This document shows positions 1 through 52,349 of a stretch of 52,349 nucleotides of DNA, piece after piece (position 1 is the first letter of the stretch; every line of letters starts with the position of its first letter). The translations under genes were made by a program, and so were the position numbers. The stretch is taken from the NCBI GenBank assembly GCA_021778805.1, contig JAJYBV010000009.1:1-52349 (forward strand), given 5' to 3'. This stretch comes from Chloroflexota bacterium. Its GTDB lineage: Bacteria > Chloroflexota > Ktedonobacteria > Ktedonobacterales > JACDGC01. The notes beneath the pieces are model-generated. The model was not told the DNA's origin. It searched no databases and saw nothing but the letters and a program-made list of their open reading frames with translations.

Positions 1-2024
1 GATCTAATTGAACCGGCTTTTATAAATATCGGCAAGGTATCCAATGTAACCGGATATTCGCTAACCGAATTTCCTATATACACTTCGTTGGTTGCTGCGT
101 CAAACCACTCCCCCGACGGAAAAACTATCCGCCGATTTGTCGCGCCGCGCTGAGTAACCGGCGCCGCAAGAATTGAATCACCGATTAAAAATTCATCATT
201 CACAGCAAGCAAATCTTTATTTTGCGGCTCATTCCACCAAATCGGGCGAATTATCGGCGCGCCGGTGTCATGCGCCTGCTTTAATAGCGAAACATACAGC
301 GGCAGCAGCGAATAGCGAAACTCAATCGCGCGCCGGATGATCGATGTATATGGCTCACCAAAAGCCCACGGCTCTTGTTTCCGGCTGAATTTAGCCGCAT
401 GATTGCGGCAAAGCGGCATACACACGCCGGCTTGGGTAAACCGAGTCAGCATTTCCGGCTCGGCAAACTTATTAAATCCGCCGATATCAAAACCGGTAAA
501 AGCAAATCCGCTCAACCCCAAACCAATATTCATGGTTATCCCCATACCAATGTGTTCCCAAATACTGCTGTTATCTCCATTCCAAACAGCAGTGTACCGC
601 TGAGAACCCGACGCCGCAGATCTGCTTAAAACAAACGGGCGTTCCTTCGGGCGCAGCATAGTAAACGCCTCATAGGTAGCCTGCGTCATAGTTAATCCAT
701 ATGCGTTATGAAATTCAGCAAACGAAATGGGGTCATCGTCATTCTTGCAAACGGCGTCTTGGGGCAACGTTTCCCCATAAGTAAGCTGCACATCTGATGG
801 CGCATACATACCCGCCTGCGAAGGTTCATTCATATCATCCCAAATCCCGCTCACCCCGGCGTCGAAAAGCGGCTTATGCAAATTGCTCCACCAGCGCCGC
901 GCAGCGCTTTGCGAAAAATCAGTCCACACTGAAAGGCCCGGCCACACCCACCCGGTAAAATCGGTTCCATCAGCGTTTTTAATAAAATATTGCCGTTGGG
1001 TTCCTTCCTGAAACGCGGAATATTCCGGATCCACCTTTATACCCGGATCAATAATCGTAACGACATGGAAGCCGTCGGCGCGCAGCCGCTGCAGCATTTG
1101 CGAAAAATCCGGAAATGCCTGCTCATCCCATGTAAAATCGCGGAAACCACGCATATAATCAATATCCAAGTACAGCGCGTCGCAAGGTATGTGTTCCGCG
1201 CGAAATCTTGCCCCAACTTCTTCAAACTCGGCGGCGCTCATATAGCTCCAGCGCGATTGCTGGTTGCCCAGCGACCAGCGGGGAAACAGCGGCGGCCGGC
1301 CAGTAACGCGCGTATATTGTTCCAGCGCCGCGGCCGGCGTTGGCCCGCAGCACACATACGCAGTGATATCTGTTCCGGTGGTTGTATACGTTAACACATT
1401 TGGGTCTGTGGCTCCAATATCCAGTGTGGCCCGCCATGGTGAATCAAAAAACACACCAAAGGTATTGCCGTTCCGCACAATCATCACCCACGAAGCAATT
1501 TGGTGCATCGGGTCGGTTTTCTCCGAATGATCGGGTTCCGCGTCGGCCGACCATAGCAGCCGTTTTTTCCCGCGCTGATTCAGCGGCCCCGTGCGTTGAC
1601 CGGTTCCCAATACCACATCGGATGGCTCCAGAAGAATGCGCCACGAAAGCGAGCCGTCTGCATTGATTGAAAAAGCGCCGGTATCGGGGCTTTGCAAAAT
1701 GACCGCGTCGTTTTGTATGACGGAAACGGAGGCGCCGGCCAAATCCAGCCTGATTTTCGTATTGCCGCTGCCCAGTTCATAGCGGCGCGCGCCGGCAATG
1801 TGAGTAACTTGCGGCGCAGGTGTTTGAAGAAAAGCGGGATCGATAGACCAAGTATGCCGCTGTGTATCTGGAAAAGGGTGAACTGCTATTTTGGCAATAT
1901 CACTGTCCGGCAGCTCCAAAGCAAGCATACCTTGCGAAATTGCAAACTGCGCAAAAGCCAATTGTAAATTTTCGTTCATTGGGCTGGCCGAGGAAAGCCA
2001 ATGTATCGATTCTGGCAAAGACAT
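1..2024 (-). CDS. Glycoside hydrolase family 31 alpha-glucosidase/alpha-xylosidase. The C-terminus is truncated by the window start.
   Basis: The minus-strand ORF has its first ATG at 2024, with an in-frame stop just upstream. It contains the GH31 nucleophile motif G-I-W-D-D-M-N-E-P, encoded around 815-850. A later G-F-D-I-G-G-F acid/base-type motif and the family hallmarks WNGDN and GFxxxGxDIGGF are also present. No stop occurs before position 1, which is why the ORF is absent from the supplied track. Confidence 0.8.
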   Translation of the reverse strand, partial: MSLPESIHWLSSASPMNENLQLAFAQFAISQGMLALELPDSDIAKIAVHPFPDTQRHTWSIDPAFLQTPAPQVTHIAGARRYELGSGNTKIRLDLAGASVSVIQNDAVILQSPDTGAFSINADGSLSWRILLEPSDVVLGTGQRTGPLNQRGKKRLLWSADAEPDHSEKTDPMHQIASWVMIVRNGNTFGVFFDSPWRATLDIGATDPNVLTYTTTGTDITAYVCCGPTPAAALEQYTRVTGRPPLFPRWSLGNQQSRWSYMSAAEFEEVGARFRAEHIPCDALYLDIDYMRGFRDFTWDEQAFPDFSQMLQRLRADGFHVVTIIDPGIKVDPEYSAFQEGTQRQYFIKNADGTDFTGWVWPGLSVWTDFSQSAARRWWSNLHKPLFDAGVSGIWDDMNEPSQAGMYAPSDVQLTYGETLPQDAVCKNDDDPISFAEFHNAYGLTMTQATYEAFTMLRPKERPFVLSRSAASGSQRYTAVWNGDNSSIWEHIGMGITMNIGLGLSGFAFTGFDIGGFNKFAEPEMLTRFTQAGVCMPLCRNHAAKFSRKQEPWAFGEPYTSIIRRAIEFRYSLLPLYVSLLKQAHDTGAPIIRPIWWNEPQNKDLLAVNDEFLIGDSILAAPVTQRGATNRRIVFPSGEWFDAATNEVYIGNSVSEYPVTLDTLPIFIKAGSIR

Positions 2025-2461
2025 AGATCTATCTGCTGCTCCTACTGTAATTATTGATTTTTTTCCGTTGATACGCCTGTTCGGTGTTGTTATATAACCT
2101 GCACAAACACATAGTATCCGAAAAGCAGCCGTTCTTTTTCATTATGTCACAGCGGGCGCAGTTACAATACACCGCCAATTTCAATATTTTCGCGGAAATA
2201 TGGCTATTATTACCGAGGGAATAGCCAGTGTGTGGTATACTGGCAAATAGCTATTAGTATGAACGCCAATCCTTTGGCCGGCTATTGACCGTAACGCAAT
2301 GCCGCCAAAGAGGAATCGTCACCGAATAAAACTTTCCAAATCACACATCCGGTTTTGGGAAGATAGACTTGGGGCCGTCCCCTTGCTCCGGCATCCGGTC
2401 CTTGTTCCAGGTCTTGCCTCCGCCTTTTGCATCTTCAACTTGACAGACATGTGGAGCTATT

Positions 2462-3571
2462 ATGACATTTCCGCTCGGACCCATTCACCCTGCCTTGCCG
2501 GAGCCAATCAGTTTAAAATTGGCCTTGCACGGAGAGAAAATTACAGGCGTAGAAACGCATACGGGATATTTAAAACGCAGCGTTGAAACCCTGATGCTGC
2601 AAAAAAATCTTGCAGATGCGCTGATTTTGGCTGAACGAATCTGCGGAACCTGCGGCTACAGCCATCGTTATGCGCTTTGCCTTGCTATTGAATCGCTTGC
2701 CGGAATAACACCGCCGCCGCGCGCACAAGCATTGCGCGTTGTATTCGCCGAAGTAGAGCGCATATTAGCGCGGCTGTGGACCCTGGCGCATATTGGGCGC
2801 GCGGCAGAATTAGGCGCGCTGTATACAGGATCGCTTGAGGCGCGCGAGGTACTGTTTGAAGCGTGCGCCGACGCCGCGGATAAACGACTGTTTTGGGAGA
2901 TTGCCGTTCCGGGCGGTGTACAAAATATTCAAGATCCGCAAGCAATAATCGACGCCATACAAGCATTGCAATCGGTACTTGCTCCGTTTGATCGGTTGCT
3001 TTCCCCGAAAGGGGCGCTGGTAAACCGCGCCAATTCGGTTGGAATAGTAACGCAAGACGCCGCAGAAGAAATGTGCATGAGCGGACCCGGCGCGCGCGCC
3101 GCGGGTGTTATGCGCGATGTACGGCGGGATGCGCCATATGATATCTATGCGCAAATGGCGGATATTCTTTCAACAGACCCTATCACGGGCTTTATAGCCG
3201 GCAGTGCGCCGGCGCGGGCATATCAAATGCTGATGGATATTCAGGAAAGCATGCGAATCATTACCGCAATATTTGATGAACTGCCCGATGGGCAGGAACG
3301 CGCAGCGTTGCCGGATATTTTACCGCCCGAAAAAACCGCTGTTACGATAGAAGGAGCGCGCGGCGCAGAAACGCTAACGCTTGAATTAAACGCCAACCGC
3401 GGAACCAACGCCGACCTTACCATGCCCGGATTTATTAAATCTATTGCTTTTGCCACCCCAAGCGGTGAAAATATCGGAGCGCTTCCGGTTATATTACAAG
3501 AAACTTTGCTTTCAGATGCGCTGATAGCGCTTTCCAGCCTGGATCTTTGCATTGCCTGTGTAGATAAATAA
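2462..3571 (+). CDS. Group-4 (energy-converting, Ech/Mbh-like) [NiFe]-hydrogenase large subunit, NuoD-like, 369 aa.
   Basis: The N-terminus GPIHPALPEPISLKL resembles the EchE/NuoD N-terminus. The L1 motif R-I-C-G-T-C-G-Y-S-H matches RxCGxCxxxH. The protein ends with the L2 motif D-L-C-I-A-C-V-D-K, matching [DE][PL]CxxCx[DE][RK]. There is no C-terminal extension after L2, as in Ech-type enzymes. GGAG lies 8 nt upstream of the ATG. Confidence 0.75.
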   Translation: MTFPLGPIHPALPEPISLKLALHGEKITGVETHTGYLKRSVETLMLQKNLADALILAERICGTCGYSHRYALCLAIESLAGITPPPRAQALRVVFAEVERILARLWTLAHIGRAAELGALYTGSLEAREVLFEACADAADKRLFWEIAVPGGVQNIQDPQAIIDAIQALQSVLAPFDRLLSPKGALVNRANSVGIVTQDAAEEMCMSGPGARAAGVMRDVRRDAPYDIYAQMADILSTDPITGFIAGSAPARAYQMLMDIQESMRIITAIFDELPDGQERAALPDILPPEKTAVTIEGARGAETLTLELNANRGTNADLTMPGFIKSIAFATPSGENIGALPVILQETLLSDALIALSSLDLCIACVDK

Positions 3572-3577
3572 CGCAGC

Positions 3578-5767
3578 GTGGGTTCAGGATTCTATGAGAA
3601 AGGTACTGCAATGCTCACACTCTCGAATCTTTCACTTGCGCTGATTTTGGCGCCATTTTTGGCAGGGGTTATCCTTGCCGCCGCCGGCGCGCGCCTGCCC
3701 CGCATTGCGGGTATTGCGATTGCCCTGCTTGCGGCTGTCATTTCCATTGCCGCCGCGTTAACACTGGCCGGCAATGTTTTTCCCGACGGCCCAATCGTTT
3801 TTGCGTTCCCCCTATTTGGCGCGGCTATCGGTCAGCGATTGGATGGATTAAGCGCATATGCGTTAATCGGTTTAACCGTTTGGGTTATCCCTATCCTTTT
3901 GTGGGTTACATTTCCGCGCAGCAAACCAAATTTCCGGCCAATGGGCCTTGTTCTGCTGGCTTCTGCGCTAACTAGCGGCGCTATACTAAACGATAATATT
4001 ATTCTTATCGCGCTTTGCTGGCTGGGAGCCGCCGTTATGGCGTGGCTGATTACCGTTTCTGAAGATATTGCCGGTGGCGCCGAAAACGTTTACCAAACCC
4101 GCTGGGTCGATTTAGTTACCCTTGGCGCCGGCCCAATTTTATTTGTATTGACAATGGTTCCGGTAATGGCAGCGCTGAAAAAAAGCTCCCTGCTCGATAT
4201 AACCGGAGTCACTGTAAATGGCGCATCTCCATTTTCTTTTTTAAACGCTGCGCTGATAGTTGTCGCGTTTTTGTTTGCGCTGGGCGCATATCCCTTTATG
4301 TTGTGGATTCGCCGCGCCGCGCTGGGCATTTCGTCCCATGGGCTGGGTATTATCGGGTTGCTGTACCTTCCCGCCGGTCTTATTTTATTTGCGCGGGTAA
4401 GCTCCGTCATCAATAACCCATGGCCGTCTGTTCCTATCGGCATCGGCTTCTCACTCAACACAATTTACATTATTTTCGGTGTCGCAACTGTTTTCGCCGC
4501 ATCCATAACACTGATGGCGGAGCGCGATATTATGGCTATTGCCCTGCTGTTAGCCGAAAATATTGCAGGGTGGATGATTATTGCTATCGGTTCAGGAAAC
4601 AGCCAAGCGTTAGTTGGCGTTACCTTGCTGCTTGCCGGGTATATCGCCGCGCTGGGCGCATTGGTTGCGGTTATAGCGTCTTTGGAATGCCGCTTAATCA
4701 AAGAGGTTTCCATTGATTCTCTGAAGGGGTTTGCCAAATTTTTACCGCTGCATTTTATTGCGGCGGCAATTGCGCTGCTGTGCCTTGCCGGCGCGCCGCT
4801 TTTGATTGGCTTCGCTTCCTTTGCTCTTATAAATCTTGCGATAGCCAAGTGGGGTGGTTTTGCGTTTTTAGCCGGCGGCGTACTTTGGGTAAGTCAAGGA
4901 TTTATTGCAATTGCCGTCACCCGATACCTTGCCTCATTCTTGGCGCCAAACAACAGCCTTTCCAATGAAGAAACAAATTTATTGCGGTCCGGCGCATCTG
5001 AGGCGCCGTTATTCAGTCTGCCGATTATTATCATGCTGATGGTAAGCATTGCCCCGCAGATGCTTTTGGCGCCGGTCAATCTTATTCCCGGGTTAGGGCA
5101 GCTTGCCGCCGCCTCGTTACTGAACCAAGGTGTGGAAATTCCTAATATTGCAATTTCTATGTTTGGCATTCAAACAACCGGCATATCTTGGGAACCGGGT
5201 TTGTTTTGGATCTTTGGGCTGCTGCTTTTTGCTATTGCGGCGCTGCTTTCCGGAGCCGTTGCTGTAAAAGGCAGCACGTTGCCTGCATTTGCCGGCGGCG
5301 AGCCGTTCCGCGAAGAAGAGATGAACGGATTTACTCCTTGGGCAACTGTTACCCGCATAGCGCGAACCCCGCTTATTTTGCCAGGCCCCGCAAAATGGCG
5401 CAATGATTTAGGCGCTATTGATATTGAAGGTGAACAAGAAAACAGCTCTGAAACAGACACCGACATAGAAGATGAAGGTGAAGCTGAAGCGGATGAAAAC
5501 GCAGACGAAGCAAACGCCGCGACAGTAGTCCCGGAAAAAGCGCATCCAGCTCCAAAATCAGAGACGCCGCGCGCGCATGCACAAAAAACATCGGCCGGCA
5601 AGCAGCCATCAGTGGAGACTAAACAAGAAAAAACCACTGCCGCAGCCACAGTAAATCCAAAGCCGGCCGCCACGACGCCAGCTAAAATTCCACAGAAAAA
5701 TATTCCGCCAAACACACAGCGTCAATCTCAAAAGAAGCATAAGGGGGGGCATAGCCATGGCCGCTAA
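3578..5767 (+). CDS. Polytopic membrane protein with about 14 TM helices, probably a highly degenerate antiporter-like (NuoL/MrpA/EchA-like) subunit, followed by a roughly 170-aa disordered acidic and K/P/T/A-rich C-terminal tail.
   Basis: It is tightly packed between the hydrogenase large and small subunit genes and overlaps the next gene by 11 nt. It is strongly hydrophobic for about 560 aa. The stretch LLLAENIAGWMIIAIGSG loosely resembles the NuoL/M 'LAYSSISHMGFVLIAIG' region but lacks the His. I could not find the canonical GPTPVSALIHAATMV motif by eye. The tail contains EGEQENSSETDTDIEDEGEAEADENADEA followed by PAPKSETPRAHAQKTSAGKQPSVETKQEK. The track start is a GTG at 3578. An in-frame ATG at 3611 (MLTLSNLS) has a GAGAAAGG Shine-Dalgarno-like sequence and may be the true start. 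Confidence 0.5.
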   Translation: MGSGFYEKGTAMLTLSNLSLALILAPFLAGVILAAAGARLPRIAGIAIALLAAVISIAAALTLAGNVFPDGPIVFAFPLFGAAIGQRLDGLSAYALIGLTVWVIPILLWVTFPRSKPNFRPMGLVLLASALTSGAILNDNIILIALCWLGAAVMAWLITVSEDIAGGAENVYQTRWVDLVTLGAGPILFVLTMVPVMAALKKSSLLDITGVTVNGASPFSFLNAALIVVAFLFALGAYPFMLWIRRAALGISSHGLGIIGLLYLPAGLILFARVSSVINNPWPSVPIGIGFSLNTIYIIFGVATVFAASITLMAERDIMAIALLLAENIAGWMIIAIGSGNSQALVGVTLLLAGYIAALGALVAVIASLECRLIKEVSIDSLKGFAKFLPLHFIAAAIALLCLAGAPLLIGFASFALINLAIAKWGGFAFLAGGVLWVSQGFIAIAVTRYLASFLAPNNSLSNEETNLLRSGASEAPLFSLPIIIMLMVSIAPQMLLAPVNLIPGLGQLAAASLLNQGVEIPNIAISMFGIQTTGISWEPGLFWIFGLLLFAIAALLSGAVAVKGSTLPAFAGGEPFREEEMNGFTPWATVTRIARTPLILPGPAKWRNDLGAIDIEGEQENSSETDTDIEDEGEAEADENADEANAATVVPEKAHPAPKSETPRAHAQKTSAGKQPSVETKQEKTTAAATVNPKPAATTPAKIPQKNIPPNTQRQSQKKHKGGHSHGR

Positions 5768-6221
5768 AAATCACGCAGTGTGGGTTTACCCCATCGCCAT
5801 GGGCGCATGCAATGGCTGCGATCAGCAAATTTTAGCGCTGAATGCGCCGGCGTATCAGCTGCGATCTATGGGCATTTCGTTTGTAAACAGCCCGCGGCAC
5901 GCCGATATTGTGCTGCTCACCGGTGTGTTAACAAAACGCATGCGCAGTATAGTAGAACGCACATTAGAGGCGGTTCCCAGCCCGCACGCACTGGTAGCAG
6001 TCGGAGATTGCGCCATTCATGGTGGCGTATTTGCCGATAATCCGCAAATTTTTGCCAACGCCTCTGATATATTAAATGTAAATATTGAAATTGCCGGCGA
6101 CCCTCCAACTCCGGATCAGATTATTGCGGCAATTGTTGAAGCTGCCCGTCAGTTAGATGAAGCCGATAAACCTGCAAATACCGCAGAATCAACACAAGAT
6201 GAGGAGGATTCGACTAAATGA
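5757..6221 (+). CDS. Group-4 [NiFe]-hydrogenase small subunit, NuoB-like, 154 aa, with a non-canonical proximal Fe-S ligand set.
   Basis: The motif V-G-D-C-A-I-H-G-G-V-F matches the NuoB/EchC GxCAxxGGxF cluster motif. The usual N-terminal CC pair is replaced by C-N-G-C. The C-terminal 'PGCPP' motif reads A-G-D-P-P-T-P, so the fourth Cys is Asp. GGGGGG lies 8 nt upstream of the ATG, and the gene overlaps the preceding gene by 11 nt, suggesting translational coupling. The C-terminus is an acidic tail. Confidence 0.7.
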   Translation: MAAKNHAVWVYPIAMGACNGCDQQILALNAPAYQLRSMGISFVNSPRHADIVLLTGVLTKRMRSIVERTLEAVPSPHALVAVGDCAIHGGVFADNPQIFANASDILNVNIEIAGDPPTPDQIIAAIVEAARQLDEADKPANTAESTQDEEDSTK

Positions 6222-7210
6222 ATCCGATAATCAGCGCGCTGATTACGATATGTATCTATCCGGGCGCACTTTTTGCTATTGTGGCAGCGGTACTGTTGGG
6301 GTGGGTTCGCGGCTATGCCCGCGCGGCAGCCTCGGGTAACGCCAACGCCGCGCCGGTGTTCTCTCTTCGCGAAATCACTCGGCGCACACGGCAGCAAAGC
6401 GTGGAAACCGAAGGCACTAATTTTGCTGTTACGCAAATAATAACTATTGCGGCAATAACCGCGCCGCTGTTAGCGCTGGTGTTTATGCCTTTTCCGGGAA
6501 ACAGCAATCCAAGCATAAGCCTGTTTCCAACAAACGCCATTGCGGAAGCCGCCCTACTGCTGGGTATGCCGTTAAGCAAAATATTGCTTGGCTGGTTAAC
6601 ACCCTCACCCTACACCCGATTAGCCGCGATACGGTCTGTACGCGCGCTGTTGGGATATGTTGTTCCGTTTGTATACGCAGTTACGGTTGCCATGGCGCTG
6701 CACGGTTCATTAACTTTGGAGGGCTTTTTTACCCCTATACCTTCGGGAACTGCAATTCATAACTATTTTATCGAGGTTATATTACTGATTGCAGGATTGC
6801 TCTATCTTATATGCATACCGGTGTTTACCCGTTTAACGCCACTGCGCGCAGATTTTGGCGCTATCGAGCTGGCGTCTGGTGAATTGACGGAATTGAGCGG
6901 CGGACAACTGCTGGTTATGCGCGCCGCCGAAGCAATTCAAACCTTGGCGTTTATCGGTTTTGGCGTCTCTATTTTTGTTGCCCCGTTATTTTCAGCCGGC
7001 GCAATTCGCTCCGTTAGTTTTATAGCGATTCTGTTTATTGTTGCTATTTTATTAGGGGTATGGGAAGGCTTCGCGCCGCGCATCCGCACATCTGAAGATT
7101 ATATGCAGCCAATAACAGCCTGGAATAACATGGGATTGCTGATATTGGAAGCAGCTGGAATACTCGGGTTTTTAGTCATACATCTCATCAACATCTATTT
7201 TCATTGGTAA
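6218..7210 (+). CDS. NuoH/EchB/HycD-like membrane anchor subunit, 330 aa.
   Basis: The start overlaps the small-subunit stop by 4 nt, with AGGAGG 9 nt upstream. The protein has multiple TM helices. D-F-G-A-I-E-L-A-S-G-E-L-T-E-L-S-G-G matches the NuoH 'FDLAEGESELVAGYxTEYSG' loop. The C-terminal P-R-I-R-T-S-E-D-Y-M-Q-P-I-T-A-W matches the NuoH 'PRxRxDQxMxxxW' motif. Confidence 0.65.
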   Translation: MNPIISALITICIYPGALFAIVAAVLLGWVRGYARAAASGNANAAPVFSLREITRRTRQQSVETEGTNFAVTQIITIAAITAPLLALVFMPFPGNSNPSISLFPTNAIAEAALLLGMPLSKILLGWLTPSPYTRLAAIRSVRALLGYVVPFVYAVTVAMALHGSLTLEGFFTPIPSGTAIHNYFIEVILLIAGLLYLICIPVFTRLTPLRADFGAIELASGELTELSGGQLLVMRAAEAIQTLAFIGFGVSIFVAPLFSAGAIRSVSFIAILFIVAILLGVWEGFAPRIRTSEDYMQPITAWNNMGLLILEAAGILGFLVIHLINIYFHW

Positions 7211-7251
7211 TTTTGGCGCATTAAGATACAGATACAACAATCCGAAGTTTA

Positions 7252-7289
7252 CAATGGGGCGGCTATAAAGCTGCCCCATTGCTATATTC
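7252..7289 (+). terminator. Candidate intrinsic terminator after the hydrogenase-like operon.
   Basis: The arms caatggggcggc / gctgccccattg form a 12-bp stem with one mismatch around a tataaa loop. A moderately U-rich tail, ctatattc, follows. Confidence 0.4.
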
Positions 7290-7454
7290 AAAACATCGCA
7301 AATGAGCAGAAAAATGCAACGCCAATACTGATTTTCGTAATTACGCAGGGGATTTTGACAAGGTCTCCATAAAGCAAAAGATACCGCGCGATATTGATAG
7401 TCAGGCAGCAAGGGCGCCAATATTGCCCTGGGAATATTTTTTTTAATAAAAAAA

Positions 7455-7510
7455 TTGGGGGGACACCCCAATCCCCGCGCAACGGGCTACCGCCCCTTAC
7501 GTATCCTCAG
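7455..7510. repeat. Solo copy of the GGGGACACCCC palindromic repeat unit.
   Basis: The sequence ggggggacaccccaatccccgcgcaacgggctaccgccccttacgtatcc has the same unit architecture as the arrays at 29981-30235, 40594-41035 and 45749-46193. Confidence 0.8.
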
Positions 7511-7572
7511 TTTTGTGCGCCGCGCCGAAGCAAAAGCGCCATAAAATAACAATACTGATTTTTTATCTTATC

Positions 7573-7601
7573 TTGACAAAATGTTCTAAGTATGTTACAA
7601 T
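7573..7601 (+). promoter_or_regulatory. Near-consensus sigma70-type promoter for the 7667 gene.
   Basis: TTGACA (7573-7578), an exact 17-bp spacer, and TACAAT (7596-7601). Confidence 0.55.
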
Positions 7602-7666
7602 AAGAACATAGGTTTTACTATAACCAATTTTAAACAGATATTTCACCGCTTTTGAGGAGGCGTGAC

Positions 7667-8395
7667 ATGAATAAACAACCAAATGAATCAATTTATCCCG
7701 CCAATTGGCTTTTTGGCAAAGATTTTGATCCCTCAGAACATCTTATGAAAATCGATCGCTTTGATCGCGCAACTCAACGTAAAATCGTTAATGAATATAT
7801 GAATGTGCAAAATCGTCTGCTTTGGTTTATCCGCGACCAGCGCGCGATTATTGCTTCCGGCGCCGCTAAAGGCGCCTATGAAATAAAAACCGAATTAATA
7901 GAGCTGGATAGGCAGGTTGGCTGGGCGCATTTTAAAACCTACATCCGCGACACGCTGGGCAACGAAGCGGTTATGTATGGCTCCGAATCCGCGCGCGATT
8001 TTCCGGATTTTATTGAAAAAGCCAACACAAAATCATTGGGCCGCGCGCTGCTTCTGCTGGGTTACGGCACAGCGTTTGCCAACGAAATGGATGAGGAAGA
8101 TCGCTTTGTGGATGCTCCTCAATCTATTACAAAAGAACCGGCTGAACCCTATAAAACCGGCGCGGCCCAGCCTAAAACCAATACCGTTTCCGTGCTTCAC
8201 GAACCGGCGGCTGATTTTGCCAAAACTCCAGACCTGATGGCTACAGAACGGCAAAAAACTAGTATTCAAAAAATCTGCGCAAAACTAGGGCAGCCTGAAC
8301 CAGATATTAATTCAATGTCGTTCGACACCGCGCGGAATACACTGGCGCAATTAAGTGTGCTACTTCAACAAAAACGAACATTGACCGCCGTATAG
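7667..8395 (+). CDS. Hypothetical protein, about 243 aa.
   Basis: The ORF track starts at a TTG (7652). An ATG at 7667 sits 6 nt after GAGGAGG and is preferred. No family was recognised. The C-terminal third is low-complexity. The gene has its own strong promoter downstream of the hydrogenase cluster. Confidence 0.5.
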   Translation: MNKQPNESIYPANWLFGKDFDPSEHLMKIDRFDRATQRKIVNEYMNVQNRLLWFIRDQRAIIASGAAKGAYEIKTELIELDRQVGWAHFKTYIRDTLGNEAVMYGSESARDFPDFIEKANTKSLGRALLLLGYGTAFANEMDEEDRFVDAPQSITKEPAEPYKTGAAQPKTNTVSVLHEPAADFAKTPDLMATERQKTSIQKICAKLGQPEPDINSMSFDTARNTLAQLSVLLQQKRTLTAV

Positions 8396-8407
8396 CGCCG
8401 CCGATTC

Positions 8408-9841
8408 CTATGGTTCTTCTGAATTTGCCGCCAACAACTCCGCGCGCTCTTTTTCCGCGGTAGTATGCGCGGCAAATATTGGCTGAAACGCAAAGTAATT
8501 CATCGGGCTGCGCCAGCCAAACCATAACGCCAACGGCGCAATCAACGGCAAATCATTTCGGTTAACCGGCCGAAACCACGCCCATGCTATCAATCCCACC
8601 CACACTCCAAATTCCATGCCGCTCCATAGTATATGCGGCCCAAAGGGAATGTCGCGGCTCAGCGCCAAACTAATCGGGCCAAACCCTATTGGATAAAATG
8701 AATCCGTCGCCGGAACCAGCACACTTTGAAACCACGCCACCGGGCTTAAGATGATAAACGGCAAATTGACGGCAAAAAAGACCGCAAACATCCACACACC
8801 ACCGGCAATTGCCGCTTTCCATCCGTCTTTTTTATAGATTGCAATGAAATAAAACGGCGCAAAAAACCACGCCAATTGTTTTATCGAACACGCCAATCCC
8901 ATCATTATCGCCGACGCGCGCCGGTTAGGGCTAAAAAACCACGCCGCAGCAATACACAAAATGACAATCACATCATAATTAACAAATATCGTATAATTCC
9001 AAATCGCCGGATTCAGCAGCGCGGCGGTAAGCATACTTGGGCGCTGCTCTGGCAAGGCGCGGCGCAGCAGCAAAAAAATTAATATGGCAAACGCCAATAA
9101 ATTCAGCCACAGCAACGATGGCATGCCAGCCCAAATAAATGGCGCGCCCAGCAGTAATATACCTGCTGGATAATTATGCACCGTGCGCGGATCAAACGCC
9201 GTAGTTGTTTTTTCGCCACTGGAAAAAACCTGGTGTATCACCACTTCCCGCGCCGCTATAGAAGGATAATTCAATGGGTTAGCGCCAAACGCATGAGCGC
9301 CCAGCACAGGTGTTGGTGTTTCACCCGGCCAACGCTGCAAAGCCTGCCAAAATGCCGCATTATCGGTATACGGGTTTACGCCATGCAAAATAAGATCAAT
9401 ATCCATATGTATAAACGCTATGGCGTCTACACGATAGTTTCCCGTCACCGCATCGGTAATTTGCGGCGCCGCAAAATTCGTTGCGGTAATAAAAAACGCC
9501 ATTATCCACACAATTTGAATAAGCCGGTACCACAGCGTATGCGATATTTTTTCATAAATCACTTGAACGCCTTTAGGTAGTTGATTATGCGAAGCAACCC
9601 ATAACAGGGCAAAAGCAGCTATCGCAAAAAGAATACCCGCCGGACCTTGCCAGCGCAGCAGCGCGCCTTCCCCGGGACTGACTATCGTTATCGCCTGGAA
9701 CAAAAAAAATTGTCCGGTCAATAATGTCATCCACCGCCAAGAAGGTGTGAACATAGCAATTAAAAAATTACCGGCTTTTTCCCATAGCCGAATAAATCGG
9801 CGGAGATAGTCGGCAAAAATAAAAGGTTGTGTGTGCATCAT
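8408..9841 (-). CDS. Integral membrane protein, 477 aa, likely a GT-C-type glycosyltransferase-like protein of the DUF2029 or ArnT/PMT class.
   Basis: It has about 12 TM helices with aromatic-rich periplasmic loops. The family call rests on general resemblance only. Confidence 0.35.
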   Translation of the reverse strand: MMHTQPFIFADYLRRFIRLWEKAGNFLIAMFTPSWRWMTLLTGQFFLFQAITIVSPGEGALLRWQGPAGILFAIAAFALLWVASHNQLPKGVQVIYEKISHTLWYRLIQIVWIMAFFITATNFAAPQITDAVTGNYRVDAIAFIHMDIDLILHGVNPYTDNAAFWQALQRWPGETPTPVLGAHAFGANPLNYPSIAAREVVIHQVFSSGEKTTTAFDPRTVHNYPAGILLLGAPFIWAGMPSLLWLNLLAFAILIFLLLRRALPEQRPSMLTAALLNPAIWNYTIFVNYDVIVILCIAAAWFFSPNRRASAIMMGLACSIKQLAWFFAPFYFIAIYKKDGWKAAIAGGVWMFAVFFAVNLPFIILSPVAWFQSVLVPATDSFYPIGFGPISLALSRDIPFGPHILWSGMEFGVWVGLIAWAWFRPVNRNDLPLIAPLALWFGWRSPMNYFAFQPIFAAHTTAEKERAELLAANSEEP

Positions 9842-9959
9842 AGTATATAAAACGTTTCTGCGCCGGTTAATGTCTCAGCTAGACTCAATATAGTTAAAGT
9901 TTATACTAAGCAGCCCTTCATATGCAATTTATGTTGCTATTCCTTGCGCAAATTCATCT

Positions 9960-9988
9960 TTGCATGCCGATACGTTATCATATATAAT
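9960..9988 (+). promoter_or_regulatory. Sigma70-type promoter driving the pheS leader.
   Basis: TTGCAT (9960-9965), a 17-bp spacer, and TATAAT (9983-9988). Confidence 0.5.
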
Positions 9989-9994
9989 GATAAC

Positions 9995-10360
9995 AACAGT
10001 TATCGCAACGCGCGCGTATAACTTCAAAATAGAGCGCAATTATATGCGTTGAAAAGTTTTGCGTTCATGGGAAAAAAGTATCCGCATGGTTCCGCGCAGG
10101 GAGAGCCTGGCCAAAGACTGAAAGCCGGCTTGCGGCGCCCGCCGAGAAGTTCGTTCCCAAGCAGATTATTGAACATGCAGTGCAGTAGGTAATCCGGCGG
10201 CCGGCCGTTACCCGGCAAAACAAGTGGCGGAATATATATTGCGGGAGCCGCATGCGGTATTGAGTTTACCAGCCCCCAAATGTTTCGCAACCAGGGTGGT
10301 ACCACGAATAATGCTTGGTATAGCAGTCTCGTCCCTGTGGCGAGGCTGCTTTTTTATGTG
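9995..10360 (+). promoter_or_regulatory. T-box riboswitch leader (tRNA-Phe sensing) upstream of pheS.
   Basis: The T-box sequence c-c-a-G-G-G-T-G-G-T-A-C-C-A-C-G at 10291-10306 matches the aGGGUGGnACCgCG consensus. It is followed by an intrinsic terminator with stem gcagtctcg / cgaggctgc (10323-10349) and a TTTTTT tract (10350-10356). A UUC Phe codon in a GAGAAG-UUC-G context at about 10150 is a candidate specifier. Confidence 0.6.
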
Positions 10361-10496
10361 TTTTTTTAGGCAAAACACCAACCAAAATCTACATCAGAAA
10401 TTTGCGCATTCTTAAGCGAGATGTTTGTTATCTCAATATCACTAAAATGCGTCATTTCCAATGCAGCGGTTAGTACATACTATAAGGAGACTTCAC

Positions 10497-11522
10497 ATGC
10501 TTGATTTATTGCGCATACTGCAAGAAAGCGCGTTAAAAGCGCTGCTTTCTGCCGAAACAAGCGCCGAAATTGCGCAATGGCAAAATTTGTATTTAGGGCG
10601 GCAAGATGGCGAATTAACTAAAATTCTGCGCGGATTAAAAGATGTGCCGGCAGCAGACCGCAAAACCATCGGTCAACGCGCCAACGAAGTAAAAAATGAG
10701 CTGGAAGAGCAAGCCGAACTGCGCAAAAAAGCTATCGCAGAGCAAGAACTTGTAAGCGCTTTAGTTGCGGAACGACTAGATGTTACGTTGCCGGCCCGCA
10801 CGCTGAACAGCGGATATATGCACCCCATTTCACAAACAATTTACGAAATCTGCGGTATTTTCCAAAAACTTGGCTTTCATGTGATTGAAGGACCCGAAGT
10901 TGAAACTGATTATTATAACTTTCAGGCGTTAAATATTCCGCAAGACCACCCCGCAAGGGATATGCAGGATACTTTTTGGGTTGAGCCAGGCCAAATTTTA
11001 CTGCGAACTCAAACATCGCCCAACCAAATTCGAATTATGGAGCAAACTAAACCGCCGGTGCGCGCCGTTGTTCCGGGCAAAGTCTATCGCAACGAAGCGA
11101 CCGACGCTACCCACGAAGCCATGTTTCACCAAATAGAAGGCCTTGCAATAGATTCTTCAACCACTATGCGCGACTTGCGCGGCGCGTTGGAAGCTTTTGC
11201 CCGAGAGTTATTTGGCCCGCAAACAAAAACACGGTTTCGGCCGAGTTATTTTCCATTTACGGAACCCAGCGCAGAAGTTGATGTTACTTGCAATGTTTGT
11301 GGCGGCTCTGGCTGTAGAGTTTGCAAGTTTTCCGGCTGGGTTGAAATCGGCGGCAGCGGCATGGTGCACCCGCAAGTGCTGCGCAATGTGCAATACGATC
11401 CCGCGGTATATCGCGGATATGCGTTTGGCATTGGCGTAGAGCGCATTGCAATGATGCGCTATGGTATCAATGAAATTCGCCTGTTCTCTCAAAATGATCT
11501 GCGGTTTTTACGGCAATTTTAA
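10497..11522 (+). CDS. pheS: Phenylalanine-tRNA ligase alpha subunit.
   Basis: The class II aaRS core is present, including FPFTEPSAE and GWVEIGGSGMVHPQVL motifs and the conserved C-terminus ...RYGINEIRLF. An AAGGAG Shine-Dalgarno sequence lies 7 nt before the ATG at 10497. The track ORF begins earlier, at 10461. Confidence 0.9.
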   Translation: MLDLLRILQESALKALLSAETSAEIAQWQNLYLGRQDGELTKILRGLKDVPAADRKTIGQRANEVKNELEEQAELRKKAIAEQELVSALVAERLDVTLPARTLNSGYMHPISQTIYEICGIFQKLGFHVIEGPEVETDYYNFQALNIPQDHPARDMQDTFWVEPGQILLRTQTSPNQIRIMEQTKPPVRAVVPGKVYRNEATDATHEAMFHQIEGLAIDSSTTMRDLRGALEAFARELFGPQTKTRFRPSYFPFTEPSAEVDVTCNVCGGSGCRVCKFSGWVEIGGSGMVHPQVLRNVQYDPAVYRGYAFGIGVERIAMMRYGINEIRLFSQNDLRFLRQF

Positions 11523-11631
11523 TGAAATCGCCAACAGTTAGGGCTTCTATTTGTGCGGTTTTATGGAAGATTCACATCCTTCGCGCAAATTTTGCGGATT
11601 TGCAAATTGACCTATTTTTTGCGGAATAAAG

Positions 11632-11710
11632 ATACGAGAGACCTAAGCCAAAAGCGGATTCGGGGAGGACACCACCGACTTTATGCGTTACGTCTGCCCA
11701 AATCTCTAGT
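11632..11710. repeat. Degenerate copy of the 'agagacctaagcc...gggg.gacacc' MITE-like element.
   Basis: The sequence gagagacctaagccaaaagcggattcggggaggacaccacc is shared with the copies at 24211-24331 and 36357-36440. Confidence 0.5.
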
Positions 11711-11769
11711 AACTGCGCACAAATTAAAGGAACACCCTGGCAAGATAACATACAAAGGAACACATCACT

Positions 11770-12807
11770 ATGAAAATCATTATTTCGGGATACGGAGCGG
11801 TAGGTCGCTATTTGGCTGAATTATTGGCGGAAAAAGAAGCCGTTTTACAAGATACATGGGGGCTTGCTATTGAAATAACCGGAATTACCACCGGCGCGCA
11901 TGGCGCTTGGATCACAGATAACGGCGCCGGTTTGCGCGCTGCGGATATTATTGCCGCAGGCTGGCCAAAATCGGGGAAATTGCCCAGTGGAGCTAAACCA
12001 TTTACCGGCAGCACCCTGGAAATATTAAATGCTGCGCCGGCGGATATGCTGGTGGAAATTTCACCCCTGAATCCGCACTCCGGTGAACCGGCGCTTTCGT
12101 ATGTGCAAGCAGCGCTGAGCAAAGGCGCGCATGTTGTTACCGCAAACAAAGGCCCCATTGCCCACGGCCTGCATGAACTGCGGAAACTGGCAGCGGCAAA
12201 TCATTGCCATCTTCGATATGAATCTACTGTTATAGATGGGCTGCCTGTTATCAATCTTGCGGAATTTACATTGCCGGCAACTGAATTTACCGGGGTTCGG
12301 GCAATAGTCAACGCAACCAGCAATTATATTCTTTCCGGCTTAATGGCGGGACAAAGCTTTGATGAAACACTCAGCAAAGCACAGGAAATCGGCATTGCCG
12401 AGGCAGATCCCAGCATGGATTTAGATGGATGGGACGCATCGGTAAAATTGACTATCCTTGCCAATACGCTGATGAACGCCGATATCCGCCCCACAGATGT
12501 CGAGCGCATTACCAACGCTGAATTAATGCAGCAAATGACGCAAAATGCGCCGGCCGGGGCTACGATAAAACAAATCGGCGCCATCTGGAAAGACGCCGGC
12601 GCGCCGGCCGGAATACGCGCCAAAGTTGCTTTGGAAATACTCGCTCAAGAAGATTCTTTAGCCGGAATCGGTCAAGGCAAAGCGGCGCTGCAGTTGCAAA
12701 CCGACACGATGAATGATGTGACTATTATTGAAGGGCCGGGAACACCACGACAAACCGCGTTTGGCATTTTGGCGGATATTATTACCATTGCCCGCGAAAG
12801 GAAATAA
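11770..12807 (+). CDS. hom: Homoserine dehydrogenase, 345 aa, lacking a C-terminal ACT domain.
   Basis: The N-terminal NAD-binding motif GYGAVG is present, along with VVTANKGP, the catalytic Lys, LRYESTV.DG.PVI, the substrate-binding region ATSNYILSG, and AQEIGIAEADPSMDLDGWDASVKLTILAN. Confidence 0.8.
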   Translation: MKIIISGYGAVGRYLAELLAEKEAVLQDTWGLAIEITGITTGAHGAWITDNGAGLRAADIIAAGWPKSGKLPSGAKPFTGSTLEILNAAPADMLVEISPLNPHSGEPALSYVQAALSKGAHVVTANKGPIAHGLHELRKLAAANHCHLRYESTVIDGLPVINLAEFTLPATEFTGVRAIVNATSNYILSGLMAGQSFDETLSKAQEIGIAEADPSMDLDGWDASVKLTILANTLMNADIRPTDVERITNAELMQQMTQNAPAGATIKQIGAIWKDAGAPAGIRAKVALEILAQEDSLAGIGQGKAALQLQTDTMNDVTIIEGPGTPRQTAFGILADIITIARERK

Positions 12808-12814
12808 GATTTAT

Positions 12815-15379
12815 ATGAAAGTTCCGTATCATTGGCTGAAAGAGTATGTCTCTTTCGATGCAAGTCCGGAAGAGCTTGCAGAAAAACTTACTATGGCAGG
12901 GCTGGAAGTTGAAAGCGTAGAACACGTTTGGAATAACATTATTACCGCCCGCATCAATCATTTGGAACCGGTAAAAGGCTCCAGCCATTTAAACGCAACG
13001 AAAATTTTTACCGGCGAAGGCCGTGAATTAAGCGTAGTGTGCGGCGCGCCAAATATTAAGGAAGGCGATATTGTGCCGCTAGCGCTGCCCGGCGCGCAAT
13101 TTTTTAATGACGCCGGCGAAACACTGACGATTCAGGCCACAAAAAAAATGGGCGTGGTTTCCGAAGGCATGCTTTGCTCGCCCCGCGAACTGGGGCTATC
13201 GAGCGATCATGAGGGAATTTATATTTTACCAAATGATACCCCGCTGGGTGTTTCACTGGCAGACGCGGTTATTCACTTGGATATTAAAGCGCACCGCGGA
13301 GATTTGTTCAGCATGGTGGGGATTGCCCGCGAAATGGCCGCTTTATTTGGCGCAAAGCTGAAGCAGCCCGAAATTAAATTACCCGAAAAAGGCAAAAATT
13401 CCATCAAAAAAATGGCGTCGATTACCGTGAAAGCTGAAGACGATTGCCCGCGTTTTACTGCGCGTGTTATCCGCAATATCAAAATGGGAAAAGCTCCCCT
13501 TTGGATGGCGCAACGATTAGCGCTCGCCGGAATGCGTTCCATAAACGTTATTGTTGATATAACCAATTATGTCATGCTAGAGTTAGGCCAGCCGCTACAC
13601 GCCTTCGATTACGATAAAGTTGCCAATCATCACCTGATTATCCGCCGCGCTGAACCGGGCGAAACGTTAGGCACGCTGGATGGCGCTATGCGCGAACTGA
13701 CACCGGATATGGTTTTGGTGTGCGATGAATCCGGGCCGCTTTCCGTTGCCGGCGTTATGGGCGGCGCATCCAGCGAAATTTCATCGGATACAACGCAGAT
13801 TTTGCTTGAAGCGGCTTCTTGGAATCCCGTAAATATTCGCAAAACATCGGCAAAATTAGGATTGCGCAGCGAAGCTTCCAGCAGATATGAAAAAGGCGTC
13901 GATCCGGAATTGGCGTTGCAGGGATTAAATCGCGCCGCACAATTAATGGCTGAATTAGCGGGCGGAGAAATTGTTCCGGGATACTTGGAGTCTTATGCTC
14001 ATCCGTCTCCTAACGTAACAATTCCATTCCACGCCAGCGCCTGTGAATGGCTGCTGGGGTACTCGGTAACTCCTGAAGAAGCTGCCGGCGCGCTGCGATC
14101 TTTGGAATTTGCTGTAGAGCAGAATAGTGATGATGGCTCTATGCTGGTAACGGTTCCCAGCTGGCGCGGCGATATTCTGGAATCGGCAGATTTGGTTGAA
14201 GAAATTGCCCGAGAATTGGGATATGACCGTATTACGGGAAAATATCCGACCGGTGACGCGCCGGAACCGCAAGCGGCGAACTGGTTTGATATTCAATATC
14301 AATTCCGCCGCCGGCTGCAGCAATGCGGCTGCGCAGAGATTGTTACATATCCGCTGACCAATCAGCGCTCTACACTGCAATTGCTGACCGATGAAAGCGA
14401 CACAGCGCAATTGCTGATTGGCGCGGTAGATGAGCTGGCTCCTGCAGAAAAAGGCAAAAAAAATAACGGGAAAAATAAACAGAAACAACAATCGGCGCAG
14501 TCTGTTTCCGAAACATATGATCAGGCAATACCTCCATTGTCAGCTGATGAACTGCCGGCGGTCAGACTGGTAAACGCTATCAGCGCAAAAATGGATATGC
14601 TGCGTATTACGCTGATGAATGCCATGCTGGAAACTATTTCGGCAAACTTACGATACGGAAACGCTTCGCTGCGGCTTTTCGAGATTGGACGCAGATACAT
14701 TGCGCTGCCAAACAGCGAACGGCAATTGCCGGATGAACGCCGCACGTTATGCGTTGGGCTGACCGGTTACACCGAAAGTTGGACCGAACCGCGCCGAGAA
14801 TATGATTTTTTTGATATGAAAGCGATTATTGAAAATATTGCCGGCGGACTGCATATGACAAATCTGCGCTTTACTCAAACGCAATCGCCAATATTTCATC
14901 CGGGCAGATGCGCGCTGTTAGAGGTGGAAGACAGCCACGCTAAAGAATCTCGATTTCACACAATTGGCGTAATGGGAGAAGTGCACCCAATTATTGCAGA
15001 GCGGTTCGGTATTTCGCAGCGAACGTATCTGTGCGAGATCGATCTTGCCAGATTATATCTTCACAATACGCCGCCGCGGTTCCAGCCGATTTCTCGATAT
15101 CCGGCGCTGACACGCGATATTGCTGTAGTCGCTGATATTTCAGTGCCGGCGCAAACGATTGCGGATGTTATAAAAGCATCCGGCGGAGAACTTACCCGTT
15201 CCGTTACATTGTTTGATGTTTATATGGGAGATCAGATACCGGAGGGCAAACGCAGCCTTGCGTTTACTGTAGAATATCAAGCGCAGGATCGCAATTTAAG
15301 CGACGCTGACGGAGATTTTTTACGTGAACAAACTGCAAATGAATTGAAAAAACAAGTACACGCGGTTGTGCGTGAATAA
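12815..15379 (+). CDS. pheT: Phenylalanine-tRNA ligase beta subunit.
   Basis: The N-terminus MKVPYHWLKEYV is the canonical PheT start. The B3/B4, B5 and anticodon-binding-like regions are present. A lysine-rich low-complexity insertion (EKGKKNNGKNKQKQQS) is encoded around 14440-14500. The start is placed at 12815, 8 nt after the hom stop, with an AAAGGAAATAAG Shine-Dalgarno-like sequence. The track ORF starts upstream at 12728. Confidence 0.9.
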   Translation: MKVPYHWLKEYVSFDASPEELAEKLTMAGLEVESVEHVWNNIITARINHLEPVKGSSHLNATKIFTGEGRELSVVCGAPNIKEGDIVPLALPGAQFFNDAGETLTIQATKKMGVVSEGMLCSPRELGLSSDHEGIYILPNDTPLGVSLADAVIHLDIKAHRGDLFSMVGIAREMAALFGAKLKQPEIKLPEKGKNSIKKMASITVKAEDDCPRFTARVIRNIKMGKAPLWMAQRLALAGMRSINVIVDITNYVMLELGQPLHAFDYDKVANHHLIIRRAEPGETLGTLDGAMRELTPDMVLVCDESGPLSVAGVMGGASSEISSDTTQILLEAASWNPVNIRKTSAKLGLRSEASSRYEKGVDPELALQGLNRAAQLMAELAGGEIVPGYLESYAHPSPNVTIPFHASACEWLLGYSVTPEEAAGALRSLEFAVEQNSDDGSMLVTVPSWRGDILESADLVEEIARELGYDRITGKYPTGDAPEPQAANWFDIQYQFRRRLQQCGCAEIVTYPLTNQRSTLQLLTDESDTAQLLIGAVDELAPAEKGKKNNGKNKQKQQSAQSVSETYDQAIPPLSADELPAVRLVNAISAKMDMLRITLMNAMLETISANLRYGNASLRLFEIGRRYIALPNSERQLPDERRTLCVGLTGYTESWTEPRREYDFFDMKAIIENIAGGLHMTNLRFTQTQSPIFHPGRCALLEVEDSHAKESRFHTIGVMGEVHPIIAERFGISQRTYLCEIDLARLYLHNTPPRFQPISRYPALTRDIAVVADISVPAQTIADVIKASGGELTRSVTLFDVYMGDQIPEGKRSLAFTVEYQAQDRNLSDADGDFLREQTANELKKQVHAVVRE

Positions 15380-15453
15380 CTGATGTGCGCAGCGCGGGCA
15401 AAATTCTTTTACCGGAGTTTCTGCCTACGCCGCCTGTACACAATTAAAGGCTG

Positions 15454-16422
15454 CTATTGCTCCATACTGATAACTATTTTGCCGTGAACATGGCCATTTT
15501 GCATATGCTTTATTGCTTGAATCGTTTCCGAAAACGGATATATGCGGTCGATAATTGGTTTTATTTTTTGAGCTTCAAGAAGGTCTTTAAGATAGAGCAG
15601 ATCCGCAGGAGTTGGAGTGGTCATCATATTTGCTATTTTTTGTTTTTTGTTTCCTGCAAATGGCGCGCCAGCCATCATCATTTCCAACATAGACCGCATT
15701 ATTTTAGAGCCGCCAACCCCAACATACACACCTGCAGGGCTTAAAATATGCCGATACGCATGTATTGAATGATAGCCGTTGATTGCAATAATACTATCAA
15801 ATTGAACGCTGCTTGCAGTAATATCTTCAGCAGCATAATCTACAATATGATCAGCGCCTAACGCATGCGCAATTTCTATACTGTTAGCGCCGCAAACAGC
15901 TGTAACTTCTGCCCCAAACAGTTTTGCCAACTGCACAGCAAAAGTTCCAACTCCCCCGCCTGCGCCTTGAATTAATACCTTTTGCCCCGGCTGTACCTTT
16001 GCGCGATCCCTTAACGCTTGCAGAGCAGTTATCGCCGCTATTGGCGTTGCGGCAGCTTCAGCAAACGAAAGTGATGCAGGCTTAAGCGCTACGGCTGTTT
16101 CACCGGCAGTGGCATATTCTGCAAAAGAACCGCTGCCCCGGCCAAACACCTCATCACCTGCTTTAAATTTGGTAACATTACTTCCAACTGCTTCTACAAC
16201 ACCGGCTAAATCTACTCCTACTTTGGGATCGGAAGGTTTAAACAGTCCGCCCATCAAACGCACCAATGGAATATCAGCAATTATCAAGTGCAGATCTAGC
16301 GCATTAACGGAGGCCGCATGCATCTTTATGAGAAGGCGATTTTCTTTCAGCGTTGGCTTTTCAATTTCTTTGAATTGGAGGTTATCAACTGAACCGTATT
16401 TTGTACAATAAACGGCTTTCAT
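15454..16422 (-). CDS. NADPH:quinone oxidoreductase or zinc-independent medium-chain dehydrogenase/reductase.
   Basis: MDR-superfamily features include the GAGGGVG nucleotide-binding motif, a GroES-like N-domain and AGETAVALKP. Confidence 0.75.
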   Translation of the reverse strand: MKAVYCTKYGSVDNLQFKEIEKPTLKENRLLIKMHAASVNALDLHLIIADIPLVRLMGGLFKPSDPKVGVDLAGVVEAVGSNVTKFKAGDEVFGRGSGSFAEYATAGETAVALKPASLSFAEAAATPIAAITALQALRDRAKVQPGQKVLIQGAGGGVGTFAVQLAKLFGAEVTAVCGANSIEIAHALGADHIVDYAAEDITASSVQFDSIIAINGYHSIHAYRHILSPAGVYVGVGGSKIMRSMLEMMMAGAPFAGNKKQKIANMMTTPTPADLLYLKDLLEAQKIKPIIDRIYPFSETIQAIKHMQNGHVHGKIVISMEQ

Positions 16423-16539
16423 GTGTACTTTTCCTTTATTTTGCGGCTAATTGGGTACTTTCAAACCATAGAATGGCTATTCTAACCACTGCCCGGCTGC
16501 ATCAGTCACGAATTCATAGGGTGCGCCGGTCTCTTACGC

Positions 16540-16640
16540 AGAGTTTGTGGCGTCCCCAAAGACATTTTAAAAATGAAACGCCGCGCTGCACTTTTCGTTA
16601 TGTGGCCTTTGTCGATATCCCCTGAGTAGTTACGAAGTTT
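16540..16640. repeat. Degenerate remnant of the GGGGACACCCC/MITE element family.
   Basis: The sequence ggcgtccccaaagacatttt ... atgtggcctttgtcgatatcccctgagtagttac shares the terminal 'ccctgagtagttac' segment with the 18544-18846 and 29935-30400 elements. Confidence 0.5.
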
Positions 16641-16646
16641 GTTATT

Positions 16647-16868
16647 TCACCGAATTACGATGCCGGTAACAATAATAACAATACCTGCAATGATACTTAT
16701 AATACCGGTTAACATGGGGTTTTTATTACCCTGAGGGATAACACCCAAAATACGCAATATCCCTAAAACAATGGTGGCGATGCCAAGAATAATCAGAACA
16801 ATGGAAGCGTTTGCTCTTTTTGAGCTAACCGAGCTTAATACATATAACAAATCGTTCAACATGATCAT
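16647..16868 (-). CDS. Small membrane protein of unknown function, 73 aa with 2 TM helices.
   Basis: It has two long hydrophobic helices. No family was recognised. Confidence 0.4.
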   Translation of the reverse strand: MIMLNDLLYVLSSVSSKRANASIVLIILGIATIVLGILRILGVIPQGNKNPMLTGIISIIAGIVIIVTGIVIR

Positions 16869-17092
16869 TTTTTCTCAACTTTAGTTTTATCTTGCAGTGT
16901 TATTATAACACACTATACTTGTTAGGCGGCCAAGCGCATTCAGAGTATCTTGACGGTGTTTATATACCATATGGGCGACGGCGATTATTTTGCGGGAAAA
17001 TATTGTATTATATGGACAGGCTGCGCACATGTTTTTTATTTGGCAATACCTTCTAACGCGCGCCAAAGGCGGCCGCTTCTTAATTATTACAG

Positions 17093-18541
17093 TTGCGCGG
17101 CGCCATATTTGATATTAAAAATGGATTTTATATGCCGCAAGAACATCGATCAGAAAACCAGCGGGATGAACCGCAGCAAATTCTTATTGCGACCTGCCGC
17201 GCGCAGCCCGATAGCAGCAACGAGCACAATCATACACCACTGCCGGCAGGAAAATATGCCTTTATTTTAACGGAACGCCGCGCGGCGTCGGCAAAGCCGC
17301 AATGCGGATGTTATACGTGCGCAAATTCAGAGCGGTATCGCATTATCCGCGAAGAGCCGGCACCGCAGGGCGATATTATTTTAGTAATACATGGATTTAA
17401 CTGCACTGAAGACAGCGGCGCCGATACCGCCTTAAATATACGGCAGGCTCTGCGCGCTTGGAAATTTCCCCCGGATTCCGCGGCGCGCCATGAAAAAAAA
17501 CTATACCCCACTGTTGTTGGGTTTACATGGCCATGTATGCACGATCTTTTCCCCGGTTATATTTCCGACAAAGAAAGTGTTGCCAGATTTGCTTCTTTTT
17601 CCCTGGCCAATGTATTATGGGATCTTCGCAAGGCAGAGCCGGAGAGAAAAATACATATTATTGCGCACAGTATGGGATGTTTTTTGGTTGTAAAGGCGTT
17701 AATGTCTTTAGGAATATTGCATGGGCTGACAGAACAATGCCCAATTGTAGATACGGTTATGATGCTGGCGCCGGATGTTAACGCATCAGCGCTGGAACGT
17801 TCAACCCCAGATTTTATTTCTTTAGCGAGGCGCGGATTTCGCCGCCGCGGTAAAGCGTTTTTTTCATTGAAATATCGGTTCAGCCGGCCTATCACCGCGC
17901 CGGCAGCTACGCATCCAACCATTGAGTTTTCTCCGTTGAACCATCCTATTGATGGTTTTGGCTACGAAGCGTTAGACGCCATAAAACAATTACATATTTT
18001 TAACTCATTCAATGATGAAGCGTTATGGATTTCTCCGCTGGCAAATATGCTAACGGAGGAATCAATCAGCGCCGACAGCCATGTGCGGCTTGGCTGGTGC
18101 GGCCCGCTGCGACCGCAGTATTTGCTGCAAACCGAGCGCGAACGGCCGCGTGATATTCGTTTATATGATTGCTCCGCGATCATATACGAGCACGGCCAAT
18201 ATTTCTTTCATCCGGATATTCAGCGTGTTATTGCAGCAATACTAACGGAATCGCAAAATATTCCCGGCGCCACACAGTATCCAAATTCGCTCACTTCACT
18301 GCAATCTTGGCTTGCCGGCACACCGTTGCAATATCCGCCGAATCCGGCAGAGCCGATTCCAGAGGGATTGCGTTTTTACTCATTCGTCAGCAATGTGCCG
18401 CAAAACCAGATTATACCCACCGCAGAGCATGGCGCGCCAACACAAAATCCTAATGTCATGCTAAAATTATGGGGATCGCCATTCCGTTTTATTCTGCGCT
18501 TTTGGGTATATATACTGCAAAAAATCTTTAGGTTAGGCTGA
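17093..18541 (+). CDS. Alpha/beta-hydrolase-fold protein of the DUF900 (PF05990)-like type.
   Basis: I-L-V-I-H-G-F-N and V-V-G-F-T-W-P match the DUF900 'VHGYNN...FSWPS' signature. The nucleophile elbow is A-H-S-M-G-C. The start is uncertain, with an alternative ATG at 17132. Confidence 0.55.
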   Translation: MRGAIFDIKNGFYMPQEHRSENQRDEPQQILIATCRAQPDSSNEHNHTPLPAGKYAFILTERRAASAKPQCGCYTCANSERYRIIREEPAPQGDIILVIHGFNCTEDSGADTALNIRQALRAWKFPPDSAARHEKKLYPTVVGFTWPCMHDLFPGYISDKESVARFASFSLANVLWDLRKAEPERKIHIIAHSMGCFLVVKALMSLGILHGLTEQCPIVDTVMMLAPDVNASALERSTPDFISLARRGFRRRGKAFFSLKYRFSRPITAPAATHPTIEFSPLNHPIDGFGYEALDAIKQLHIFNSFNDEALWISPLANMLTEESISADSHVRLGWCGPLRPQYLLQTERERPRDIRLYDCSAIIYEHGQYFFHPDIQRVIAAILTESQNIPGATQYPNSLTSLQSWLAGTPLQYPPNPAEPIPEGLRFYSFVSNVPQNQIIPTAEHGAPTQNPNVMLKLWGSPFRFILRFWVYILQKIFRLG

Positions 18542-18543
18542 TC

Positions 18544-18846
18544 GTAACTACTCAGAGAGAACCAAAGCTTTGCATAAATAGGACATATACCACAAAATGA
18601 ACACCACATGTTGATGGTCTTAACTCAATGAAGTAGGTCATAAACAAAACTAACGCAAAAGATACAGCGAAACGCAAGCGGCAAGGGTCGCCCCTACCGG
18701 ATTGCATCGCCTCATGGGTACCGCGCAGTGGTTCATTTTATATAAAAATGTATTTGGGGACATCCCATTCCCCGCGTAAGGGGCAGCTGCCCCTTACGAA
18801 TCCCTGCATATGTGGCAGAGCAAGAGTATGATACCCCCTGAGTAGT
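18544..18846. repeat. MITE-like element with 12-bp terminal inverted repeats (GTAACTACTCAG / CTGAGTAGTTAC) carrying one GGGGACA(T)CCC palindromic unit.
   Basis: The left end is cgtaactactcagagagaacc (18544-18564). The right end is gataccccctgagtagttacc (18826-18846). The internal unit ggggacatcccattccccgcgtaaggggcagctgccccttacgaatcc lies at about 18758-18806. The right-end segment is homologous to the left end of the 29935-30400 element. Confidence 0.65.
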
Positions 18847-18857
18847 TACCAAAATTA

Positions 18858-20168
18858 CTAAGTGTCGGATTTTTTGGCCAGCGGCAAGGTAAAATAAAAC
18901 TCACTGCCGGAACCCAGCCGACTTTTTACCCATATTTGCCCATGGTGTGATTCCACAATGTGCCGCGCAATCGCCAAGCCAAGCCCTGTGCCTTTGCGCT
19001 GCTCTTCGGTGAAAATTTTGGCAAACTTACCGGCGTCGCGCGTGGGCAATTCCCGCGCCTTGAAAAAGCGCTCAAAAATCCTGGGAATATCATCTTCGGG
19101 AATGCCAACTCCGGTGTCGCTCACTTTTACCGTAATGCAAGGTTCATCAAAGCGAATAAATTTTATCGCCGAGGGATCGCGAGTTAATAAGCTGAGTTTG
19201 CCTTCGCTTAATGTTCCCAAAGAAGCGCTTAATGTAATTTCACCTTCTTCGGGAGTGAATTTAATTGCGTTATGAATTAAATTCACAAGGGTCTGTTCAA
19301 TGCGCGCCGCATCGGCTTGGGCAAAAGGCAGCTGTTCGTTTAACTGCGCTGTAATGGTGATATTGCGTTCTTTAGCCAACGGACGCATACGTTCAGCGGC
19401 AACTTCCAGCACACCATTAATATCCGTTGGTTCCAGCTCCAGATGAATCCGGCCGGATTCTATGCGGCTTAATTCCAGTAAATCGTTGACCAACTCTGTT
19501 AAATGATCTACCTCAACAACAATGCGGCCGGCAAATTCTGCCGCGGCGGCAGGATCTTCATGCACAGTATCGGCCAATGTTTCAGCCAGCAGTTTGGTAG
19601 ACGCCAACGGTGTGCGCAATTCGTGTGAAACGGATGTAACAAAATCTTTACGCACTGTTTCCAAGTAGCGCAATTGGGTTTCATCTTCTATAAAAAGCAG
19701 CAAATGCGATGGCAAAGTCGCTTCAGAGCTAGAGCGCGGCTCTAAAAAAAGCGGCTTGATAGTAACATGCCAAACTTCATCTTGCGCAGAGCGGGTAATC
19801 GTGCGTTCCTGCATAACACCGGTTTGAGCGGCGGCGATCATCAGCTGAGTTGTTTCATAGTCATTCACGGCTTTGATCAGCAATTTTCCAATTACTTTTT
19901 CGTAAGTTGCGCCAATAAAATAAAGCGCGGCAGGGTTAACATCCACAATTGTCCTGTCAAATTTTGCCAACAAAACCGGTCTGGGAATCGCTTCTATCAG
20001 CATATGAATAATTTCCAGTGAAGAAATACCGGATGTGCGCGCCGCCGAGACTTCGGCAGTTTGTTTAGCGTTTGCGCCGGAAAGCGCAGATTGGTTTCGC
20101 TCAATCAGTTTCCACAAAATTGCGGAAAGTATCAGCGCAATAATAAAACCAAATACAAAAGATTCCAT
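18858..20168 (-). CDS. Sensor histidine kinase (TM, PAS, HisKA and HATPase_c domains) with no adjacent response regulator.
   Basis: The H-box is S-H-E-L-R-T-P-L-A-S. The G2 box is G-T-G-L-G-L-A-I-A-R-H-I-V-E-S-H-H-G-Q-I-W-V-K-S. An N-terminal TM helix is present. Confidence 0.8.
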   Translation of the reverse strand: MESFVFGFIIALILSAILWKLIERNQSALSGANAKQTAEVSAARTSGISSLEIIHMLIEAIPRPVLLAKFDRTIVDVNPAALYFIGATYEKVIGKLLIKAVNDYETTQLMIAAAQTGVMQERTITRSAQDEVWHVTIKPLFLEPRSSSEATLPSHLLLFIEDETQLRYLETVRKDFVTSVSHELRTPLASTKLLAETLADTVHEDPAAAAEFAGRIVVEVDHLTELVNDLLELSRIESGRIHLELEPTDINGVLEVAAERMRPLAKERNITITAQLNEQLPFAQADAARIEQTLVNLIHNAIKFTPEEGEITLSASLGTLSEGKLSLLTRDPSAIKFIRFDEPCITVKVSDTGVGIPEDDIPRIFERFFKARELPTRDAGKFAKIFTEEQRKGTGLGLAIARHIVESHHGQIWVKSRLGSGSEFYFTLPLAKKSDT

Positions 20169-20499
20169 ATTTTTTCATAAAACCTTTGGTTTAAAGCAAG
20201 TTAGCAAAATACTGCGAATGCTGTTGTTTACTGTAAAAGCATACTCATTGCCATTTGGCCAAAACTGAACAGTATCTTAAATTGTGCGTTCTTCGCCGGC
20301 AAAGGCGGCTTCATAATACGTATTACTATAGCATATTTTTGATATATTTGTATGAAGGAAGATATATCTGCACACTAAAGAAAAATATTTATGCAAAACA
20401 TCCTGAAAGAGCATTTATAAAATCACGAATGGATTCCGGCGCTGCTGCATTGGGATAGCATTCGCTTTGTGGCAGCGCTTTCGTTACGGCGCGGCGTAA

Positions 20500-20830
20500 G
20501 TGGATGGGCAGCCATAAAACGAACACCACACGATGAATCACGTGGCTTGTTTCCCCATTTCCTCCACCCATGTTGCGGTGCGCAATACTCAATATTTCGC
20601 ATGAATTGCTATATGAATACAAACACAGCGCGGTACACATTGAGGCAATGCAATCCGGTAGGGGCGACCTTTGCGGTCGCCCTTGCCACCCGGCAAATAA
20701 TATTGCATTAGGGAATAAAAAGATATTTTGGGGACACCCCAAACCCCGCGCAAGGGGCTACCGCCCCTTACGTATCCCTGGTTACGCAGGTATATCTTAT
20801 CCCTCTTTAAAAGTGAAAGATCATCATCAT
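20500..20830. repeat. Composite repeat element comprising the 'aaaacgaacaccacacgatgaatc...' module, one GGGGACACCCC unit, and the terminal 'cgtatccctggttacgcaggtatatcttatccctctttaa' segment.
   Basis: Each of the three parts recurs in the roughly 650-bp copies at 40560-41215 and 45541-46192. Confidence 0.7.
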
Positions 20831-21007
20831 GTGGCTTGTTTCCCTACTTCCACTTATTTTGCCACCATGTGGTATTTGTTCTTTTTATCAACTACATCAA
20901 TGCAAGCTGTTTCTCTTAAATTCCCCTATTGACGGCTTTATTCATTTCGTGTATAGTGGGTTTGTGCGGATTACCGCACATATTTTATTCATAATTAAGG
21001 AGCTTTT

Positions 21008-21112
21008 ATGAGCGCAAATCGATTGCAAAAGCAAGCCCCCACACGGCTACAAGCACACGGCTACAAGCACACGGCTACAAGCACACGGCTACAAATATTC
21101 TACTATTGTTAG
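21008..21112 (+). CDS. Candidate 34-codon upstream ORF (leader peptide) containing four 14-bp tandem repeats.
   Basis: An AAGGAG Shine-Dalgarno sequence lies 5 nt before the ATG at 21008. The ORF MSANRLQKQAPTRLQAHGYKHTATSTRLQIFYYC ends at TAG 21110-21112, 5 nt before the TTG start of the next gene. It is too short for the supplied ORF track. Confidence 0.3.
   Translation: MSANRLQKQAPTRLQAHGYKHTATSTRLQIFYYC
21041..21096. repeat. 14-bp direct tandem repeat (acacggctacaagc) in 4 copies, 3 of them perfect.
   Basis: Read directly at 21041-21096. The unit length is not a multiple of 3, and the repeat lies inside the upstream ORF. Confidence 0.9.
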
Positions 21113-21116
21113 AATA

Positions 21117-22304
21117 TTGAGCGCCTTCTTATTGATGATGGGATTCATTTTATCCTTGCCGGCGCCTTCCTATGCTTCTACCACCAACACCGGCCCAAAT
21201 AGTGATAACCCTGCTGCTTCTCCCGCTTCCTCACCTGCTGCTTCACCTACCGTGCGGCTTCGTGAGCCGGTTAAGCAGAACCCAACTTGGGTTGCAGCAA
21301 AATACTCTTTTCGAGTGTTTAGCGGCATTAATCCGAATCTTCCAATTAAAGGTCAAAAAATCTCTCCATTCGTCTTGCCCATCAGTCCTTTAAAATGCCC
21401 TACGCCTGTTGCTAACAGCGCTGCACCCAATCCTTTGTGTGGCTCAACACCTCCAACTGCCTATACCTTAACTCAAGATACCTATAACAAAAATACTTGG
21501 GAACCCAGCGACGGCACAGAACCCAATTCTCCCGGAGGCAGCTCTGCGGATGATCTTGGTGACGCATATAATTCAAATATTCCTGGCGTTCCAAGCAATA
21601 AAGATTTTTATGACCTGTGCGGTCCCGGCGCTACAGATATTGCCTTGGATTTTTGGCCGGCTCCGCCTAATTTGCTGGAAAACGTTACGGATGATCCCGA
21701 TTATGATAAAGCTGTTAACTATACCAGAAGCATTAACTTGCAAACTTATTGGAACGGCACTCGCATGCGCGGCTATATGACTTATCTCGCTTGGCAAACA
21801 CAAGCGCCAACTTGGCCTACAGCTGGCATGATGGATACCAGCACATACCCTTCAAATGGCGTTACTGAGTATGATATTCAAGATGCGCTCAATTGGGAAG
21901 CTTCAGGCCATAATGTGAGCACATGGCAGAACTATTTTTACTTAATAACTTGGTGGAATAAATCCTCTGCAAGCGGATTAAATCAAGACGTTGTTACAGA
22001 TGTTGCAAATTCACATGTTCCCGTTGTTGCTGAAGTAAACGCCGCTATGCTGCCAAATTGGGTAGATCATGGACCAGGTCTTGTAAAGCATCAGATAGCG
22101 ATTATTGGCTACGATAACATAAAGGGAACCTACACCTATGTTGATACCTGCGCAAATTTTACAAAATGTAATGTCGAAACTAATCCAATTAACGAAAACA
22201 ATTGGCATACTGTTCCACAATCAACCATGTGGCAAGCCATAATCGCGGTACCTGTCAACACCAGCCCGCTGCCGCAATACGGTGATGGCGGCTGGGTGTG
22301 GTAA
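21117..22304 (+). CDS. Secreted papain-like cysteine peptidase (Peptidase_C39_2/BtrH-like fold) with an N-terminal Pro/Ser/Ala-rich linker.
   Basis: It has a hydrophobic N-terminus. The candidate catalytic Cys is in L-C-G-P-G-A-T-D-I-A, the His in H-Q-I-A-I-I-G-Y-D-N, and the Asp in Y-V-D-T. The start is a TTG at 21117, or an ATG at 21138. Confidence 0.4.
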   Translation: MSAFLLMMGFILSLPAPSYASTTNTGPNSDNPAASPASSPAASPTVRLREPVKQNPTWVAAKYSFRVFSGINPNLPIKGQKISPFVLPISPLKCPTPVANSAAPNPLCGSTPPTAYTLTQDTYNKNTWEPSDGTEPNSPGGSSADDLGDAYNSNIPGVPSNKDFYDLCGPGATDIALDFWPAPPNLLENVTDDPDYDKAVNYTRSINLQTYWNGTRMRGYMTYLAWQTQAPTWPTAGMMDTSTYPSNGVTEYDIQDALNWEASGHNVSTWQNYFYLITWWNKSSASGLNQDVVTDVANSHVPVVAEVNAAMLPNWVDHGPGLVKHQIAIIGYDNIKGTYTYVDTCANFTKCNVETNPINENNWHTVPQSTMWQAIIAVPVNTSPLPQYGDGGWVW

Positions 22305-22461
22305 TTTCCTTGGCACAATCTTTAGCAAAATTATAAACCCGAATTAGCACACAAAAAAGTATCTTGTTCGGTTTTCCTTGATTAGTTTGCCGAGCAAGAT
22401 ACCAATGTAAAATAGTCTGTTTTCTTCAAATCGCCTACATACACAAATAGAAAGGCTTGTT

Positions 22462-23676
22462 ATGCAAAAACATATCATCTCTCGCTCATCCTTATCCCTT
22501 AAAAAAACACTTCTGCTATTTCTTTGCTTGGCTAGTATCAGTTTTTCCGCTTGCTCCAGCACGAGCATTGCCATACACAAAACCCCTGCGCCTACAGCAA
22601 CAGCAACACATGCGCCATCTGCTCCTTTCCTCGTTTCTTCGCAATGGCAGGTAGCGTATATTGATCAAACAGGAACGCTCCATGGTGTTACCCTGGATGG
22701 CAAACATGACCAAACTGGAAAACAAATTCAAGACCCCGAACTTACATCACAACAAAGCCCTGGGTTTCTGTGCAGTTCTATCAGCCCGGATGGGCATACC
22801 TTCAGCATGGATCTCAGTCAGTTTATGACCATTGATATTCGCGGAGTAACCCCTGATAGATTAGCGTCATTGCAATTTTTAGCATATGAATCGTTTTGGT
22901 CACCATTAGGAGACAAAGAAGCAGTTTTAGGCGGTGATTATGATTTCTATATCATCAATACTCGTGATGGAAACCCAGTCCGAATACCTTTTGATAATCT
23001 TACTCATCGTTTTAACATTGTAGGATGGATTGACGAAACACATCTTTTAATAGAAACTGAAACATTAGTACCAGGAAGCTCTGTAAACGTTTACTATACT
23101 GCTGAGTCGCTGAATATTGCCACAGGAAAAGCCACCATAATAGGTTCATTGTATCATGCTGAAATGCCGCAAGTGGCTGGTTTTATTTCTCCAGACGGCA
23201 AAACAGTTTTTATCTTTGATGTAGATGAGCAAGATAATCCCTTTCAACTTGTGCTGGCAACCATGAATCTGCAAACCGGGCAAATTACTCAATACCCGCA
23301 TATTGCCGCTGTTTTACAAAATAAAGATGTTATTACAAACGCGGTATGGAAACCCGGTTCCCAGGAATTAGTGCTGACCACCGGATTCCAAGAAAATAGT
23401 GATCTGCAAACCTGGATTGTGCATTTAGACACCGATTCCATCACTCCTTTGGTCGCAAATCAATTTGCCACCGCATGGAACGCCGAAACCAACACCATTC
23501 TTACCATTTCCGCCAATAATGGAATGGGTGATGGAGGAATTGCCGTTGATCGATCTGACCCTATTACCATATACGCCAATGCGCTGGATGCGCAGGAGCG
23601 CCCAACCAGTACCATATTAACCAAAAATGCTTATTTTACTTCAAACTTGGGGTTTATTCCGCCATCGCAACCGTAA
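22462..23676 (+). CDS. Lipoprotein with a TolB-like beta-propeller.
   Basis: The signal peptide carries an L-S-F-S-A-C lipobox. Repeated 'SPDG(H/K)T' blade motifs are present. Confidence 0.45.
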   Translation: MQKHIISRSSLSLKKTLLLFLCLASISFSACSSTSIAIHKTPAPTATATHAPSAPFLVSSQWQVAYIDQTGTLHGVTLDGKHDQTGKQIQDPELTSQQSPGFLCSSISPDGHTFSMDLSQFMTIDIRGVTPDRLASLQFLAYESFWSPLGDKEAVLGGDYDFYIINTRDGNPVRIPFDNLTHRFNIVGWIDETHLLIETETLVPGSSVNVYYTAESLNIATGKATIIGSLYHAEMPQVAGFISPDGKTVFIFDVDEQDNPFQLVLATMNLQTGQITQYPHIAAVLQNKDVITNAVWKPGSQELVLTTGFQENSDLQTWIVHLDTDSITPLVANQFATAWNAETNTILTISANNGMGDGGIAVDRSDPITIYANALDAQERPTSTILTKNAYFTSNLGFIPPSQP

Positions 23677-23839
23677 CATTTGCAATTAGCAATTGATTTC
23701 TATAACAAACCATGTAATTCAAGCGCCTAAAAACCGCGAATGCTAGCGCACATTATTCCTGTGCGGCAAATTCAGCCGCACAGTTTAGCAATATAAGGGG
23801 GAGAAAGTAACACGCCGGTGGATTCAAACCAAATAGTAA

Positions 23840-23866
23840 AACCTGCCGGCGCAGGTTGCAAAAAAT
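23840..23866. terminator. Bidirectional intrinsic terminator between convergent genes.
   Basis: The arms aacctgc / gcaggtt form a stem around a cggc loop. The hairpin is flanked by a T-tract on the plus side and an A-tract on the minus side. Confidence 0.5.
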
Positions 23867-23867
23867 T

Positions 23868-24104
23868 TTATTTGTAATTTTCTTGCAATTCTTGGAGCGC
23901 TGACTTATATTCAGTGACAGAAATTTCGCCATTTTGATAGCGCATTTGTAAAATCGCGGCGGGATTCCTATGTTGCCGCGTTGGGATAGAAACCCGGTTT
24001 TTCAGCCGGTTTATTGTTTGCACAAACAAAAATCCGATGAAACCTGTAAACAGCAGTATGCTGAAAAACAAAATCCAAAATAATGCGGAACTAAATTGTG
24101 TCAT
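23868..24104 (-). CDS. Small membrane-anchored SHOCT-domain protein, 78 aa.
   Basis: One N-terminal TM helix is followed by a C-terminal motif AILQMRYQNGEISVTEYKSALQELQ, typical of SHOCT (PF09851). Confidence 0.55.
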   Translation of the reverse strand: MTQFSSALFWILFFSILLFTGFIGFLFVQTINRLKNRVSIPTRQHRNPAAILQMRYQNGEISVTEYKSALQELQENYK

Positions 24105-24210
24105 ATTTCCTTCGCCTCTTTACGTATGAAGTACTCGCACATATGTATTATAGCAAAAAACATGTGTATTATGCAGATCGGCAATGACTGGCAATGAAAG
24201 TATAGAAACA

Positions 24211-24331
24211 GCTAGAGACCTGAGCCTAAAAATGGAATAAGAGGAATCGGGGGACACCCCCGGCCCCGTCAGGAGGCATACTGCCTCCTGCGCCTCCTGC
24301 TTTGTGCTTTACGTATGCTCAGGTCTCTAGC
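24211..24331. repeat. 121-bp MITE-like element with perfect 15-bp terminal inverted repeats.
   Basis: The left terminal repeat gctagagacctgagc (24211-24225) is the exact reverse complement of the right one, gctcaggtctctagc (24317-24331). The interior carries gggggacaccccc and a caggaggcatactgcctcctg hairpin. It is related to the copies at 11632 and 36357. Confidence 0.8.
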
Positions 24332-24391
24332 AAATATTAAAAAAAGCCGCGCAATACATACGCGGCTTCAAATCATTCTTTTGAAATTGCT

Positions 24392-26137
24392 CTAAAAATT
24401 GCTTTGCCGGAACGTAGGCTTAATATTCGTTGCCGCAAAATCACCCTTAATTCGGCCGGTGTTCAGGTCGAACCCCATCTCGCGGAAAGTAAATAATTCA
24501 TGCGCTTCTATCGAAGAATCATCTGCGCCAACCACCTCAGTAATAGATATGATGCGGCGCGATCCATCTCGCAAACGCGCACACTGCACAATCACATCCA
24601 CACCGGAAGCAATTTGTCTGCGAATAGCGTTGGGTGTTGTTGAGCCAGCCGAAGCAGAGACTAAAGATTCCAGTCGATTCAGGGCGTCTTGAATAGAATG
24701 CGCTTGTAAAGTTGTCATCGAGCCGTTATGGCCGCAATGCAGCGCCTGAATAAATCCGAAAGCGTCTATTGGCCGCAGCTCACCCAAAATAATTCTTTGG
24801 GGGCTAAGCCGCAGAGTATTATAAATTAATTCACCGGTAGTAATATATGCGCCGGTAAAACCCGGCGGGCGTACCGAAGGAGCCTCGAAACGCGCCGCAT
24901 GCCGCTGCCGCAGCTGCAGTTCCGCCAATTCTTCAATGATCACGATTCGGTCGTTTTCATCGATACTATTGGCTAATGCATTTAACAAAGTGGTTTTTCC
25001 GGAACCGGGCGAACCGGAAATAATGATATTCACGTTATCCGCAACACATTCTTTTAAAAAATCTGCAATGTGCAAAGACATCATATCATTGCGCACCAGT
25101 TGTTCCAGCGCAAACATCCGCTTGATAGGCCTTCGGATGGTGAGGGTTGGCCCTGAAACCGCGTTGGGCGGAATAACAACATTGATGCGCGATCCGTCGG
25201 ATAATTGCCCGTCAAAAATTGGATTTTGCCGTGAAAGGGTTCCACCGGACGGATTAATTAGTTTATACAGCACGTGCATGAGATGAGATTCATCCAAAAA
25301 ATGAACCGGCACTTCATATAAACTGCCTCCTTGCTCTACATACGTCATATGAGGGCCAATAACCATTATTTCACTAACCGAATCATCGCGCAGCAACGGC
25401 TCCAATGGACCGGCTCCAAGCACTTCATCAACAACCAAACTGATGATTTTTTCATTTTCAGCCACTTTAGCAAAAGAATCTTGAGTTAACTCATTTGGCG
25501 CAATTTGCAGAGCCAGATTTCTAATAATTTCAATTGTTTCCGGAGTGCGTTCAACGGGTATATCCAAATTTTGGCTGTGATACAGTTCTTCAATTTGCAT
25601 CGCAATATTCACAGCTTTGGCTATCTGGGCATCTTCAGGGAATTGCAGATGCGGATGGTGTGATGCATTCATTACTGCTGCAGGTGGTGGCTGTGAATTT
25701 TCAAATGCATTTTGCGCGCTATCAATATCTATTTCATTTTGAAAAAATGTTACCGCTTCTTGGTATCCGGGCGCTCCATTAGGTGGAGGCGGTTCAAAAA
25801 CTAAAAAATCACTATTGCCGGCGCCGGTATCATTTGTTGGGTTTTCCTCCCAATATCCCTGTTCTTTAGGATTTCTGCCTGGCCATGTATCGATCGGCTC
25901 GGAATGAAACGACTGCTCTTTGTGAAACGATTGATCTTTAGAAATATTTTCTATCGCGTCGGGAACAACATCTCCAAAATTTTGCTTGCTAACCCAATCT
26001 TCGGTATGAAATGAAACATCTTGAGGTGGATATGATAAATGCAAGGTTGGGCTAAGCGAATAACTGGGTATTTCTTCGGAAATTGACGTTCCCTGATCTT
26101 GCATATTTGCGTTATGTTGTGTCGGATGGCGATGCAT
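24392..26137 (-). CDS. CpaF/TadA-type secretion ATPase of the VirB11/GspE superfamily, with a roughly 200-aa disordered N-terminal extension.
   Basis: Walker A is I-S-G-S-P-G-S-G-K-T-T-L-L-N-A-L. The Asp box and Walker B read RIILGELR. The His box is C-G-H-N-G-S-M-T-T-L-Q-A-H-S. A CpaF N-domain is present (VSEIMVIGPHMTYVEQ). The first roughly 200 aa are Q/P/E/N-rich and low-complexity. Confidence 0.8.
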   Translation of the reverse strand: MHRHPTQHNANMQDQGTSISEEIPSYSLSPTLHLSYPPQDVSFHTEDWVSKQNFGDVVPDAIENISKDQSFHKEQSFHSEPIDTWPGRNPKEQGYWEENPTNDTGAGNSDFLVFEPPPPNGAPGYQEAVTFFQNEIDIDSAQNAFENSQPPPAAVMNASHHPHLQFPEDAQIAKAVNIAMQIEELYHSQNLDIPVERTPETIEIIRNLALQIAPNELTQDSFAKVAENEKIISLVVDEVLGAGPLEPLLRDDSVSEIMVIGPHMTYVEQGGSLYEVPVHFLDESHLMHVLYKLINPSGGTLSRQNPIFDGQLSDGSRINVVIPPNAVSGPTLTIRRPIKRMFALEQLVRNDMMSLHIADFLKECVADNVNIIISGSPGSGKTTLLNALANSIDENDRIVIIEELAELQLRQRHAARFEAPSVRPPGFTGAYITTGELIYNTLRLSPQRIILGELRPIDAFGFIQALHCGHNGSMTTLQAHSIQDALNRLESLVSASAGSTTPNAIRRQIASGVDVIVQCARLRDGSRRIISITEVVGADDSSIEAHELFTFREMGFDLNTGRIKGDFAATNIKPTFRQSNF

Positions 26138-26337
26138 ATCGCAGCCCCTTCTTTGTGCGTTTCCTTACGTAGTATTGTGCGCAGGTAAATCCTTCATCCT
26201 GCTGAAAACACAATCACTCTCTGTTTCCATGATACACATGCTGAAAAATTTCCGATAAAAAAGGTCTTTTGGTATATTTATTTGCCGCAAAAAGAATCTG
26301 CGTTTCGCAAGCAGATCCGGCTGCCTATCTTTCGCTT

Positions 26338-27666
26338 TTAAAACAATTCCGTTTTCAATAGTTCAACCTGATCTTCAGAAAGCACATCAAACATCACCAA
26401 AAGCGCCGCCAAATCATAATCTTTGCCGGCGGCAGATAATTCTTGTTTTATCCTGCCTAAAGACGCAATTTCATCGGCGGTCACCAAATCGCGGCTAACC
26501 AGCAGCGCCGCCAATAATTGATCCGGCGTTAAAAACTTAAATAACATGGCTAAATCAGTTACAGAAAATTCCATGCCAACGCTTTGCAGCGTCTGCTGAA
26601 TTGCGCGGAGCGCATCTAGTTTTTGCGGCGCCACAACCGCGCTATCCATTAAAAATGAGCTGAGCGCGCGATCATTTATATGGTCGCGCGGGCGCAGATC
26701 TTCGCTGCTAATAACCGGTATAGGTGTTGTTTGACTTTCCATACGGGGATCATCCGGAGCGATAGCGGCGCCGTTATATCCTCGGTATGCGAATCCCGGT
26801 TTAGGTTTTGGAGCCGGCGGTTCCCAAGCGTCATCAATGGAAATCTGTTTTGCCGGTTGGGAACGCTGCGGCGCTTTAGGTTTGGGTTTTGGCGCAAACG
26901 CTTCGGCAAACAAATCTTGTGATTGCGAAGAACGCGCTGATGGCGGCGGTGGTTCTTTTGGTGTACTTCGCCTTTCGGAAAATGGCGGCGGCGGCATTGA
27001 TGAAACAATTGGTGGCGGCCCACCGGATTTTGGATTCCGCTTAAAAGGATTTTCACTCAGCGGCTGCGCAAACGGCGAGGAATCACCGGAACTTTCAGAA
27101 AATAAATCTTCGGTGCTTGCGGGAATATTGAGTGGCGCCCAATTTTGAACAGACGGCGCCTCAAATGGGGGCAGCGATTGGCGCTGTTTTGGCAAAGGCA
27201 GCGATAAATTCGCCGGCGGGCCGTCGGTCCACATCGGTATAGGTGTAGCGTCGGGAAGTTTAGAGCGAATTAAGGCAATAAGTGTTTCAAATTCATTTGG
27301 CCCGGTTATCTCTATATCTGCGCGCGCCATTCGCAAGCCATCTTCTAAATTAGAGGTAATGCGTGTAGGATCATAGCGAAACGTAACAATCTGGAAATCG
27401 CGCGCATGGCGATGCGAATCCATACCAACCCAAAATTCGCGTCTGTTAGCGGCCGCGTTTGCCAGGTCTACAACAACCAAATCAACAGGATCATTTTGCA
27501 GCGTATGAAAAACTTCAACGGGTATTCTTGCGGCGCGCACATCATACCCCTCGGTGCGCAGCCGCGCCAAAATCGCCGCCGCGGTGGTGTCGTTGCGTTC
27601 AAATAACAGCACCATCGGCCCGGTTGCATTTATTTTTAGAGAAGACGGAGAAAGATTTTGGCGCAT
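26338..27666 (-). CDS. Regulator with an N-terminal atypical receiver (REC-like) domain, a central Pro-rich linker and C-terminal GspE_N/MshEN-like repeats.
   Basis: The REC-like region has an acceptor Asp in V-V-V-D-L and a Thr in Q-I-V-T-F. The acidic pair is replaced by E-R-N-D, and the conserved Lys is not evident. The C-terminus, LTPDQLLAALLVSRDLVTADEIASLGRIKQ ... DLAALLVMFDVLSEDQVELL, resembles type II secretion protein E N-domain repeats. Confidence 0.5.
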   Translation of the reverse strand: MRQNLSPSSLKINATGPMVLLFERNDTTAAAILARLRTEGYDVRAARIPVEVFHTLQNDPVDLVVVDLANAAANRREFWVGMDSHRHARDFQIVTFRYDPTRITSNLEDGLRMARADIEITGPNEFETLIALIRSKLPDATPIPMWTDGPPANLSLPLPKQRQSLPPFEAPSVQNWAPLNIPASTEDLFSESSGDSSPFAQPLSENPFKRNPKSGGPPPIVSSMPPPPFSERRSTPKEPPPPSARSSQSQDLFAEAFAPKPKPKAPQRSQPAKQISIDDAWEPPAPKPKPGFAYRGYNGAAIAPDDPRMESQTTPIPVISSEDLRPRDHINDRALSSFLMDSAVVAPQKLDALRAIQQTLQSVGMEFSVTDLAMLFKFLTPDQLLAALLVSRDLVTADEIASLGRIKQELSAAGKDYDLAALLVMFDVLSEDQVELLKTELF

Positions 27667-27805
27667 AGTTTAATATCTCTATATTTCAACATCTCGGCTA
27701 AACATACGCCACCACAGGCAAAAAGCGTAAGGCTAACCGGCTGGTATCAGGTAAAGTATACCATATATCTGTTAATCGGAAAATAGTGTTATGAAACTAG
27801 GATAT

Positions 27806-28468
27806 CTATGATCTTTTCGGTATTGGAACCAGTTGAACCAGCGTTCGCGCCATCGTCATAATTTCTGTTTGATATAATGCGCTCAACCGCCCATCCGAAT
27901 ACCCAAAATCATTCACACCAGCCAAAAAATAATCCGCCGGCAACGCTCCAATTGCAGGGAGGTTTAACGTTCGTGTTTGCTGTGGCAGCATATTGCGATC
28001 TGCCGGATCAATTTTGGAAAAGACCACACCGATGCGTCTACGCTGAATGAGAGTTTCAAATTTTTGCGCATAATGTTCTACATGACGTTCATCTTGCTCG
28101 GTTGGTCCGGAAAAAACAAGCAGATAATCAATATCGACCCGCGAGCGCTCTAACTGCTGCCGTTCTAAAAATGTATGATCTACATCTAATAATATGCAGG
28201 TTGCCCGGCCTTCCACCTCAATGCGCGCGCTAGCAATCATTTGGCTAAAATTACGCGCCTGATTTGGGCGCGGTGTCCACAGCACCATGCCGCGCATGCC
28301 AAAAGAATCTTTTAACCGATATAATGTTGTATTGTTCTTAATAATGTCCGTTAGTAATACAGGCGCCCGCTGATCTGTGAGTGATTTCCCCAAAAAGAAT
28401 GCAGCGGTGCTCACTCCCTGACCACGGTTTAACTGCGTTAAAGCAATGACTTTTACTGATGATGCCAT
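27806..28468 (-). CDS. MinD/ParA/CpaE-like protein with a degenerate P-loop, a probable pseudo-ATPase.
   Basis: In the deviant Walker A position, V-I-A-L-T-Q-L-N-R-G-Q-G-V-S-T-A-A-F-F-L-G replaces the KGGxGKT motif and has no Lys. An A'-like motif V-L-L-T-D-I and a Walker-B-like motif C-I-L-L-D-V-D-H are present. Confidence 0.45.
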   Translation of the reverse strand: MASSVKVIALTQLNRGQGVSTAAFFLGKSLTDQRAPVLLTDIIKNNTTLYRLKDSFGMRGMVLWTPRPNQARNFSQMIASARIEVEGRATCILLDVDHTFLERQQLERSRVDIDYLLVFSGPTEQDERHVEHYAQKFETLIQRRRIGVVFSKIDPADRNMLPQQTRTLNLPAIGALPADYFLAGVNDFGYSDGRLSALYQTEIMTMARTLVQLVPIPKRS

Positions 28469-28495
28469 AAGCTTTGAAAACCTTATTTACATGAC

Positions 28496-29875
28496 TCAAC
28501 TTGCGCTGGATTTATTCATCCTATTATTGTACTCCTTCTCGTAATTATCTGCAAGTTGCAGCAAATTCATTTCCGCTTCAGCGGCGTTAAAAGGTAAAAG
28601 CGGATTCATAATCGAGTCGTTGGCGGCAGTATTAAACGCCATCGCTATCTCACGAATTACATTTGGGTTGGTAACACGGCGCATACGAACTGCGTTATAA
28701 GCTTCAGCCAGCGCCTCGGGTGAAAGCAGCGCTGCAGACTTCATTGCGCCGGGCAGCGGAAAAACGGAGTGCGCTGAGCCTGGGCGCAGCGGATGCAGAA
28801 CATCTGCGCTCATATCTGCGAACATATCGCCGGCAACGGTTTCTTGGCGGACCGGCCGCGCCGATGCTACAATCTGCCGGCGACTTTCCGTAAATGCCGT
28901 CAGCCGGGTTTGCGTAACCACAATACCCCATCTGCCAACTTCATATTGCAATTTGCTGCGCATATACATGGAAATCGATTCAGTTGCGGCTGAGCCAAAC
29001 GGCTCAGTTTCATCATCACATAATTCTGCCGAGTTATAATCATTTATCAAGTCGCGGCAAATTCGTTCTGCGGTTGTTTGGATATATTCTTTCCATGGTT
29101 CGTTTAGTTTTAACAAATTATTAGCCTGCTGTGGCGCAATATGATACAGCGCATGCAGCGAAAAATCTATCTGCTTTGTGTCTCGTGTGACAACTTCGCG
29201 CATCGTAATATCCAGCACCATATCGTGGGTTGGCACAATAGCCCAAATATGTTCACCCGGTGTCCGAATATGCAGGCCGGGTTCCAGTGTTCGGTAATAT
29301 TTACCGAATAAAACCGTAACATGCGCGGAATTTTCCATTACCGGATAGATCATAAGCCGAATAACGATAATGATCAGCGCGCTGCTTCCAATAGAAAACA
29401 AAAAGGTTGGCCAAAACCCAAATATTACCCAACCGGAAACCGCCAAATAGCACATTGCGCCAGTTAAAGCGGCTATCGACCATATAGCGTCGTTTGGCGC
29501 ATAATACAGGGCGGCGCTTAACACAACACCAATAGCAATAAACACTAGCGCTGTTGGCCCCAATATACCAATATTCATGCGGCCGTTTAATATTTGTCCG
29601 CCTTTTATCGCCAGCAAGATTAAAAGCAGAAACAGCGAACCACCAAGCAGTGTGGGAATGAATAATGGAGAATTCTTTTTGAACACTTTTAAAGAAAACA
29701 GTGATTCTTGTTCTTGATCGGCGCTGTACCGCGGATATGGATGTTCGCGTAAAGCTATGGCAGAACGTTTCTTTAAGTATTTAGCAACATCAAGCTGTCT
29801 TTGCTGTGAGATTCCATCCTTCCTCATGATCCGAACTCCATCCCTTATTCCGCTATGATATATGTGTATGCGCAT
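28496..29875 (-). CDS. Membrane protein with 4 TM helices followed by an SPFH/band-7 (stomatin, flotillin, HflK-like) domain.
   Basis: Four hydrophobic helices between aa 70 and 185 are followed by V-T-V-L-F-G-K-Y-Y-R-T-L-E-P-G-L-H-I-R-T-P ... D-M-V-L-D-I-T-M-R-E-V-V-T-R-D-T-K-Q-I-D-F-S-L-H-A-L-Y-H-I, the SPFH signature. Confidence 0.55.
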   Translation of the reverse strand: MRIHIYHSGIRDGVRIMRKDGISQQRQLDVAKYLKKRSAIALREHPYPRYSADQEQESLFSLKVFKKNSPLFIPTLLGGSLFLLLILLAIKGGQILNGRMNIGILGPTALVFIAIGVVLSAALYYAPNDAIWSIAALTGAMCYLAVSGWVIFGFWPTFLFSIGSSALIIIVIRLMIYPVMENSAHVTVLFGKYYRTLEPGLHIRTPGEHIWAIVPTHDMVLDITMREVVTRDTKQIDFSLHALYHIAPQQANNLLKLNEPWKEYIQTTAERICRDLINDYNSAELCDDETEPFGSAATESISMYMRSKLQYEVGRWGIVVTQTRLTAFTESRRQIVASARPVRQETVAGDMFADMSADVLHPLRPGSAHSVFPLPGAMKSAALLSPEALAEAYNAVRMRRVTNPNVIREIAMAFNTAANDSIMNPLLPFNAAEAEMNLLQLADNYEKEYNNRMNKSSAS

Positions 29876-29934
29876 TTACATACACGTATATGTATCGGCA
29901 TATTGAGTGAAATTCTGAAGGCCTTTCAATTTTG

Positions 29935-30400
29935 TACCTACTCAGAGGGTATCATGCTTTTGCCTGGCCACATATGCCAAGGATTTGTAAGGGGCGGTAG
30001 CCCCTTACGCGAGGTTTGGGGTGTCCCCAAATACATTTTTTATATAAAAAGGAAACACCGCACGGTACACACAGGGATTCATAAGGGGCGGTAGCCCCTT
30101 ACGCAGGGATTGGGGTGTCCCCAAAATCTCTTTTTTTATATAAAAAGGAAACACCGCACGGTACACACAGGGATTTGTAAGGGGCGGATGCCCCTTGCGC
30201 GGGGTTTGGGGTGTCCCCAAAATTATTAATAAAAACCATATTCGCAAAGCAATATTGGCAGCGCTTGTGCTTCGGAGCGGTGTAGGTGGCCATCGGCCAC
30301 CAACGCCGCACTGGAGCGCAAACGCCGTACCGTATTTTTTATGTTATTTGGATACTCCTCCCTCTTTGCGGATTTTGTCAATATCTCTTGAGTAGTTACG
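29935..30400. repeat. MITE-like element with imperfect terminal inverted repeats (GTA(C/A)CTACTCAGAG) containing a tandem array of three palindromic units of about 95 bp.
   Basis: The left end is tacctactcagagggtatcatg. The right end is tctcttgagtagttacg. Units start at about 29981, 30075 and 30171, and each contains ggggcggtagcccc and ggggtgtcccc hairpins. Confidence 0.7.
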
Positions 30401-30510
30401 TTTGCTTTTCGGAAAAAATTCATGCTATTGCCAGATGTTTTTTGCTATAGTTGTAATAGGGCTGTTTACCTGCGAATAAACAATGGACATAACTGGAAGC
30501 AATTTTTATT

Positions 30511-31602
30511 ATGAAAACATGGCTGCATCGCGTTCAAATAACAGCGCCAATACTACTTTTACTTTTATTATCTTCCTGCGGCGTGCCGGGTGTTATTTCG
30601 CAAGGAAATTCACTGCCCGCCGCGCAGCCTACAGCTACGCCAACAGCGCTGCAGCCAATCCATCTGCCATGGGATGAAGCGCCTCATAGTGATTTAACGG
30701 AGTGGTGGTATTTCACCGGGCATTTCTCAGGAAAAGACGCTTCCGGAGCCACAAGGTCATATGGATTTGAGCTGACATTTTTTCAAGTATTGCGTGGATT
30801 TGTTCCGCCAACATATATTGGTCATTTTGCAATTACCGATATCAACAGAAAGCAATTTCATTATTTGCAGCAGCTGCAAATAGAGCCGAACGCGGTTATA
30901 CCCAATGGAACTTCAGCAGATGGATTTCATTTAAAAATTGGCGACTGGTTTATGAATGGCCTGAACGGGCAAGATACGATTGGCGCATCTATGTCTGGGT
31001 ATTCACTTCAAGTATCTTTGGCAAGCCAGAAACCTCCGGCGCTGCATAACGGAGGGCTTTTAAACTATGGTAACGCTGGTTTTTCTTATTATTATTCATA
31101 CACACACTTGGCTTTAAAAGGAACCATCACTGATAATGGCGCTGTTATACCCATTACCGGGTTAGCATGGATGGATCATCAGTGGGGGAATTTTATTGGC
31201 GTGGGAGGAATCGGCTGGGATTGGTTTAGTGTTCAATTAAACAATAATACTGAATATATGATTTATGTTATTCGGGGCGCAAACGGATCCCCAGTATCTT
31301 TATTTGGCACATTTATCAACGCGCAAGGTATCTCAACAAAAATACCTGAATCAACTCTGAAAGAGCAAGTTTTAGGAACGTGGAAAAGTCCGCAAACAGG
31401 AATCACCTATCCTTCGGGATGGAAACTTCAAGCCGCGGGTACAGTTATAACCATAACGCCAGTACTGCAAAATCAAGAATTGAACACAACACAAACTACG
31501 GGTAATATTTATTGGGAAGGCGACTGCCAAGTAAGCGCTGAGGTAAATGGCGCCACAATTCCGGGTTCTGGCTACACCGAGTTAACCGGATATGGCGCCT
31601 AA
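30511..31602 (+). CDS. AttH/CrtC-like (lipocalin-like domain) lipoprotein.
   Basis: The signal peptide carries an L-S-S-C lipobox. D-L-T-E-W-W-Y-F-T-G-H-F ... Y-G-F-E-L-T-F-F-Q matches the AttH 'EWWYFTGHL...GFQLTFFR' signature. Confidence 0.55.
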   Translation: MKTWLHRVQITAPILLLLLLSSCGVPGVISQGNSLPAAQPTATPTALQPIHLPWDEAPHSDLTEWWYFTGHFSGKDASGATRSYGFELTFFQVLRGFVPPTYIGHFAITDINRKQFHYLQQLQIEPNAVIPNGTSADGFHLKIGDWFMNGLNGQDTIGASMSGYSLQVSLASQKPPALHNGGLLNYGNAGFSYYYSYTHLALKGTITDNGAVIPITGLAWMDHQWGNFIGVGGIGWDWFSVQLNNNTEYMIYVIRGANGSPVSLFGTFINAQGISTKIPESTLKEQVLGTWKSPQTGITYPSGWKLQAAGTVITITPVLQNQELNTTQTTGNIYWEGDCQVSAEVNGATIPGSGYTELTGYGA

Positions 31603-31607
31603 TTTTC

Positions 31608-32702
31608 TTAAACAGTTCGATGTTTCACAGTAATATCAAAATTATTTGAATCATCTTCTAGCCGGGTAATATCTAAGTCATAAATAGATGTGATTTTTTT
31701 TCGGCGCTTCATCACATCAACATACACCAATGTAACTTTTTCAATAAAATTGCGATACGTTAAATGCGCAATATCTTGCCGACCCGTTGTTTTGCGGACA
31801 GCAAGCAATGTTCGTTTTATTGCAGCGGCAAAGGCTTCGGGTGTTCGTTCAGCAATAGCGCAGCCAACGGTTTTTTTTGTAATTTCGCGAACATCACCCA
31901 CATCTGTTGCAATAACCGGCAAATTACAGGCCATAGCCTCTTTCACCACATATGGCCCGGCTTCCCAATAAGATGGAACAACAATAACATCACCGGCGTT
32001 ATAATATAGCAACAGTTTTTCTTGCGGCTGATTATTCACAATAAGCAGTTCCACATCCATACCTTCTTGGCGCAGCTTAGCTGCCGCAGCTTCGGCAATG
32101 GGAAAACCTTTTACCGGCCGCTTTGGATCTGAGCAAAATAATATATAGCGGTGATTTAAATTCAGATCTAAACCCAATTTTTTTCTTGCTTCAATTTGAG
32201 GAATCGGATAAAACGCAGTAAAATCAATACCTTGGGTTACAACACGAACCCTGGCGCCTGGAATCAATGTAGTCATATATGGAATTGGGGTAGTGTTCCA
32301 ATCGGCCATTTTCGCAATAATCGGTGAGATGGCGCGGCTTATTTTGCGCGACTTTGTATCAGGCAGATCTGGATTTGTAAGTAAATCTGTGCCCCAAAAT
32401 GAAATAACCACCGGCTTAAGAAACTGAAAGCGCGCTACCGCGCCGCAAAAACTATAATGGCCATGTATGATATCATACTTTCGAGAAAAAGAGGCGGCAA
32501 ATACTTTCAAAGCGCCGGTAAGATATTTAAATTTGCCTTTCAAATGCAAAACGGTTACATCAATACCTTCTTTGCGCAATCCTTCAACTTCGCGTTCCAA
32601 AAAAGCGCCGCCTCTACTCCCATTTTCGGGATACGCCGCTGTAACAACTAAAACGCTAAGTTTTTTTTTGCGCACAGCAGATGATGTTTGGATACCGTTC
32701 AT
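31608..32702 (-). CDS. Glycosyltransferase family 4 (GT-B fold).
   Basis: The C-terminal GT4 motif reads YYNAGDVIVVPSYWEAGPYVVKEAMACNLPVIATDVGDV. Confidence 0.75.
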   Translation of the reverse strand: MNGIQTSSAVRKKKLSVLVVTAAYPENGSRGGAFLEREVEGLRKEGIDVTVLHLKGKFKYLTGALKVFAASFSRKYDIIHGHYSFCGAVARFQFLKPVVISFWGTDLLTNPDLPDTKSRKISRAISPIIAKMADWNTTPIPYMTTLIPGARVRVVTQGIDFTAFYPIPQIEARKKLGLDLNLNHRYILFCSDPKRPVKGFPIAEAAAAKLRQEGMDVELLIVNNQPQEKLLLYYNAGDVIVVPSYWEAGPYVVKEAMACNLPVIATDVGDVREITKKTVGCAIAERTPEAFAAAIKRTLLAVRKTTGRQDIAHLTYRNFIEKVTLVYVDVMKRRKKITSIYDLDITRLEDDSNNFDITVKHRTV

Positions 32703-32717
32703 TTTTCTTCTCTTTCT

Positions 32718-34022
32718 TTATCGAATAGAAACTGATTGATTATGCTGATTTTGTGGCGCCTGCGAAGCAATGGGATCGCGGCCGGCTAACGTATCAACCA
32801 ACTTATAATAGTCCAGTTTCATTGCAGCCCAGCTATATTTTTGCACAAATCGCTGATGAGCAATCTGCGCCATTGCGCGTCGCTTTGCCGGATTTCTGGT
32901 AAGATATGCAATAGCTTTTGCGAGATCTGCAACATTGCCCGATTCAAAAAATACGACCATTTCATTATCAAAATATTCAGCGATAACACGCATACGTGTA
33001 ACAATAACAGGAGTGCCCATTGCTAAATATTCCATAAGCTTATTTGGCAAAGCATATTGATTAAATTCGCTTACAATATAGGGAACAACTGCCATATCAC
33101 TTTTAGCGATAATACCCGGTATTTCAGACATAGGCACATGTTTGCCATGAATGTATACTTTATCTTCCAAGCGCAATTCACGGTTTAGCGCCTGCAATTG
33201 CGGCAAATATTCCCCTCTTCCATATATCATCATATGGACATCAAGATCCGGTTCAAGCTTACGCAATAAATCGATAGCTTGCATAATAAGCTGAATGCCA
33301 TATCTTTCAACCAATGTACCATGATATAAAATTGTAGCCGAAGAATTATTATCGACATTGGAAACAGACATTAATTTCCCGGTTGGTCGATCATCCAAAG
33401 AAAAAATTTTGTTATCCGGTGTGTTCATAAGAACAGAGACTTTTTTAGCGGGAATACCACGGCTGATTAATATCTGTCTATATGGTTCATGCACTGTCAT
33501 AACAGCATGAGCAAAAGCAGCGCTTAATCGCTCTTGCAAACGCAGTCCCCATACCAATGGTTTGGTAGATTTGAATTGGAATTTTAAACCATAAAGATCT
33601 GATGTAAGATCATGCATATCCAAAATAATCTTGCATCCAAGTATTCTGGGGATGATTGCTGAAAACACCAAAAAATCCGGCATCGTATTTACGTGAATAA
33701 CTTCATATTTTTTCCGAAAATACAGCCCGTTGATATACCAAAACGCTAAAAAGAAAAACTTGATATAACTTAATAAATAAGCGAAAGAACTTCCGCCTTG
33801 GTATTTATACATAGGCAAATGACAAACATGTACTCCATCAATGGTTTCCCATTGCTCAAGCTTGCTGTCTACAGCATTTTTCGGTTGCCTCAGACATAAA
33901 AAATCAACGTTATCGCCGCGATCGGCTAAGCACTCTGCTTCACGGCGCACTCGCGGATCTATCAGATATTCGGTATATGCAATCATTGCAATGTTTAAAT
34001 GTTTTTTTTGTGAACGTTTCAA
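32718..34022 (-). CDS. Glycosyltransferase family 4 (GT-B fold).
   Basis: The motif E-F-N-Q-Y-A-L-P-N-K-L-M-E-Y-L-A-M-G-T-P-V-I-V-T-R is the EX7E-like GT4 C-terminal motif. Confidence 0.75.
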   Translation of the reverse strand: MKRSQKKHLNIAMIAYTEYLIDPRVRREAECLADRGDNVDFLCLRQPKNAVDSKLEQWETIDGVHVCHLPMYKYQGGSSFAYLLSYIKFFFLAFWYINGLYFRKKYEVIHVNTMPDFLVFSAIIPRILGCKIILDMHDLTSDLYGLKFQFKSTKPLVWGLRLQERLSAAFAHAVMTVHEPYRQILISRGIPAKKVSVLMNTPDNKIFSLDDRPTGKLMSVSNVDNNSSATILYHGTLVERYGIQLIMQAIDLLRKLEPDLDVHMMIYGRGEYLPQLQALNRELRLEDKVYIHGKHVPMSEIPGIIAKSDMAVVPYIVSEFNQYALPNKLMEYLAMGTPVIVTRMRVIAEYFDNEMVVFFESGNVADLAKAIAYLTRNPAKRRAMAQIAHQRFVQKYSWAAMKLDYYKLVDTLAGRDPIASQAPQNQHNQSVSIR

Positions 34023-34250
34023 AACAGCCTCAAATTATTGTTAAATTAGTATTTTCTGCGTGATGCAAAACGTATCTTAGCTTTACGCCAATACATGGAA
34101 ACGTAAAAGCACGCAAGCCTCTGCATAAAAGACCAGTTCTTTGTGTATCTTTGATAAAATAACACAAACAAAAATCTTCAGTAACGCAATATTTTATCCT
34201 ACTCTTATCTTATCCTTATTTACGCATCCTGTCTAAAATTTGTAGGAATA

Positions 34251-35534
34251 TTGGCAAAAAAATTATTGGCGCCGCAGTTGCGTTATACATACGGAACCAT
34301 ACAAACAAATTGGGAAGTGAGGTATACTATGCGTCCATCTCGTACACACGTGAATGCCGCAGCGAAGTTTCAAACTGCACAAAAAAAATTAACCGGAACT
34401 ATGCCTGCGCTGCAAACTAACCCGCTAAAAGCCACAACTAAACATTCTTTGCCGGAATATTCCCGGCCAGATGCGCCATTGGCTTTGTGCGTAGCGGCGC
34501 TGCTGCTGTTTGGCGCTATTATGACGCAAAGCGCCAGCCAATATATCGACCCGCTTGACCCCATGCTTATTGCCCGCAAAGAAATTTTATGGGACGCGAT
34601 CGGCGCAACCGCGCTGGGTGTAACAGCATTTACCGATTATCAGATATGGAAACGTATCGCGATTCCGTTGTTTATTGCAGCAATTTTGCTTTCAGCGGCG
34701 GCGTTAGTAATGGGGCATGCGTCCTTTGGCGCACAAAGATGGATTAGTTTGGGGTCTTTCATCACATTTCAGCCCAGTGAATTTGCAAAATTAGCGTTTA
34801 TTATCTATGGCGCAAAATTTATTGATGAACGTTCGGATATCAGAACATTTAAAGATATTTGGCCTGTTTTACTAACAGGATTTGTTTTAATTGCGCTGGT
34901 TTTATTGCAAAATGACCTCGGCACCGCCATTATTATTTTTGCAATAATGATGACTATGCTTCTAATGAGCGGCATAAAACTAGAACTGCTGCTCGTGCCT
35001 ATACTCGGGGCTGCAAGTTCCGTAGCTGCAATCATAGCGCTTTCACCATTTCGCCGCGCGCGTATATTAGGGTTTATGCGCCCACTGGATTGCTATAGTT
35101 CTGCCTCTTACCAAATTTGCCAAGCGTTGATTGCTTTAGGCTCCGGTGGCATTTTCGGCCGCGGTTTAGGGCAAAGTTTACAAAAAACGGGTTATTTGCC
35201 GGCGCCCTATACCGACTCAATAATAGCGGTCATTGGTGAGGAACTTGGCCTGATTGGTGTGTGTGCGGTAATTGCTGCCTTGGCGTTTGTTGTTTGGCGG
35301 GGAATAGCGCTTTCGCGAAACGCAGCCGATACATTCGGCAGTATTTTTGCCGCCGGCGCCGCGGCATGGCTGGGAACACAAGCATTGCTGAATATTGGAT
35401 CGAATGTTGCGGCGCTGCCTTATACCGGTGTTCCATTGCCATTTATTAGTTATGGCGGCGCATCATTAACTGCTTCGATGGCGGCAATCGGCGTTTTGTT
35501 GAATATATCAATGTATAAACGTCAGACAAAATAA
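34251..35534 (+). CDS. SEDS-family peptidoglycan glycosyltransferase (FtsW/RodA/SpoVE).
   Basis: SEDS hallmarks include SEFAK, ALGSGGIFGRGLGQS, AVIGEELGLIG and PLPFISYGGASL. The start is uncertain, with internal ATGs at 34329 and later. Confidence 0.8.
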   Translation: MAKKLLAPQLRYTYGTIQTNWEVRYTMRPSRTHVNAAAKFQTAQKKLTGTMPALQTNPLKATTKHSLPEYSRPDAPLALCVAALLLFGAIMTQSASQYIDPLDPMLIARKEILWDAIGATALGVTAFTDYQIWKRIAIPLFIAAILLSAAALVMGHASFGAQRWISLGSFITFQPSEFAKLAFIIYGAKFIDERSDIRTFKDIWPVLLTGFVLIALVLLQNDLGTAIIIFAIMMTMLLMSGIKLELLLVPILGAASSVAAIIALSPFRRARILGFMRPLDCYSSASYQICQALIALGSGGIFGRGLGQSLQKTGYLPAPYTDSIIAVIGEELGLIGVCAVIAALAFVVWRGIALSRNAADTFGSIFAAGAAAWLGTQALLNIGSNVAALPYTGVPLPFISYGGASLTASMAAIGVLLNISMYKRQTK

Positions 35535-35542
35535 ATGTGAAG

Positions 35543-35585
35543 AATCCAAATTAGGCGGTGCAATAACCTTCGCCTAATTTGGATT
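35543..35585. terminator. Bidirectional terminator hairpin between convergent genes.
   Basis: A perfect 15-bp stem, aatccaaattaggcg / cgcctaatttggatt, surrounds a 13-nt loop. Confidence 0.5.
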
Positions 35586-35613
35586 TGTTCATGTCATTTA
35601 CACCGACATAACT

Positions 35614-35649
35614 TGGTTATTTTGGTTATTTTGGTTATTTTGGTTATTT
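35614..35649. repeat. 9-bp tandem repeat (ttggttatt) in 4 copies.
   Basis: Read directly. The last copy overlaps the stop codon of the minus-strand gene 35644..36135. Confidence 0.85.
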
Positions 35650-36135
35650 TGCAAATTCTTGCGCTTTAATCAGCGGCCATAAACCTATTGCAACTCCATA
35701 CATTAAATGCTCAACAGTAAATGACGGCCAGCCAATTGTCGAAGGCATCGATCCCGATCCGATAATCGGCAATACCACAAAACTCATGACCAATAAAATA
35801 ACCACACCATACATCATTCCAGCCGCCACAGAAACGAAACCGGCTATATGCAAGGCGCGCGCCGCAAAGCCATATATAATCCCAAATACCGCCGAAACCA
35901 TCATGTGAATAACTAAGCCAATCATCGCAGGGCCAAGTGTAAAGTAAAAACTCTGGCCCATTGATGTTTCCATTGCCTGCTTTCCAACTATTGGCGCAGC
36001 TATGCCATAAAGCGGTGTAAAAAATCCTTGATGTAAAAATGTCACGGAAGCCATCATGGCGTACATCGCCATAACAACCCCCGCAATTATACCGGCAATA
36101 GCGCCGTTCACTACAAATTTTCCTGTGTTTCCCAT
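35644..36135 (-). CDS. Hypothetical integral membrane protein, 163 aa with about 5 TM helices.
   Basis: The hydrophobicity pattern is clear. No family was recognised. Confidence 0.45.
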   Translation of the reverse strand: MGNTGKFVVNGAIAGIIAGVVMAMYAMMASVTFLHQGFFTPLYGIAAPIVGKQAMETSMGQSFYFTLGPAMIGLVIHMMVSAVFGIIYGFAARALHIAGFVSVAAGMMYGVVILLVMSFVVLPIIGSGSMPSTIGWPSFTVEHLMYGVAIGLWPLIKAQEFAK

Positions 36136-36356
36136 ATTGTGTTGTAACCTTTCATAATTTCCAGCGTTTACACTGCGTTACGCATCTGTCAGACGCTAAC
36201 CAAACTATACGTTGAAAAAAAGTAAAGTTCTGTAGCCCAGACTACACAATGTATATTTGCGCCAAATTCACCTGCCGCTTTTGCAAATTTTCTATGCATT
36301 TTTGCGCTGCAGCATGGTTTGGCTTTAACAAAATATTATTCACAATGTCCCTTATT

Positions 36357-36440
36357 AAGAGACCTAAGCCTAAAAAGAAATAAGAGGAATCCGCGGCGAC
36401 ACACCAAACCACGCGCAAAGGGCTGGCGCCGCTTATTGTG
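36357..36440. repeat. Degenerate copy of the 'agagacctaagcctaaaaa..aataagaggaatc' element.
   Basis: Compare the left half of the 24211-24331 element. Confidence 0.5.
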
Positions 36441-36490
36441 AATCCTTATGCATATGAACACCCGGATATCCATCTAAAACCGATGTACCG

Positions 36491-37228
36491 GTGTACATAC
36501 ATGTAGTGAAAACGGGAAGAGGCAACATATTTATGCAATTATTTACGAAACCACGTCCAAAGAACCAAGACGTTCTATCAGATTATTTGCAGGCCGCAGA
36601 TATTTTTCGAGATTTATCTCCGGATGAAATCCGCACGATAGAACAGCGCATATCGATGCGCACCTATCCTAAAGGTCAGATTCTATATGCGCAAGAAGAT
36701 CGCGCAGAAACATTATTTTTATTAAAATATGGCAAAGTACATTTATATCGGCTGACAAACACTGGCAAACGCTTGGAAATTGCCGTTTTGGGTCCCGGCG
36801 TATTTTTTGGCGAAATGCCGCTTTTAGGGGAATCGCTGCGGCGTACTTTTGCGGAAGTGACCGAAACTGCTTTGGTGTGCGCATTAAGCCGGCCAAATAT
36901 TGAATATATAATTCAGCGGCAGCCAAAAGTTGCGTTGCGTATGATAGAGGCAATGGGCAAACGTTTAGCAAACCACGAGGAACGATTGGAAGAGATGGCG
37001 TATTACACAATACCTGCGAGGGTAGCCTCTGCGTTGCTGCGGCTAAGCCAATATGGCGACGATCCGGCAATTGCGCTTACCCATCAGCAGTTAGCAGACC
37101 TTGTTGGCGCGCTGCGCGAAACAGTTACCACAATATTAAATAGTTTTCAGCGCGATGGATTGGTGCTACTGCGCCGCGGTGAAATATTCGTAAAAGACCA
37201 TGAAGGGTTGCGCGCGCAAATTTTTTAG
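36491..37228 (+). CDS. Crp/Fnr-family transcriptional regulator.
   Basis: The cNMP-binding domain carries F-F-G-E-M. The C-terminal HTH reads L-T-H-Q-Q-L-A-D-L-V-G-A-L-R-E-T-V-T-T-I-L. The likely start is the ATG at 36533. Confidence 0.75.
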   Translation: MYIHVVKTGRGNIFMQLFTKPRPKNQDVLSDYLQAADIFRDLSPDEIRTIEQRISMRTYPKGQILYAQEDRAETLFLLKYGKVHLYRLTNTGKRLEIAVLGPGVFFGEMPLLGESLRRTFAEVTETALVCALSRPNIEYIIQRQPKVALRMIEAMGKRLANHEERLEEMAYYTIPARVASALLRLSQYGDDPAIALTHQQLADLVGALRETVTTILNSFQRDGLVLLRRGEIFVKDHEGLRAQIF

Positions 37229-37252
37229 CGTCTACTGCTGCAATATATATTT

Positions 37253-38779
37253 TTACCGTTCGCGCACACCAAACAAATCAATAATCACTTCACGCAGTCT
37301 ATCCGGCGCGCCGGTGCGCAAAATATACACTGCTTTTCCACTTTCTTGCGCCGATACAATCCGATCCGGCTGTTTGCGATATATACTTTTCAGCGCCAAA
37401 ATCGTATCTGCTTCGTGTTCATCATAGCCAATCACCGCGGGTACATGCAGATCTTGAATGACTTCTTCCAATCGCGAACGGCTGATGCCCAGCGGATAAA
37501 TTACCTGACGGCGCTGGCCGGGTTCTGCGGCGGTTTCTGAGGTTTTTTGTATATGTACCTGCGGTTCCGAACGATTCTCAGAGCGCACGGTAACTTGGCG
37601 GCGATTAACCGGGTAAGAGTTGTGCGTATTGGGTGTTCGCATTTCGTTCCGGGGATGTTGCGAAATATTTTTCCCCAACGGCCCGCGCAGCTCTTCCAGC
37701 GTCGCCGGGCGCGCCGATTCATGAGACACAGCAATATGCCCGTCTCCGCGCATTTCGCGGATGCTGCGCGCAGGCATTTCGCCGCGCAGCATTGCATCTA
37801 TCGCCTCGGCCACATTATCATGAATTAATACCCGCCATCGGTCTTGCTGTTCTACTACTACATCAAACGTGGGGGGAGCTTTGCGTTCCAGCACGGTTTT
37901 TTGTGTGCCGCGGCGGCGCGCCTCTTCATCACCTAATGTAACCGAACTGATTCCGCCAATTAAATCTGACAACGTTGGGTTCAGCAATAAATTATCAAGT
38001 GTGTTGCCGTGCGCAGTTCCAATCAGTTGCACACCGCGTTCCGCAATAGTTCTGGCAGCTTTTGCTTCCAATTCCGTGCCAATTTCATCGATGATAATGA
38101 CCTCCGGCATATGATTTTCCACCGCCTCAATCATCACCGCATGCTGTTCCGCCGGATGCGCTACTTGAAGCCGGCGCGCCCGCCCTATTCCGGGATGAGG
38201 CACATCTCCGTCTCCGGCAATTTCATTCGATGTATCAACAATCACCACACGTTTCCCTAAATCATCGGCTAAAACACGGGCAATTTCACGCAATATTGTT
38301 GTTTTGCCAACTCCCGGACGACCCAAAATTAACAAGCTGCTGCCTTGTTCCACAACGTCGCGCACTAATTCCACGGAGCCAAAAACAGCGCGGCCTACCC
38401 GGCAAGTTAAGCCAATAACTTTGCCCTGACGGTTGCGAATGGCAGATATGCGGTGCAAAGTTCGTTCTATACCGGCGCGGTTATCGTCTCCAAATTCGCC
38501 AACACGCTGAATGACATATTGGATATCATTTTCAGTAACCGGGTCTGCTGTGATAGACGCCGTTTCATGCAAGAAACGCGCTTCCGGCAGCCTGCCTAGA
38601 TCCATTACGATCTCCAGCAAATCGGCATATGATTCACGCGCGCGCAAAGCTCGCTGAATGGCAGATGGCAACGTGGCAAAAAGGAGATCTAAATTATCCG
38701 TAATGCGATTTTCAAAATGAGCAGTCATGGTATAGGCCGGCCTTTCTTGAAACATCTTAATGGCGTCGAACTTGTTCAC
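37253..38779 (-). CDS. SpoIIIAA-like / ycf45-family AAA ATPase with a C-terminal nucleic-acid-binding-like region.
   Basis: Walker A is L-I-L-G-R-P-G-V-G-K-T-T-I-L-R-E-I-A-R. Walker B is V-I-I-I-D-E-I-G. T-A-H-G resembles the sensor motif. The pattern fits stage III sporulation protein AA / ycf45. Confidence 0.65.
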   Translation of the reverse strand: MNKFDAIKMFQERPAYTMTAHFENRITDNLDLLFATLPSAIQRALRARESYADLLEIVMDLGRLPEARFLHETASITADPVTENDIQYVIQRVGEFGDDNRAGIERTLHRISAIRNRQGKVIGLTCRVGRAVFGSVELVRDVVEQGSSLLILGRPGVGKTTILREIARVLADDLGKRVVIVDTSNEIAGDGDVPHPGIGRARRLQVAHPAEQHAVMIEAVENHMPEVIIIDEIGTELEAKAARTIAERGVQLIGTAHGNTLDNLLLNPTLSDLIGGISSVTLGDEEARRRGTQKTVLERKAPPTFDVVVEQQDRWRVLIHDNVAEAIDAMLRGEMPARSIREMRGDGHIAVSHESARPATLEELRGPLGKNISQHPRNEMRTPNTHNSYPVNRRQVTVRSENRSEPQVHIQKTSETAAEPGQRRQVIYPLGISRSRLEEVIQDLHVPAVIGYDEHEADTILALKSIYRKQPDRIVSAQESGKAVYILRTGAPDRLREVIIDLFGVRER

Positions 38780-38984
38780 CGGAGATATCGCCGAAAAAGC
38801 AAAATAACCATCCTTGCGGTTAATCTGCTCAATATGGATGTATAGATAAATTGATTATAAGGCAATTAAATTTATTTAAACAAACCTGCGCTGAATAAAG
38901 GCCGCTGTCTTGCTGCAAACAACTTGTTAGCCCGGCAGCGGACTATATTCATGCGCAGGAAAGTATAATTGTTAAAAATGGCGG

Positions 38985-40457
38985 TTACCGTTTCGGATAT
39001 GTGACAAAAACAGTCTTCACTTCCGACCATTCATCAACCGCAGTGGCTCCAAGCTCTCGATGCCCGTTGCCGCTCATTTTCATGCCGCCGAAGGGCAAAT
39101 GTGGTTCGGCCCCGGTTGTTCCGGCATTAACATAAATTAAACCGGATTGAATATCGCGCATAGCGTGGAAAACATTACGCATATTTTCAGTGAAAATGGC
39201 GCAAGATAAACCATATTCTACACTATTTGCAACTTCAATAGCTTCGTCATACGAAGCAACCGGCAAAACCGAAAGCACCGGACCAAATATTTCTTCACGC
39301 GCGATGCGCATTGTTGGGGTAACATCGGTGAAGACGGTAGGCTCAAAGAACGAGCCATTATCCAGTTCGCCGCCGCGCGCTGGGCGGCCGCCAACCAAAA
39401 GCCGGGCGCCTTCCGTTTTGCCAATTCCAATATATTCATCTACAGCGGCTACACGTGTTCGGTTTACCAGCGGCCCCATATCTGTTACGGGGTCTAGCCC
39501 GTCTCCAATTTTCTGGGATTTAGCCAGCGCAACCAAACGTTCATTCAGCGCGTCGACAACATTTTTATGAACGATGACGCGGCTGGTTGCAGTACAACGC
39601 TGTCCGGTTGTGCCGAAACCTGCCCAAGCAATCGCTGCCGCGGCGTCATCTAAATTTGCGTCATCCAGAACGATAACAGCGTTTTTACCGCCAAGTTCCA
39701 AGGTAACGCGGCGTAAATCTTTAGCGCAAATAGCGGCGATATGTTTGCCGACTTCGGTCGATCCGGTTAGTGAAATCATACTAACGCGCGGATCGCCGGT
39801 CAAAGCGTCGCCCAAAGTAGAGCCTGGCCCGGTTACCAAATTAATAACACCGGAGGGAATACCGGCTTCAGCCAAAATTTCCACTAATTTTAAGGACAGC
39901 AAAGGGGTATCGCTGGCAGGTTTTAAAATAACCGTATTCCCGGCCATCAGCGCAGGAAACGTTTTCCACGCCGGAATGGCTAAAGGAAAATTCCACGGGG
40001 TGATAATGCCAACAACACCCATTGGCTCACGAACGGTTAAACACATTTTATCGCGAAGCGCTGAAGGAACTGTTTCACCTTCAGCTCTGCGGCCTTCGGC
40101 GGCAACATATTTACCAAAATCGATAGCAGTTTGCAGATCGCCGCGCGCTTCTTTCAATGGTTTACCCATTTCCTGCGTGAGCAGTTTAGAAAGTTCTTCC
40201 CGGCGCTGTTCTAACAGCAGCGCGGCGCGCAAAATAATTTCGCCGCGCTCCGGCGATGGTGTGGCGCGCCAAGCCGGAAGCGCTTGTTTTGCGGCGGAAA
40301 TTGCCCGGTCTATATCTTCAGTACCGGATTGTTGAAAATAGCCAATGATTTGATCTTCATGGGCGGGATTGCGGTCGATGAATGTTTTTCCGCTAAGGGA
40401 ATTAACCCATTCACCGCCAATAAAATTCTGAAAGGTGGGGACACCGGCAGTCGTCAT
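38985..40457 (-). CDS. NAD(P)+-dependent aldehyde dehydrogenase.
   Basis: The ALDH Glu motif E-L-G-G-K-N-A is present. The Cys motif reads G-Q-R-C-T-A-T-S-R. F-T-G-S-T-E-V-G is also present. Confidence 0.85.
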   Translation of the reverse strand: MTTAGVPTFQNFIGGEWVNSLSGKTFIDRNPAHEDQIIGYFQQSGTEDIDRAISAAKQALPAWRATPSPERGEIILRAALLLEQRREELSKLLTQEMGKPLKEARGDLQTAIDFGKYVAAEGRRAEGETVPSALRDKMCLTVREPMGVVGIITPWNFPLAIPAWKTFPALMAGNTVILKPASDTPLLSLKLVEILAEAGIPSGVINLVTGPGSTLGDALTGDPRVSMISLTGSTEVGKHIAAICAKDLRRVTLELGGKNAVIVLDDANLDDAAAAIAWAGFGTTGQRCTATSRVIVHKNVVDALNERLVALAKSQKIGDGLDPVTDMGPLVNRTRVAAVDEYIGIGKTEGARLLVGGRPARGGELDNGSFFEPTVFTDVTPTMRIAREEIFGPVLSVLPVASYDEAIEVANSVEYGLSCAIFTENMRNVFHAMRDIQSGLIYVNAGTTGAEPHLPFGGMKMSGNGHRELGATAVDEWSEVKTVFVTYPKR

Positions 40458-40559
40458 CGAAGCCTGCTCCTATTGAAGCATGATAGCTGAAGCGCGCCGT
40501 CGCTAATGCGGAGCTGGCGCCGCAGCCCACAATATCAGTATATCATATTTGGTTATGAA

Positions 40560-41215
40560 CTTTAATTATTAAAAAGGGATATGATATACCTGCATAACCA
40601 AGGATACGTAAAGGGCGGTAGCCCCTTGCGCGGGGTTTGGGGTGTCCCCAAAGTATCTTTGTAAAAACAACCACCGCACGGTACACATGGGGATACGTAA
40701 GGGGCGGTAGCCCCTTGCGCGGGGTTTGGGGTGTCCCCAAAATATCTTTGTATAAACATCCATCGCACGGTACACATGGGGATACGTAAGGGGCGGATGT
40801 CCCTTACGCGGGGTTTGGGGTGTCCCCAAAATATCTTTGTATAAACATCCACCGCACGGTACACATGGGGATACGTAAAGGGCGGTAGCCCTTTGCGCGG
40901 GGTTTGGGGTGTCCCCAAAATATCTTTTTTTAAACATCCACTGCACGGTACACATGGGGATACGTAAGGGGCGGATGCCCCTTACGCGGGGATAGGGGTG
41001 TCCCCAAAATATCTTTTTTTATTTTTCCGATGGGAAATATTGGTGGCAATACGGCCACAAAACGAACACCACACGATGAATCGTGTGGCTTGTTTCCCCA
41101 CCTCCACCCGTGTGTAGCCGTGCAGTGATTATATTAAAACAAGCGCGATGGGGCACTCAATGTACTCTGCTCTGTTGATCTTCATCCTAATGAAAATATC
41201 AAAGACCATATGCCT
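40560..41215. repeat. Composite repeat, left copy. It comprises a terminal segment, five 89-bp tandem GGGGTGTCCCC palindromic units, and a roughly 185-bp 'aaaacgaacaccacacgatgaatcgtgtgg' module.
   Basis: Units start at 40602, 40691, 40780, 40869 and 40958. The 41035-41212 segment is almost identical to the reverse complement of 45541-45730. Confidence 0.85.
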
Positions 41216-41334
41216 TATTGAAATTGCCAAGGCGCTATAATTTTTATTGGCGTGTTTAACAGAACTGTGATAGGATACAATCAAGGCAAATCAACATAGT
41301 TCAGCAATGCAAAAAAATTTAGAGTGAGAACCGT

Positions 41335-42282
41335 ATGACCATATTTACTTCTTTGGAAACCACCGAACTAAAGCGCCCGCAAGTGATTAGTGTCGGCAAT
41401 TTCGATGGAGGACATCTTGGCCATGCGTATATGCTAAAAATTGCGCGCGATACAGCAGTTAATCTACAATCTGAGGTTACCGCTGTAACGTTTTGGCCGG
41501 CTCCAATGATGGTACTGCGGCCAGATGCTCATTTGCGATTTCTTACCCCAGGGTTGGAAAAAGCTGCCGCGCTGGAGCAAACGCGATTGGTTGATCATAT
41601 TGTAATGATTCCTTTTTCACACGAAATAGCGCAATTAAACGCCGAGGAATTTTTGCAAATGCTGCTGGAATATATTCCAATTTCCGCATTAGTTGAAGGT
41701 GATGATTTCCGATTAGGCCATAACCGCAGCGGAGATTCTCACATTGTTAGCGGATTTGCCGGCGCGCATAATTTTACCACAACCTATATTCCGCGCCTGC
41801 AAGACGCAAACGGGCCAATATCCAGCACCAGGATTCGCGAAAGCATTCAATTCGGCGATATGGTTTCGGCAGAAAATATGCTTGGTCGACCATATGCAGC
41901 TAAAGGTGTTGTTATCCATGGGGATGCGCGTGGCCGGCAATTAGGGTTTCCCACTGCAAATTTACGGGTTTCTGAACATAAATTACTGCCTGTAAACGGG
42001 ATATACGCCGTACAGGTTATTCGGGAGAAATTTCCGAATACTCTATTGCGCGGCGCGGCAAGTATTGGAACGAACCCAACATTTAATGGGCAGGAACACC
42101 GTTTAGAAGTATATATTTTGGATTTTAACTCTACAATTTATGATGAACAACTTGAAATACAATTTATACAGCGGCTACGCGGCGAAGAAAAGTTTTCTGG
42201 GGCAGATGAACTGATTGAGCAGATGTCTCGTGACGTAGAAGAGGTTCGGCGCGTTTTGGATATACGGGAAGTGAGGGCTTAA
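41335..42282 (+). CDS. ribF: Bifunctional riboflavin kinase / FMN adenylyltransferase.
   Basis: The N-terminal FAD-synthetase region carries VGNFDGGHLGH. The C-terminal riboflavin kinase region carries G-R-Q-L-G-F-P-T-A-N-L and E-V-Y-I-L-D-F. Confidence 0.9.
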   Translation: MTIFTSLETTELKRPQVISVGNFDGGHLGHAYMLKIARDTAVNLQSEVTAVTFWPAPMMVLRPDAHLRFLTPGLEKAAALEQTRLVDHIVMIPFSHEIAQLNAEEFLQMLLEYIPISALVEGDDFRLGHNRSGDSHIVSGFAGAHNFTTTYIPRLQDANGPISSTRIRESIQFGDMVSAENMLGRPYAAKGVVIHGDARGRQLGFPTANLRVSEHKLLPVNGIYAVQVIREKFPNTLLRGAASIGTNPTFNGQEHRLEVYILDFNSTIYDEQLEIQFIQRLRGEEKFSGADELIEQMSRDVEEVRRVLDIREVRA

Positions 42283-42284
42283 TC

Positions 42285-43127
42285 ATGAAACGGAACCGTA
42301 ACGCAATTGCTTGGTTTGAGGATAGGCTGCAAGGTTTAGTAGAAGGCTCTTTTGGCAGAATATTCCGCTCAAAACTGCAGCCGGTTGAAATATCGCATAA
42401 ATTAGTACAGGTAATGGAAGAAAATATTGTAGCGCAAGATTCTCGAAAATTAGCGCCAACTAAATATAACATTTACCTGAATCCACGAGATTACACAGAT
42501 TTAGAGCCAAGTTTGCCGGAAGTTACCACTCGTTTGCAAGATTATCTTATTTTAACGGCGAAACAGCGTGGCTATACGTTAATTATTCGTCCAATTTTGC
42601 ATTTCATTCCAGATAACAAAATATCTTTGGGGCAAACACAGGTTGAGGCTGTTTTTGAGAATATCGGTTCGTCGCAAAATATTCCTGCAAATCTCCAAAA
42701 CCCTATTCCGCAGCCAAATGTACCGCCAATTGAGACTGTAAACCCTAACGCAACTGCTATGATTTCACCTGAACAATCTGAACAATATGCTTCCGAGGTT
42801 GAAACAACGCTTACCCCTGCTCGGGATAACGCCATACCACACGCTGCGCTTTCCGAACGCGCCAGCCAAGGGTTCGGTAATACCTATCGTTTGCAAAGTG
42901 AAGTTACTCACATCGGCAGGCATTCAACTAATGATATAGTTATTAATAACCCGCGTGTTTCACGTTATCATGCGGAAATTCGCTATGAACAAGGCAAATT
43001 TATTATCTATGATATCAGCAGCACCAACGGGGTGCGCGTAAATAACCGGCGCGAAAAGCAGGCTGTTTTAAAAAATGGCGATGTTTTAGCGTTTGGCCCT
43101 GTTAGCTTTGTTTTTGAACGGAGGTAG
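42285..43127 (+). CDS. fhaA: FhaA-like protein with an N-terminal DUF3662 and a C-terminal FHA domain.
   Basis: The FHA core reads T-H-I-G-R-H-S-T-N-D-I-V-I-N-N-P-R-V-S-R-Y-H-A-E-I ... S-T-N-G-V-R-V-N. The gene sits immediately upstream of fhaB and rodA. Confidence 0.7.
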   Translation: MKRNRNAIAWFEDRLQGLVEGSFGRIFRSKLQPVEISHKLVQVMEENIVAQDSRKLAPTKYNIYLNPRDYTDLEPSLPEVTTRLQDYLILTAKQRGYTLIIRPILHFIPDNKISLGQTQVEAVFENIGSSQNIPANLQNPIPQPNVPPIETVNPNATAMISPEQSEQYASEVETTLTPARDNAIPHAALSERASQGFGNTYRLQSEVTHIGRHSTNDIVINNPRVSRYHAEIRYEQGKFIIYDISSTNGVRVNNRREKQAVLKNGDVLAFGPVSFVFERR

Positions 43128-43135
43128 CGCAGCAT

Positions 43136-43588
43136 ATGACAAATGCACTTACATTCGATCAGTTTCTGCTTATCTTACGCATTGCAATGATTGCAGTTTT
43201 GTATCTTTTTATACTTCAAGTTGTGCTGGTTTCCCGGCGTGATTTAAATATGGCGGTGCAATATCAATCTGCGCAGCCGGCCAAACAAGTAATTGGCCAC
43301 CTAACGGTTATGGATAGCGGAACCACAAAACTGAACCCCGGCAGAAGATTTGATATTTTTACAGATATGACATTGGGTCGGGGACCAACTAATACCGTTA
43401 TTTTAGAAAGCACCGTAGTTTCCGGTGAAAATACCCGTATCTATTACGAAAATAAATCGTTATGGATCGAAGATTTAGGCAGCAAAAACGGCACATTTGT
43501 AAACGAACAGCGGTTAACCAGCCCGCGCGCACTAAAATTAAACGATGTTATTCGAGTTGGCGATGTGCGTTTCAAGATAACTGCGTAA
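43136..43588 (+). CDS. fhaB: FhaB/FipA-like membrane-anchored FHA-domain protein.
   Basis: It has an N-terminal TM helix. The FHA core reads L-G-R-G-P-T-N-T-V-I-L ... S-G-E-N-T-R-I-Y ... S-K-N-G-T-F-V-N. Confidence 0.7.
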   Translation: MTNALTFDQFLLILRIAMIAVLYLFILQVVLVSRRDLNMAVQYQSAQPAKQVIGHLTVMDSGTTKLNPGRRFDIFTDMTLGRGPTNTVILESTVVSGENTRIYYENKSLWIEDLGSKNGTFVNEQRLTSPRALKLNDVIRVGDVRFKITA

Positions 43589-43679
43589 CATCTATGTCTT
43601 AATATATGCATGTACATTGATGGCTTAGTTCGCAAATATCTTTTCTTAAACTTTCCGCCAACATTCGACGGAAATTGCT

Positions 43680-45095
43680 GTGTGTTTATTTATCCTATTA
43701 GGAAGGCAGCAAAACATTATGAAACAAATATTGTCACGTATTGTGGATCTGCGTAATTACCGATGGAATGAATTGTTTTTGCTGATATTGCCAAGCGTGT
43801 TTATTCTGCTCGGCATGCTAAATCTGCAATATGTCAGTGTCAGCAACCAAGGAAAAGCTCCATCAGAAATTACGGCCAGCTCTTTACCGGGCATTGATAC
43901 ATTAGGTCCACAACTTCTGCTGATTGTGGCGCTGTTTGCTACCCATATTATTTTATCTTGGCTGATCCCGAAAGCAGATCAAACATTGCTGCCAATTACC
44001 GGTATGCTCAGTGCGCTGGGCGTTCTTATGGCTACCCGGCTTGGACCAGCGCTGCCATATCCCATACCGGTTCTGGGGTATCGCCAATTAATTTGGGTTA
44101 TCCTTGGACTCGTTTTTTGTATCGGCACAGTTTGGTTTACCCGATCGATAAAATGGCTGAGCCGTTATAAATATACATGGGCGGCCGCAGGTATTATCCT
44201 TGTGCTTGTTTCGCTTTTTCACTCTTTACGTGTTAAAAACTTCAACTCCCCCACGCATGATCAATTGAATTTGGGGTTTGGCGGGGTCGTATTTCAACCA
44301 TCTGAGCTGCTAAAATTATGCTTGGTTATATTTTTTGCAGCATATTTAAGCGAAAATCGTGAAGTATTGGCGCTTGGCGGTAAAAAAATAGGGCCGATAC
44401 ATATTCCACCACTTCGGCAATCTGCGCCATTGCTGGCAATATTATTTATTTCATTGCTGTTGTTTTTAGGCTTGCGCGAATTAGGTGTTGCGCTGCTGAT
44501 TTTCGGCATTTTTGTTTCGATGATTTACATTGCCACAAACAAAATGTCCTATGTGCTGTATTCACTAGGCTTTTTCGCCGGTGGCTCCCTTATTGCCTAT
44601 TATTTGCTTGGATACATACGCGATCGCGTTGCGCTTGTGGCAAACGCATTTTTGCCGGCATACGCCAACAATACCGGCTTTCAGATTGTGCAGGGATTAA
44701 TTGCCTTAGGAGCCGGCGGTATTTTTGGGCAAGGATTAGGACAAGGATATCCCTATTTTGTTCCCGCTGTGCAAACAGACTATGTAGCTGCGGCTGTAGG
44801 CGAGGAATTTGGCATGATGGGGCTATTTGCGCTCCTTGCCATTATGCTGCTGTTAATATATCGCGGATTTCGCATAGCTATGCGTTCACGCAGTGTATTT
44901 GAACAATTGCTTGGCGCTGGATTAAGCAGTATTTTTGCCATCCAAACCATTGTTATTTTGGCGGGCAACCTAAAATTAATACCGCTTACCGGCATACCAC
45001 TTCCGTTTATTACTTATGGCGGAAGTTCGGTTATTATTAATTTTATTATGGTTGGTCTGTTATTGCGTTTATCTGCGCCGGAAGAAACCGCATAA
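43680..45095 (+). CDS. rodA: SEDS-family peptidoglycan glycosyltransferase (RodA/FtsW).
   Basis: SEDS hallmarks include QPSELLKL, ALGAGGIFGQGLGQG, AVGEEFGMMG and PLPFITYGGSS. The gene sits directly after fhaA and fhaB, as in Actinobacteria and Chloroflexi. The likely start is the ATG at 43719 (MKQILSRIV). Confidence 0.8.
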   Translation: MCLFILLGRQQNIMKQILSRIVDLRNYRWNELFLLILPSVFILLGMLNLQYVSVSNQGKAPSEITASSLPGIDTLGPQLLLIVALFATHIILSWLIPKADQTLLPITGMLSALGVLMATRLGPALPYPIPVLGYRQLIWVILGLVFCIGTVWFTRSIKWLSRYKYTWAAAGIILVLVSLFHSLRVKNFNSPTHDQLNLGFGGVVFQPSELLKLCLVIFFAAYLSENREVLALGGKKIGPIHIPPLRQSAPLLAILFISLLLFLGLRELGVALLIFGIFVSMIYIATNKMSYVLYSLGFFAGGSLIAYYLLGYIRDRVALVANAFLPAYANNTGFQIVQGLIALGAGGIFGQGLGQGYPYFVPAVQTDYVAAAVGEEFGMMGLFALLAIMLLLIYRGFRIAMRSRSVFEQLLGAGLSSIFAIQTIVILAGNLKLIPLTGIPLPFITYGGSSVIINFIMVGLLLRLSAPEETA

Positions 45096-45191
45096 CTCGG
45101 CATCGGCAGATATCGCAACAAAACCTGCACATTAGATTTGCCGGCTGAGCAGACCAATATAATGCCGACTTTTTATCGAAAATAAAACTAT

Positions 45192-45545
45192 TTGTTAGGG
45201 ACCATATTACCTATGATGATAGCCGCAATAACTTATAATGTTTCTTTATTTACTGCCTGTTTCTTTTGGGCGTTTTCCGGAATGATTGCCGGAACTGTTG
45301 CCAATTTTGTTGTGCGTGGCCGAGGCGGATGCATTTTTGGCAATATTTTCCTTGGTTTAGTTGGCGCATTGGTAGCAACATTTCTTATCAATGTGTTTTT
45401 GCAGCAAAAAAATGTGACACTGGGCTTTTTTGAAACAACTGTTATTGCCAGTGTTGCCTCTACACTCATTGCCTATATTTTTCATACAGCGCGTAAAGCT
45501 GAAAACAAATATCAGAAAAAGCTTATGGAAAAACCACCTCAATAA
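45192..45545 (+). CDS. GlsB/YeaQ/YmgE-family small membrane protein (transglycosylase-associated protein family).
   Basis: It has 3 TM helices and glycine-rich motifs. The pattern GNIFLGLVGALVATFL is typical of the family. Confidence 0.5.
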   Translation: MLGTILPMMIAAITYNVSLFTACFFWAFSGMIAGTVANFVVRGRGGCIFGNIFLGLVGALVATFLINVFLQQKNVTLGFFETTVIASVASTLIAYIFHTARKAENKYQKKLMEKPPQ

Positions 45546-46192
45546 TGGTCTTTGATATTTTCATCAGGATGAAGATCAACAGAGCAGAGTACATTGAGTG
45601 CCCCATCGCGCCTGTTTTAATATAATCACTGCACGGTACACATGGGTGGAGGTGGGGAAACAAGCCACACGATTCATCGTGTGGTGTTCGTTTTGGGGCC
45701 ACCTTGCCATCCAATATTTCCCATCGGAAAAATAAAAAAAGATATTTTGGGGACACCCCTATCCCCGCGTAAGGGGCATCCGCCCCTTACGTATCCCCAT
45801 GTGTACCGTGCGATGGATGTTTATACAAAGATATTTTGGGGACACCCCTATCCCCGCGCAAGGGGCTACCGCCCCTTACGTATCCCCATGGGTACCGTGC
45901 AGTGGATGTTTTTACAAAGATACTTTGGGGACACCCCAAACCCCGCGCAAAGGGCTACCGCCCTTTACGTATCCCCATGGGTACCGTGCGGTGGTTGTTT
46001 ATAAAAGATATTTTTGGGGACACCCCTATCCCCGCGCAAGGGGCTACCGCCCCTTACGTATCCCCATGGGTACCGTGCGGTGGATGTTTATAAAAAGATA
46101 TTTTGGGGACACCCCTATCCCCGCGTAAGAGGCATCCGCCCCTTACGTATCCCTGGTTACGCTGGTATATCTTATCCCTCTTTAATTGTTAA
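45541..46192. repeat. Composite repeat, right copy, an inverted duplicate of 40560-41215.
   Basis: Five 89-bp units start at 45749, 45838, 45927, 46016 and 46105. The terminal segment is cgtatccctggttacgctggtatatcttatccctctttaa. The inner roughly 185 bp are about 97 % identical to the reverse complement of 41035-41212. Confidence 0.85.
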
Positions 46193-46227
46193 AGTTCATA
46201 ATAGCAGCGACCAACGAAAAACACAGA

Positions 46228-48021
46228 TTAGGCTGCGATATCTTGAGGAATATTTTCACTTGGCGACGGTGGCTCATCTTCTTCCTTTACTGTTTTTTCC
46301 ACCCAATGAAATATAACCGATGCTTGATACAAATCTTGAGAAATTGTGTTAATGCTTTGGGTATGCGTAGTAACATATTCAACTTTTTCATTCAACACAA
46401 CTGTAGCAGAAGATACTTGTTCAGCAGCAGCGCTGTTTTCCACACCAACATTTGCCGCAGCAGAAATTGCGTCGTTTACCTTAGCAGCGTTTTGGGTAAT
46501 ATTTATTGCCTGCTGCTCTGTTCCGCCCACCCGGTGCAGCGCGTATTCCACTTGATCAACGCCAGTCTCCATTGACGTTACTGCGCCTTGCGTTTCATTT
46601 TGCACTTCCTTAATAATAGCCGCAATTTCACGGGCAGCGTCACCAGATCGTTCTGCAAGCTTGCGGATTTCATCGGCAACCACCGCAAAGCTGCGGCCAT
46701 GTTCACCGGCGCGCGCAGCAACAATAGCAGCGTTTAAAGACAACAATTCCGTTTGATCTGCTAATTCATCAATAGTTTGGATGATAGAGCCAATTTCAGT
46801 CGAACGCTTCCCTAACGCACGCACTTCTTGTGAAGATTGATATATGGCTTTTTTCAACGCTTGAATAACTTGGAGGGCTTCCTTGGCGTCTGTATTCATC
46901 CGCAAAGCCTCATTATTCAGTTTTTCAACTTCATGAGCTGCCTTAATTAAATTTTTACTTTGCTGATGCGCTCCGGTTGCAACTTGTTCAATAGCAGATG
47001 CAACTTGGTGCGACGCTTCATTTGTATGCGCGGAAAAAACAACAACATCTTTGGTCTTCATGGCCATTTGTAAGCTTAGTTCTGTTACATGTGCAACCAG
47101 AATGCGCACCTTCGCAATAGTTTCACTTTGCTGTACAATTAATTTGCCAATAACGTTATTTCCTCTCCAACTCAAAAGTGTTTCATCAATATCGCTCAGT
47201 TCACCTTGCGCCATATTTTCTAAAACAGCGGATAGCAGATGCAACGGTTTGGTAATAGTATAATTTAATATTTCAGCAAAGAAAATTGCGCCAATTGTAA
47301 TGATGATGCCTAACAAAATCATCAACCAAAACAATGTATTAATTGCGGTTGAAATATTTGATTCCGCGGCATTCGTTTGCAATAGCAAAGCTGCAGAAAG
47401 ATTTGCCATATTTTGCAGCAGCATATTTTCATTGCTTTGCATTTGACTATACAATCCAATAGTTTGCAGATGCGCTGAATTTGATCCACCGGATAGCGCG
47501 TTTTGCAGTATTGTGGCGCTGCTTAAAAAATTCTGAATGGCAGTTTCTGTTTGACGAAACTGTTTCTGCGTTTGGGTGTTTTCATTCAATTTTGCAAAAT
47601 GGTTCATTGCTACGGACAATGCAGACTCGGAAGTTTGCAGCGTCTGTTTAATGGCAGGTGAATAGCCAAATGAAACATTTATGGCCTGTGAAAAGTTTAA
47701 AACAATAGTTAAACTATCGGCGCGCATTGCCGAAATATCATTCGCTCCCACCGTATCATTATTTACTATTCCTGCGTTGATTGATTTAATTTGCATATCT
47801 TTTTGAATTACTACCGCTCCGGTAATAAAAAATACAACAAAAATATATGCTGACGCGCTTCTCATTCTTGTTGAGATGGTTAAATTATTAAAAAGCGAAA
47901 ATGCTTTACGCCGAACTAGATGCATGTAACCCGCCATGGCGCAAATATACCTCCTATAAGTTAGGTTTGCATACACATAACTATCGGAATGTATATTCAT
48001 AACATAAGTGGCATTTTGCAA
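46228..48021 (-). CDS. Methyl-accepting chemotaxis protein.
   Basis: The highly conserved MCP signalling hairpin [32 protein letters not shown] is present, along with a HAMP domain and two TM helices. The true start is probably internal, at the [16 protein letters not shown] (47865). Confidence 0.85.
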
Positions 48022-48038
48022 TTATTGATAGCAGCAAA

Positions 48039-49640
48039 TTAGTCAAATTGAACTGGCAGCAGTATCGGAGCCAATGCATTCTCTATCCGCGGCAACCCTA
48101 TTGAAAACACCGAGCCTCTGCCAAGTTCGCTTTCTACCCAAATTTTACCGCCATGCGCTTTAACAATCGCGTTGCAAATAAATAAGCCTAAACCTGCGCC
48201 TTGTGTTTTTCGGGTTAAATCGTTATCCGCGCGATAAAATCGCTCAAATATCCGTTCTTGTTCGGTTTCTGATATCCCCGATCCTTTATCAATAACACTA
48301 ATTATTACACTGTCACTTGTAAATTTTCCTTCAATAATTATTGCGGCAGATTTATCGGAATGCTTATGCGCATTGTCAATAAAATTTGTTACAACCTCTT
48401 CAATCAACGTGTCGTCAGCGTATATTGGCGGAATATTTTTGGGTATGCGTGTTACTATTTTACGTTCCGGTTCGCGCGCGTTAAATCTTCTGGCGCAAGT
48501 GAGAATAATAGTTTCAGGTTGTATCTGCTGCAGATTCATAGAAATCTTGCCGGCTTGTATGCGTGAGGCATATAAAATATTTTTAATAATATGACTTAAT
48601 CGATCCGCCTCTTCATCGATTGCGCGCATGCGTTCGCTGATTGTATCTGCGTCCCATTGTGCATGCAGCTGCGCAAATGTTGAGGCGTATCCCTTAATAA
48701 TAGCTATGGGAGTTTGCAGCTCGTGCGATACGATAGAAATTAAAGTCGATGTCAGAATTTCATGCTCTTTTTGCCGGGCAATATCTCGCACATTCATAAC
48801 CGCGCTTACCGGAAGGCCTTCATCTGAGATTACAGCCGAAGCCGTAATCGATACCGTTAATTTCGAGCCATCGCGAGTATAGATATATATTTCGCGCGCC
48901 TGTATTACATCTCTGGTTGCCAGCGCTTCCATCAACGGGCACCTTTCCAGTCCAAGGGCATGCCCGCTCATATCTTCCGGCCGCAAAATATCATAATAAA
49001 AACGTCCGGTTATTTCTTCAGCCTGACGATGGATCATCAATTCCATTGCGGGGTTGCATCCGGTTATGCGTAAATCGGCGTCTACCGTTAAAATACCATC
49101 TCCGCTATACAAATAAGTCATTCGAAATTGGTCACGCTGCTCGCGAAGATCTCTGTTTTGCAGCGCAACAGCAACCGTCGCCGAAAGTGATCCCAAAAAC
49201 GCTGCTGAAGATGCGGCGCGATTTAATGGAAACTCGCGCAATGCGCCAGAAGGACCCAACACCGCCAATGCACCAATATTTTTGTCATCATACACCAAAT
49301 TCAACGCAATCACTTCTTCATCGTTTGGACCGGCAGTTAAAGCAATCGACTGCGGCCATTGCTCCGGCGGAATATCTTTGGCCAGTACGGAAGAATCGAC
49401 AAAATTCAGCGCCGGCGCCAGCCATTGAGTAAATTTTTTCGTGTCGGCCAGCGCCATACCTCGGCATGTTACCAATCCGTTTGGCGCGCCGGGCTGCGGA
49501 ACCAAAATTAATGCGCACGCCTGCCGTTGCAGCGTTAATAAGGCGGCGTCCATTGCAGCGTCAAGCGGATCTTTTTTAAGATAGCCGCTGCGAGTTTGAT
49601 TTTTACGTGGCGTATTCTGAGATACAGAGTGATTGCTCAC
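48039..49640 (-). CDS. Cytoplasmic sensor histidine kinase with GAF and PAS domains, HisKA and HATPase_c.
   Basis: The H-box is S-H-E-L-Q-T-P-I-A. The G2 box is G-A-G-L-G-L-F-I-C-N-A-I-V-K-A-H-G-G-K-I-W-V-E-S. No TM segments are present. Confidence 0.8.
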   Translation of the reverse strand: MSNHSVSQNTPRKNQTRSGYLKKDPLDAAMDAALLTLQRQACALILVPQPGAPNGLVTCRGMALADTKKFTQWLAPALNFVDSSVLAKDIPPEQWPQSIALTAGPNDEEVIALNLVYDDKNIGALAVLGPSGALREFPLNRAASSAAFLGSLSATVAVALQNRDLREQRDQFRMTYLYSGDGILTVDADLRITGCNPAMELMIHRQAEEITGRFYYDILRPEDMSGHALGLERCPLMEALATRDVIQAREIYIYTRDGSKLTVSITASAVISDEGLPVSAVMNVRDIARQKEHEILTSTLISIVSHELQTPIAIIKGYASTFAQLHAQWDADTISERMRAIDEEADRLSHIIKNILYASRIQAGKISMNLQQIQPETIILTCARRFNAREPERKIVTRIPKNIPPIYADDTLIEEVVTNFIDNAHKHSDKSAAIIIEGKFTSDSVIISVIDKGSGISETEQERIFERFYRADNDLTRKTQGAGLGLFICNAIVKAHGGKIWVESELGRGSVFSIGLPRIENALAPILLPVQFD

Positions 49641-49742
49641 AAAAATAAGACCTCATCCATAATTAAAGATACCTTCGGCGCCATGCTCACCTGCGCCGAT
49701 GCTCATTATATTTTACCAAAATAACTCTGCGCCATGCGTATG

Positions 49743-50594
49743 TTATGGCGCGCGGCGTATAATGCGTGTTCCCACCGGTTCATCGCCGTCGTGGTCTGCA
49801 AAAGCGCGCAGCACAATCCCCGGATGAGAGCCTTCAATAATATGCACCGCTGCAACGTCATCCAGCGCCGCCAAGCAAGCCTCAATTTTCGGCGCCATAC
49901 CGCCGGATATAACTCCTTGCGCAAGCAATTCCCGCGCATGTTCCTCAGTTAAAATCGGAATGAGCGATTTACCTGCGCTATACACACCGGAAACATTACT
50001 TAAAAATACCAAATTTTCAGCGCGCAGCGCACGGGCAATGCAGTTGGCGGCGTCATCGGCGTTAACATTCAGGCATTCGTCATCGGGGCCAAGGCACAGC
50101 GGCGCAATAACCGGCAGAAATCCTGCTGAAAGCAGAGTTTCAAGTAAATCTCCGTCCGCTAATTCCGCCAAACCCACCAAGCCAAGCTCGGGATTGGCGC
50201 GTTTAGCGCGGATCATGCCGCCATCCATGCCGCACAAACCCACAGCGCGCACGCCAAATGTTTGCAGCGCCCTGACGATTTCACTGTTAATTTTGCCGAT
50301 TAATACCGAGCGAACAATTTCCAATGTGGCGGCGTCGGTAACTCGCCGGCCATTAATAAATACAGGGGTAACTCCCATGCGGCGCATCCATACATCAATA
50401 ACCGGACCGCCGCCATGCACAAGCGCTATGCGTCGACCCGATTTCCATAGTTCACTGATTTCTTCAAGTATGGCTATCGAATCATCCAAAACGCTTCCAC
50501 CGATTTTAATGACATCTGCTGCATGTCGGATATTCACAGTCTGCCCATCCATCGGAAGCGCATAGCTTTTCGTCATATTAGCTTTCATGGCCAT
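49743..50594 (-). CDS. argB: Acetylglutamate kinase.
   Basis: AAK-family motifs include VIKIGGS, the GGGP region and MAPKIEA. The gene overlaps the argC stop by 10 nt. Confidence 0.85.
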   Translation of the reverse strand: MAMKANMTKSYALPMDGQTVNIRHAADVIKIGGSVLDDSIAILEEISELWKSGRRIALVHGGGPVIDVWMRRMGVTPVFINGRRVTDAATLEIVRSVLIGKINSEIVRALQTFGVRAVGLCGMDGGMIRAKRANPELGLVGLAELADGDLLETLLSAGFLPVIAPLCLGPDDECLNVNADDAANCIARALRAENLVFLSNVSGVYSAGKSLIPILTEEHARELLAQGVISGGMAPKIEACLAALDDVAAVHIIEGSHPGIVLRAFADHDGDEPVGTRIIRRAP

Positions 50595-51628
50595 ACCCCC
50601 GCAAATTCTAATCCTGCTGTTTCGGGCAGTTGATACATAATATTGGCGTTCTGCGCCGCTTGGCCGGCTCCGCCTTTCATTAAATTATCAATTGCGCTGA
50701 TAAGAATTAAACGTCTGCTGCCGGGCTGAACAGCGCAATATATAAAGCACATATTGCTGCCGCGCGCCCAGCTTGTTTCTGGCGGCGCATCAGTTAATAC
50801 AACAAATGGCTCGGTGGCGTATGCTTGCTGCAAAGCATTTTTCACGTCGATTAGCGTAGCAGAACTTTGCAAAGTTGCATAACACGTAGTTAAAATGCCC
50901 CTATTCATTGGGACAAGATGCGGCACAAAGGTAATTTTAGGAGCCGAATATTCCGGCGCTATTTTTTGCAGTGTCCCTTCCATTTCGGGCAAATGCCTGT
51001 GCCCGGTTACCGCATACGCTGTTACAGATTCTGCGTCTTCCACAAAATGCGCGCGCATTGTTGGGGACCTTCCGGCGCCGCTTACACCGGTAAGCGAGCT
51101 AACAATAATGTCATTTTCAACAAGCTGTTTTTGCCAGATTGGCGCCAGCGCTAAAATAGCTCCGGTAGGAAAACATCCGGGATTTGCGGTTAATTTTGTT
51201 TCGCGGATTTCTTGGCGAAACCATTCCGGCAAGCCATATACCGCCTGCGGCAATAATTCCGGAAACGGGTGCGGACGCCCATACCAACGTTCATATTCTT
51301 GCGGGTTACGAAAACGAAAATCTGCGGAAATATCAATTACGGAACGGCCCTGTGCGCGATAACGAGAAGCAAGCTCTGCAGCCGGACCATGCGGAACAGC
51401 TAAAAAAACTATTTCTGCGTCTTGCGCATCTTCCCGTATCATTAATTTGCCGGCGTCGGTTGAAGCTAAACTGGGCAATGCGCTGCTTAACCTGGTTCCC
51501 AATAAAGACCGCGATACAACTTCGGTGATTTGGAAATTAGGGTGATGCGCAAGGATTCTTGCAACACCAGCGCCTTCATATCCGGTTACACCAACGATAG
51601 CGGCAGAAATTTTGCCTGATGAATTCAT
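50585..51628 (-). CDS. argC: N-acetyl-gamma-glutamyl-phosphate reductase.
   Basis: The N-terminal Rossmann motif is A-I-V-G-V-T-G-Y-E-G. The catalytic Cys motif reads P-G-C-F-P-T-G. The gene lies upstream of argB. Confidence 0.85.
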   Translation of the reverse strand: MNSSGKISAAIVGVTGYEGAGVARILAHHPNFQITEVVSRSLLGTRLSSALPSLASTDAGKLMIREDAQDAEIVFLAVPHGPAAELASRYRAQGRSVIDISADFRFRNPQEYERWYGRPHPFPELLPQAVYGLPEWFRQEIRETKLTANPGCFPTGAILALAPIWQKQLVENDIIVSSLTGVSGAGRSPTMRAHFVEDAESVTAYAVTGHRHLPEMEGTLQKIAPEYSAPKITFVPHLVPMNRGILTTCYATLQSSATLIDVKNALQQAYATEPFVVLTDAPPETSWARGSNMCFIYCAVQPGSRRLILISAIDNLMKGGAGQAAQNANIMYQLPETAGLEFAGVWP

Positions 51629-52214
51629 TTTCGTAAACCACCTGTAGTCTTTTGATAAACGAATGAGGCGTATGTTTCAGAAAATATGCGCCTCGAAATG
51701 CGCGTGAAGAGGGTGTGTTTTCTTATTCTTTAACTGAAACGATGCAGAAAATATCTTCACGTTTCCAACGGCAATGGTGGAGTGCGCCTGAAGGATCATC
51801 ATTGATTTAGGACTGAGTATATCACATTACAACTGATTTGTGCGCATTTTAGGCGCAAATATTATGTCTTTTTGCAATAGTTAGGAAAATACTGCCAATA
51901 ACGCGGATAAATTTTTCTGCTCATCCATTATTTGGTTTGGGGGGCATTGTGCTTCAGGATGAAATCATTTTCTATGACTTTTTCTAGCAGACTATATAGC
52001 GTTTGTATTTTATTTTGTTTCGTGATATGATAGCAGTATGAGACATAACGTTTTTATGTTTTGCCGCAGAGAGCCATAGTTTTGGTGAAATATGGCGCAT
52101 TCAGCAAACGTTTCCACTCAAGCACACTCCGCGTAACCGGTATTTTTCGGCAGAAGCGGATGCGGCGCGCAACCGTTATCTGCGCATTAACGAGAGGCCT
52201 TGCGCGCCATAAAC

Positions 52215-52349
52215 AATATAACAGTGAACAACCACTGAGCTGAAGACTCAGTGGCTTCGGCCACGAAAGTCCAGGCCCAGTCCCGCAAGGGCACGTTCAC
52301 CAGACTCGGTCAGGAGAAATCCTGGTTCCGTTCGGAAGGTCATGACACC
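52215..52349 (+). ncRNA. Candidate structured regulatory RNA, possibly a cobalamin-riboswitch-like element, truncated by the window end.
   Basis: This is a GC-rich, hairpin-dense segment. It opens with a perfect 8-bp hairpin, ccactgag/ctcagtgg. A GGCC-acGAAAGUCCa-GGCC hairpin resembles the P4 'GGUGnAAnUCC' loop. CAGUCCCGCAA resembles the conserved CUGUCCCGCAAC junction. GGUCAGGAGAAAUCCUGG resembles the 3' B12 box AGYCAGGAGACCUGCC. These lie directly upstream of GGAAGG-tc-ATG at 52341. The canonical AGGGAA and GCCACUG...GGGAAGG middle region was not found. Confidence 0.3.

Follow-up and report, generated by a model that had tools for sequence, protein, structure and literature searches.

An SPFH–pseudo-MinD gene pair, a pseudo-receiver gene and an orphan CpaF-like ATPase gene lie side by side in an uncultured Ktedonobacteria genome

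The four-gene locus

The locus belongs to an uncultured Ktedonobacteria genome and lies within the 52,349-nucleotide stretch of DNA that was analyzed as a whole (hereafter, the window). As a preliminary description of this DNA had proposed, it comprises four co-directional open reading frames (ORFs), encoding an SPFH/Band_7 membrane protein, a 220-aa MinD/ParA-fold protein, a 442-aa receiver-fold protein, and a CpaF-like ATPase (Table 1). All four ORFs are intact both here and at L011, the locus of a congener (~90% identical). Between the two genomes, dN/dS is 0.06 to 0.08 for all four genes, at dS values of 0.65 to 0.76. Such values indicate strong purifying selection on each gene, so the four are functional. 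They are surrounded by housekeeping genes in a region of even GC content.

Table 1. Positions of the genes and other features of the locus within the window.
Feature	Position	Strand	Remarks
SPFH/Band_7 membrane protein, 443 aa from M17 (probable start)	28496..29827	-	Mechanical ORF (459 aa) reaches 29875
MinD/ParA-fold protein, 220 aa, lysine-less P-loop	27806..28468	-	Follows the SPFH gene after 27 nt
Spacer, 139 nt, upstream of the 442-aa gene	27667..27805	-	Conserved relative to L011
Pseudo-receiver/disordered/helical protein, 442 aa	26338..27666	-	AF2 model, Foldseek, 37-sequence alignment
Spacer, 200 nt, between the 442-aa gene and the ATPase gene	26138..26337	-	ATPase-proximal part conserved relative to L011
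Orphan CpaF-clade ATPase, 581 aa	24392..26137	-	Pfam T2SSE, E = 5 × 10−35
Strong intrinsic terminator, directly after the ATPase stop codon	24343..24369	-	11-bp stem, then T-run

The two long spacers are 83 to 88% identical to their L011 counterparts despite the high dS of the coding sequences. For the 139-nt spacer, identity is 83%, as against ~54% calculated for neutral sites at dS ~0.7; it contains an extended −10-like element, TGgTATACT, that may act as a promoter. In the 200-nt spacer, a weak terminator-like hairpin lies just 3′ of the 442-aa gene (26310-26298), and the ~150 nt next to the ATPase gene are 85% identical to L011, compared with 28%, with indels, in the distal part. This spacer had no Rfam match and is not conserved in L026 to L028, three loci with orthologues of the ATPase. 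Both long spacers exceed synonymous sites in conservation by a wide margin, which suggests internal regulatory elements. The only strong terminator follows the ATPase gene, with an equivalent in L011 (14201-14225), and would set the boundary at which the transcription unit ends. The four genes are not divided by any strong terminator, so they may be co-transcribed within the genus, as a putative rather than an established operon.

The preliminary description had the locus bracketed by repeats. Both elements exist, namely, one of 121 bp that ends in 15-bp inverted repeats (24211-24331) and an array of 2.6 copies of a 96-bp unit (29981-30223), and a repeat with the core GGGGTGTCCCC occurs in 17 copies across the window. 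However, the bracketing does not characterize the locus itself, as the elements are dispersed and both are absent from L011. They are recent insertions specific to this species. Being species-specific and dispersed, the repeats are therefore not part of the four-gene locus.

Repeats on both sides, together with the degenerate P-loop of the MinD-fold protein and His box of the ATPase (see below), could be taken to point to a defense island against phages or to the decaying remains of a Tad locus. We consider this highly improbable, given the low dN/dS at dS ~0.7 with ORFs intact in both genomes, the housekeeping surroundings and even GC content, and the lack of the repeats in a genome that has the same genes. 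Furthermore, the four families persist across the class at 30 to 50% identity, and the proposal of a defense-type system was not borne out by PADLOC, which found no defense-system similarity and gave local P-loop matches only.

An SPFH protein and its MinD-fold partner

The four-transmembrane SPFH/band-7 protein described earlier is well supported. The 459-aa ORF matches Pfam Band_7 (residues 185 to 332; E = 3 × 10−15; 57 bits, cutoff 23.6), not T2SSF as a TadB/C-like platform would, and hydropathy reveals four hydrophobic segments within residues 68 to 181. Translation probably starts at M17, as annotated, because alignment with the homologues in L011, L010, and L030 fixes the start there. 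The same alignment reveals a C-terminal domain conserved in the family (PLPxAM...PEALAEAYxAVRxRR...LPF). The gene has a dN/dS of 0.084 relative to L011. A word-indexed homology search with the protein matched only its own cluster and that of the congener; the homologues in L010 and L030, which are 32 to 35% identical, were reached via the neighborhood of the 220-aa gene.

The P-loop of the 220-aa protein indeed lacks its lysine (Q12..R15-G-x-G18-V-S20-T), and every member of the family has V, A, or Q at the Walker A lysine position. Q12 and R15 are invariant and specific to this family; the Walker B-like aspartates D95 and D97, plus D114, are likewise invariant. The pattern G-x-G-V-S-T is similar to the G-S-G-V-T-T of a CpaE-like domain fused to CpaF (P0210).

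A pseudo-receiver protein

The preliminary description had read the 442-aa protein as an atypical receiver fused to GspE_N-like repeats, of which the receiver was upheld. In an AF2 model, residues 18 to 136 adopt a receiver fold (Foldseek E = 2 × 10−4, TMt ~0.7), with just 13.8 bits for Pfam Response_reg (cutoff 30.2). Across a family alignment (n = 37), D67 and T95 are invariant, E23-R24 stands where an acidic pair is expected, and there is no conserved Lys after strand 5. The alignment also contains the motifs SPFAQPYSxNPF and DAWxPP. Residues ~140 to 328 are a Pro/Ser-rich, low-confidence, disordered stretch with conserved short motifs, and the C-terminal domain (329 to 441) is predicted to form seven helices. 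GspE_N/MshEN identity of this domain could not be confirmed, given its all-helical prediction and the lack of any PF05157 (MshEN) match among 10 family members at E ≤ 10; the same profile matches E. coli HofB over model positions 24 to 86. Profile searches of PDB sequences also returned no matches. The gene has a dN/dS of 0.056 overall and 0.025 in the C-terminal domain (relative to L011).

An orphan CpaF-like ATPase

The last gene encodes, as previously described, a CpaF-family ATPase with a long N-terminal extension. Besides its T2SSE match, it shares ~45% identity over the core with proteins named CpaF by their sources; its TIGR03819 score of 222.6 bits falls under the cutoff of 373, and it is under the cutoffs of all NCBIfam ATPase equivalogs. 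A motif-bearing disordered N-terminus (~1 to 170) is followed by a three-helix-bundle/NTD region and a RecA-like core. The core is thus preceded by ~170 compositionally biased residues and the three-helix-bundle region, and the extension spans ~170 to 240 aa. Six motifs in it are conserved throughout the small clade of orphan CpaF-like proteins to which the window ATPase belongs. Relative to L011, dN/dS is 0.063 for the whole gene, dropping to 0.034 in the core and rising to 0.14 in the disordered region.

We defined a ten-site catalytic signature (D215-R217-R223-K287-E308-E312-R347-E357-H374-H382), with residue roles taken from CpaF cryo–electron microscopy papers (PMC12019362, PMC11300603). 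Of the 108 top CpaF matches that do not belong to the orphan clade, 106 retain all ten residues; one of the exceptions carries a single change, and the other is off-pattern (E308Q). All 13 orphan-clade clusters deviate: H382 is lost in every one, H374 in 10, R347 in 7, and R223 in 5, so that arginine fingers are missing in many members. The window ATPase has the substitutions R217Q and H382Q. Judging by these substitutions, ATP hydrolysis may be reduced in the clade.

The preliminary description had also noted the absence of pilins, a membrane platform, and a prepilin peptidase. No TadB/C, Flp or other recognizable pilin, or prepilin peptidase was found in the 52 kb window; a scan of the ~40 ORFs there that are 150 aa or longer gave no match to T2SSF, Peptidase_A24, or TadE. 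A 78-aa ORF downstream of the ATPase gene, considered as a Flp pilin, was rejected as a transmembrane plus SHOCT-like protein. The long extension is also found in ATPase orthologues from four other lineages (L026, L027, L028, and L050), and these are orphans too, with no T2SSF, CbiA/MinD, or Band_7 neighbors.

It is conceivable that this ATPase is still a working Tad pilus motor; genes for TadB/C, Flp pilin, and prepilin peptidase would then lie at other sites in the genome, and its present neighbors would be unrelated to it. Its family membership and core identity fit such a role, as do the intact Walker A, Asp box, and Walker B, and N-terminal disorder is a known architecture class among CpaFs (PMC12019362). 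Nevertheless, we regard a pilus motor as improbable, since H382 is lost throughout the clade and arginine fingers frequently, whereas the other CpaFs examined retain them. In addition, T2SSF is missing nearby at all five orthologous loci (the window included), and the clade has N-terminal motifs of its own.

Gene neighborhoods in other genomes

All four families are confined to Ktedonobacteria. We compared the neighborhoods of 220-aa homologues at 15 genome loci and 16 metagenome loci. Among these, the full four-gene cluster was found only in the window species and at L011, which does not support the idea of the four genes as one conserved system. The SPFH and 220-aa genes occur as a pair, without the other two, in two further lineages (L010/L031 and L030); these have the closest relatives of the 220-aa protein (39 to 42% identity), and Band_7 was confirmed for their SPFH genes. 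The remaining 220-aa homologues (L012 to L025 among them) are solitary, mainly between genes on the opposite strand. The 442-aa protein is single-copy and is encoded elsewhere in most other Ktedonobacteria. Its orthologues in L008 and L009 (~48% identity) and the more distant L005 and L006 have no ATPase, SPFH, or MinD-fold neighbor; in L012 and L014, 8 to 10 kb of DNA with unrelated genes separates a homologue of it from that of the 220-aa protein.

One machine or three units?

The four genes could encode a single Tad-derived cytoplasmic module that has lost its pilins and TadB/C platform and serves a non-pilus membrane process. Here, a CpaF-like hexamer would be encircled by a CpaE-like ring, split into the MinD-fold and receiver-fold proteins, and anchored by an SPFH cage. 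The genes are adjacent and co-directional, and in each of the two genomes a single strong terminator closes the series; they are all under purifying selection, and their families share the same taxonomic confinement. Together, MinD fold, receiver fold, and CpaF make up the exact CpaE plus CpaF domain set (PMC13170226), and the lysine-less P-loop resembles that of the CpaE-like domain. The ATPase and the 442-aa protein also share conserved acidic/aromatic linear motifs through which they could bind each other. Yet the cluster is limited to one genus, the ATPase and 442-aa orthologues occur without such partners elsewhere, and most 220-aa homologues lack a nearby SPFH gene or ATPase. Moreover, hhalign matches the 220-aa protein to the CpaE-like domain more weakly (E = 0.07) than to E. 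coli MinD (E = 8 × 10−4), and a MinD fold followed by a receiver reverses the CpaE domain order. We therefore think a single Tad-derived module unlikely, if less so than a pilus motor.

We lean instead toward a genus-specific juxtaposition of three functional units, and the locus is probably not one dedicated four-component machine, because only the SPFH and MinD-fold genes stay together in other genomes. Note that three of the locus proteins resemble cytoplasmic components of a Tad system, which makes their adjacency a suspicious coincidence and counts against the three-unit reading. Missing synteny also does not refute a functional link, because functional partners may be encoded at scattered genomic sites.

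In the three-unit reading, the first unit would be a conserved bicistron of a four-transmembrane SPFH scaffold, which may form membrane oligomers like other members of the SPFH family, and the MinD/ParA-fold protein, a putative cytoplasmic adaptor or positioning subunit sitting on the family-specific C-terminal domain of the scaffold. The second would be the 442-aa protein, a putative adaptor that would act independently of phosphorylation and recruit partners through its conserved linear motifs. The third would be the ATPase, whose nucleotide-binding core (Walker A K/T, Asp-box glutamates, and Walker B Glu) is retained but whose whole clade lacks the His-box histidine that contacts the gamma-phosphate and, to a varying extent, the arginine fingers; it never stands beside a TadB/C platform. 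It may still form a nucleotide-binding hexamer, acting as a slow or regulated switch or a scaffold rather than a motor for pilus extension or retraction, with its conserved N-terminal motifs binding partners.

Comparison with known systems

CpaF/TadA, the motor of Tad (type IVc) pili and a PilT/VirB11-like ATPase, shares with the locus ATPase the T2SSE domain and ~45% identity over three-helix bundle, NTD, and RecA-like core, as well as K287/T288, E308/E312, and E357; a disordered N-terminus is known in both. The locus-type ATPase differs in having no adjoining TadB/C, CpaE, pilin, or peptidase genes in five lineages, in the loss of H382 throughout the clade and often of H374, R347, and R223 (with R217Q in the window), and in its ~170-aa extension with clade-specific motifs that canonical CpaFs lack; it also does not reach NCBIfam equivalog cutoffs.

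CpaE/TadZ, the Tad localization factor, consists of an atypical receiver and a deviant MinD domain and forms a ring around CpaF (PMC13170226). The locus likewise has an atypical receiver and a MinD/ParA fold with a non-canonical Walker A, of similar pattern (G-x-G-V-[ST]-T), directly upstream of a CpaF-like gene. However, these folds are in separate proteins and in reversed order, the KGG signature lysine is also missing from the 220-aa protein, the receiver protein adds a disordered region and a helical domain, and homologues of the locus proteins are found without any CpaF nearby.

MshEN/T2SSE_N (PF05157) is the N-terminal domain of GspE, PilB, and MshE ATPases. By eye, the 442-aa C-terminal domain repeats units of short helix, turn, and helix (e.g., LxxLLxxFxxLxPDQLxxAL) that resemble the helical c-di-GMP–binding motifs of MshEN, but it is predicted to be all-helical and does not reproduce the RLGxx...Q motif. 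FrzS-type pseudo-receiver adaptors are also similar to the 442-aa protein: the FrzS REC domain is among its Foldseek matches, the phosphorylation pocket is incomplete, and the receiver is followed by a non–DNA-binding extension. This extension is Pro/Ser-rich disorder plus a seven-helix domain rather than a coiled coil, and we know of no link between the 442-aa protein and type IVa pili.

MinD/ParA-family adaptors with lost or altered catalysis (MinD, FlhG/FleN, BcsQ, and ParF) are the best structural matches to the 220-aa protein, whose family keeps D95/D97 and D114. In contrast to them, it has V, A, or Q for the Walker A lysine and family-specific Q12 and R15, has no obvious C-terminal amphipathic membrane-targeting helix, and its closest relatives are paired with an SPFH gene. 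Last, bacterial SPFH proteins (HflK/C, flotillins, and the stomatin-like QmcA/YqiK) resemble the locus protein, in which a Band_7 domain scoring above the Pfam cutoff follows an N-terminal membrane anchor. Unlike these, which have one anchor or hairpin, it contains four hydrophobic segments, and a family-specific C-terminal domain replaces their usual long coiled coil. The locus SPFH protein also has the pseudo-MinD protein, rather than NfeD or FtsH, as its conserved partner.

Distribution and linkage of the four genes

Among the loci that we examined, the four genes occur together only in the window species and at L011, a locus from a congener that is ~90% identical. We searched 15 genome and 16 metagenome loci around homologues of the 220-aa MinD-fold protein with all four proteins, the genome loci having been retrieved by a six-sequence alignment. 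At L010/L031 and L030, where the 220-aa protein has 39 to 42% identity, an SPFH gene lies immediately upstream and the rest of the set is absent. L029, which together with these makes up the three closest other relatives of the 220-aa protein, has no SPFH gene upstream; the more distant homologues are all solitary, and the genes on either side of them usually run on the opposite strand. Orthologues of the 442-aa protein (~48% identity at L008 and L009, more distant at L005 and L006) sit in unrelated contexts, and the long-extension orthologues of the ATPase at L026, L027, L028 and L050 are orphans. Judged from the neighborhoods of the 220-aa, 442-aa and ATPase homologues, the SPFH and MinD-fold genes are thus the only recurring unit, present in two further lineages. 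Note that homologues of the 220-aa and 442-aa proteins lie 8 to 10 kb apart at L012 and L014, with genes for a PPIase, a sigma factor and an ABC transporter in between; we did not regard this as linkage.

The spacers fit the same grouping: the 27 nt between the SPFH and 220-aa genes form the sole short spacer, the others being 139 and 200 nt long. Where it matters, these two are 83 to 88% identical to L011 despite a synonymous divergence of 0.65 to 0.76, which suggests regulatory sequence within the cluster. Both the window and L011 have a single strong intrinsic terminator, 3' of the ATPase gene, and read-through co-transcription of all four genes is therefore conceivable in this genus. The proposal of one re-purposed Tad-derived operon, made in the preliminary description, is supported only in part. 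The cluster exists in the window species and L011; its genes are otherwise dispersed.

The leader of the ATPase gene is 85 to 88% identical to L011 at a dS of ~0.7 and includes a stretch of >45 nt with full identity. It may be a genus-specific leader or promoter. A structured RNA or riboswitch was rejected, as the leader had no Rfam hit at E ≤ 1 and is unconserved in the orthologous loci L026 to L028.

Gene set, selection and flanking repeats

All four ORFs run head to tail on one strand, in a region of uniform GC content among housekeeping genes (Phe-tRNA synthetase, NADH dehydrogenase subunits, FtsW/RodA, glycosyltransferases and CrtC). Identical proteins are encoded on contigs of two metagenome-assembled genomes (MAGs; GCA_027399335.1 and GCA_027399295.1), and it is in Ktedonobacterales MAGs that the 442-aa and 220-aa proteins have their homologues. 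Relative to L011, dN/dS was 0.084 for the SPFH gene, 0.057 for the 220-aa gene, 0.056 for the 442-aa gene and 0.063 for the ATPase gene. The disordered regions are constrained too (0.065 and 0.14). By this measure of selection, the four genes are functional.

Coordinates of the genes, repeats and neighboring features (window positions unless another locus is named)
Feature	Position	Strand	Description
SPFH gene	28496-29875	minus	mechanical ORF, 459 aa; 28496-29827 with the start set at M17
220-aa gene	27806-28468	minus	ORF, 220 aa
442-aa gene	26338-27666	minus	ORF, 442 aa
ATPase gene	24392-26137	minus	ORF, 581 aa
ATPase leader	26138-26287	minus	~150 nt 5' of the ATPase start
78-aa ORF	23868-24104	minus	3' of the ATPase gene
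~400-aa protein	21117-22304	plus	
~400-aa protein	22462-23676	plus	lipoprotein-like signal sequence
121-bp element	24211-24331		perfect 15-bp terminal inverted repeats
96-bp array	29981-30223		96 bp x2.6
GGGGTGTCCCC repeat family	7456, 16545, 18753, 20727, 29981-30223, 40637-41008, 45746-46117		palindromic core, intergenic
FhaA run and SpoIIIAA-like gene	42285-45095 and 37253-38779		two separate features
P0160 (CpaF homologue)	8001-11196 of L046		192-aa extension

Two repeat elements had been described as bracketing the cluster. Both exist, and neither marks a border. The 121-bp element has the look of a MITE and was seen as a single copy in the window; relative to L011 it is an insertion, with the ATPase terminator on one side and the conserved promoter region of the following gene on the other, and we found it in same-species contigs only. 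The 96-bp array belongs to a dispersed repeat family with the core GGGGTGTCCCC, which has 17 hits across the window and forms three tandem arrays, the other two having five copies each at 89-bp spacing on opposite strands. This family is absent from 15.5 kb of L011 and appears, from that comparison, to be a recent species-specific expansion. Since L011 carries the four genes but neither element, and since the repeat is dispersed through the window, we infer that they are recent species-specific insertions and reject them as mobile-element borders of the cluster.

Elsewhere in the window, there is an Actinobacteria-like run of FhaA, an FHA protein and FtsW-RodA, and, apart from it, a SpoIIIAA-like AAA protein fused to a phosphotyrosine-phosphatase-like domain. 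Two genes for ~400-aa proteins run towards the end of the locus where the ATPase gene lies; they are kept in same-species contigs, and neither has a match in Pfam or PADLOC.

The SPFH protein and its MinD-fold partner

The SPFH protein matches Band_7 with 57 bits (Pfam cutoff, 23.6) and carries four hydrophobic segments within residues 68 to 181, forming an N-terminal membrane anchor. Alignment of homologues places its start at M17 and reveals a conserved, family-specific C-terminal domain. A homology search with this protein matched its own cluster and that of the congener, and none beyond; the SPFH homologues in L010 and L030 likewise bear Band_7.

The 220-aa protein consists of a single domain, which was confirmed as a MinD/ParA fold. 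The reference deviant Walker A motif of MinD/ParA (SIMIBI) ATPases is KGGxxGK[ST], with both lysines. That of the 220-aa family is x-R-G-x-G-[VAQ]-S-T, and both Walker A lysines are absent in all 14 members. The conserved association of an SPFH scaffold and a MinD-fold protein without these lysines is a candidate for a new type of SPFH partner, besides NfeD and FtsH. A divergently oriented gene resembling glycoside hydrolase family 3 (cluster C1) was also observed near or upstream of the 220-aa homologue in five loci (L010, L013, L017, L022 and L025), the L010 copy being a PF00933 match. This recurring neighbor may reflect leftover synteny, or may hint at a function in cell-wall turnover.

The 442-aa pseudo-receiver protein

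Residues 18 to 136 of the 442-aa protein were predicted by AF2 to form a CheY-like (beta-alpha)5 fold of five strands and five helices (pLDDT ~86-90). In a Foldseek search with the whole protein, the output of which was filled by receiver matches, this region matched the receivers of PmrA, Spo0F, DivK and FrzS (E = 2e-4 to 7e-3; TMt ~0.7), and against PF00072 the protein scored 13.8 bits (cutoff, 30.2). Its phosphorylation pocket is incomplete compared with the standard set of an acidic pair after strand 1, a phospho-acceptor Asp, a Thr/Ser and a Lys after strand 5: D67 and T95 are invariant, whereas E23-R24 stands in place of the acidic pair and strand 5 is not followed by any conserved Lys. 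Beyond the receiver lies a low-confidence Pro/Ser-rich region (residues ~140-328), followed by a seven-helix C-domain. Across the family alignment (A3), the disordered middle is highly variable in length and contains near-invariant short motifs, namely SPFAQPYSxNPF (often duplicated), DAWxPP and AYRGY..LAPDDPR. The conservation of these motifs suggests that they are peptide-docking sites for partners.

The C-domain had been labeled GspE_N-like, which we could not reproduce. PF05157 matched none of 10 C-domain sequences from the family at E ≤ 10, and two profile searches of PDB sequences returned nothing relevant; the assignment thus found no support in these sequence searches. Of two E. coli templates, HofB contains just model positions 24 to 86 of PF05157, and GspE has N1E instead. 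A DUF4388 match (E = 0.012) in a single family member was taken as noise. Separately, a distant orthologue of the 442-aa gene lies directly downstream of an Amidohydro_1 gene in two different MAGs (L005 and L006), with a CTP_transf_like gene further upstream. This neighborhood may be the commoner context of the gene.

An orphan clade of CpaF-like ATPases

The ATPase matches T2SSE (PF00437; E = 5e-35), and its top homologues are named CpaF in their sources, with 41 to 46% identity across ~60% of the protein and ~45% over the core. No NCBIfam equivalog cutoff was reached: the best match was TIGR03819 (222.6 bits against a cutoff of 373.15), and the VirB11, TrbB and FlaI models all scored under their cutoffs. 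We scored ten catalytic positions in the window ATPase and its 120 best hits by the residues of Caulobacter crescentus CpaF, the roles of which have been described (PMC12019362, PMC11300603). These include the Walker A K, the Asp-box E, the Walker B E, His-box H374 and H382, and the arginine fingers R217, R223 and R347. Outside the orphan clade there were 108 hits, of which 106 had the canonical signature, D-R-R-K-E-E-R-E-H-H, and one more had a single-site change. The window ATPase reads D-Q-R-K-E-E-R-E-H-Q (R217Q and H382Q). Within the orphan clade, all 13 clusters deviate; H382 is lost in every one, H374 in 10, R347 in 7 and R223 in 5. The Walker A, Asp box and Walker B are intact. The N-terminal extension of the clade is compositionally biased, yet holds six conserved short motifs (NPTxxLP, D.W, PDV.E, TEDLWA.S, QG.W and SDFLV.EP).

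No pilus machinery was found near this ATPase. Among the ~40 ORFs with a length of 150 aa or more that we scanned across the 52 kb, there was no match to T2SSF, Peptidase_A24 or TadE, so the earlier statement that the ATPase stands without pilins, platform or prepilin peptidase holds for the ORFs scanned there. Similarly, a TadB/TadC platform, CpaE, Flp pilin and prepilin peptidase were found neither in these ORFs nor within ~10 kb in L026, L027, L028 and L050, and at every locus examined the clade lacked a platform, pilin or CpaE nearby. The locus should not carry a Tad system label. We rejected the 78-aa ORF as a Flp pilin: it encodes a single TM segment followed by a SHOCT-like tail at the C terminus, has no Pfam match, is called as a gene in MAG annotations and has its own conserved upstream region, a presumed promoter containing TATAAT. 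A defense system, which had also been suggested, was discarded, because PADLOC returned only P-loop matches of 25 to 40 residues for the ATPase, which we regard as noise, and nothing for the other three proteins.

PilT/VirB11-like ATPases are usually understood via the filament or secretion machine that they power. The present clade is coherent and under purifying selection. Its loss of the His-box histidine and often of arginine fingers, its gain of a motif-bearing disordered arm and the lack of platform, pilin or CpaE nearby suggest that a hexameric motor has been re-used as a switch or scaffold. The ATPase would bind nucleotide as a hexamer whose hydrolysis is altered or slow, its N-terminal arm would recruit partners, and its role would be other than that of a pilus motor. 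If so, the functional range of the superfamily would be widened. P0160, a CpaF homologue of a second type, carries the canonical signature at the catalytic positions; it too lacks T2SSF neighbors and so does not provide a canonical Ktedonobacterial Tad contrast. Behind it, on the opposite strand, come three small proteins matching the C-terminal domain of Ribosomal_L12.

Comparison with the Tad machine

The preliminary description was largely correct as an observation, save for the GspE_N label and the significance given to the repeats. As to its meaning, we lean slightly towards a genus-specific juxtaposition of three units, in which a conserved SPFH/pseudo-MinD membrane pair lies next to two independent ones, a pseudo-receiver adaptor and a CpaF-like orphan whose active site has eroded. 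Both the orphan ATPase clade and the SPFH/MinD-fold pairing are open to tests in cultured Ktedonobacteria.

That the four parts truly form one Tad-derived module is, in our assessment, unlikely, though it would be highly interesting. The idea draws on a resemblance to the Tad machine, in which CpaE/TadZ, an atypical receiver joined to a deviant MinD domain, rings CpaF (PMC13170226); the lysine-less P-loop of the 220-aa protein is also like the one in a CpaE-like domain that is fused to a CpaF. However, TadZ does not appear to be the nearest structural neighbor of the 220-aa protein, its hhalign match to the CpaE-like domain is weak (E = 0.07, against 8e-4 for E. coli MinD), and the genes are dispersed in other genomes. 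A related and improbable scenario is that, of an ancestral Tad machine, Ktedonobacteria retained nothing but the cytoplasmic ring, comprising a CpaF-derived hexamer with a slow, remodeled site and CpaE-derived MinD-fold and receiver-fold proteins, and rewired it via conserved disordered-region motifs onto an SPFH membrane cage; the window would then preserve the ancestral linked arrangement, scattered in other lineages. Were this true, the result would be a membrane-associated ATPase machine without a pilus, of a kind not described before, with a role, for example, in membrane or cell-envelope remodeling during mycelial growth.

The locus resembles the cytoplasmic part of the Tad machine in having a receiver fold, a MinD fold and a CpaF-like ATPase. 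Unlike CpaE/TadZ, most 220-aa homologues are encoded without a nearby CpaF. The Tad-derived reading is further weakened by the arrangement of the folds: in CpaE the receiver is N-terminal to the MinD-like domain, beside cpaF in the tad locus, whereas here the two folds are on separate proteins and in the reverse order.

Follow-up and report, generated by a model that had tools for sequence, protein, structure and literature searches.

Tandem arrays of a structured intergenic repeat in a Ktedonobacteria relative, probably copies of a modular, BOX-like mobile element family of Chloroflexota

Typical MITE families are defined by their terminal inverted repeats (TIRs) and do not extend beyond a species or genus. 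MIRU-VNTR loci consist of 40-100-bp tandem units at dispersed intergenic sites, where the unit number varies between strains; MIRUs are located inside operons in a single orientation and contain small ORFs that are coupled to the flanking genes. The BOX elements of pneumococcus, reportedly described by Martin in 1992, are in architecture the best analogue of the repeat considered here. They follow the pattern boxA-boxB(n)-boxC, in which the number of boxB modules is variable (Croucher, 2011, PMC3049150). In S. suis the same boxB module is flanked by differing end modules, either boxA/C or boxE/F (PMC3049150).

The stretch of DNA analysed here (the window, 52,349 nucleotides) comes from an uncultured Ktedonobacteria relative with a GC content of approximately 45%. 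The 'BrickBuilt' MITE of Bacteroidetes (Porphyromonas) was considered because of this GC content and was rejected, as both the gene content (MCP, FhaA/FHA and RodA) and the homologues of PheS, whose nearest named proteins are from Ktedonobacterales at 65-67% identity, place the window in Chloroflexota. A sequence-only reading of the window had reported three tandem arrays with 3, 5 and 5 units, a count borne out by Tandem Repeats Finder (TRF) and by a family HMM. The motif extends beyond these arrays to three solo copies and one degenerate copy. The features are as follows.

7447-7508, minus strand: solo core between two plus-strand genes (nuoH-like and an unannotated ORF), antisense to both.
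18712-18803, minus strand: solo full unit (core 18743-18803), consisting of a core and the linker motif AACCACTGCGCGGTACCCATG.
20715-20778, minus strand: solo core that matches the 38-nt consensus without mismatch.
24211-24331, minus strand: degenerate copy of 121 bp with perfect 15-bp terminal inverted repeats, GCTAGAGACCTGAGC, read directly.
29980-30235, plus strand: array 1, three head-to-tail units with a period of 94-96 (TRF, nhmmer, sequence, Pfam), between divergent Band_7 (minus) and AttH/CrtC-lipocalin (plus) genes (Pfam).
29980-30042, 30074-30136 and 30170-30227, plus strand: cores of array 1 (nhmmer).
40553-41209, plus strand: left arm of a large inverted repeat, comprising a left module, array 2 and a right module of about 200 bp.
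40594-41035, plus strand: array 2, five units with a period of 89 (TRF, nhmmer), between divergent aldehyde dehydrogenase (minus) and ribF (plus) genes.
40603-40661, 40689-40752, 40778-40840, 40868-40930 and 40956-41019, plus strand: cores of array 2 (nhmmer).
45545-46201, minus strand: right arm of the large inverted repeat, comprising the right module, array 3 and the left module.
45735-46193, minus strand: array 3, five units with a period of 89 (TRF, nhmmer), downstream of an MCP gene (minus).

Each unit is composed of a core of about 60 nt and a repeated AT-rich linker of 30-36 nt, and all array units are arranged head to tail according to both TRF and nhmmer. TRF delimits array 1 at 29981-30223 (period 96, 2.6 copies, 89% matches), array 2 at 40602-41016 (period 89, 4.7 copies, 92% matches) and array 3, on the opposite strand to array 2, at 45738-46153 (period 89, 4.7 copies, 91% matches), and the family HMM recovers 3, 5 and 5 cores, respectively. 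The final unit of array 2 has a hairpin and then a T-run at its end. At up to 3 mismatches the window has 11 occurrences of the 38-nt core versus 0 in 100 shuffles, and GGGGTGTCCCC is found 17 times when 1 mismatch is allowed, versus 0.34 expected. There are 16 cores within the 52-kb window, and every one of them is intergenic.

The copies outside the arrays share modules with them. The full unit at 18712-18803, in which loop 1 is altered to GGGGCAGCTGCCCC, has a left-flank module in common with array 1, and the copy at 20715-20778, both of whose hairpins are enclosed by an outer imperfect stem, has one in common with arrays 2 and 3. The degenerate copy at 24211-24331 retains ATACGTAA and GGGGTGTCCCC, and its hairpin 1 is replaced. 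Arrays 2 and 3 form the cores of the large inverted repeat, whose arms (40553-41209 and the reverse complement of 45545-46201) are 92% identical over 659 nt in a blastn comparison, with ribF-fhaA-fhaB-rodA between them.

Regularly spaced, GC-rich palindromic repeats are also typical of CRISPR arrays; here, in contrast, there are no spacers, and TRF takes the whole 89-96 nt as one period. The view that these are not CRISPR arrays is upheld by the stretch between cores, which is repeated at 87-100% identity across units, and by the lack of cas genes among the 30 window ORFs scanned with Pfam (most of the larger ones, all outside 31.6-38.8 kb). A likeness to a type I-E CRISPR repeat (GCGGGGATA) is superficial, and no spacers are present.

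Four GGGG runs and two local palindromes are present in each unit as originally described. The whole unit is not itself a palindrome, however, and the hairpins, which had been called nested, lie side by side in centroid folds. The core comprises two adjacent hairpins, CGTAAGGGGC-GGTA-GCCCCTTGCG and TTTGGGG-TGT-CCCCAAA, which are recovered in centroid folds of either strand. Across the family, hairpin 1 has the loop GGYA between arms GGGGC and GCCCC, and hairpin 2 has the loop TGT between arms GGGG and CCCC; an extra G-run is located 5′ of each hairpin, and a pyrimidine- or T-rich tail follows the core on its 3′ side. In an alignment of 46 sequences, 89.4% of cells are paired compared with 81.3% in shuffles, and 63 cells are compensatory compared with 25.8 ± 4.3 (0 of 500 shuffles reach this number), with slid controls far lower. 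The stem extensions use 4 pair types, and compensatory AAAGGGC/GCCCTTT variants occur within arrays 2 and 3.

Several other identities for the core were tried and rejected. Rfam gives nothing at gathering score in the window and no relevant match at E≤10 on array 2; a mir-373 match (E=2.5) is spurious. A small ORF on the C-rich strand behind an SD-like AAGGAG was considered; because start codons and frames differ between subfamilies when compared by eye, and because a period of 89 is not divisible by 3, it was not retained. A reading of GGCAGCCCCTTGC as a sigma-54 promoter fails on inspection, its spacing being one off.

The same core is widespread in Chloroflexota. A relaxed core pattern, applied to 185,579 species genomes, matches at least 61 loci, for which chance would by our estimate yield about 1 match, and approximately 53 of the matches listed are in Chloroflexota, where the carriers include Ktedonobacteraceae, Dictyobacter, Dehalococcoidia and Chloroflexia. 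The relaxed pattern has 0 matches in viral contigs, and a pattern for the window-type unit junction has 0 matches in JGI metagenomes. A strict 38-nt core pattern gives 0 matches in representative genomes, and thus the species of the window is not among them. Head-to-tail arrays recur at loci L052, L053, L065, L032 and L064, and in some genomes the arrays have no recognizable end modules. The genes adjoining the cores are mutually unrelated: in the 142 ORFs located no more than 2 kb from a core, each Pfam family appears at most 3 times, and no transposase is among the 25 most frequent families listed. These results bear out the suggestion that the elements form arrays and are specific to a lineage. 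No published description of the repeat was found by sequence-string and keyword literature searches or in Rfam, and string searches with GGGGTGTCCCC, GGGGACACCCC and GGGGUGUCCCC returned unrelated papers only.

In several Chloroflexota genomes the core resides inside MITEs of 105-130 bp whose terminal inverted repeats differ. The metagenome-assembled genome SMAG_U9878 carries at least 15 copies with the TIR CAGGGCTATGTAATGCTC, at five of which perfect 9-bp target-site duplications (TSDs) were read. Copies in DATAYF have the TIR CGATGTGCACG, with a perfect 9-bp TSD at one copy and a TSD of about 8 bp at a second; those in Dictyobacter have the TIR CAGGTATAGG and TSDs of about 9-12 bp; Baikal Dehalococcoidia copies have TIRs of about 28 bp; and L080 has the TIR CAGGGCTGTTG. 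At least five TIR types therefore surround one conserved two-hairpin core. CAGGG ends combined with a 9-bp TSD may be an ISAs1-like signature. In the 8-kb loci examined, neither an autonomous insertion sequence with matching ends nor widely spaced TIR pairs were found, and the 30 window ORFs scanned encode no transposase. The array-bearing composites of the window have weak outer stems only and no convincing TIR, and no TSD is recognizable when they are compared with the empty or otherwise occupied sites of a relative. For this reason the mobilization of the window copies in the manner seen in other genomes is something that we infer.

Related assemblies differ both in the presence of arrays and in unit number. 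Array 2 has 3 units in GCA_027399335.1 versus 5 in the window, array 3 has 1 unit in GCA_027350185.1 (nhmmer), and the array 3 site in GCA_027399335.1 is a 505-bp intergenic spacer that implies about 3 units, although all of these numbers derive from short-read assemblies, in which tandem repeats collapse, and the differences may be artefacts. A ~90% relative, GCA_027459525.1, is without arrays; its spacer at the MCP site measures 71 bp, and a single reversed, diverged and TIR-bounded copy lies upstream of ribF. The copy-number variation that had been proposed is thus supported by 5, 3 or 1 units in related assemblies, subject to possible assembly collapse.

Taken together, we consider it probable that the units represent a modular mobile repeat of BOX-like architecture that is non-autonomous and gains and loses copies of its internal module. 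The family is a structured interspersed repeat, widespread in Chloroflexota, whose conserved part is the core of about 50-60 nt and whose core serves in several members of the phylum as the internal module of TIR-bearing MITEs of 105-130 bp. Such MITEs would insert by a cut-or-copy-and-paste route with a 9-bp target duplication, the transposase presumably being supplied in trans. In the lineage of the window, the core and its linker of 30-36 nt would have multiplied head to tail, bracketed by flank modules particular to that lineage, giving an architecture like boxA-boxB(n)-boxC, and array length may shift by slipped-strand mispairing or unequal recombination between units, processes from which the arrays may themselves have arisen. 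Two such composites in inverted orientation would then account for the 659-nt inverted repeat around ribF-fhaA-fhaB-rodA.

The likeness to BOX lies in a modular intergenic repeat with an internal module of about 45-90 nt in a variable head-to-tail array between terminal modules, in unit numbers that differ between strains (here 5, 3 or 1 units in assemblies, where collapse is possible), and in predicted stem-loops with MITE-like features (TIR and TSD, here in copies of other Chloroflexota) and no encoded transposase. As with S. suis BOX, one core here lies between differing TIRs or flank modules. The likeness is one of architecture and not of homology; no sequence similarity to boxA/B/C is expected, the phyla being different. 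Here conservation is strongest in the amplified internal module and extends across classes, a pattern not reported for boxB, and some arrays lack recognizable end modules.

With MITEs such as Correia/NEMIS, Nezha, RUP and ERIC the family has in common non-coding elements of 100-130 bp with TIRs and a 9-bp TSD, and many near-identical, strongly base-paired intergenic copies per genome; the elements are short, non-coding and dispersed in many copies. They differ in that at least five TIR types surround one core and in that the window arrays are tandem with no clear TIR or TSD. Tandem units of variable number at several dispersed intergenic loci also recall MIRU-VNTR, but the 89-nt period, which is not a multiple of three, the lack of a conserved frame and the absence of orientation bias distinguish the family from MIRUs. 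The earlier claim of distinctness from classical REP/BIME elements is sustained, but the element belongs to known modular, MITE-like kinds and is not new in kind. The family is undescribed, but it is probably a fairly ordinary kind of selfish intergenic repeat and not a G-quadruplex device.

A purely selfish repeat does not explain why 50 nt of core, including unpaired G-runs and loops, is conserved across classes while the TIRs differ. The core is retained in Ktedonobacteria, Dehalococcoidia and Chloroflexia with varying TIRs around it; its GGGGC..GCCCC and GGGGTGTCCCC clamps are invariant, its loops are conserved, and so are two unpaired G-runs. These features leave some room for a possibility to which we give distinctly less credence, namely that the core is a phylum-wide recognition structure for some protein (a nuclease, recombinase or RNA-binding factor) that would drive the head-to-tail amplification and account for the conservation.

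It is unlikely, by a somewhat greater degree, that the core is instead a host-selected element on the G-rich strand (a terminator or insulator, a 3′-end stabilizer or a protein-binding RNA) for which the MITEs are mere carriers and the arrays stacked terminators. Covariation in both hairpins, loops and unpaired G-runs conserved across classes, and the T-run or CU-rich tail after hairpin 2 are all in keeping with selection by the host. Hairpin 2 with its T-run may resemble an intrinsic terminator on the G-rich strand and so could affect transcription: a terminator scan reports 20 sites versus 7.3 ± 2.8 in shuffles and flags 5 units (4 in array 2 and 1 in array 3), the last units of arrays 2 and 3 have a long terminal T-run as read from the sequence, and array 3 and the copies at 18743 and 24250 are positioned just downstream of a gene in the sense orientation. 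Placement varies, however. On crude longest-ORF gene calls, copies between co-directional genes show no orientation bias (11 sense versus 9 antisense), and 9 copies are in divergent regions with nothing there to terminate; arrays 1 and 2 occupy divergent promoter regions, and the copy at 7447-7508 is antisense to both of its neighbours. Rfam finds no family at the cores in Chloroflexota loci, even at E≤1. Moreover, near-identical TSD-bearing copies in one genome indicate recent proliferation and not conservation in place.

The likeness to REP/BIME elements consists of GC-rich extragenic hairpins in high copy number that are clustered and carry GTAG in some copies. That the units are REP/BIME-type elements, made and propagated through the action of a RAYT (Y1 HUH) transposase on single-stranded hairpins, we regard as quite improbable. 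A GTAG is present within GGGGCGGTAGCCCC and immediately precedes, on the 5′ side, a small alternative hairpin, CCCC-TTGCGC-GGGG, and GTAG-type REP hairpins adjoin two elements (GTAGGGGCGACCTTTGCGGTCGCCC at 20658 and GTAGGTGGCCATCGGCCAC at 30282). But the alternative stem is just 4 bp, the tetranucleotide sits in the loop of the well-supported hairpin 1, and GCAG, GGAG or GCCG replaces it in most family members. Y1 transposases are not known to generate TSDs, whereas the 9-bp TSDs outside the TIRs of TIR-bounded relatives indicate a DDE-type mechanism; the 30 window ORFs scanned contain no Y1_Tnp gene. Chloroflexi have been reported to carry GTAG REPs, often clustered (PMC3733652), but most REP families have few or no head-to-tail dimers (PMC3733652), and the arrays here are strictly head to tail rather than inverted pairs.

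The G-quadruplex or i-motif potential attributed to the units fares still worse, as no motif with G3+ runs and loops of N1-7 or N1-12 exists anywhere in the window and the canonical test thus fails. That the four G-runs fold together into an intramolecular G-quadruplex, opposite an i-motif, as a selected feature affecting replication, recombination or transcription is accordingly very improbable. Every unit does contain four G3-4 runs within about 45 nt, and runs 1 and 3, which lie outside both hairpins, are nevertheless conserved across Chloroflexota. The four runs match only with a 16-nt central loop that contains a complementary C-run. G4Hunter scores in 25-nt windows reach 1.4-1.44 in the units, over runs 1-2, against a window maximum of 1.48 (none ≥1.5), and the score is 0.6 core-wide. 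Runs 2 and 4 pair within the two covarying hairpins, as their 5′ arms and with compensatory changes, and these hairpins dominate the predicted RNA and DNA folds. Finally, arrays 2 and 3 share flank modules and are possibly one duplicated segment, but local tandem or segmental duplication without a wider family, which the sequence-only reading had tied to absence of the motif elsewhere, is hardly conceivable given solo copies at three or four further intergenic sites in the window and the same core at about 53 Chloroflexota loci among the matches listed.

The family has consequences for the genomes that carry it and for their assembly. Many contigs end exactly at arrays; the family breaks the short-read assemblies in these Chloroflexota, with contig ends at arrays, ribF joined to three differing upstream contexts and one contig apparently folded back on itself. 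The arrays are usable as VNTR-type strain markers. The 659-nt inverted repeat encloses essential cell-wall and FAD genes and is a potential substrate for inversion, which could happen there. One contig (L069 = L085), with the MCP flank at both ends, supports inversion of the ribF segment and reflects a mixed population or else an artefact of fold-back during assembly; the other contigs with gene tables read (L001/L081/L084 and L068) are all in the orientation of the window.

It is unusual for an internal module to be conserved throughout a phylum while the MITEs around it have unrelated ends; the MITE lineage may be very old and diversifying, or else mobile elements may be retaining a functional structure. 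If the core proves to be a recognition structure for a protein, the family would be a structured bacterial repeat of a new class, propagated by a mechanism of its own.

The repeat in these arrays is best read as a modular MITE/BOX-like element. The tandem arrays of 3, 5 and 5 units (arrays 1, 2 and 3) proposed by the sequence-only reading were recovered both by Tandem Repeats Finder and by direct reading of the sequence, and each unit carries GGGGCGGTAGCCCC, GGGGTGTCCCC and the four G-runs that had been described. The consensus of array 3 is the reverse complement of that of array 2. Within the window, 11 matches to a 38-nt core were counted with as many as 3 mismatches allowed (0 in shuffles) and GGGGTGTCCCC occurs 17 times (0.34 expected), while an HMM made from the family finds 16 cores, 13 of them in arrays. 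The motif is present outside the arrays as well, both as solo copies in the window and in other Chloroflexota. All copies in the window are intergenic.

Repeat copies and accompanying features in the window
29981-30223, + strand: array 1, period 96, 2.6 copies, 89% matches (Tandem Repeats Finder)
40602-41016, + strand: array 2, period 89, 4.7 copies, 92% matches (Tandem Repeats Finder)
45738-46153, - strand: array 3, period 89, 4.7 copies, 91% matches (Tandem Repeats Finder)
7447-7508, - strand: solo core (family HMM)
18743-18803, - strand: solo core (family HMM)
20715-20778, - strand: solo core (family HMM)
24211-24331, - strand: degenerate copy retaining ATACGTAA and GGGGTGTCCCC, with perfect 15-bp inverted repeats GCTAGAGACCTGAGC at its ends
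~41033-41046 and ~30252-30262: GCAATATTGG/GAAATATTGG motif
~7425-7435 and ~20690-20700, - strand: GCAATATTGG/GAAATATTGG motif
41006-41250 and 45545-45748: right module
20511-20557: right module, partial
20658-20682, + strand: GTAG REP-like hairpin
30282-30300, + strand: GTAG REP-like hairpin
18680-18700, - strand: GTAG REP-like hairpin

Each unit consists of a core of ~60 nt followed by an AT-rich linker of 30-36 nt that contains CCACCGCACGGTACACATGG. The linker is itself repeated between units at 87-100% identity, so there are no spacers and the arrays are not CRISPR, in agreement with the sequence-only reading; Pfam scans of 30 larger ORFs of the window (genes at 31.6-38.8 kb lying outside the scan) revealed neither cas genes nor a transposase. 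A GCAATATTGG or GAAATATTGG motif is kept 20-30 nt downstream of the last core in every array, and likewise at two of the three solo copies (7447-7508 and 20715-20778).

In centroid folds of RNA or DNA, on either strand, the core forms hairpin 1, CGUAAGGGGC-GGUA-GCCCCUUGCG, and hairpin 2, UUUGGGG-UGU-CCCCAAA, which stand side by side rather than nested as first described; in some contexts a weak outer stem surrounds both. Fold z-scores are modest (-1.6 to -3.8 for RNA, about -3 for DNA). Pairs were counted in a 46-sequence alignment spanning Chloroflexota, with shuffled partners as the control. Standard pairs fill 89.4% of cells versus 81.3 +/- 0.9% in the control, and 63 cells are changed on both sides versus 25.8 +/- 4.3 (0/500 shuffles). 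With the 3′ partner slid by 1-3 columns, pairing falls to 47-72%. Anchored counts show that stem extensions use A-T, G-C, C-G and T-A, and a compensated AAAGGGC...GCCCTTT variant is found in one unit of array 2 and one of array 3. Both hairpins are real constraints. Judged by covariation alone, they may act as RNA, as single-stranded DNA or as a palindrome in duplex DNA. A T-rich stretch lies 3′ of hairpin 2; a consensus scan flagged five units as terminator-like, and the interval 40300-46400 holds 20 terminator-like sites versus 7.3 +/- 2.8 in shuffles.

The G-quadruplex potential ascribed to the units looks very unlikely. Neither G3+N1-7 nor G3+N1-12 motifs occur anywhere in the window, and the four G-runs fit a quadruplex pattern only with a 16-nt central loop, which includes a C-run complementary to runs 2 and 3. 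At some units the G4Hunter score of a 25-nt window climbs to 1.4-1.44; over the core it is 0.6, and no 25-nt window of the stretch is at 1.5 or above. The two covarying hairpins use runs 2 and 4 as their 5′ arms; runs 1 and 3, outside both hairpins, are also kept across Chloroflexota.

Proteins identical to those of the window occur in contigs of four metagenome-assembled genomes (MAGs; GCA_027399335.1, GCA_027399295.1, GCA_027399375.1 and GCA_027350185.1), and the best named homologues of its PheS are from Ktedonobacterales (65-67% identity), which together place the host near Ktedonobacteria. With a window GC content of ~45%, the host is an uncultured, rather low-GC relative of Ktedonobacteria within the phylum Chloroflexota. 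A strict core pattern had no match in 185,579 species genomes. In the same set, the relaxed pattern GGGGCGGNNGCCC-N8-20-GGGGTGTCCCC matched at least 61 loci, and about 53 loci among the matches listed belong to Chloroflexota, including Ktedonobacteraceae MAGs, Dictyobacter aurantiacus, D. alpinus, Dehalococcoidia and Chloroflexia. The few actinobacterial and clostridial matches look like chance or coding matches. Two more members, one on an AT-rich contig with loop GTTT, were found in metagenomes with a lineage-type pattern; 2.9 million viral contigs gave no match to the relaxed pattern, and no Rfam family matches the cores.

Beyond the pattern, conservation extends to two G-runs, one lying 3-5 nt upstream of hairpin 1 and the other separating the two hairpins, and to a pyrimidine-rich tail (e.g. 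CTCTTTCTCCTT) 3′ of hairpin 2; a third hairpin, GCCGCCGAAGGCGGC, is frequent. The tail is often CACCTCCTC, ACCTCTCCTT or ACCTCCCTTT (Chloroflexota loci L016, L017, L034, L053 and L075). These variants resemble the anti-Shine-Dalgarno 3′ end of 16S rRNA, equivalent to a strong AAGGAG on the opposite strand, and no conserved start codon or frame follows the AAGGAG in the Chloroflexota loci.

Evidence of mobility comes from other genomes. The MAG SMAG_U9878 holds 15 near-identical copies of ~125 bp with ends CAGGGCTATGTAATGCTC...GAGCATTACATAGCCCTG; each of the five copies inspected at base level lies between perfect 9-bp direct repeats, whose target sequences are unrelated (for example GACGCATTG, ATAGAGCCG and GTAGGAGCA). 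DATAYF copies have the terminal inverted repeat (TIR) CGATGTGCACG and 9-bp duplications, Dictyobacter copies have ends CAGGTATAGG...CCTATACTTG and duplications of ~9-12 bp, Baikal Dehalococcoidia copies have TIRs of ~28 bp, and locus L080 has ends CAGGGCTGTTG...CAACAGCCCTG. One conserved core therefore lies within at least five different end types. CAGGG ends flanked by duplications of 8-10 bp are the usual form in the ISAs1 family. No full-length IS sharing the ends of these copies was present in the core-bearing loci examined. In the 142 ORFs located up to 2 kb from a core, no Pfam family occurs more than three times, and transposases are absent from the 25 most frequent families listed. By crude ORF calls, 11 copies are sense and 9 antisense to co-directional neighbours, with 9 more in divergent and 4 in convergent regions. 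Locus L012 of SMAG_U9878 (Ktedonobacteraceae) has a MITE insertion (1137-1260) that precedes a SAM riboswitch (1372-1478, 80.6 bits) by ~110 nt. Head-to-tail core arrays lacking TIRs occur in L052 (period ~52), L053 (~80), L065, L032 and L064, so array formation is a property of the family and not specific to the window.

Copy-number variation, suggested earlier, is seen between related assemblies. For array 1, two other assemblies agree with the window on 3 units; array 2 has 5 in the window versus 3 in GCA_027399335.1. The site of array 3, downstream of an MCP gene, has 5 units in the window versus 1 in GCA_027350185.1, and a 505-bp spacer in GCA_027399335.1 implies about 3. All these numbers come from short-read assemblies in which many contigs end exactly at arrays, making assembly collapse a real caveat. 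In GCA_027459525.1 (~90% protein identity) the MCP-site spacer is 71 bp and without the element, and the only copy in the Aldedh-ribF spacer, the place of array 2, is diverged, reversed and bounded by 11-bp TIRs of its own, GACTTTCGCTT.

Arrays 2 and 3 lie within a larger inverted repeat whose arms (40553-41209 and 45545-46201) share 92% identity over 659 nt, their longest exact match spanning 101 nt. Each arm comprises a left module of ~50 nt, the array and a right module of ~200 bp. The left module of arrays 2 and 3 recurs at the solo copy at 20715; another, different left module is common to array 1 and the copy at 18743. The right module (~200-245 bp) is found after both array 2 and array 3, the two copies being 96% identical. 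It includes a hairpin with a 9-bp stem, GCCACACGATTCATCGTGTGG, which a scan marks as terminator-like on both strands, and a possible hydrophobic ORF of ~30 codons (MGHSMYSALLIFILMKISK...); the module could be a small RNA gene, a small protein gene or a further repeat module.

Between the arms of the inverted repeat lie ribF, fhaA, an FHA protein, rodA/ftsW and an ORF of 110-117 aa; the segment (41335-45545) is an actinobacterial-style cell-wall regulation cluster (ribF, FhaA, FHA-domain protein, RodA/FtsW). The ~90% relative has the same gene order in the ribF-RodA/FtsW segment, with the arrays absent. Inversion of the segment is possible. In contig L069 (= L085; ERZ27236853 k141_441811) the MCP flank is joined via a hybrid array to ribF, the inverted orientation. 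The MCP 3′ flank stands at both ends of L069 1-7797, around the ribF-rodA segment, which points to either a population mixture of both orientations or an assembly artefact in which the contig folds back at the inverted arrays. Every other contig read by gene table (L001/L081/L084, L068) has the window orientation. The ribF array is joined to an upstream ABC transporter in L070 1-1700 (GCA_027399295.1) and to peptidase M29 and a PIN toxin upstream in L071 1-2900 (ERZ27233572), either as chimeras through arrays elsewhere in the genome or as real rearrangements.

Intergenic regions of the window resemble mosaics in which several small repeat families are combined. Two of the elements have genuine GTAG-headed REP-like hairpins directly beside them (GTAGGGGCGACCTTTGCGGTCGCCC and GTAGGTGGCCATCGGCCAC); the window's GTAG hairpins are similar to GTAG REPs described from Chloroflexi (PMC3733652). 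Tandem Repeats Finder also detects a perfect 14-bp repeat, CACACGGCTACAAG x3.9, at 21040-21094. This repeat is ~260 nt away from the solo copy 20715-20778, and its reverse complement (TGTAGCCGTGTG) is similar both to GTGTGTAGCCGTGCAG, which lies in array 2's right module (41108-41127), and to the linker motif CCGCACGGTACACA. A perfect 9-bp repeat, TTGGTTATT x4.3 (35613-35651), sits between ORFs 34251-35534 (+) and 35644-36135 (-), extending 8 nt inside the 3′ end of the latter.

Overall, the observations of the sequence-only reading stand and its interpretation is supported in part. The best-supported interpretation is a non-autonomous, MITE-type interspersed repeat of modular build. In the window lineage, the internal structured module (core plus linker) would have multiplied head to tail with flank modules on either side, slippage or unequal recombination altering the unit number. 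Among described elements, pneumococcal BOX is the closest analogue: boxA and boxC enclose a variable tandem array of boxB, variation between strains is greater for longer arrays and, in S. suis, different end modules flank one and the same boxB (PMC3049150); the window repeat is not a BOX member, because there is no homology. A purely selfish model does not explain conservation of the core across classes, and we found no published description of a core conserved with differing ends in the literature searched or in Rfam. We therefore retain, as an unlikely reading, the idea of the core as a structure recognised by some protein and having its own amplification mechanism. Membership of REP/BIME is unlikely, since the conserved unpaired GTAG and inverted pairing that define those elements (PMC3733652) are both absent, in keeping with the distinction drawn earlier. 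What makes the modular MITE-type repeat unusual is that its internal core has been kept across classes of one phylum although its ends differ.

Follow-up and report, generated by a model that had tools for sequence, protein, structure and literature searches.

Inverted composite repeats around a ribF-rodA gene block belong to a dispersed family of modular intergenic repeats in a Ktedonobacteria-like genome

Two composite repeats in inverted orientation flank a 4335-bp block of genes in the 52,349-nt contig stretch analysed here (hereinafter, the window). These two arms are ordinary members of an abundant, dispersed family of intergenic repeats rather than a special pair. With a probability of roughly 0.72, we interpret them as paralogous, modular, non-coding repeats of the form A-Bn-C in the genome of an uncultured Ktedonobacteria-like bacterium, their inverted layout being a by-product. 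The best reading of the family as a whole is that it represents a new group of REP/BOX/MITE-like structured repeats.

Anatomy of the two arms

The initial annotation described near-identical inverted repeats of ~650 bp around a ribF-fhaA-fhaB-rodA-glsB-like block, each composed of a terminal segment, 89-bp units and an inner module. The repeats are real, their anatomy is shared as described, and the two copies are truly inverted relative to each other, as established by gapped global alignment, which set the boundaries at exactly 657 nt per arm; the inverted pairing was also recovered by repeat search. The left arm (40553-41209, plus strand) lies between the divergent genes Aldedh (minus strand) and ribF (plus strand), and the right arm (45545-46201, minus strand) between the convergent ends of the glsB-like gene (plus strand) and the MCP gene (minus strand). 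Each consists of a 49-nt terminal segment, 4.7 units of 89 bp and a 193-nt inner module, the number and order of units being derived from k141 short-read assemblies.

Terminal segment A of the left arm (40553-40601, plus strand; TTATGAACTTTAAT...AGGGATATGATATACC...) has homologues in the right arm (46154-46201, minus strand), at 20.8 kb, at an ABC-transporter locus (contigs L003 and L018) and at the 5' end of contig L001. The arrays, delineated with Tandem Repeats Finder (40602-41016, plus strand, and 45738-46153, minus strand; period 89, 4.7 copies, 91-92% matches), contain one double-hairpin module per unit. The covariance model R1 (see below) matches the left array at 40594-40659, 40683-40748, 40772-40837, 40861-40926 and 40950-41015 (55-65 bits), and the right array at 45739-45804, 45828-45893, 45917-45982, 46006-46071 and 46095-46160. 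Inner module C of the left arm (41017-41209, plus strand) includes a promoter-like site that reads outward on the minus strand (41049-41021), a hairpin that is terminator-like on both strands (41069-41088; CCACACGAT-GA-ATCGTGTGG) and an inverted half-unit (41107-41128). Within the window, the innermost 81 nt of module C are confined to the two arms. In the right arm, the inner module spans 45545-45737 (minus strand), and the glsB-like gene takes its final codon and its stop codon from the inner end of this arm.

Overall, the arms are 92.0% identical (53 differences in the gapped global alignment). Identity is 85.7% for the terminal 49 nt, 91.1% for the arrays, for which "near-identical" was an overstatement, and 95.3% for the inner 193 nt, where 7 substitutions and 2 one-base indels make the annotated "handful of substitutions" a fair description. 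Identical stretches of 101, 52 and 46 nt occur, and the longest one, the 101-nt run (40943-41043), would have a P of about 0.005 if differences were evenly spread. Recent duplication or gene conversion had been proposed: the arms are indeed related by copying, and their patchy identity fits either gene conversion or a recent exchange. A terminal inverted repeat in the 657-bp composite falls short of significance (P about 0.06-0.1), and a target-site duplication could not be delimited for it. The chance expectation for the core motif in shuffled sequence is zero.

The enclosed segment (41210-45544, plus strand, 4335 bp) encodes, all on the plus strand, RibF (41335-42282), an FhaA-like protein with FhaA_N and FHA domains (42285-43127), an FhaB/FipA-like FHA protein (43136-43588), a SEDS protein of the FtsW/RodA/SpoVE family (43719-45095) and a 110-aa membrane protein (45213-45545). 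Searches against Pfam and NCBIfam showed the annotated gene names to be essentially right; the glsB label is backed only by a weak, sub-cutoff match of the YeaQ/YmgE(GlsB) type (E 2.5e-6). The flanking genes encode an aldehyde dehydrogenase (Aldedh; 38985-40457, minus strand; Pfam, NCBIfam) and a methyl-accepting chemotaxis protein (MCP; 46228-47937, minus strand). The right arm begins 26 nt past the MCP stop codon and is co-directional with the MCP gene.

All four flank/repeat junctions recur in independent assemblies of other samples, namely Aldedh-repeat (L011, L012), MCP-repeat (L014, L015), repeat-ribF (L005, L007) and glsB-like-repeat (L017, L020, L021), so the repeat structure is not an artefact of one contig.

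Other members of the family

The family occupies seven secure and two weak loci in the window, all intergenic, including the two arms. The member at 29934-30400 (plus strand) contains 2.6 units of 96 bp (R1 matches at 29973-30038, 30067-30132 and 30163-30228) between imperfect terminal inverted repeats, GTACCTACTCAGAGGG and CTCTTGAGTAGTTACG. A MITE-like member at 18544-18849 (minus strand), which begins 9 nt past the stop codon of a histidine kinase gene, has a single unit enclosed by 30-nt terminal inverted repeats (GTAACTACTCAG...), and a diverged one at 24211-24331 (minus strand; 50.5 bits with R1), with another hairpin-1 sequence and the same structure, is bounded by 18-nt terminal inverted repeats of 94% complementarity. 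A mosaic at 20520-20860 (minus strand) combines segment A with one unit (20720-20785) and with the hairpin submodule from C (20522-20556), which has the opposite relative orientation. A single unit is present at 7449-7514 (minus strand), and the weak loci are decayed copies at 36385-36454 (minus strand) and 16510-16567 (plus strand). Further copies are found elsewhere in the genome, at ABC-transporter (L003, L018) and PIN-toxin (L004) loci and at a fourth locus (5' end of L001). The repeat matches no Rfam family, tRNA, phage or plasmid. The units are non-coding, 89 not being a multiple of 3, and ORF-like frames run through the arrays.

The initial annotation proposed a comparison of orthologous sites in related genomes. 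In L008, a related Ktedonobacteria MAG with about 85% nucleotide identity that can be aligned at 80-85% to either side of each arm, both arms are missing. Its left site is a 186-bp spacer (~690 bp in the window) holding a single diverged unit that runs in the opposite direction, and its right site is a 157-bp spacer (~750 bp in the window); the copy at 36.4 kb is missing as well. Because L008 has the enclosed genes in the same order and orientation but no arrays, both arms were gained in the lineage of the window.

A covarying double-hairpin module

Each unit contains a module of ~65 nt, folding on the GGGGTGTCCCC strand, that comprises a 9-10-bp GC hairpin with a GGUA, GGAA or GGAU loop, a G tract, a GGGG-UGU-CCCC hairpin and a pyrimidine-rich tail. 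The same module, with compensatory base changes and conserved flanks, was found in 58 other metagenome contigs (GC 42-68%; several labelled as soil). Model R1, for which 34 metagenome copies were the main source, yields 98 matches in 54 sources, including tandem arrays, clusters in several contigs and an inverted doublet (L040); the units in the window score 48-65 bits and the L008 copy 26.6 bits. In alignment A5, which was fitted to the model, 90.5% of the cells are paired compared with 79.3% in shuffles, and two-sided changes number 169 compared with 57.6 +/- 6.8, a value reached by 0 of 500 shuffles. Compensatory changes occur in 11 of the 15 pairs and are also seen among the local copies. 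Slid controls give far lower values. The module helices covary, as judged from these aligned copies.

It is possible, albeit somewhat doubtful, that the units are primarily functional RNA rather than selfish DNA, that is, an undescribed structured RNA of ~65-80 nt located between cistrons or at mRNA 3' ends, where it would terminate transcription, block exonucleases or bind a protein. The five-unit arrays would then be reinforced versions flanking the operon. Apart from the covariation, strand asymmetry is consistent with this possibility: the strand test gave 35 G.U compared with 14 A.C, and the sense strand is the more stable one in 44 of 46 copies. Positions +7 to +16 of the tail are 77-94% pyrimidine (G at most 8%, A at most 15%) and face invariant G tracts, the C/U interchange retaining pairing with G. 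A three-way-junction extension, at 27 of 46 copies, does only moderately better than the mean of 11.6 obtained with random tails. In the metagenome contigs the sense strand carries most copies, typically no more than about 30 nt from the stop codon of the upstream gene; these upstream genes are unrelated housekeeping genes. Between co-directional genes, 18 copies are sense and 3 antisense. The two such loci in the window, one sense and one antisense, are too few to show an orientation bias. The module is kept across contigs of 42-68% GC while the flanking modules vary, and terminator-like structures are predicted for hairpin 2 with its U-rich tail and for the inner-module hairpin just past the last gene of the operon. 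However, the tail is C/U-mixed rather than a classical U tract, the copies at 16.5 and 36.4 kb are decayed, many others sit in divergent promoter regions, and the 7.4-kb copy is antisense to both neighbour genes. Module mosaics, terminal inverted repeats in some members, absence in the close relative and tandem amplification with variable period point instead to a spreading element. Under the dispersed-repeat interpretation that we favour, strand asymmetry and position still suggest a role of the module at the RNA level.

Orientation of the enclosed block

Reversible inversion of the 4.3-kb ribF-rodA block, as the initial annotation envisaged, would make the arms mediators of a real rearrangement in the population through homologous recombination, which we consider unlikely. 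As 657-bp inverted copies with long identical stretches, the arms are a plausible substrate for such recombination, and when contigs were inspected for both orientations, hybrid repeats of both reciprocal types were found in other samples, MCP to ribF (L002, L015) and glsB-like to Aldedh (L019), each with the crossover inside a stretch shared by the arms, as expected of true recombinants. However, these hybrid junctions are untrustworthy because the same assemblies also join the arrays to unrelated loci (L003, L004, L018, L001). Chimeric assembly through the repeat is evidently frequent: in L002 the MCP flank stands at both ends, L015 stops 10 nt beyond the repeat, and L006 folds back on a 20-nt inverted motif. 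The window orientation is shared by L008 and by every long spanning contig (L010, L013/L016 and 3-4 similar ones, L001), and the 8% divergence of the arms lowers recombination. The arms are best seen as a potential substrate for recombination rather than an established switch. A regulatory switch is very unlikely: ribF would stay joined to the DNA just upstream (41210-41334), where its promoter presumably lies, because crossovers fall inside the repeats, and profile searches of the window found no recombinase or invertase gene near the arms. A cruciform between the arms, also suggested initially, is unrealistic at a distance of 4.3 kb; only local hairpins can form.

Transposition through single-stranded DNA and assembly error

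Still less probable is that the module is the recognition hairpin of single-stranded-DNA (HUH/Y1) transposition and the repeats are REP/REPIN-like or derived from IS200/IS605. IS608 and ISDra2 insert on the lagging-strand template, and strand-specific transposition of this kind would yield the same gene-relative orientation bias as an RNA role, reflecting the direction of replication. The conserved imperfect palindromes with an asymmetric folding strand, the inverted doublet, the clusters and tandem arrays, and a composite that lacks terminal inverted repeats and a target duplication are all compatible with this mechanism. Against it, the conserved GTAG head of REPs does not sit at the 5' foot of the palindrome and is missing from the GGAU and GGAA loop variants, some members have ordinary terminal inverted repeats, profile searches saw no transposase gene such as RAYT or TnpA in the window, and the pyrimidine-only tail suits G.U pairing in RNA more than pairing in DNA.

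That MEGAHIT assembly of the source metagenome created the inverted duplication or the five-unit arrays is highly improbable. In favour of it, the window stems from k141 short-read assembly, being identical to contig k141_1640455 of ERZ27236897, other assemblies have 2-3 units instead of 5 (L010, L001, L002) and chimeras form at the repeat. Against it, each of the four junctions was seen again in independent samples, per-run Logan unitigs among them, L012 and L015 match the left and right arrays at 99.7-99.96%, and the flanking synteny agrees with L008.

Relationship to known repeats and proposed mode of spread

REP, BIME and REPIN elements of Proteobacteria are abundant intergenic imperfect palindromes, often clustered and located just past stop codons, which are thought to act on mRNA 3' ends and form mosaics with other short motifs. 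The family described here is similar in its abundance, its intergenic location near stop codons, its clustering, its mosaics and the inverted doublet, but its unit is a two-hairpin module rather than a single palindrome of 20-40 nt, most of its copies are arranged as direct tandem repeats, it does not conserve the GTAG head, and it has no known RAYT gene. Inverted IS, rrn and other long repeats that support RecA-dependent inversion resemble the arms as long inverted repeats flanking a segment, a classical substrate of homologous inversion; unlike in those systems and in the Hin/Gin/Fim switches, there is no trustworthy orientation heterogeneity here and the arms have diverged by 8%. The block also has neither an invertase gene nor short recombination sites, and since ribF would keep its adjoining DNA on inversion, promoter and genes would stay coupled.

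A close architectural parallel is provided by the BOX elements of Streptococcus pneumoniae, boxA-boxB(n)-boxC (PMC3049150), which are likewise non-coding, intergenic and modular, with variable tandem internal units and a total length of up to about 640 bp, are predicted to form stable stem-loops on transcription, contain ORF-like frames through the arrays and vary in unit number by strain, as the present arrays do by assembly. There is no sequence relationship, the phylum is different, units of 89-96 bp take the place of 45-bp ones, A and C are not connected by a significant inverted repeat, and the unit is a module with covarying helices conserved in many metagenome contigs. With MITEs (Correia/NEMIS of Neisseria; RUP and SPRITE of pneumococci, PMC3049150), the family shares small size, lack of coding capacity, multiple copies, presence or absence among relatives, terminal inverted repeats in some members (18544-18849, 24211-24331, 29934-30400) and possible promoter or terminator side-effects on neighbour genes, and with SPRITE in particular the hairpin and U-rich tail (PMC3049150). 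It differs in that the 657-bp composite has no demonstrable terminal inverted repeats or target duplications, the core is GC-rich rather than AT-rich, and there is no known partner IS.

The inverted arrangement would have resulted from two insertions in harmless spots, one between divergent promoters and the other between convergent gene ends, and makes RecA-type inversion of the 4.3-kb block possible, its occurrence and any effect on expression being hypothetical. Presence/absence and copy number, the evidence that bears on mobility, suggest that the family has spread as a non-autonomous element, either mobile or duplicative; its arrays may lengthen and shorten by slippage or unequal exchange, and gene conversion may partly homogenise its copies. 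On transcription, the module would form a stable 3'-end structure and may act as a protector of mRNA ends or a weak terminator, as do REP, BOX, SPRITE and Correia elements.

Structure of the inverted repeats

The block of genes from ribF to the glsB-like gene is flanked by two composite repeats in inverted orientation (left arm, 40553-41209, plus strand; right arm, 45545-46201, minus strand), with an Aldedh gene to the left and an MCP gene to the right. In a gapped global alignment, the arms are exactly 657 nt each and differ at 53 positions (92.0% identity); identity between the arms is 85.7% in the outer terminal segment (A, 49 nt), 91.1% in the array of 89-bp units (B, 415 nt), and 95.3% in the inner module (C, 193 nt), which contains an inverted half-unit in each arm. 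A repeat search and Tandem Repeats Finder recovered the arrays at 40602-41016 and 45738-46153 (4.7 x 89 bp, 91-92% matches), and the same searches paired both arrays as inverted repeats. With the alignment and the two repeat finders in agreement, the inverted-repeat structure reported in the initial annotation is real, and the anatomy read there by eye (terminal segment, five units, and a module of about 185 bp) is essentially correct. So are the gene labels: Pfam and NCBIfam identified the products of the enclosed genes as RibF, an FhaA_N+FHA protein, an FhaB/FipA-like FHA protein, an FtsW/RodA/SpoVE-family (SEDS) protein, and a 110-aa membrane protein with a weak YeaQ/YmgE(GlsB)-type match.

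The longest run identical between the arms spans 101 nt (40943-41043), which is longer than expected from evenly spread differences (P ~0.005), as patchy gene conversion or uneven constraint could produce. The short-read MEGAHIT contig k141_1640455 of ENA ERZ27236897 has the same sequence as the window. All four junctions between flank and repeat were found again in the assemblies of other samples, including per-run Logan contigs, so that the inverted duplication is not an artefact of one assembly. A coding repeat was ruled out, since 89 is not divisible by 3 and the ORFs running through the arrays shift frame; a CRISPR-like array was ruled out as well, there being no spacers.

Both inner modules contain the same 26-codon ORF (MVFDIFIRMKINRAEYIECPIALVLI; 41129-41209, minus strand, and 45545-45625, plus strand), and in the right copy its ATG and the stop codon that ends the glsB-like gene overlap (TAATG). 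Between the copies there are one synonymous and one non-synonymous difference, too few to be informative. A promoter-like site (TTGCCA, 17-18 nt, AAAAAT) at 41021-41049 (minus strand) and 45704-45733 (plus strand) points outward into the arrays; by eye, a comparable layout of a TTGC.. and an A-rich hexamer precedes the unit at 7.4 kb, at 30.2 kb, and at the locus beside an ABC-transporter gene on another contig of the same species.

A dispersed, modular repeat family

The arms belong to a family of modular, non-coding repeats present in multiple copies. When up to 3 mismatches are allowed, the window contains the 43-nt core of the unit 10 times (0 expected), and GGGGTGTCCCC occurs 16 times (0.01 expected). 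Searches with nhmmer and a covariance model placed the family at nine loci within 52 kb, seven secure and two weak, all intergenic by comparison with the long ORFs of the window. Besides the left arm (40.6 kb, plus strand) and the right arm (45.9 kb, minus strand), these are a single unit at 7.4 kb (minus), a weak, decayed copy at 16.5 kb (plus), one unit between terminal inverted repeats at 18.5-18.8 kb (minus), a mosaic at 20.5-20.9 kb (minus), a diverged copy between terminal inverted repeats at 24.2-24.3 kb (minus), 2.6 units of 96 bp at 29.9-30.4 kb (plus), and a decayed copy at 36.4 kb (minus).

Further A-Bn-C composites were found on contigs of the same species beside the ABC-transporter gene (A, two B units, and C), beside a PIN-toxin gene, and at a fourth locus. 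The architecture, with a variable tandem number of B units, is complete in both arms (A, 4.7 B, and C); the arrays of the same-species contigs L010, L001, and L002 contain 2-3 units, possibly through collapse during assembly. Modules are shuffled among loci, and in the 20.5-kb mosaic a hairpin submodule of C lies opposite to the orientation of the unit.

A perfect 14-bp tandem repeat (CACACGGCTACAAG, x3.9; 21040-21094) adjoins this mosaic; in reverse complement it is similar to the GTGTGTAGCCGTGCAG stretch found at 41108-41123 in the left inner module. Elsewhere in the window, a perfect 9-bp tandem repeat (TTGGTTATT, x4.3; 35613-35651) lies between a second SEDS (FtsW/RodA/SpoVE) gene (34251-35534) and a DUF1440 gene, and a homoserine dehydrogenase gene (11770-12807) splits pheS from pheT (10461-15379), an unusual interruption of the pheST pair.

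Gain of the arms in the window's lineage

An orthologous region with 80-85% nucleotide identity is present in L008, a related MAG titled 'Ktedonobacteria bacterium', the one such genome in the species collection. Its gene order and orientation are those of the window: Aldedh on the minus strand, ribF through the glsB-like gene on the plus strand, and MCP on the minus strand. The homology ends at 40554 and restarts at 41242, and ends again at 45538 and restarts at 46293. Where the arms would be, L008 has spacers of 186 bp (left) and 157 bp (right), the left one containing a single diverged unit in the opposite orientation (26.6 bits) and the right one none. The comparison with related genomes that the initial annotation had proposed thus finds neither arm at the orthologous site, and, on this alignment, both arms are gains of the window's lineage. 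The 36.4-kb copy is absent from L008 as well, bringing the window loci that are empty or different there to three. Because L008 shares the orientation, that of the window is ancestral for the operon, and because it shares the gene order without the arrays, the block is not a transposed cassette; a composite transposon or genomic island carrying the operon is ruled out, the same genes being in place in L008 without the repeats.

The left arm was placed between two divergent upstream regions, with the conserved DNA beside both start codons untouched. The right arm starts 26 nt past the MCP stop codon, and the glsB-like gene takes its final codon and its stop codon from the other end of this arm. 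At 46228-46292, the last ~20 codons of MCP, beside the right repeat, cannot be aligned with L008 DNA; the rest of the gene is ~81% identical.

Several family members resemble MITEs. Terminal inverted repeats flank the loci at 18544-18849 (30 nt, 73%, with a perfect 13-nt core) and 24211-24331 (18 nt, 94%), and MITE-like ones are also present at 29934-30400. For the 657-bp composite, no terminal inverted repeat beat shuffled sequences (P ~0.06-0.1), and apart from a possible TA no clear direct repeat is common to the flanks of both arms. The spacers of L008 are too diverged for the empty sites to give exact boundaries or target duplications. No transposase domain was detected in the window ORFs scanned, and no RAYT (Y1 transposase) gene within the window; a phage or plasmid origin yielded no blastn match, nor any match in viral contigs.

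Orientation of the operon

The initial annotation had raised the possibility that the repeats mediate reversible inversion of the enclosed operon, to be sought as sequences supporting both orientations. Among public contigs, three carry hybrid repeats as expected from inversion, each with the crossover in a stretch common to both arms: L002 (MCP flank, right-type outer units, left-type inner part, ribF), L015 (MCP flank, the whole right array, the left-type inner module, and 10 nt of the ribF side), and L019 (the glsB-like gene, right inner module, left outer units, Aldedh). Such reciprocal junctions do exist; however, they are to be distrusted, and the contigs that span the arms have the orientation of the window. 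Both arms are spanned in L010, L013/L016, and three to four similar contigs, and the right arm in L001, all in the window orientation, which is also that of L008.

The contigs with hybrid or other odd joins have further peculiarities. L002 has the MCP flank on both ends, L006 (1-63) folds back at a 20-nt inverted motif, and in L003, L018, L004, and the 5' end of L001 the same arrays are joined to three unrelated loci. MAGs also disagree on the neighbour of the ABC locus, which is ribF in one and the glsB-like gene in another. All of the hybrid and odd joins are accounted for more simply by arbitrary paths through the repeat graph than by a series of rearrangements among strains that are 99.5-100% identical. 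Given that same-species contigs are often chimeric at the repeat, structural inference from such assemblies calls for caution.

A regulatory switch by inversion is very unlikely. With crossovers inside the repeats, inversion would leave ribF attached to the DNA upstream of it (41210-41334), a stretch that shows partial conservation with L008 and presumably holds the ribF promoter. No recombinase gene was found near the arms, the neighbours being genes for Aldedh, RibF, FHA proteins, the SEDS protein, MCP, and a histidine kinase. Site-specific invertible switches, with short sites, a nearby invertase or recombinase, and a promoter or gene part that is separated on inversion, differ from the present arrangement, in which the arms are 657 bp long. 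The proposed cruciform is not realistic for arms 4.3 kb apart. The inverted pair around the essential operon is a by-product that may have recombinational consequences.

A conserved and covarying two-hairpin module

The unit consists of a 10-bp hairpin (CGUAAGGGGC-GGUA-GCCCCUUGCG), a G tract, a second hairpin, (UUU)GGGG-UGU-CCCC(AAA), and a U-rich tail. In local variants hairpin 1 is kept by compensatory change (AAAGGGC/GCCCUUU), and the L008 and 24.3-kb copies have the same shape with quite different stem sequences. A strict 25-nt unit pattern had no matches in JGI metagenomes; the relaxed pattern GGGGCGGWWGCCCC-N8-20-GGGGTGTCCCC matched 58 contigs there (GC 0.42-0.68, several labelled soil or groundwater) and none among viral contigs. 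These 58 contigs share no orthologues with the window. The flank design common to the copies is, from 5' to 3', (A)GC-GGGG-NN, hairpin 1, C-GGGG, hairpin 2, and a pyrimidine tract of ~13 nt. The outer pairs of hairpin 1 covary freely (CUUA/UAAG, CAUA/UAUG, CCAA/UUGG, GUCA/UGAC, GCAG/CUGC), and those of hairpin 2 covary too.

A covariance model (R1) was built from 34 metagenome copies and four window units. All window units score 48-65 bits, the diverged 24.3-kb copy 50.5 bits, and the L008 copy 26.6 bits. R1 detected 98 instances in 54 sources; among these are contigs with several copies, tandem arrays of a different period (72, 75, 93-96, 104, and 120 nt), and an inverted doublet. The doublet, in L040 (1735-1902), surrounds a long central hairpin; in other metagenome lineages the module also forms tandem arrays with periods of 72-120 nt, and further sites of it are L063 (6291-6543), L074 (1253-1389), and L077 (77-141), the last preceded by GTAACTACTCAGG, the end sequence of the 96-bp-type members in the window.

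In the model-based alignment of 91 distinct sequences, 90.5% of the cells can pair, compared with 79.3% in shuffles, and two-sided changes occupy 169 cells, compared with 57.6 +/- 6.8 (none of 500 shuffles reached 169). Compensatory change was found in 11 of the 15 pairs, and the signal was lost on sliding the partners. A MAFFT alignment unfitted to the structure gave the same direction. The unit is thus a conserved, covarying two-hairpin structure, and it is strand-specific. The strand bearing GGGGTGTCCCC is the more stable one in 44 of 46 copies, and G.U pairs outnumber A.C pairs (35 vs 14). Positions +7 to +16 of the tail are 77-94% pyrimidine, with no more than 8% G and 15% A, and lie opposite invariant G tracts, so that interchange of C and U keeps the pairing. 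Single-sequence folds often give a three-way junction, in which the tail pairs both with the 5' G tract and with the G tract of the linker; the two pairings were predicted together in 27 of 46 copies, compared with 11.6 on average when the tails were random, which is suggestive of such a junction in the module.

In Rfam 15, nothing matched at the gathering threshold in the window or at 16 metagenome loci, and no tRNA or tmRNA was detected. Two matches to RF02937 (Clostridiales-2), overlapping copies in the metagenome contigs L056 and L059, scored 20-22 bits against a cutoff of 58.6 and were judged to be chance. A G-quadruplex was rejected, two of the four G tracts being lost in the L008 copy, and so was a CsrA-type GGA-loop sponge, the loops being mostly GGUA, not GGA. 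In the searchable literature, no relevant paper was found for the core strings of the module, nor for MITEs in Ktedonobacteria.

Genomic position and possible RNA role

Metagenome copies between co-directional genes are predominantly in the sense orientation (18 sense vs 3 antisense, one of the latter being the second arm of a palindromic doublet), and most metagenome copies begin within ~30 nt of the upstream stop codon. The upstream genes encode unrelated housekeeping proteins (ROK kinase, signal peptidase, release factor 2, cupredoxin), so the module is not a leader or riboswitch of one gene family. When the nine loci of the window are taken together with the copies at ABC (L003) and PIN (L004), five lie closely behind a co-directional gene (MCP, histidine kinase, T2SSE ATPase, the ABC gene, and the PIN operon); the others are in divergent regions, except for the 7.4-kb copy, which is antisense to the genes on either side.

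A terminator consensus scan flagged hairpin 2 with the tail in five units, and flagged the inner-module hairpin on both strands, just after the last gene of the operon. Position and orientation fit an intrinsic terminator; the tail of the metagenome copies is mixed C/U rather than U-rich. When transcribed, the module would serve as an mRNA 3'-end structure, a role that has been proposed for REP, BOX, SPRITE, and Correia elements (PMC3049150). Single-stranded-DNA transposition would explain the strand bias equally well. To the RNA reading in its full form we give roughly one chance in five: the module of ~65-80 nt (GGGG, hairpin 1, GGGG, GGGG-UGU-CCCC, and the pyrimidine tract, possibly in a three-way junction) would be an undescribed, metagenome-wide structured RNA, a portable mRNA 3'-end terminator or stabiliser spread by a mobile element, and the five-unit arrays would insulate the essential cell-envelope operon on both sides. 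A bolder addition would be that the inverted arrays recombine in nature, giving two orientations of the operon.

Relationship to known repeat families

REP and REPIN elements are palindromes of 20-40 nt with a conserved GTAG head, and RAYT genes are flanked by REPs. The present repeat is similar to REP, BIME, and REPIN elements in abundance, position past stop codons, mosaics, and doublets, but there is no GTAG at the 5' foot of the palindrome: GTAG occurs only in the GGTA-G loop of some units, others having GGAT or GGAA. BOX elements are alike in A-Bn-C modularity, size range, and variable unit number, but are streptococcal, whereas the host here is a Ktedonobacteria-like MAG lineage; the distinction from boxA, boxB, and boxC is drawn on the host. 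MITEs (Correia, RUP, SPRITE) share the terminal inverted repeats of some members and the hairpin with a U-rich tail, and, as in MITEs, the repeat is small, non-coding, and multi-copy, with presence and absence between relatives, but for the 657-bp composite neither terminal inverted repeats nor target duplications could be demonstrated. At the sequence level, the repeat probably belongs to none of the BOX, REP, and MITE families. It is a candidate for an undescribed REP-like system of structured repeats in Chloroflexota-type and metagenomic (including soil) bacteria. Such a repeat would spread as a non-autonomous element with the help of a partner enzyme; slippage or unequal exchange would alter the length of the arrays; and copies would exchange sequence, as the 101-nt identical tract suggests.

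For the striking inverted repeats around the operon, the conclusion is mostly deflationary: they represent two insertions of a repeat that is common in the genome rather than a dedicated device for inversion. Public contigs that seem to differ in orientation show how repeats of this kind give rise to chimeric MAG contigs. The family can serve as a feature in genome annotation and as a warning of misassembly, and it offers a testable case of an mRNA 3'-end structure carried by a mobile element.
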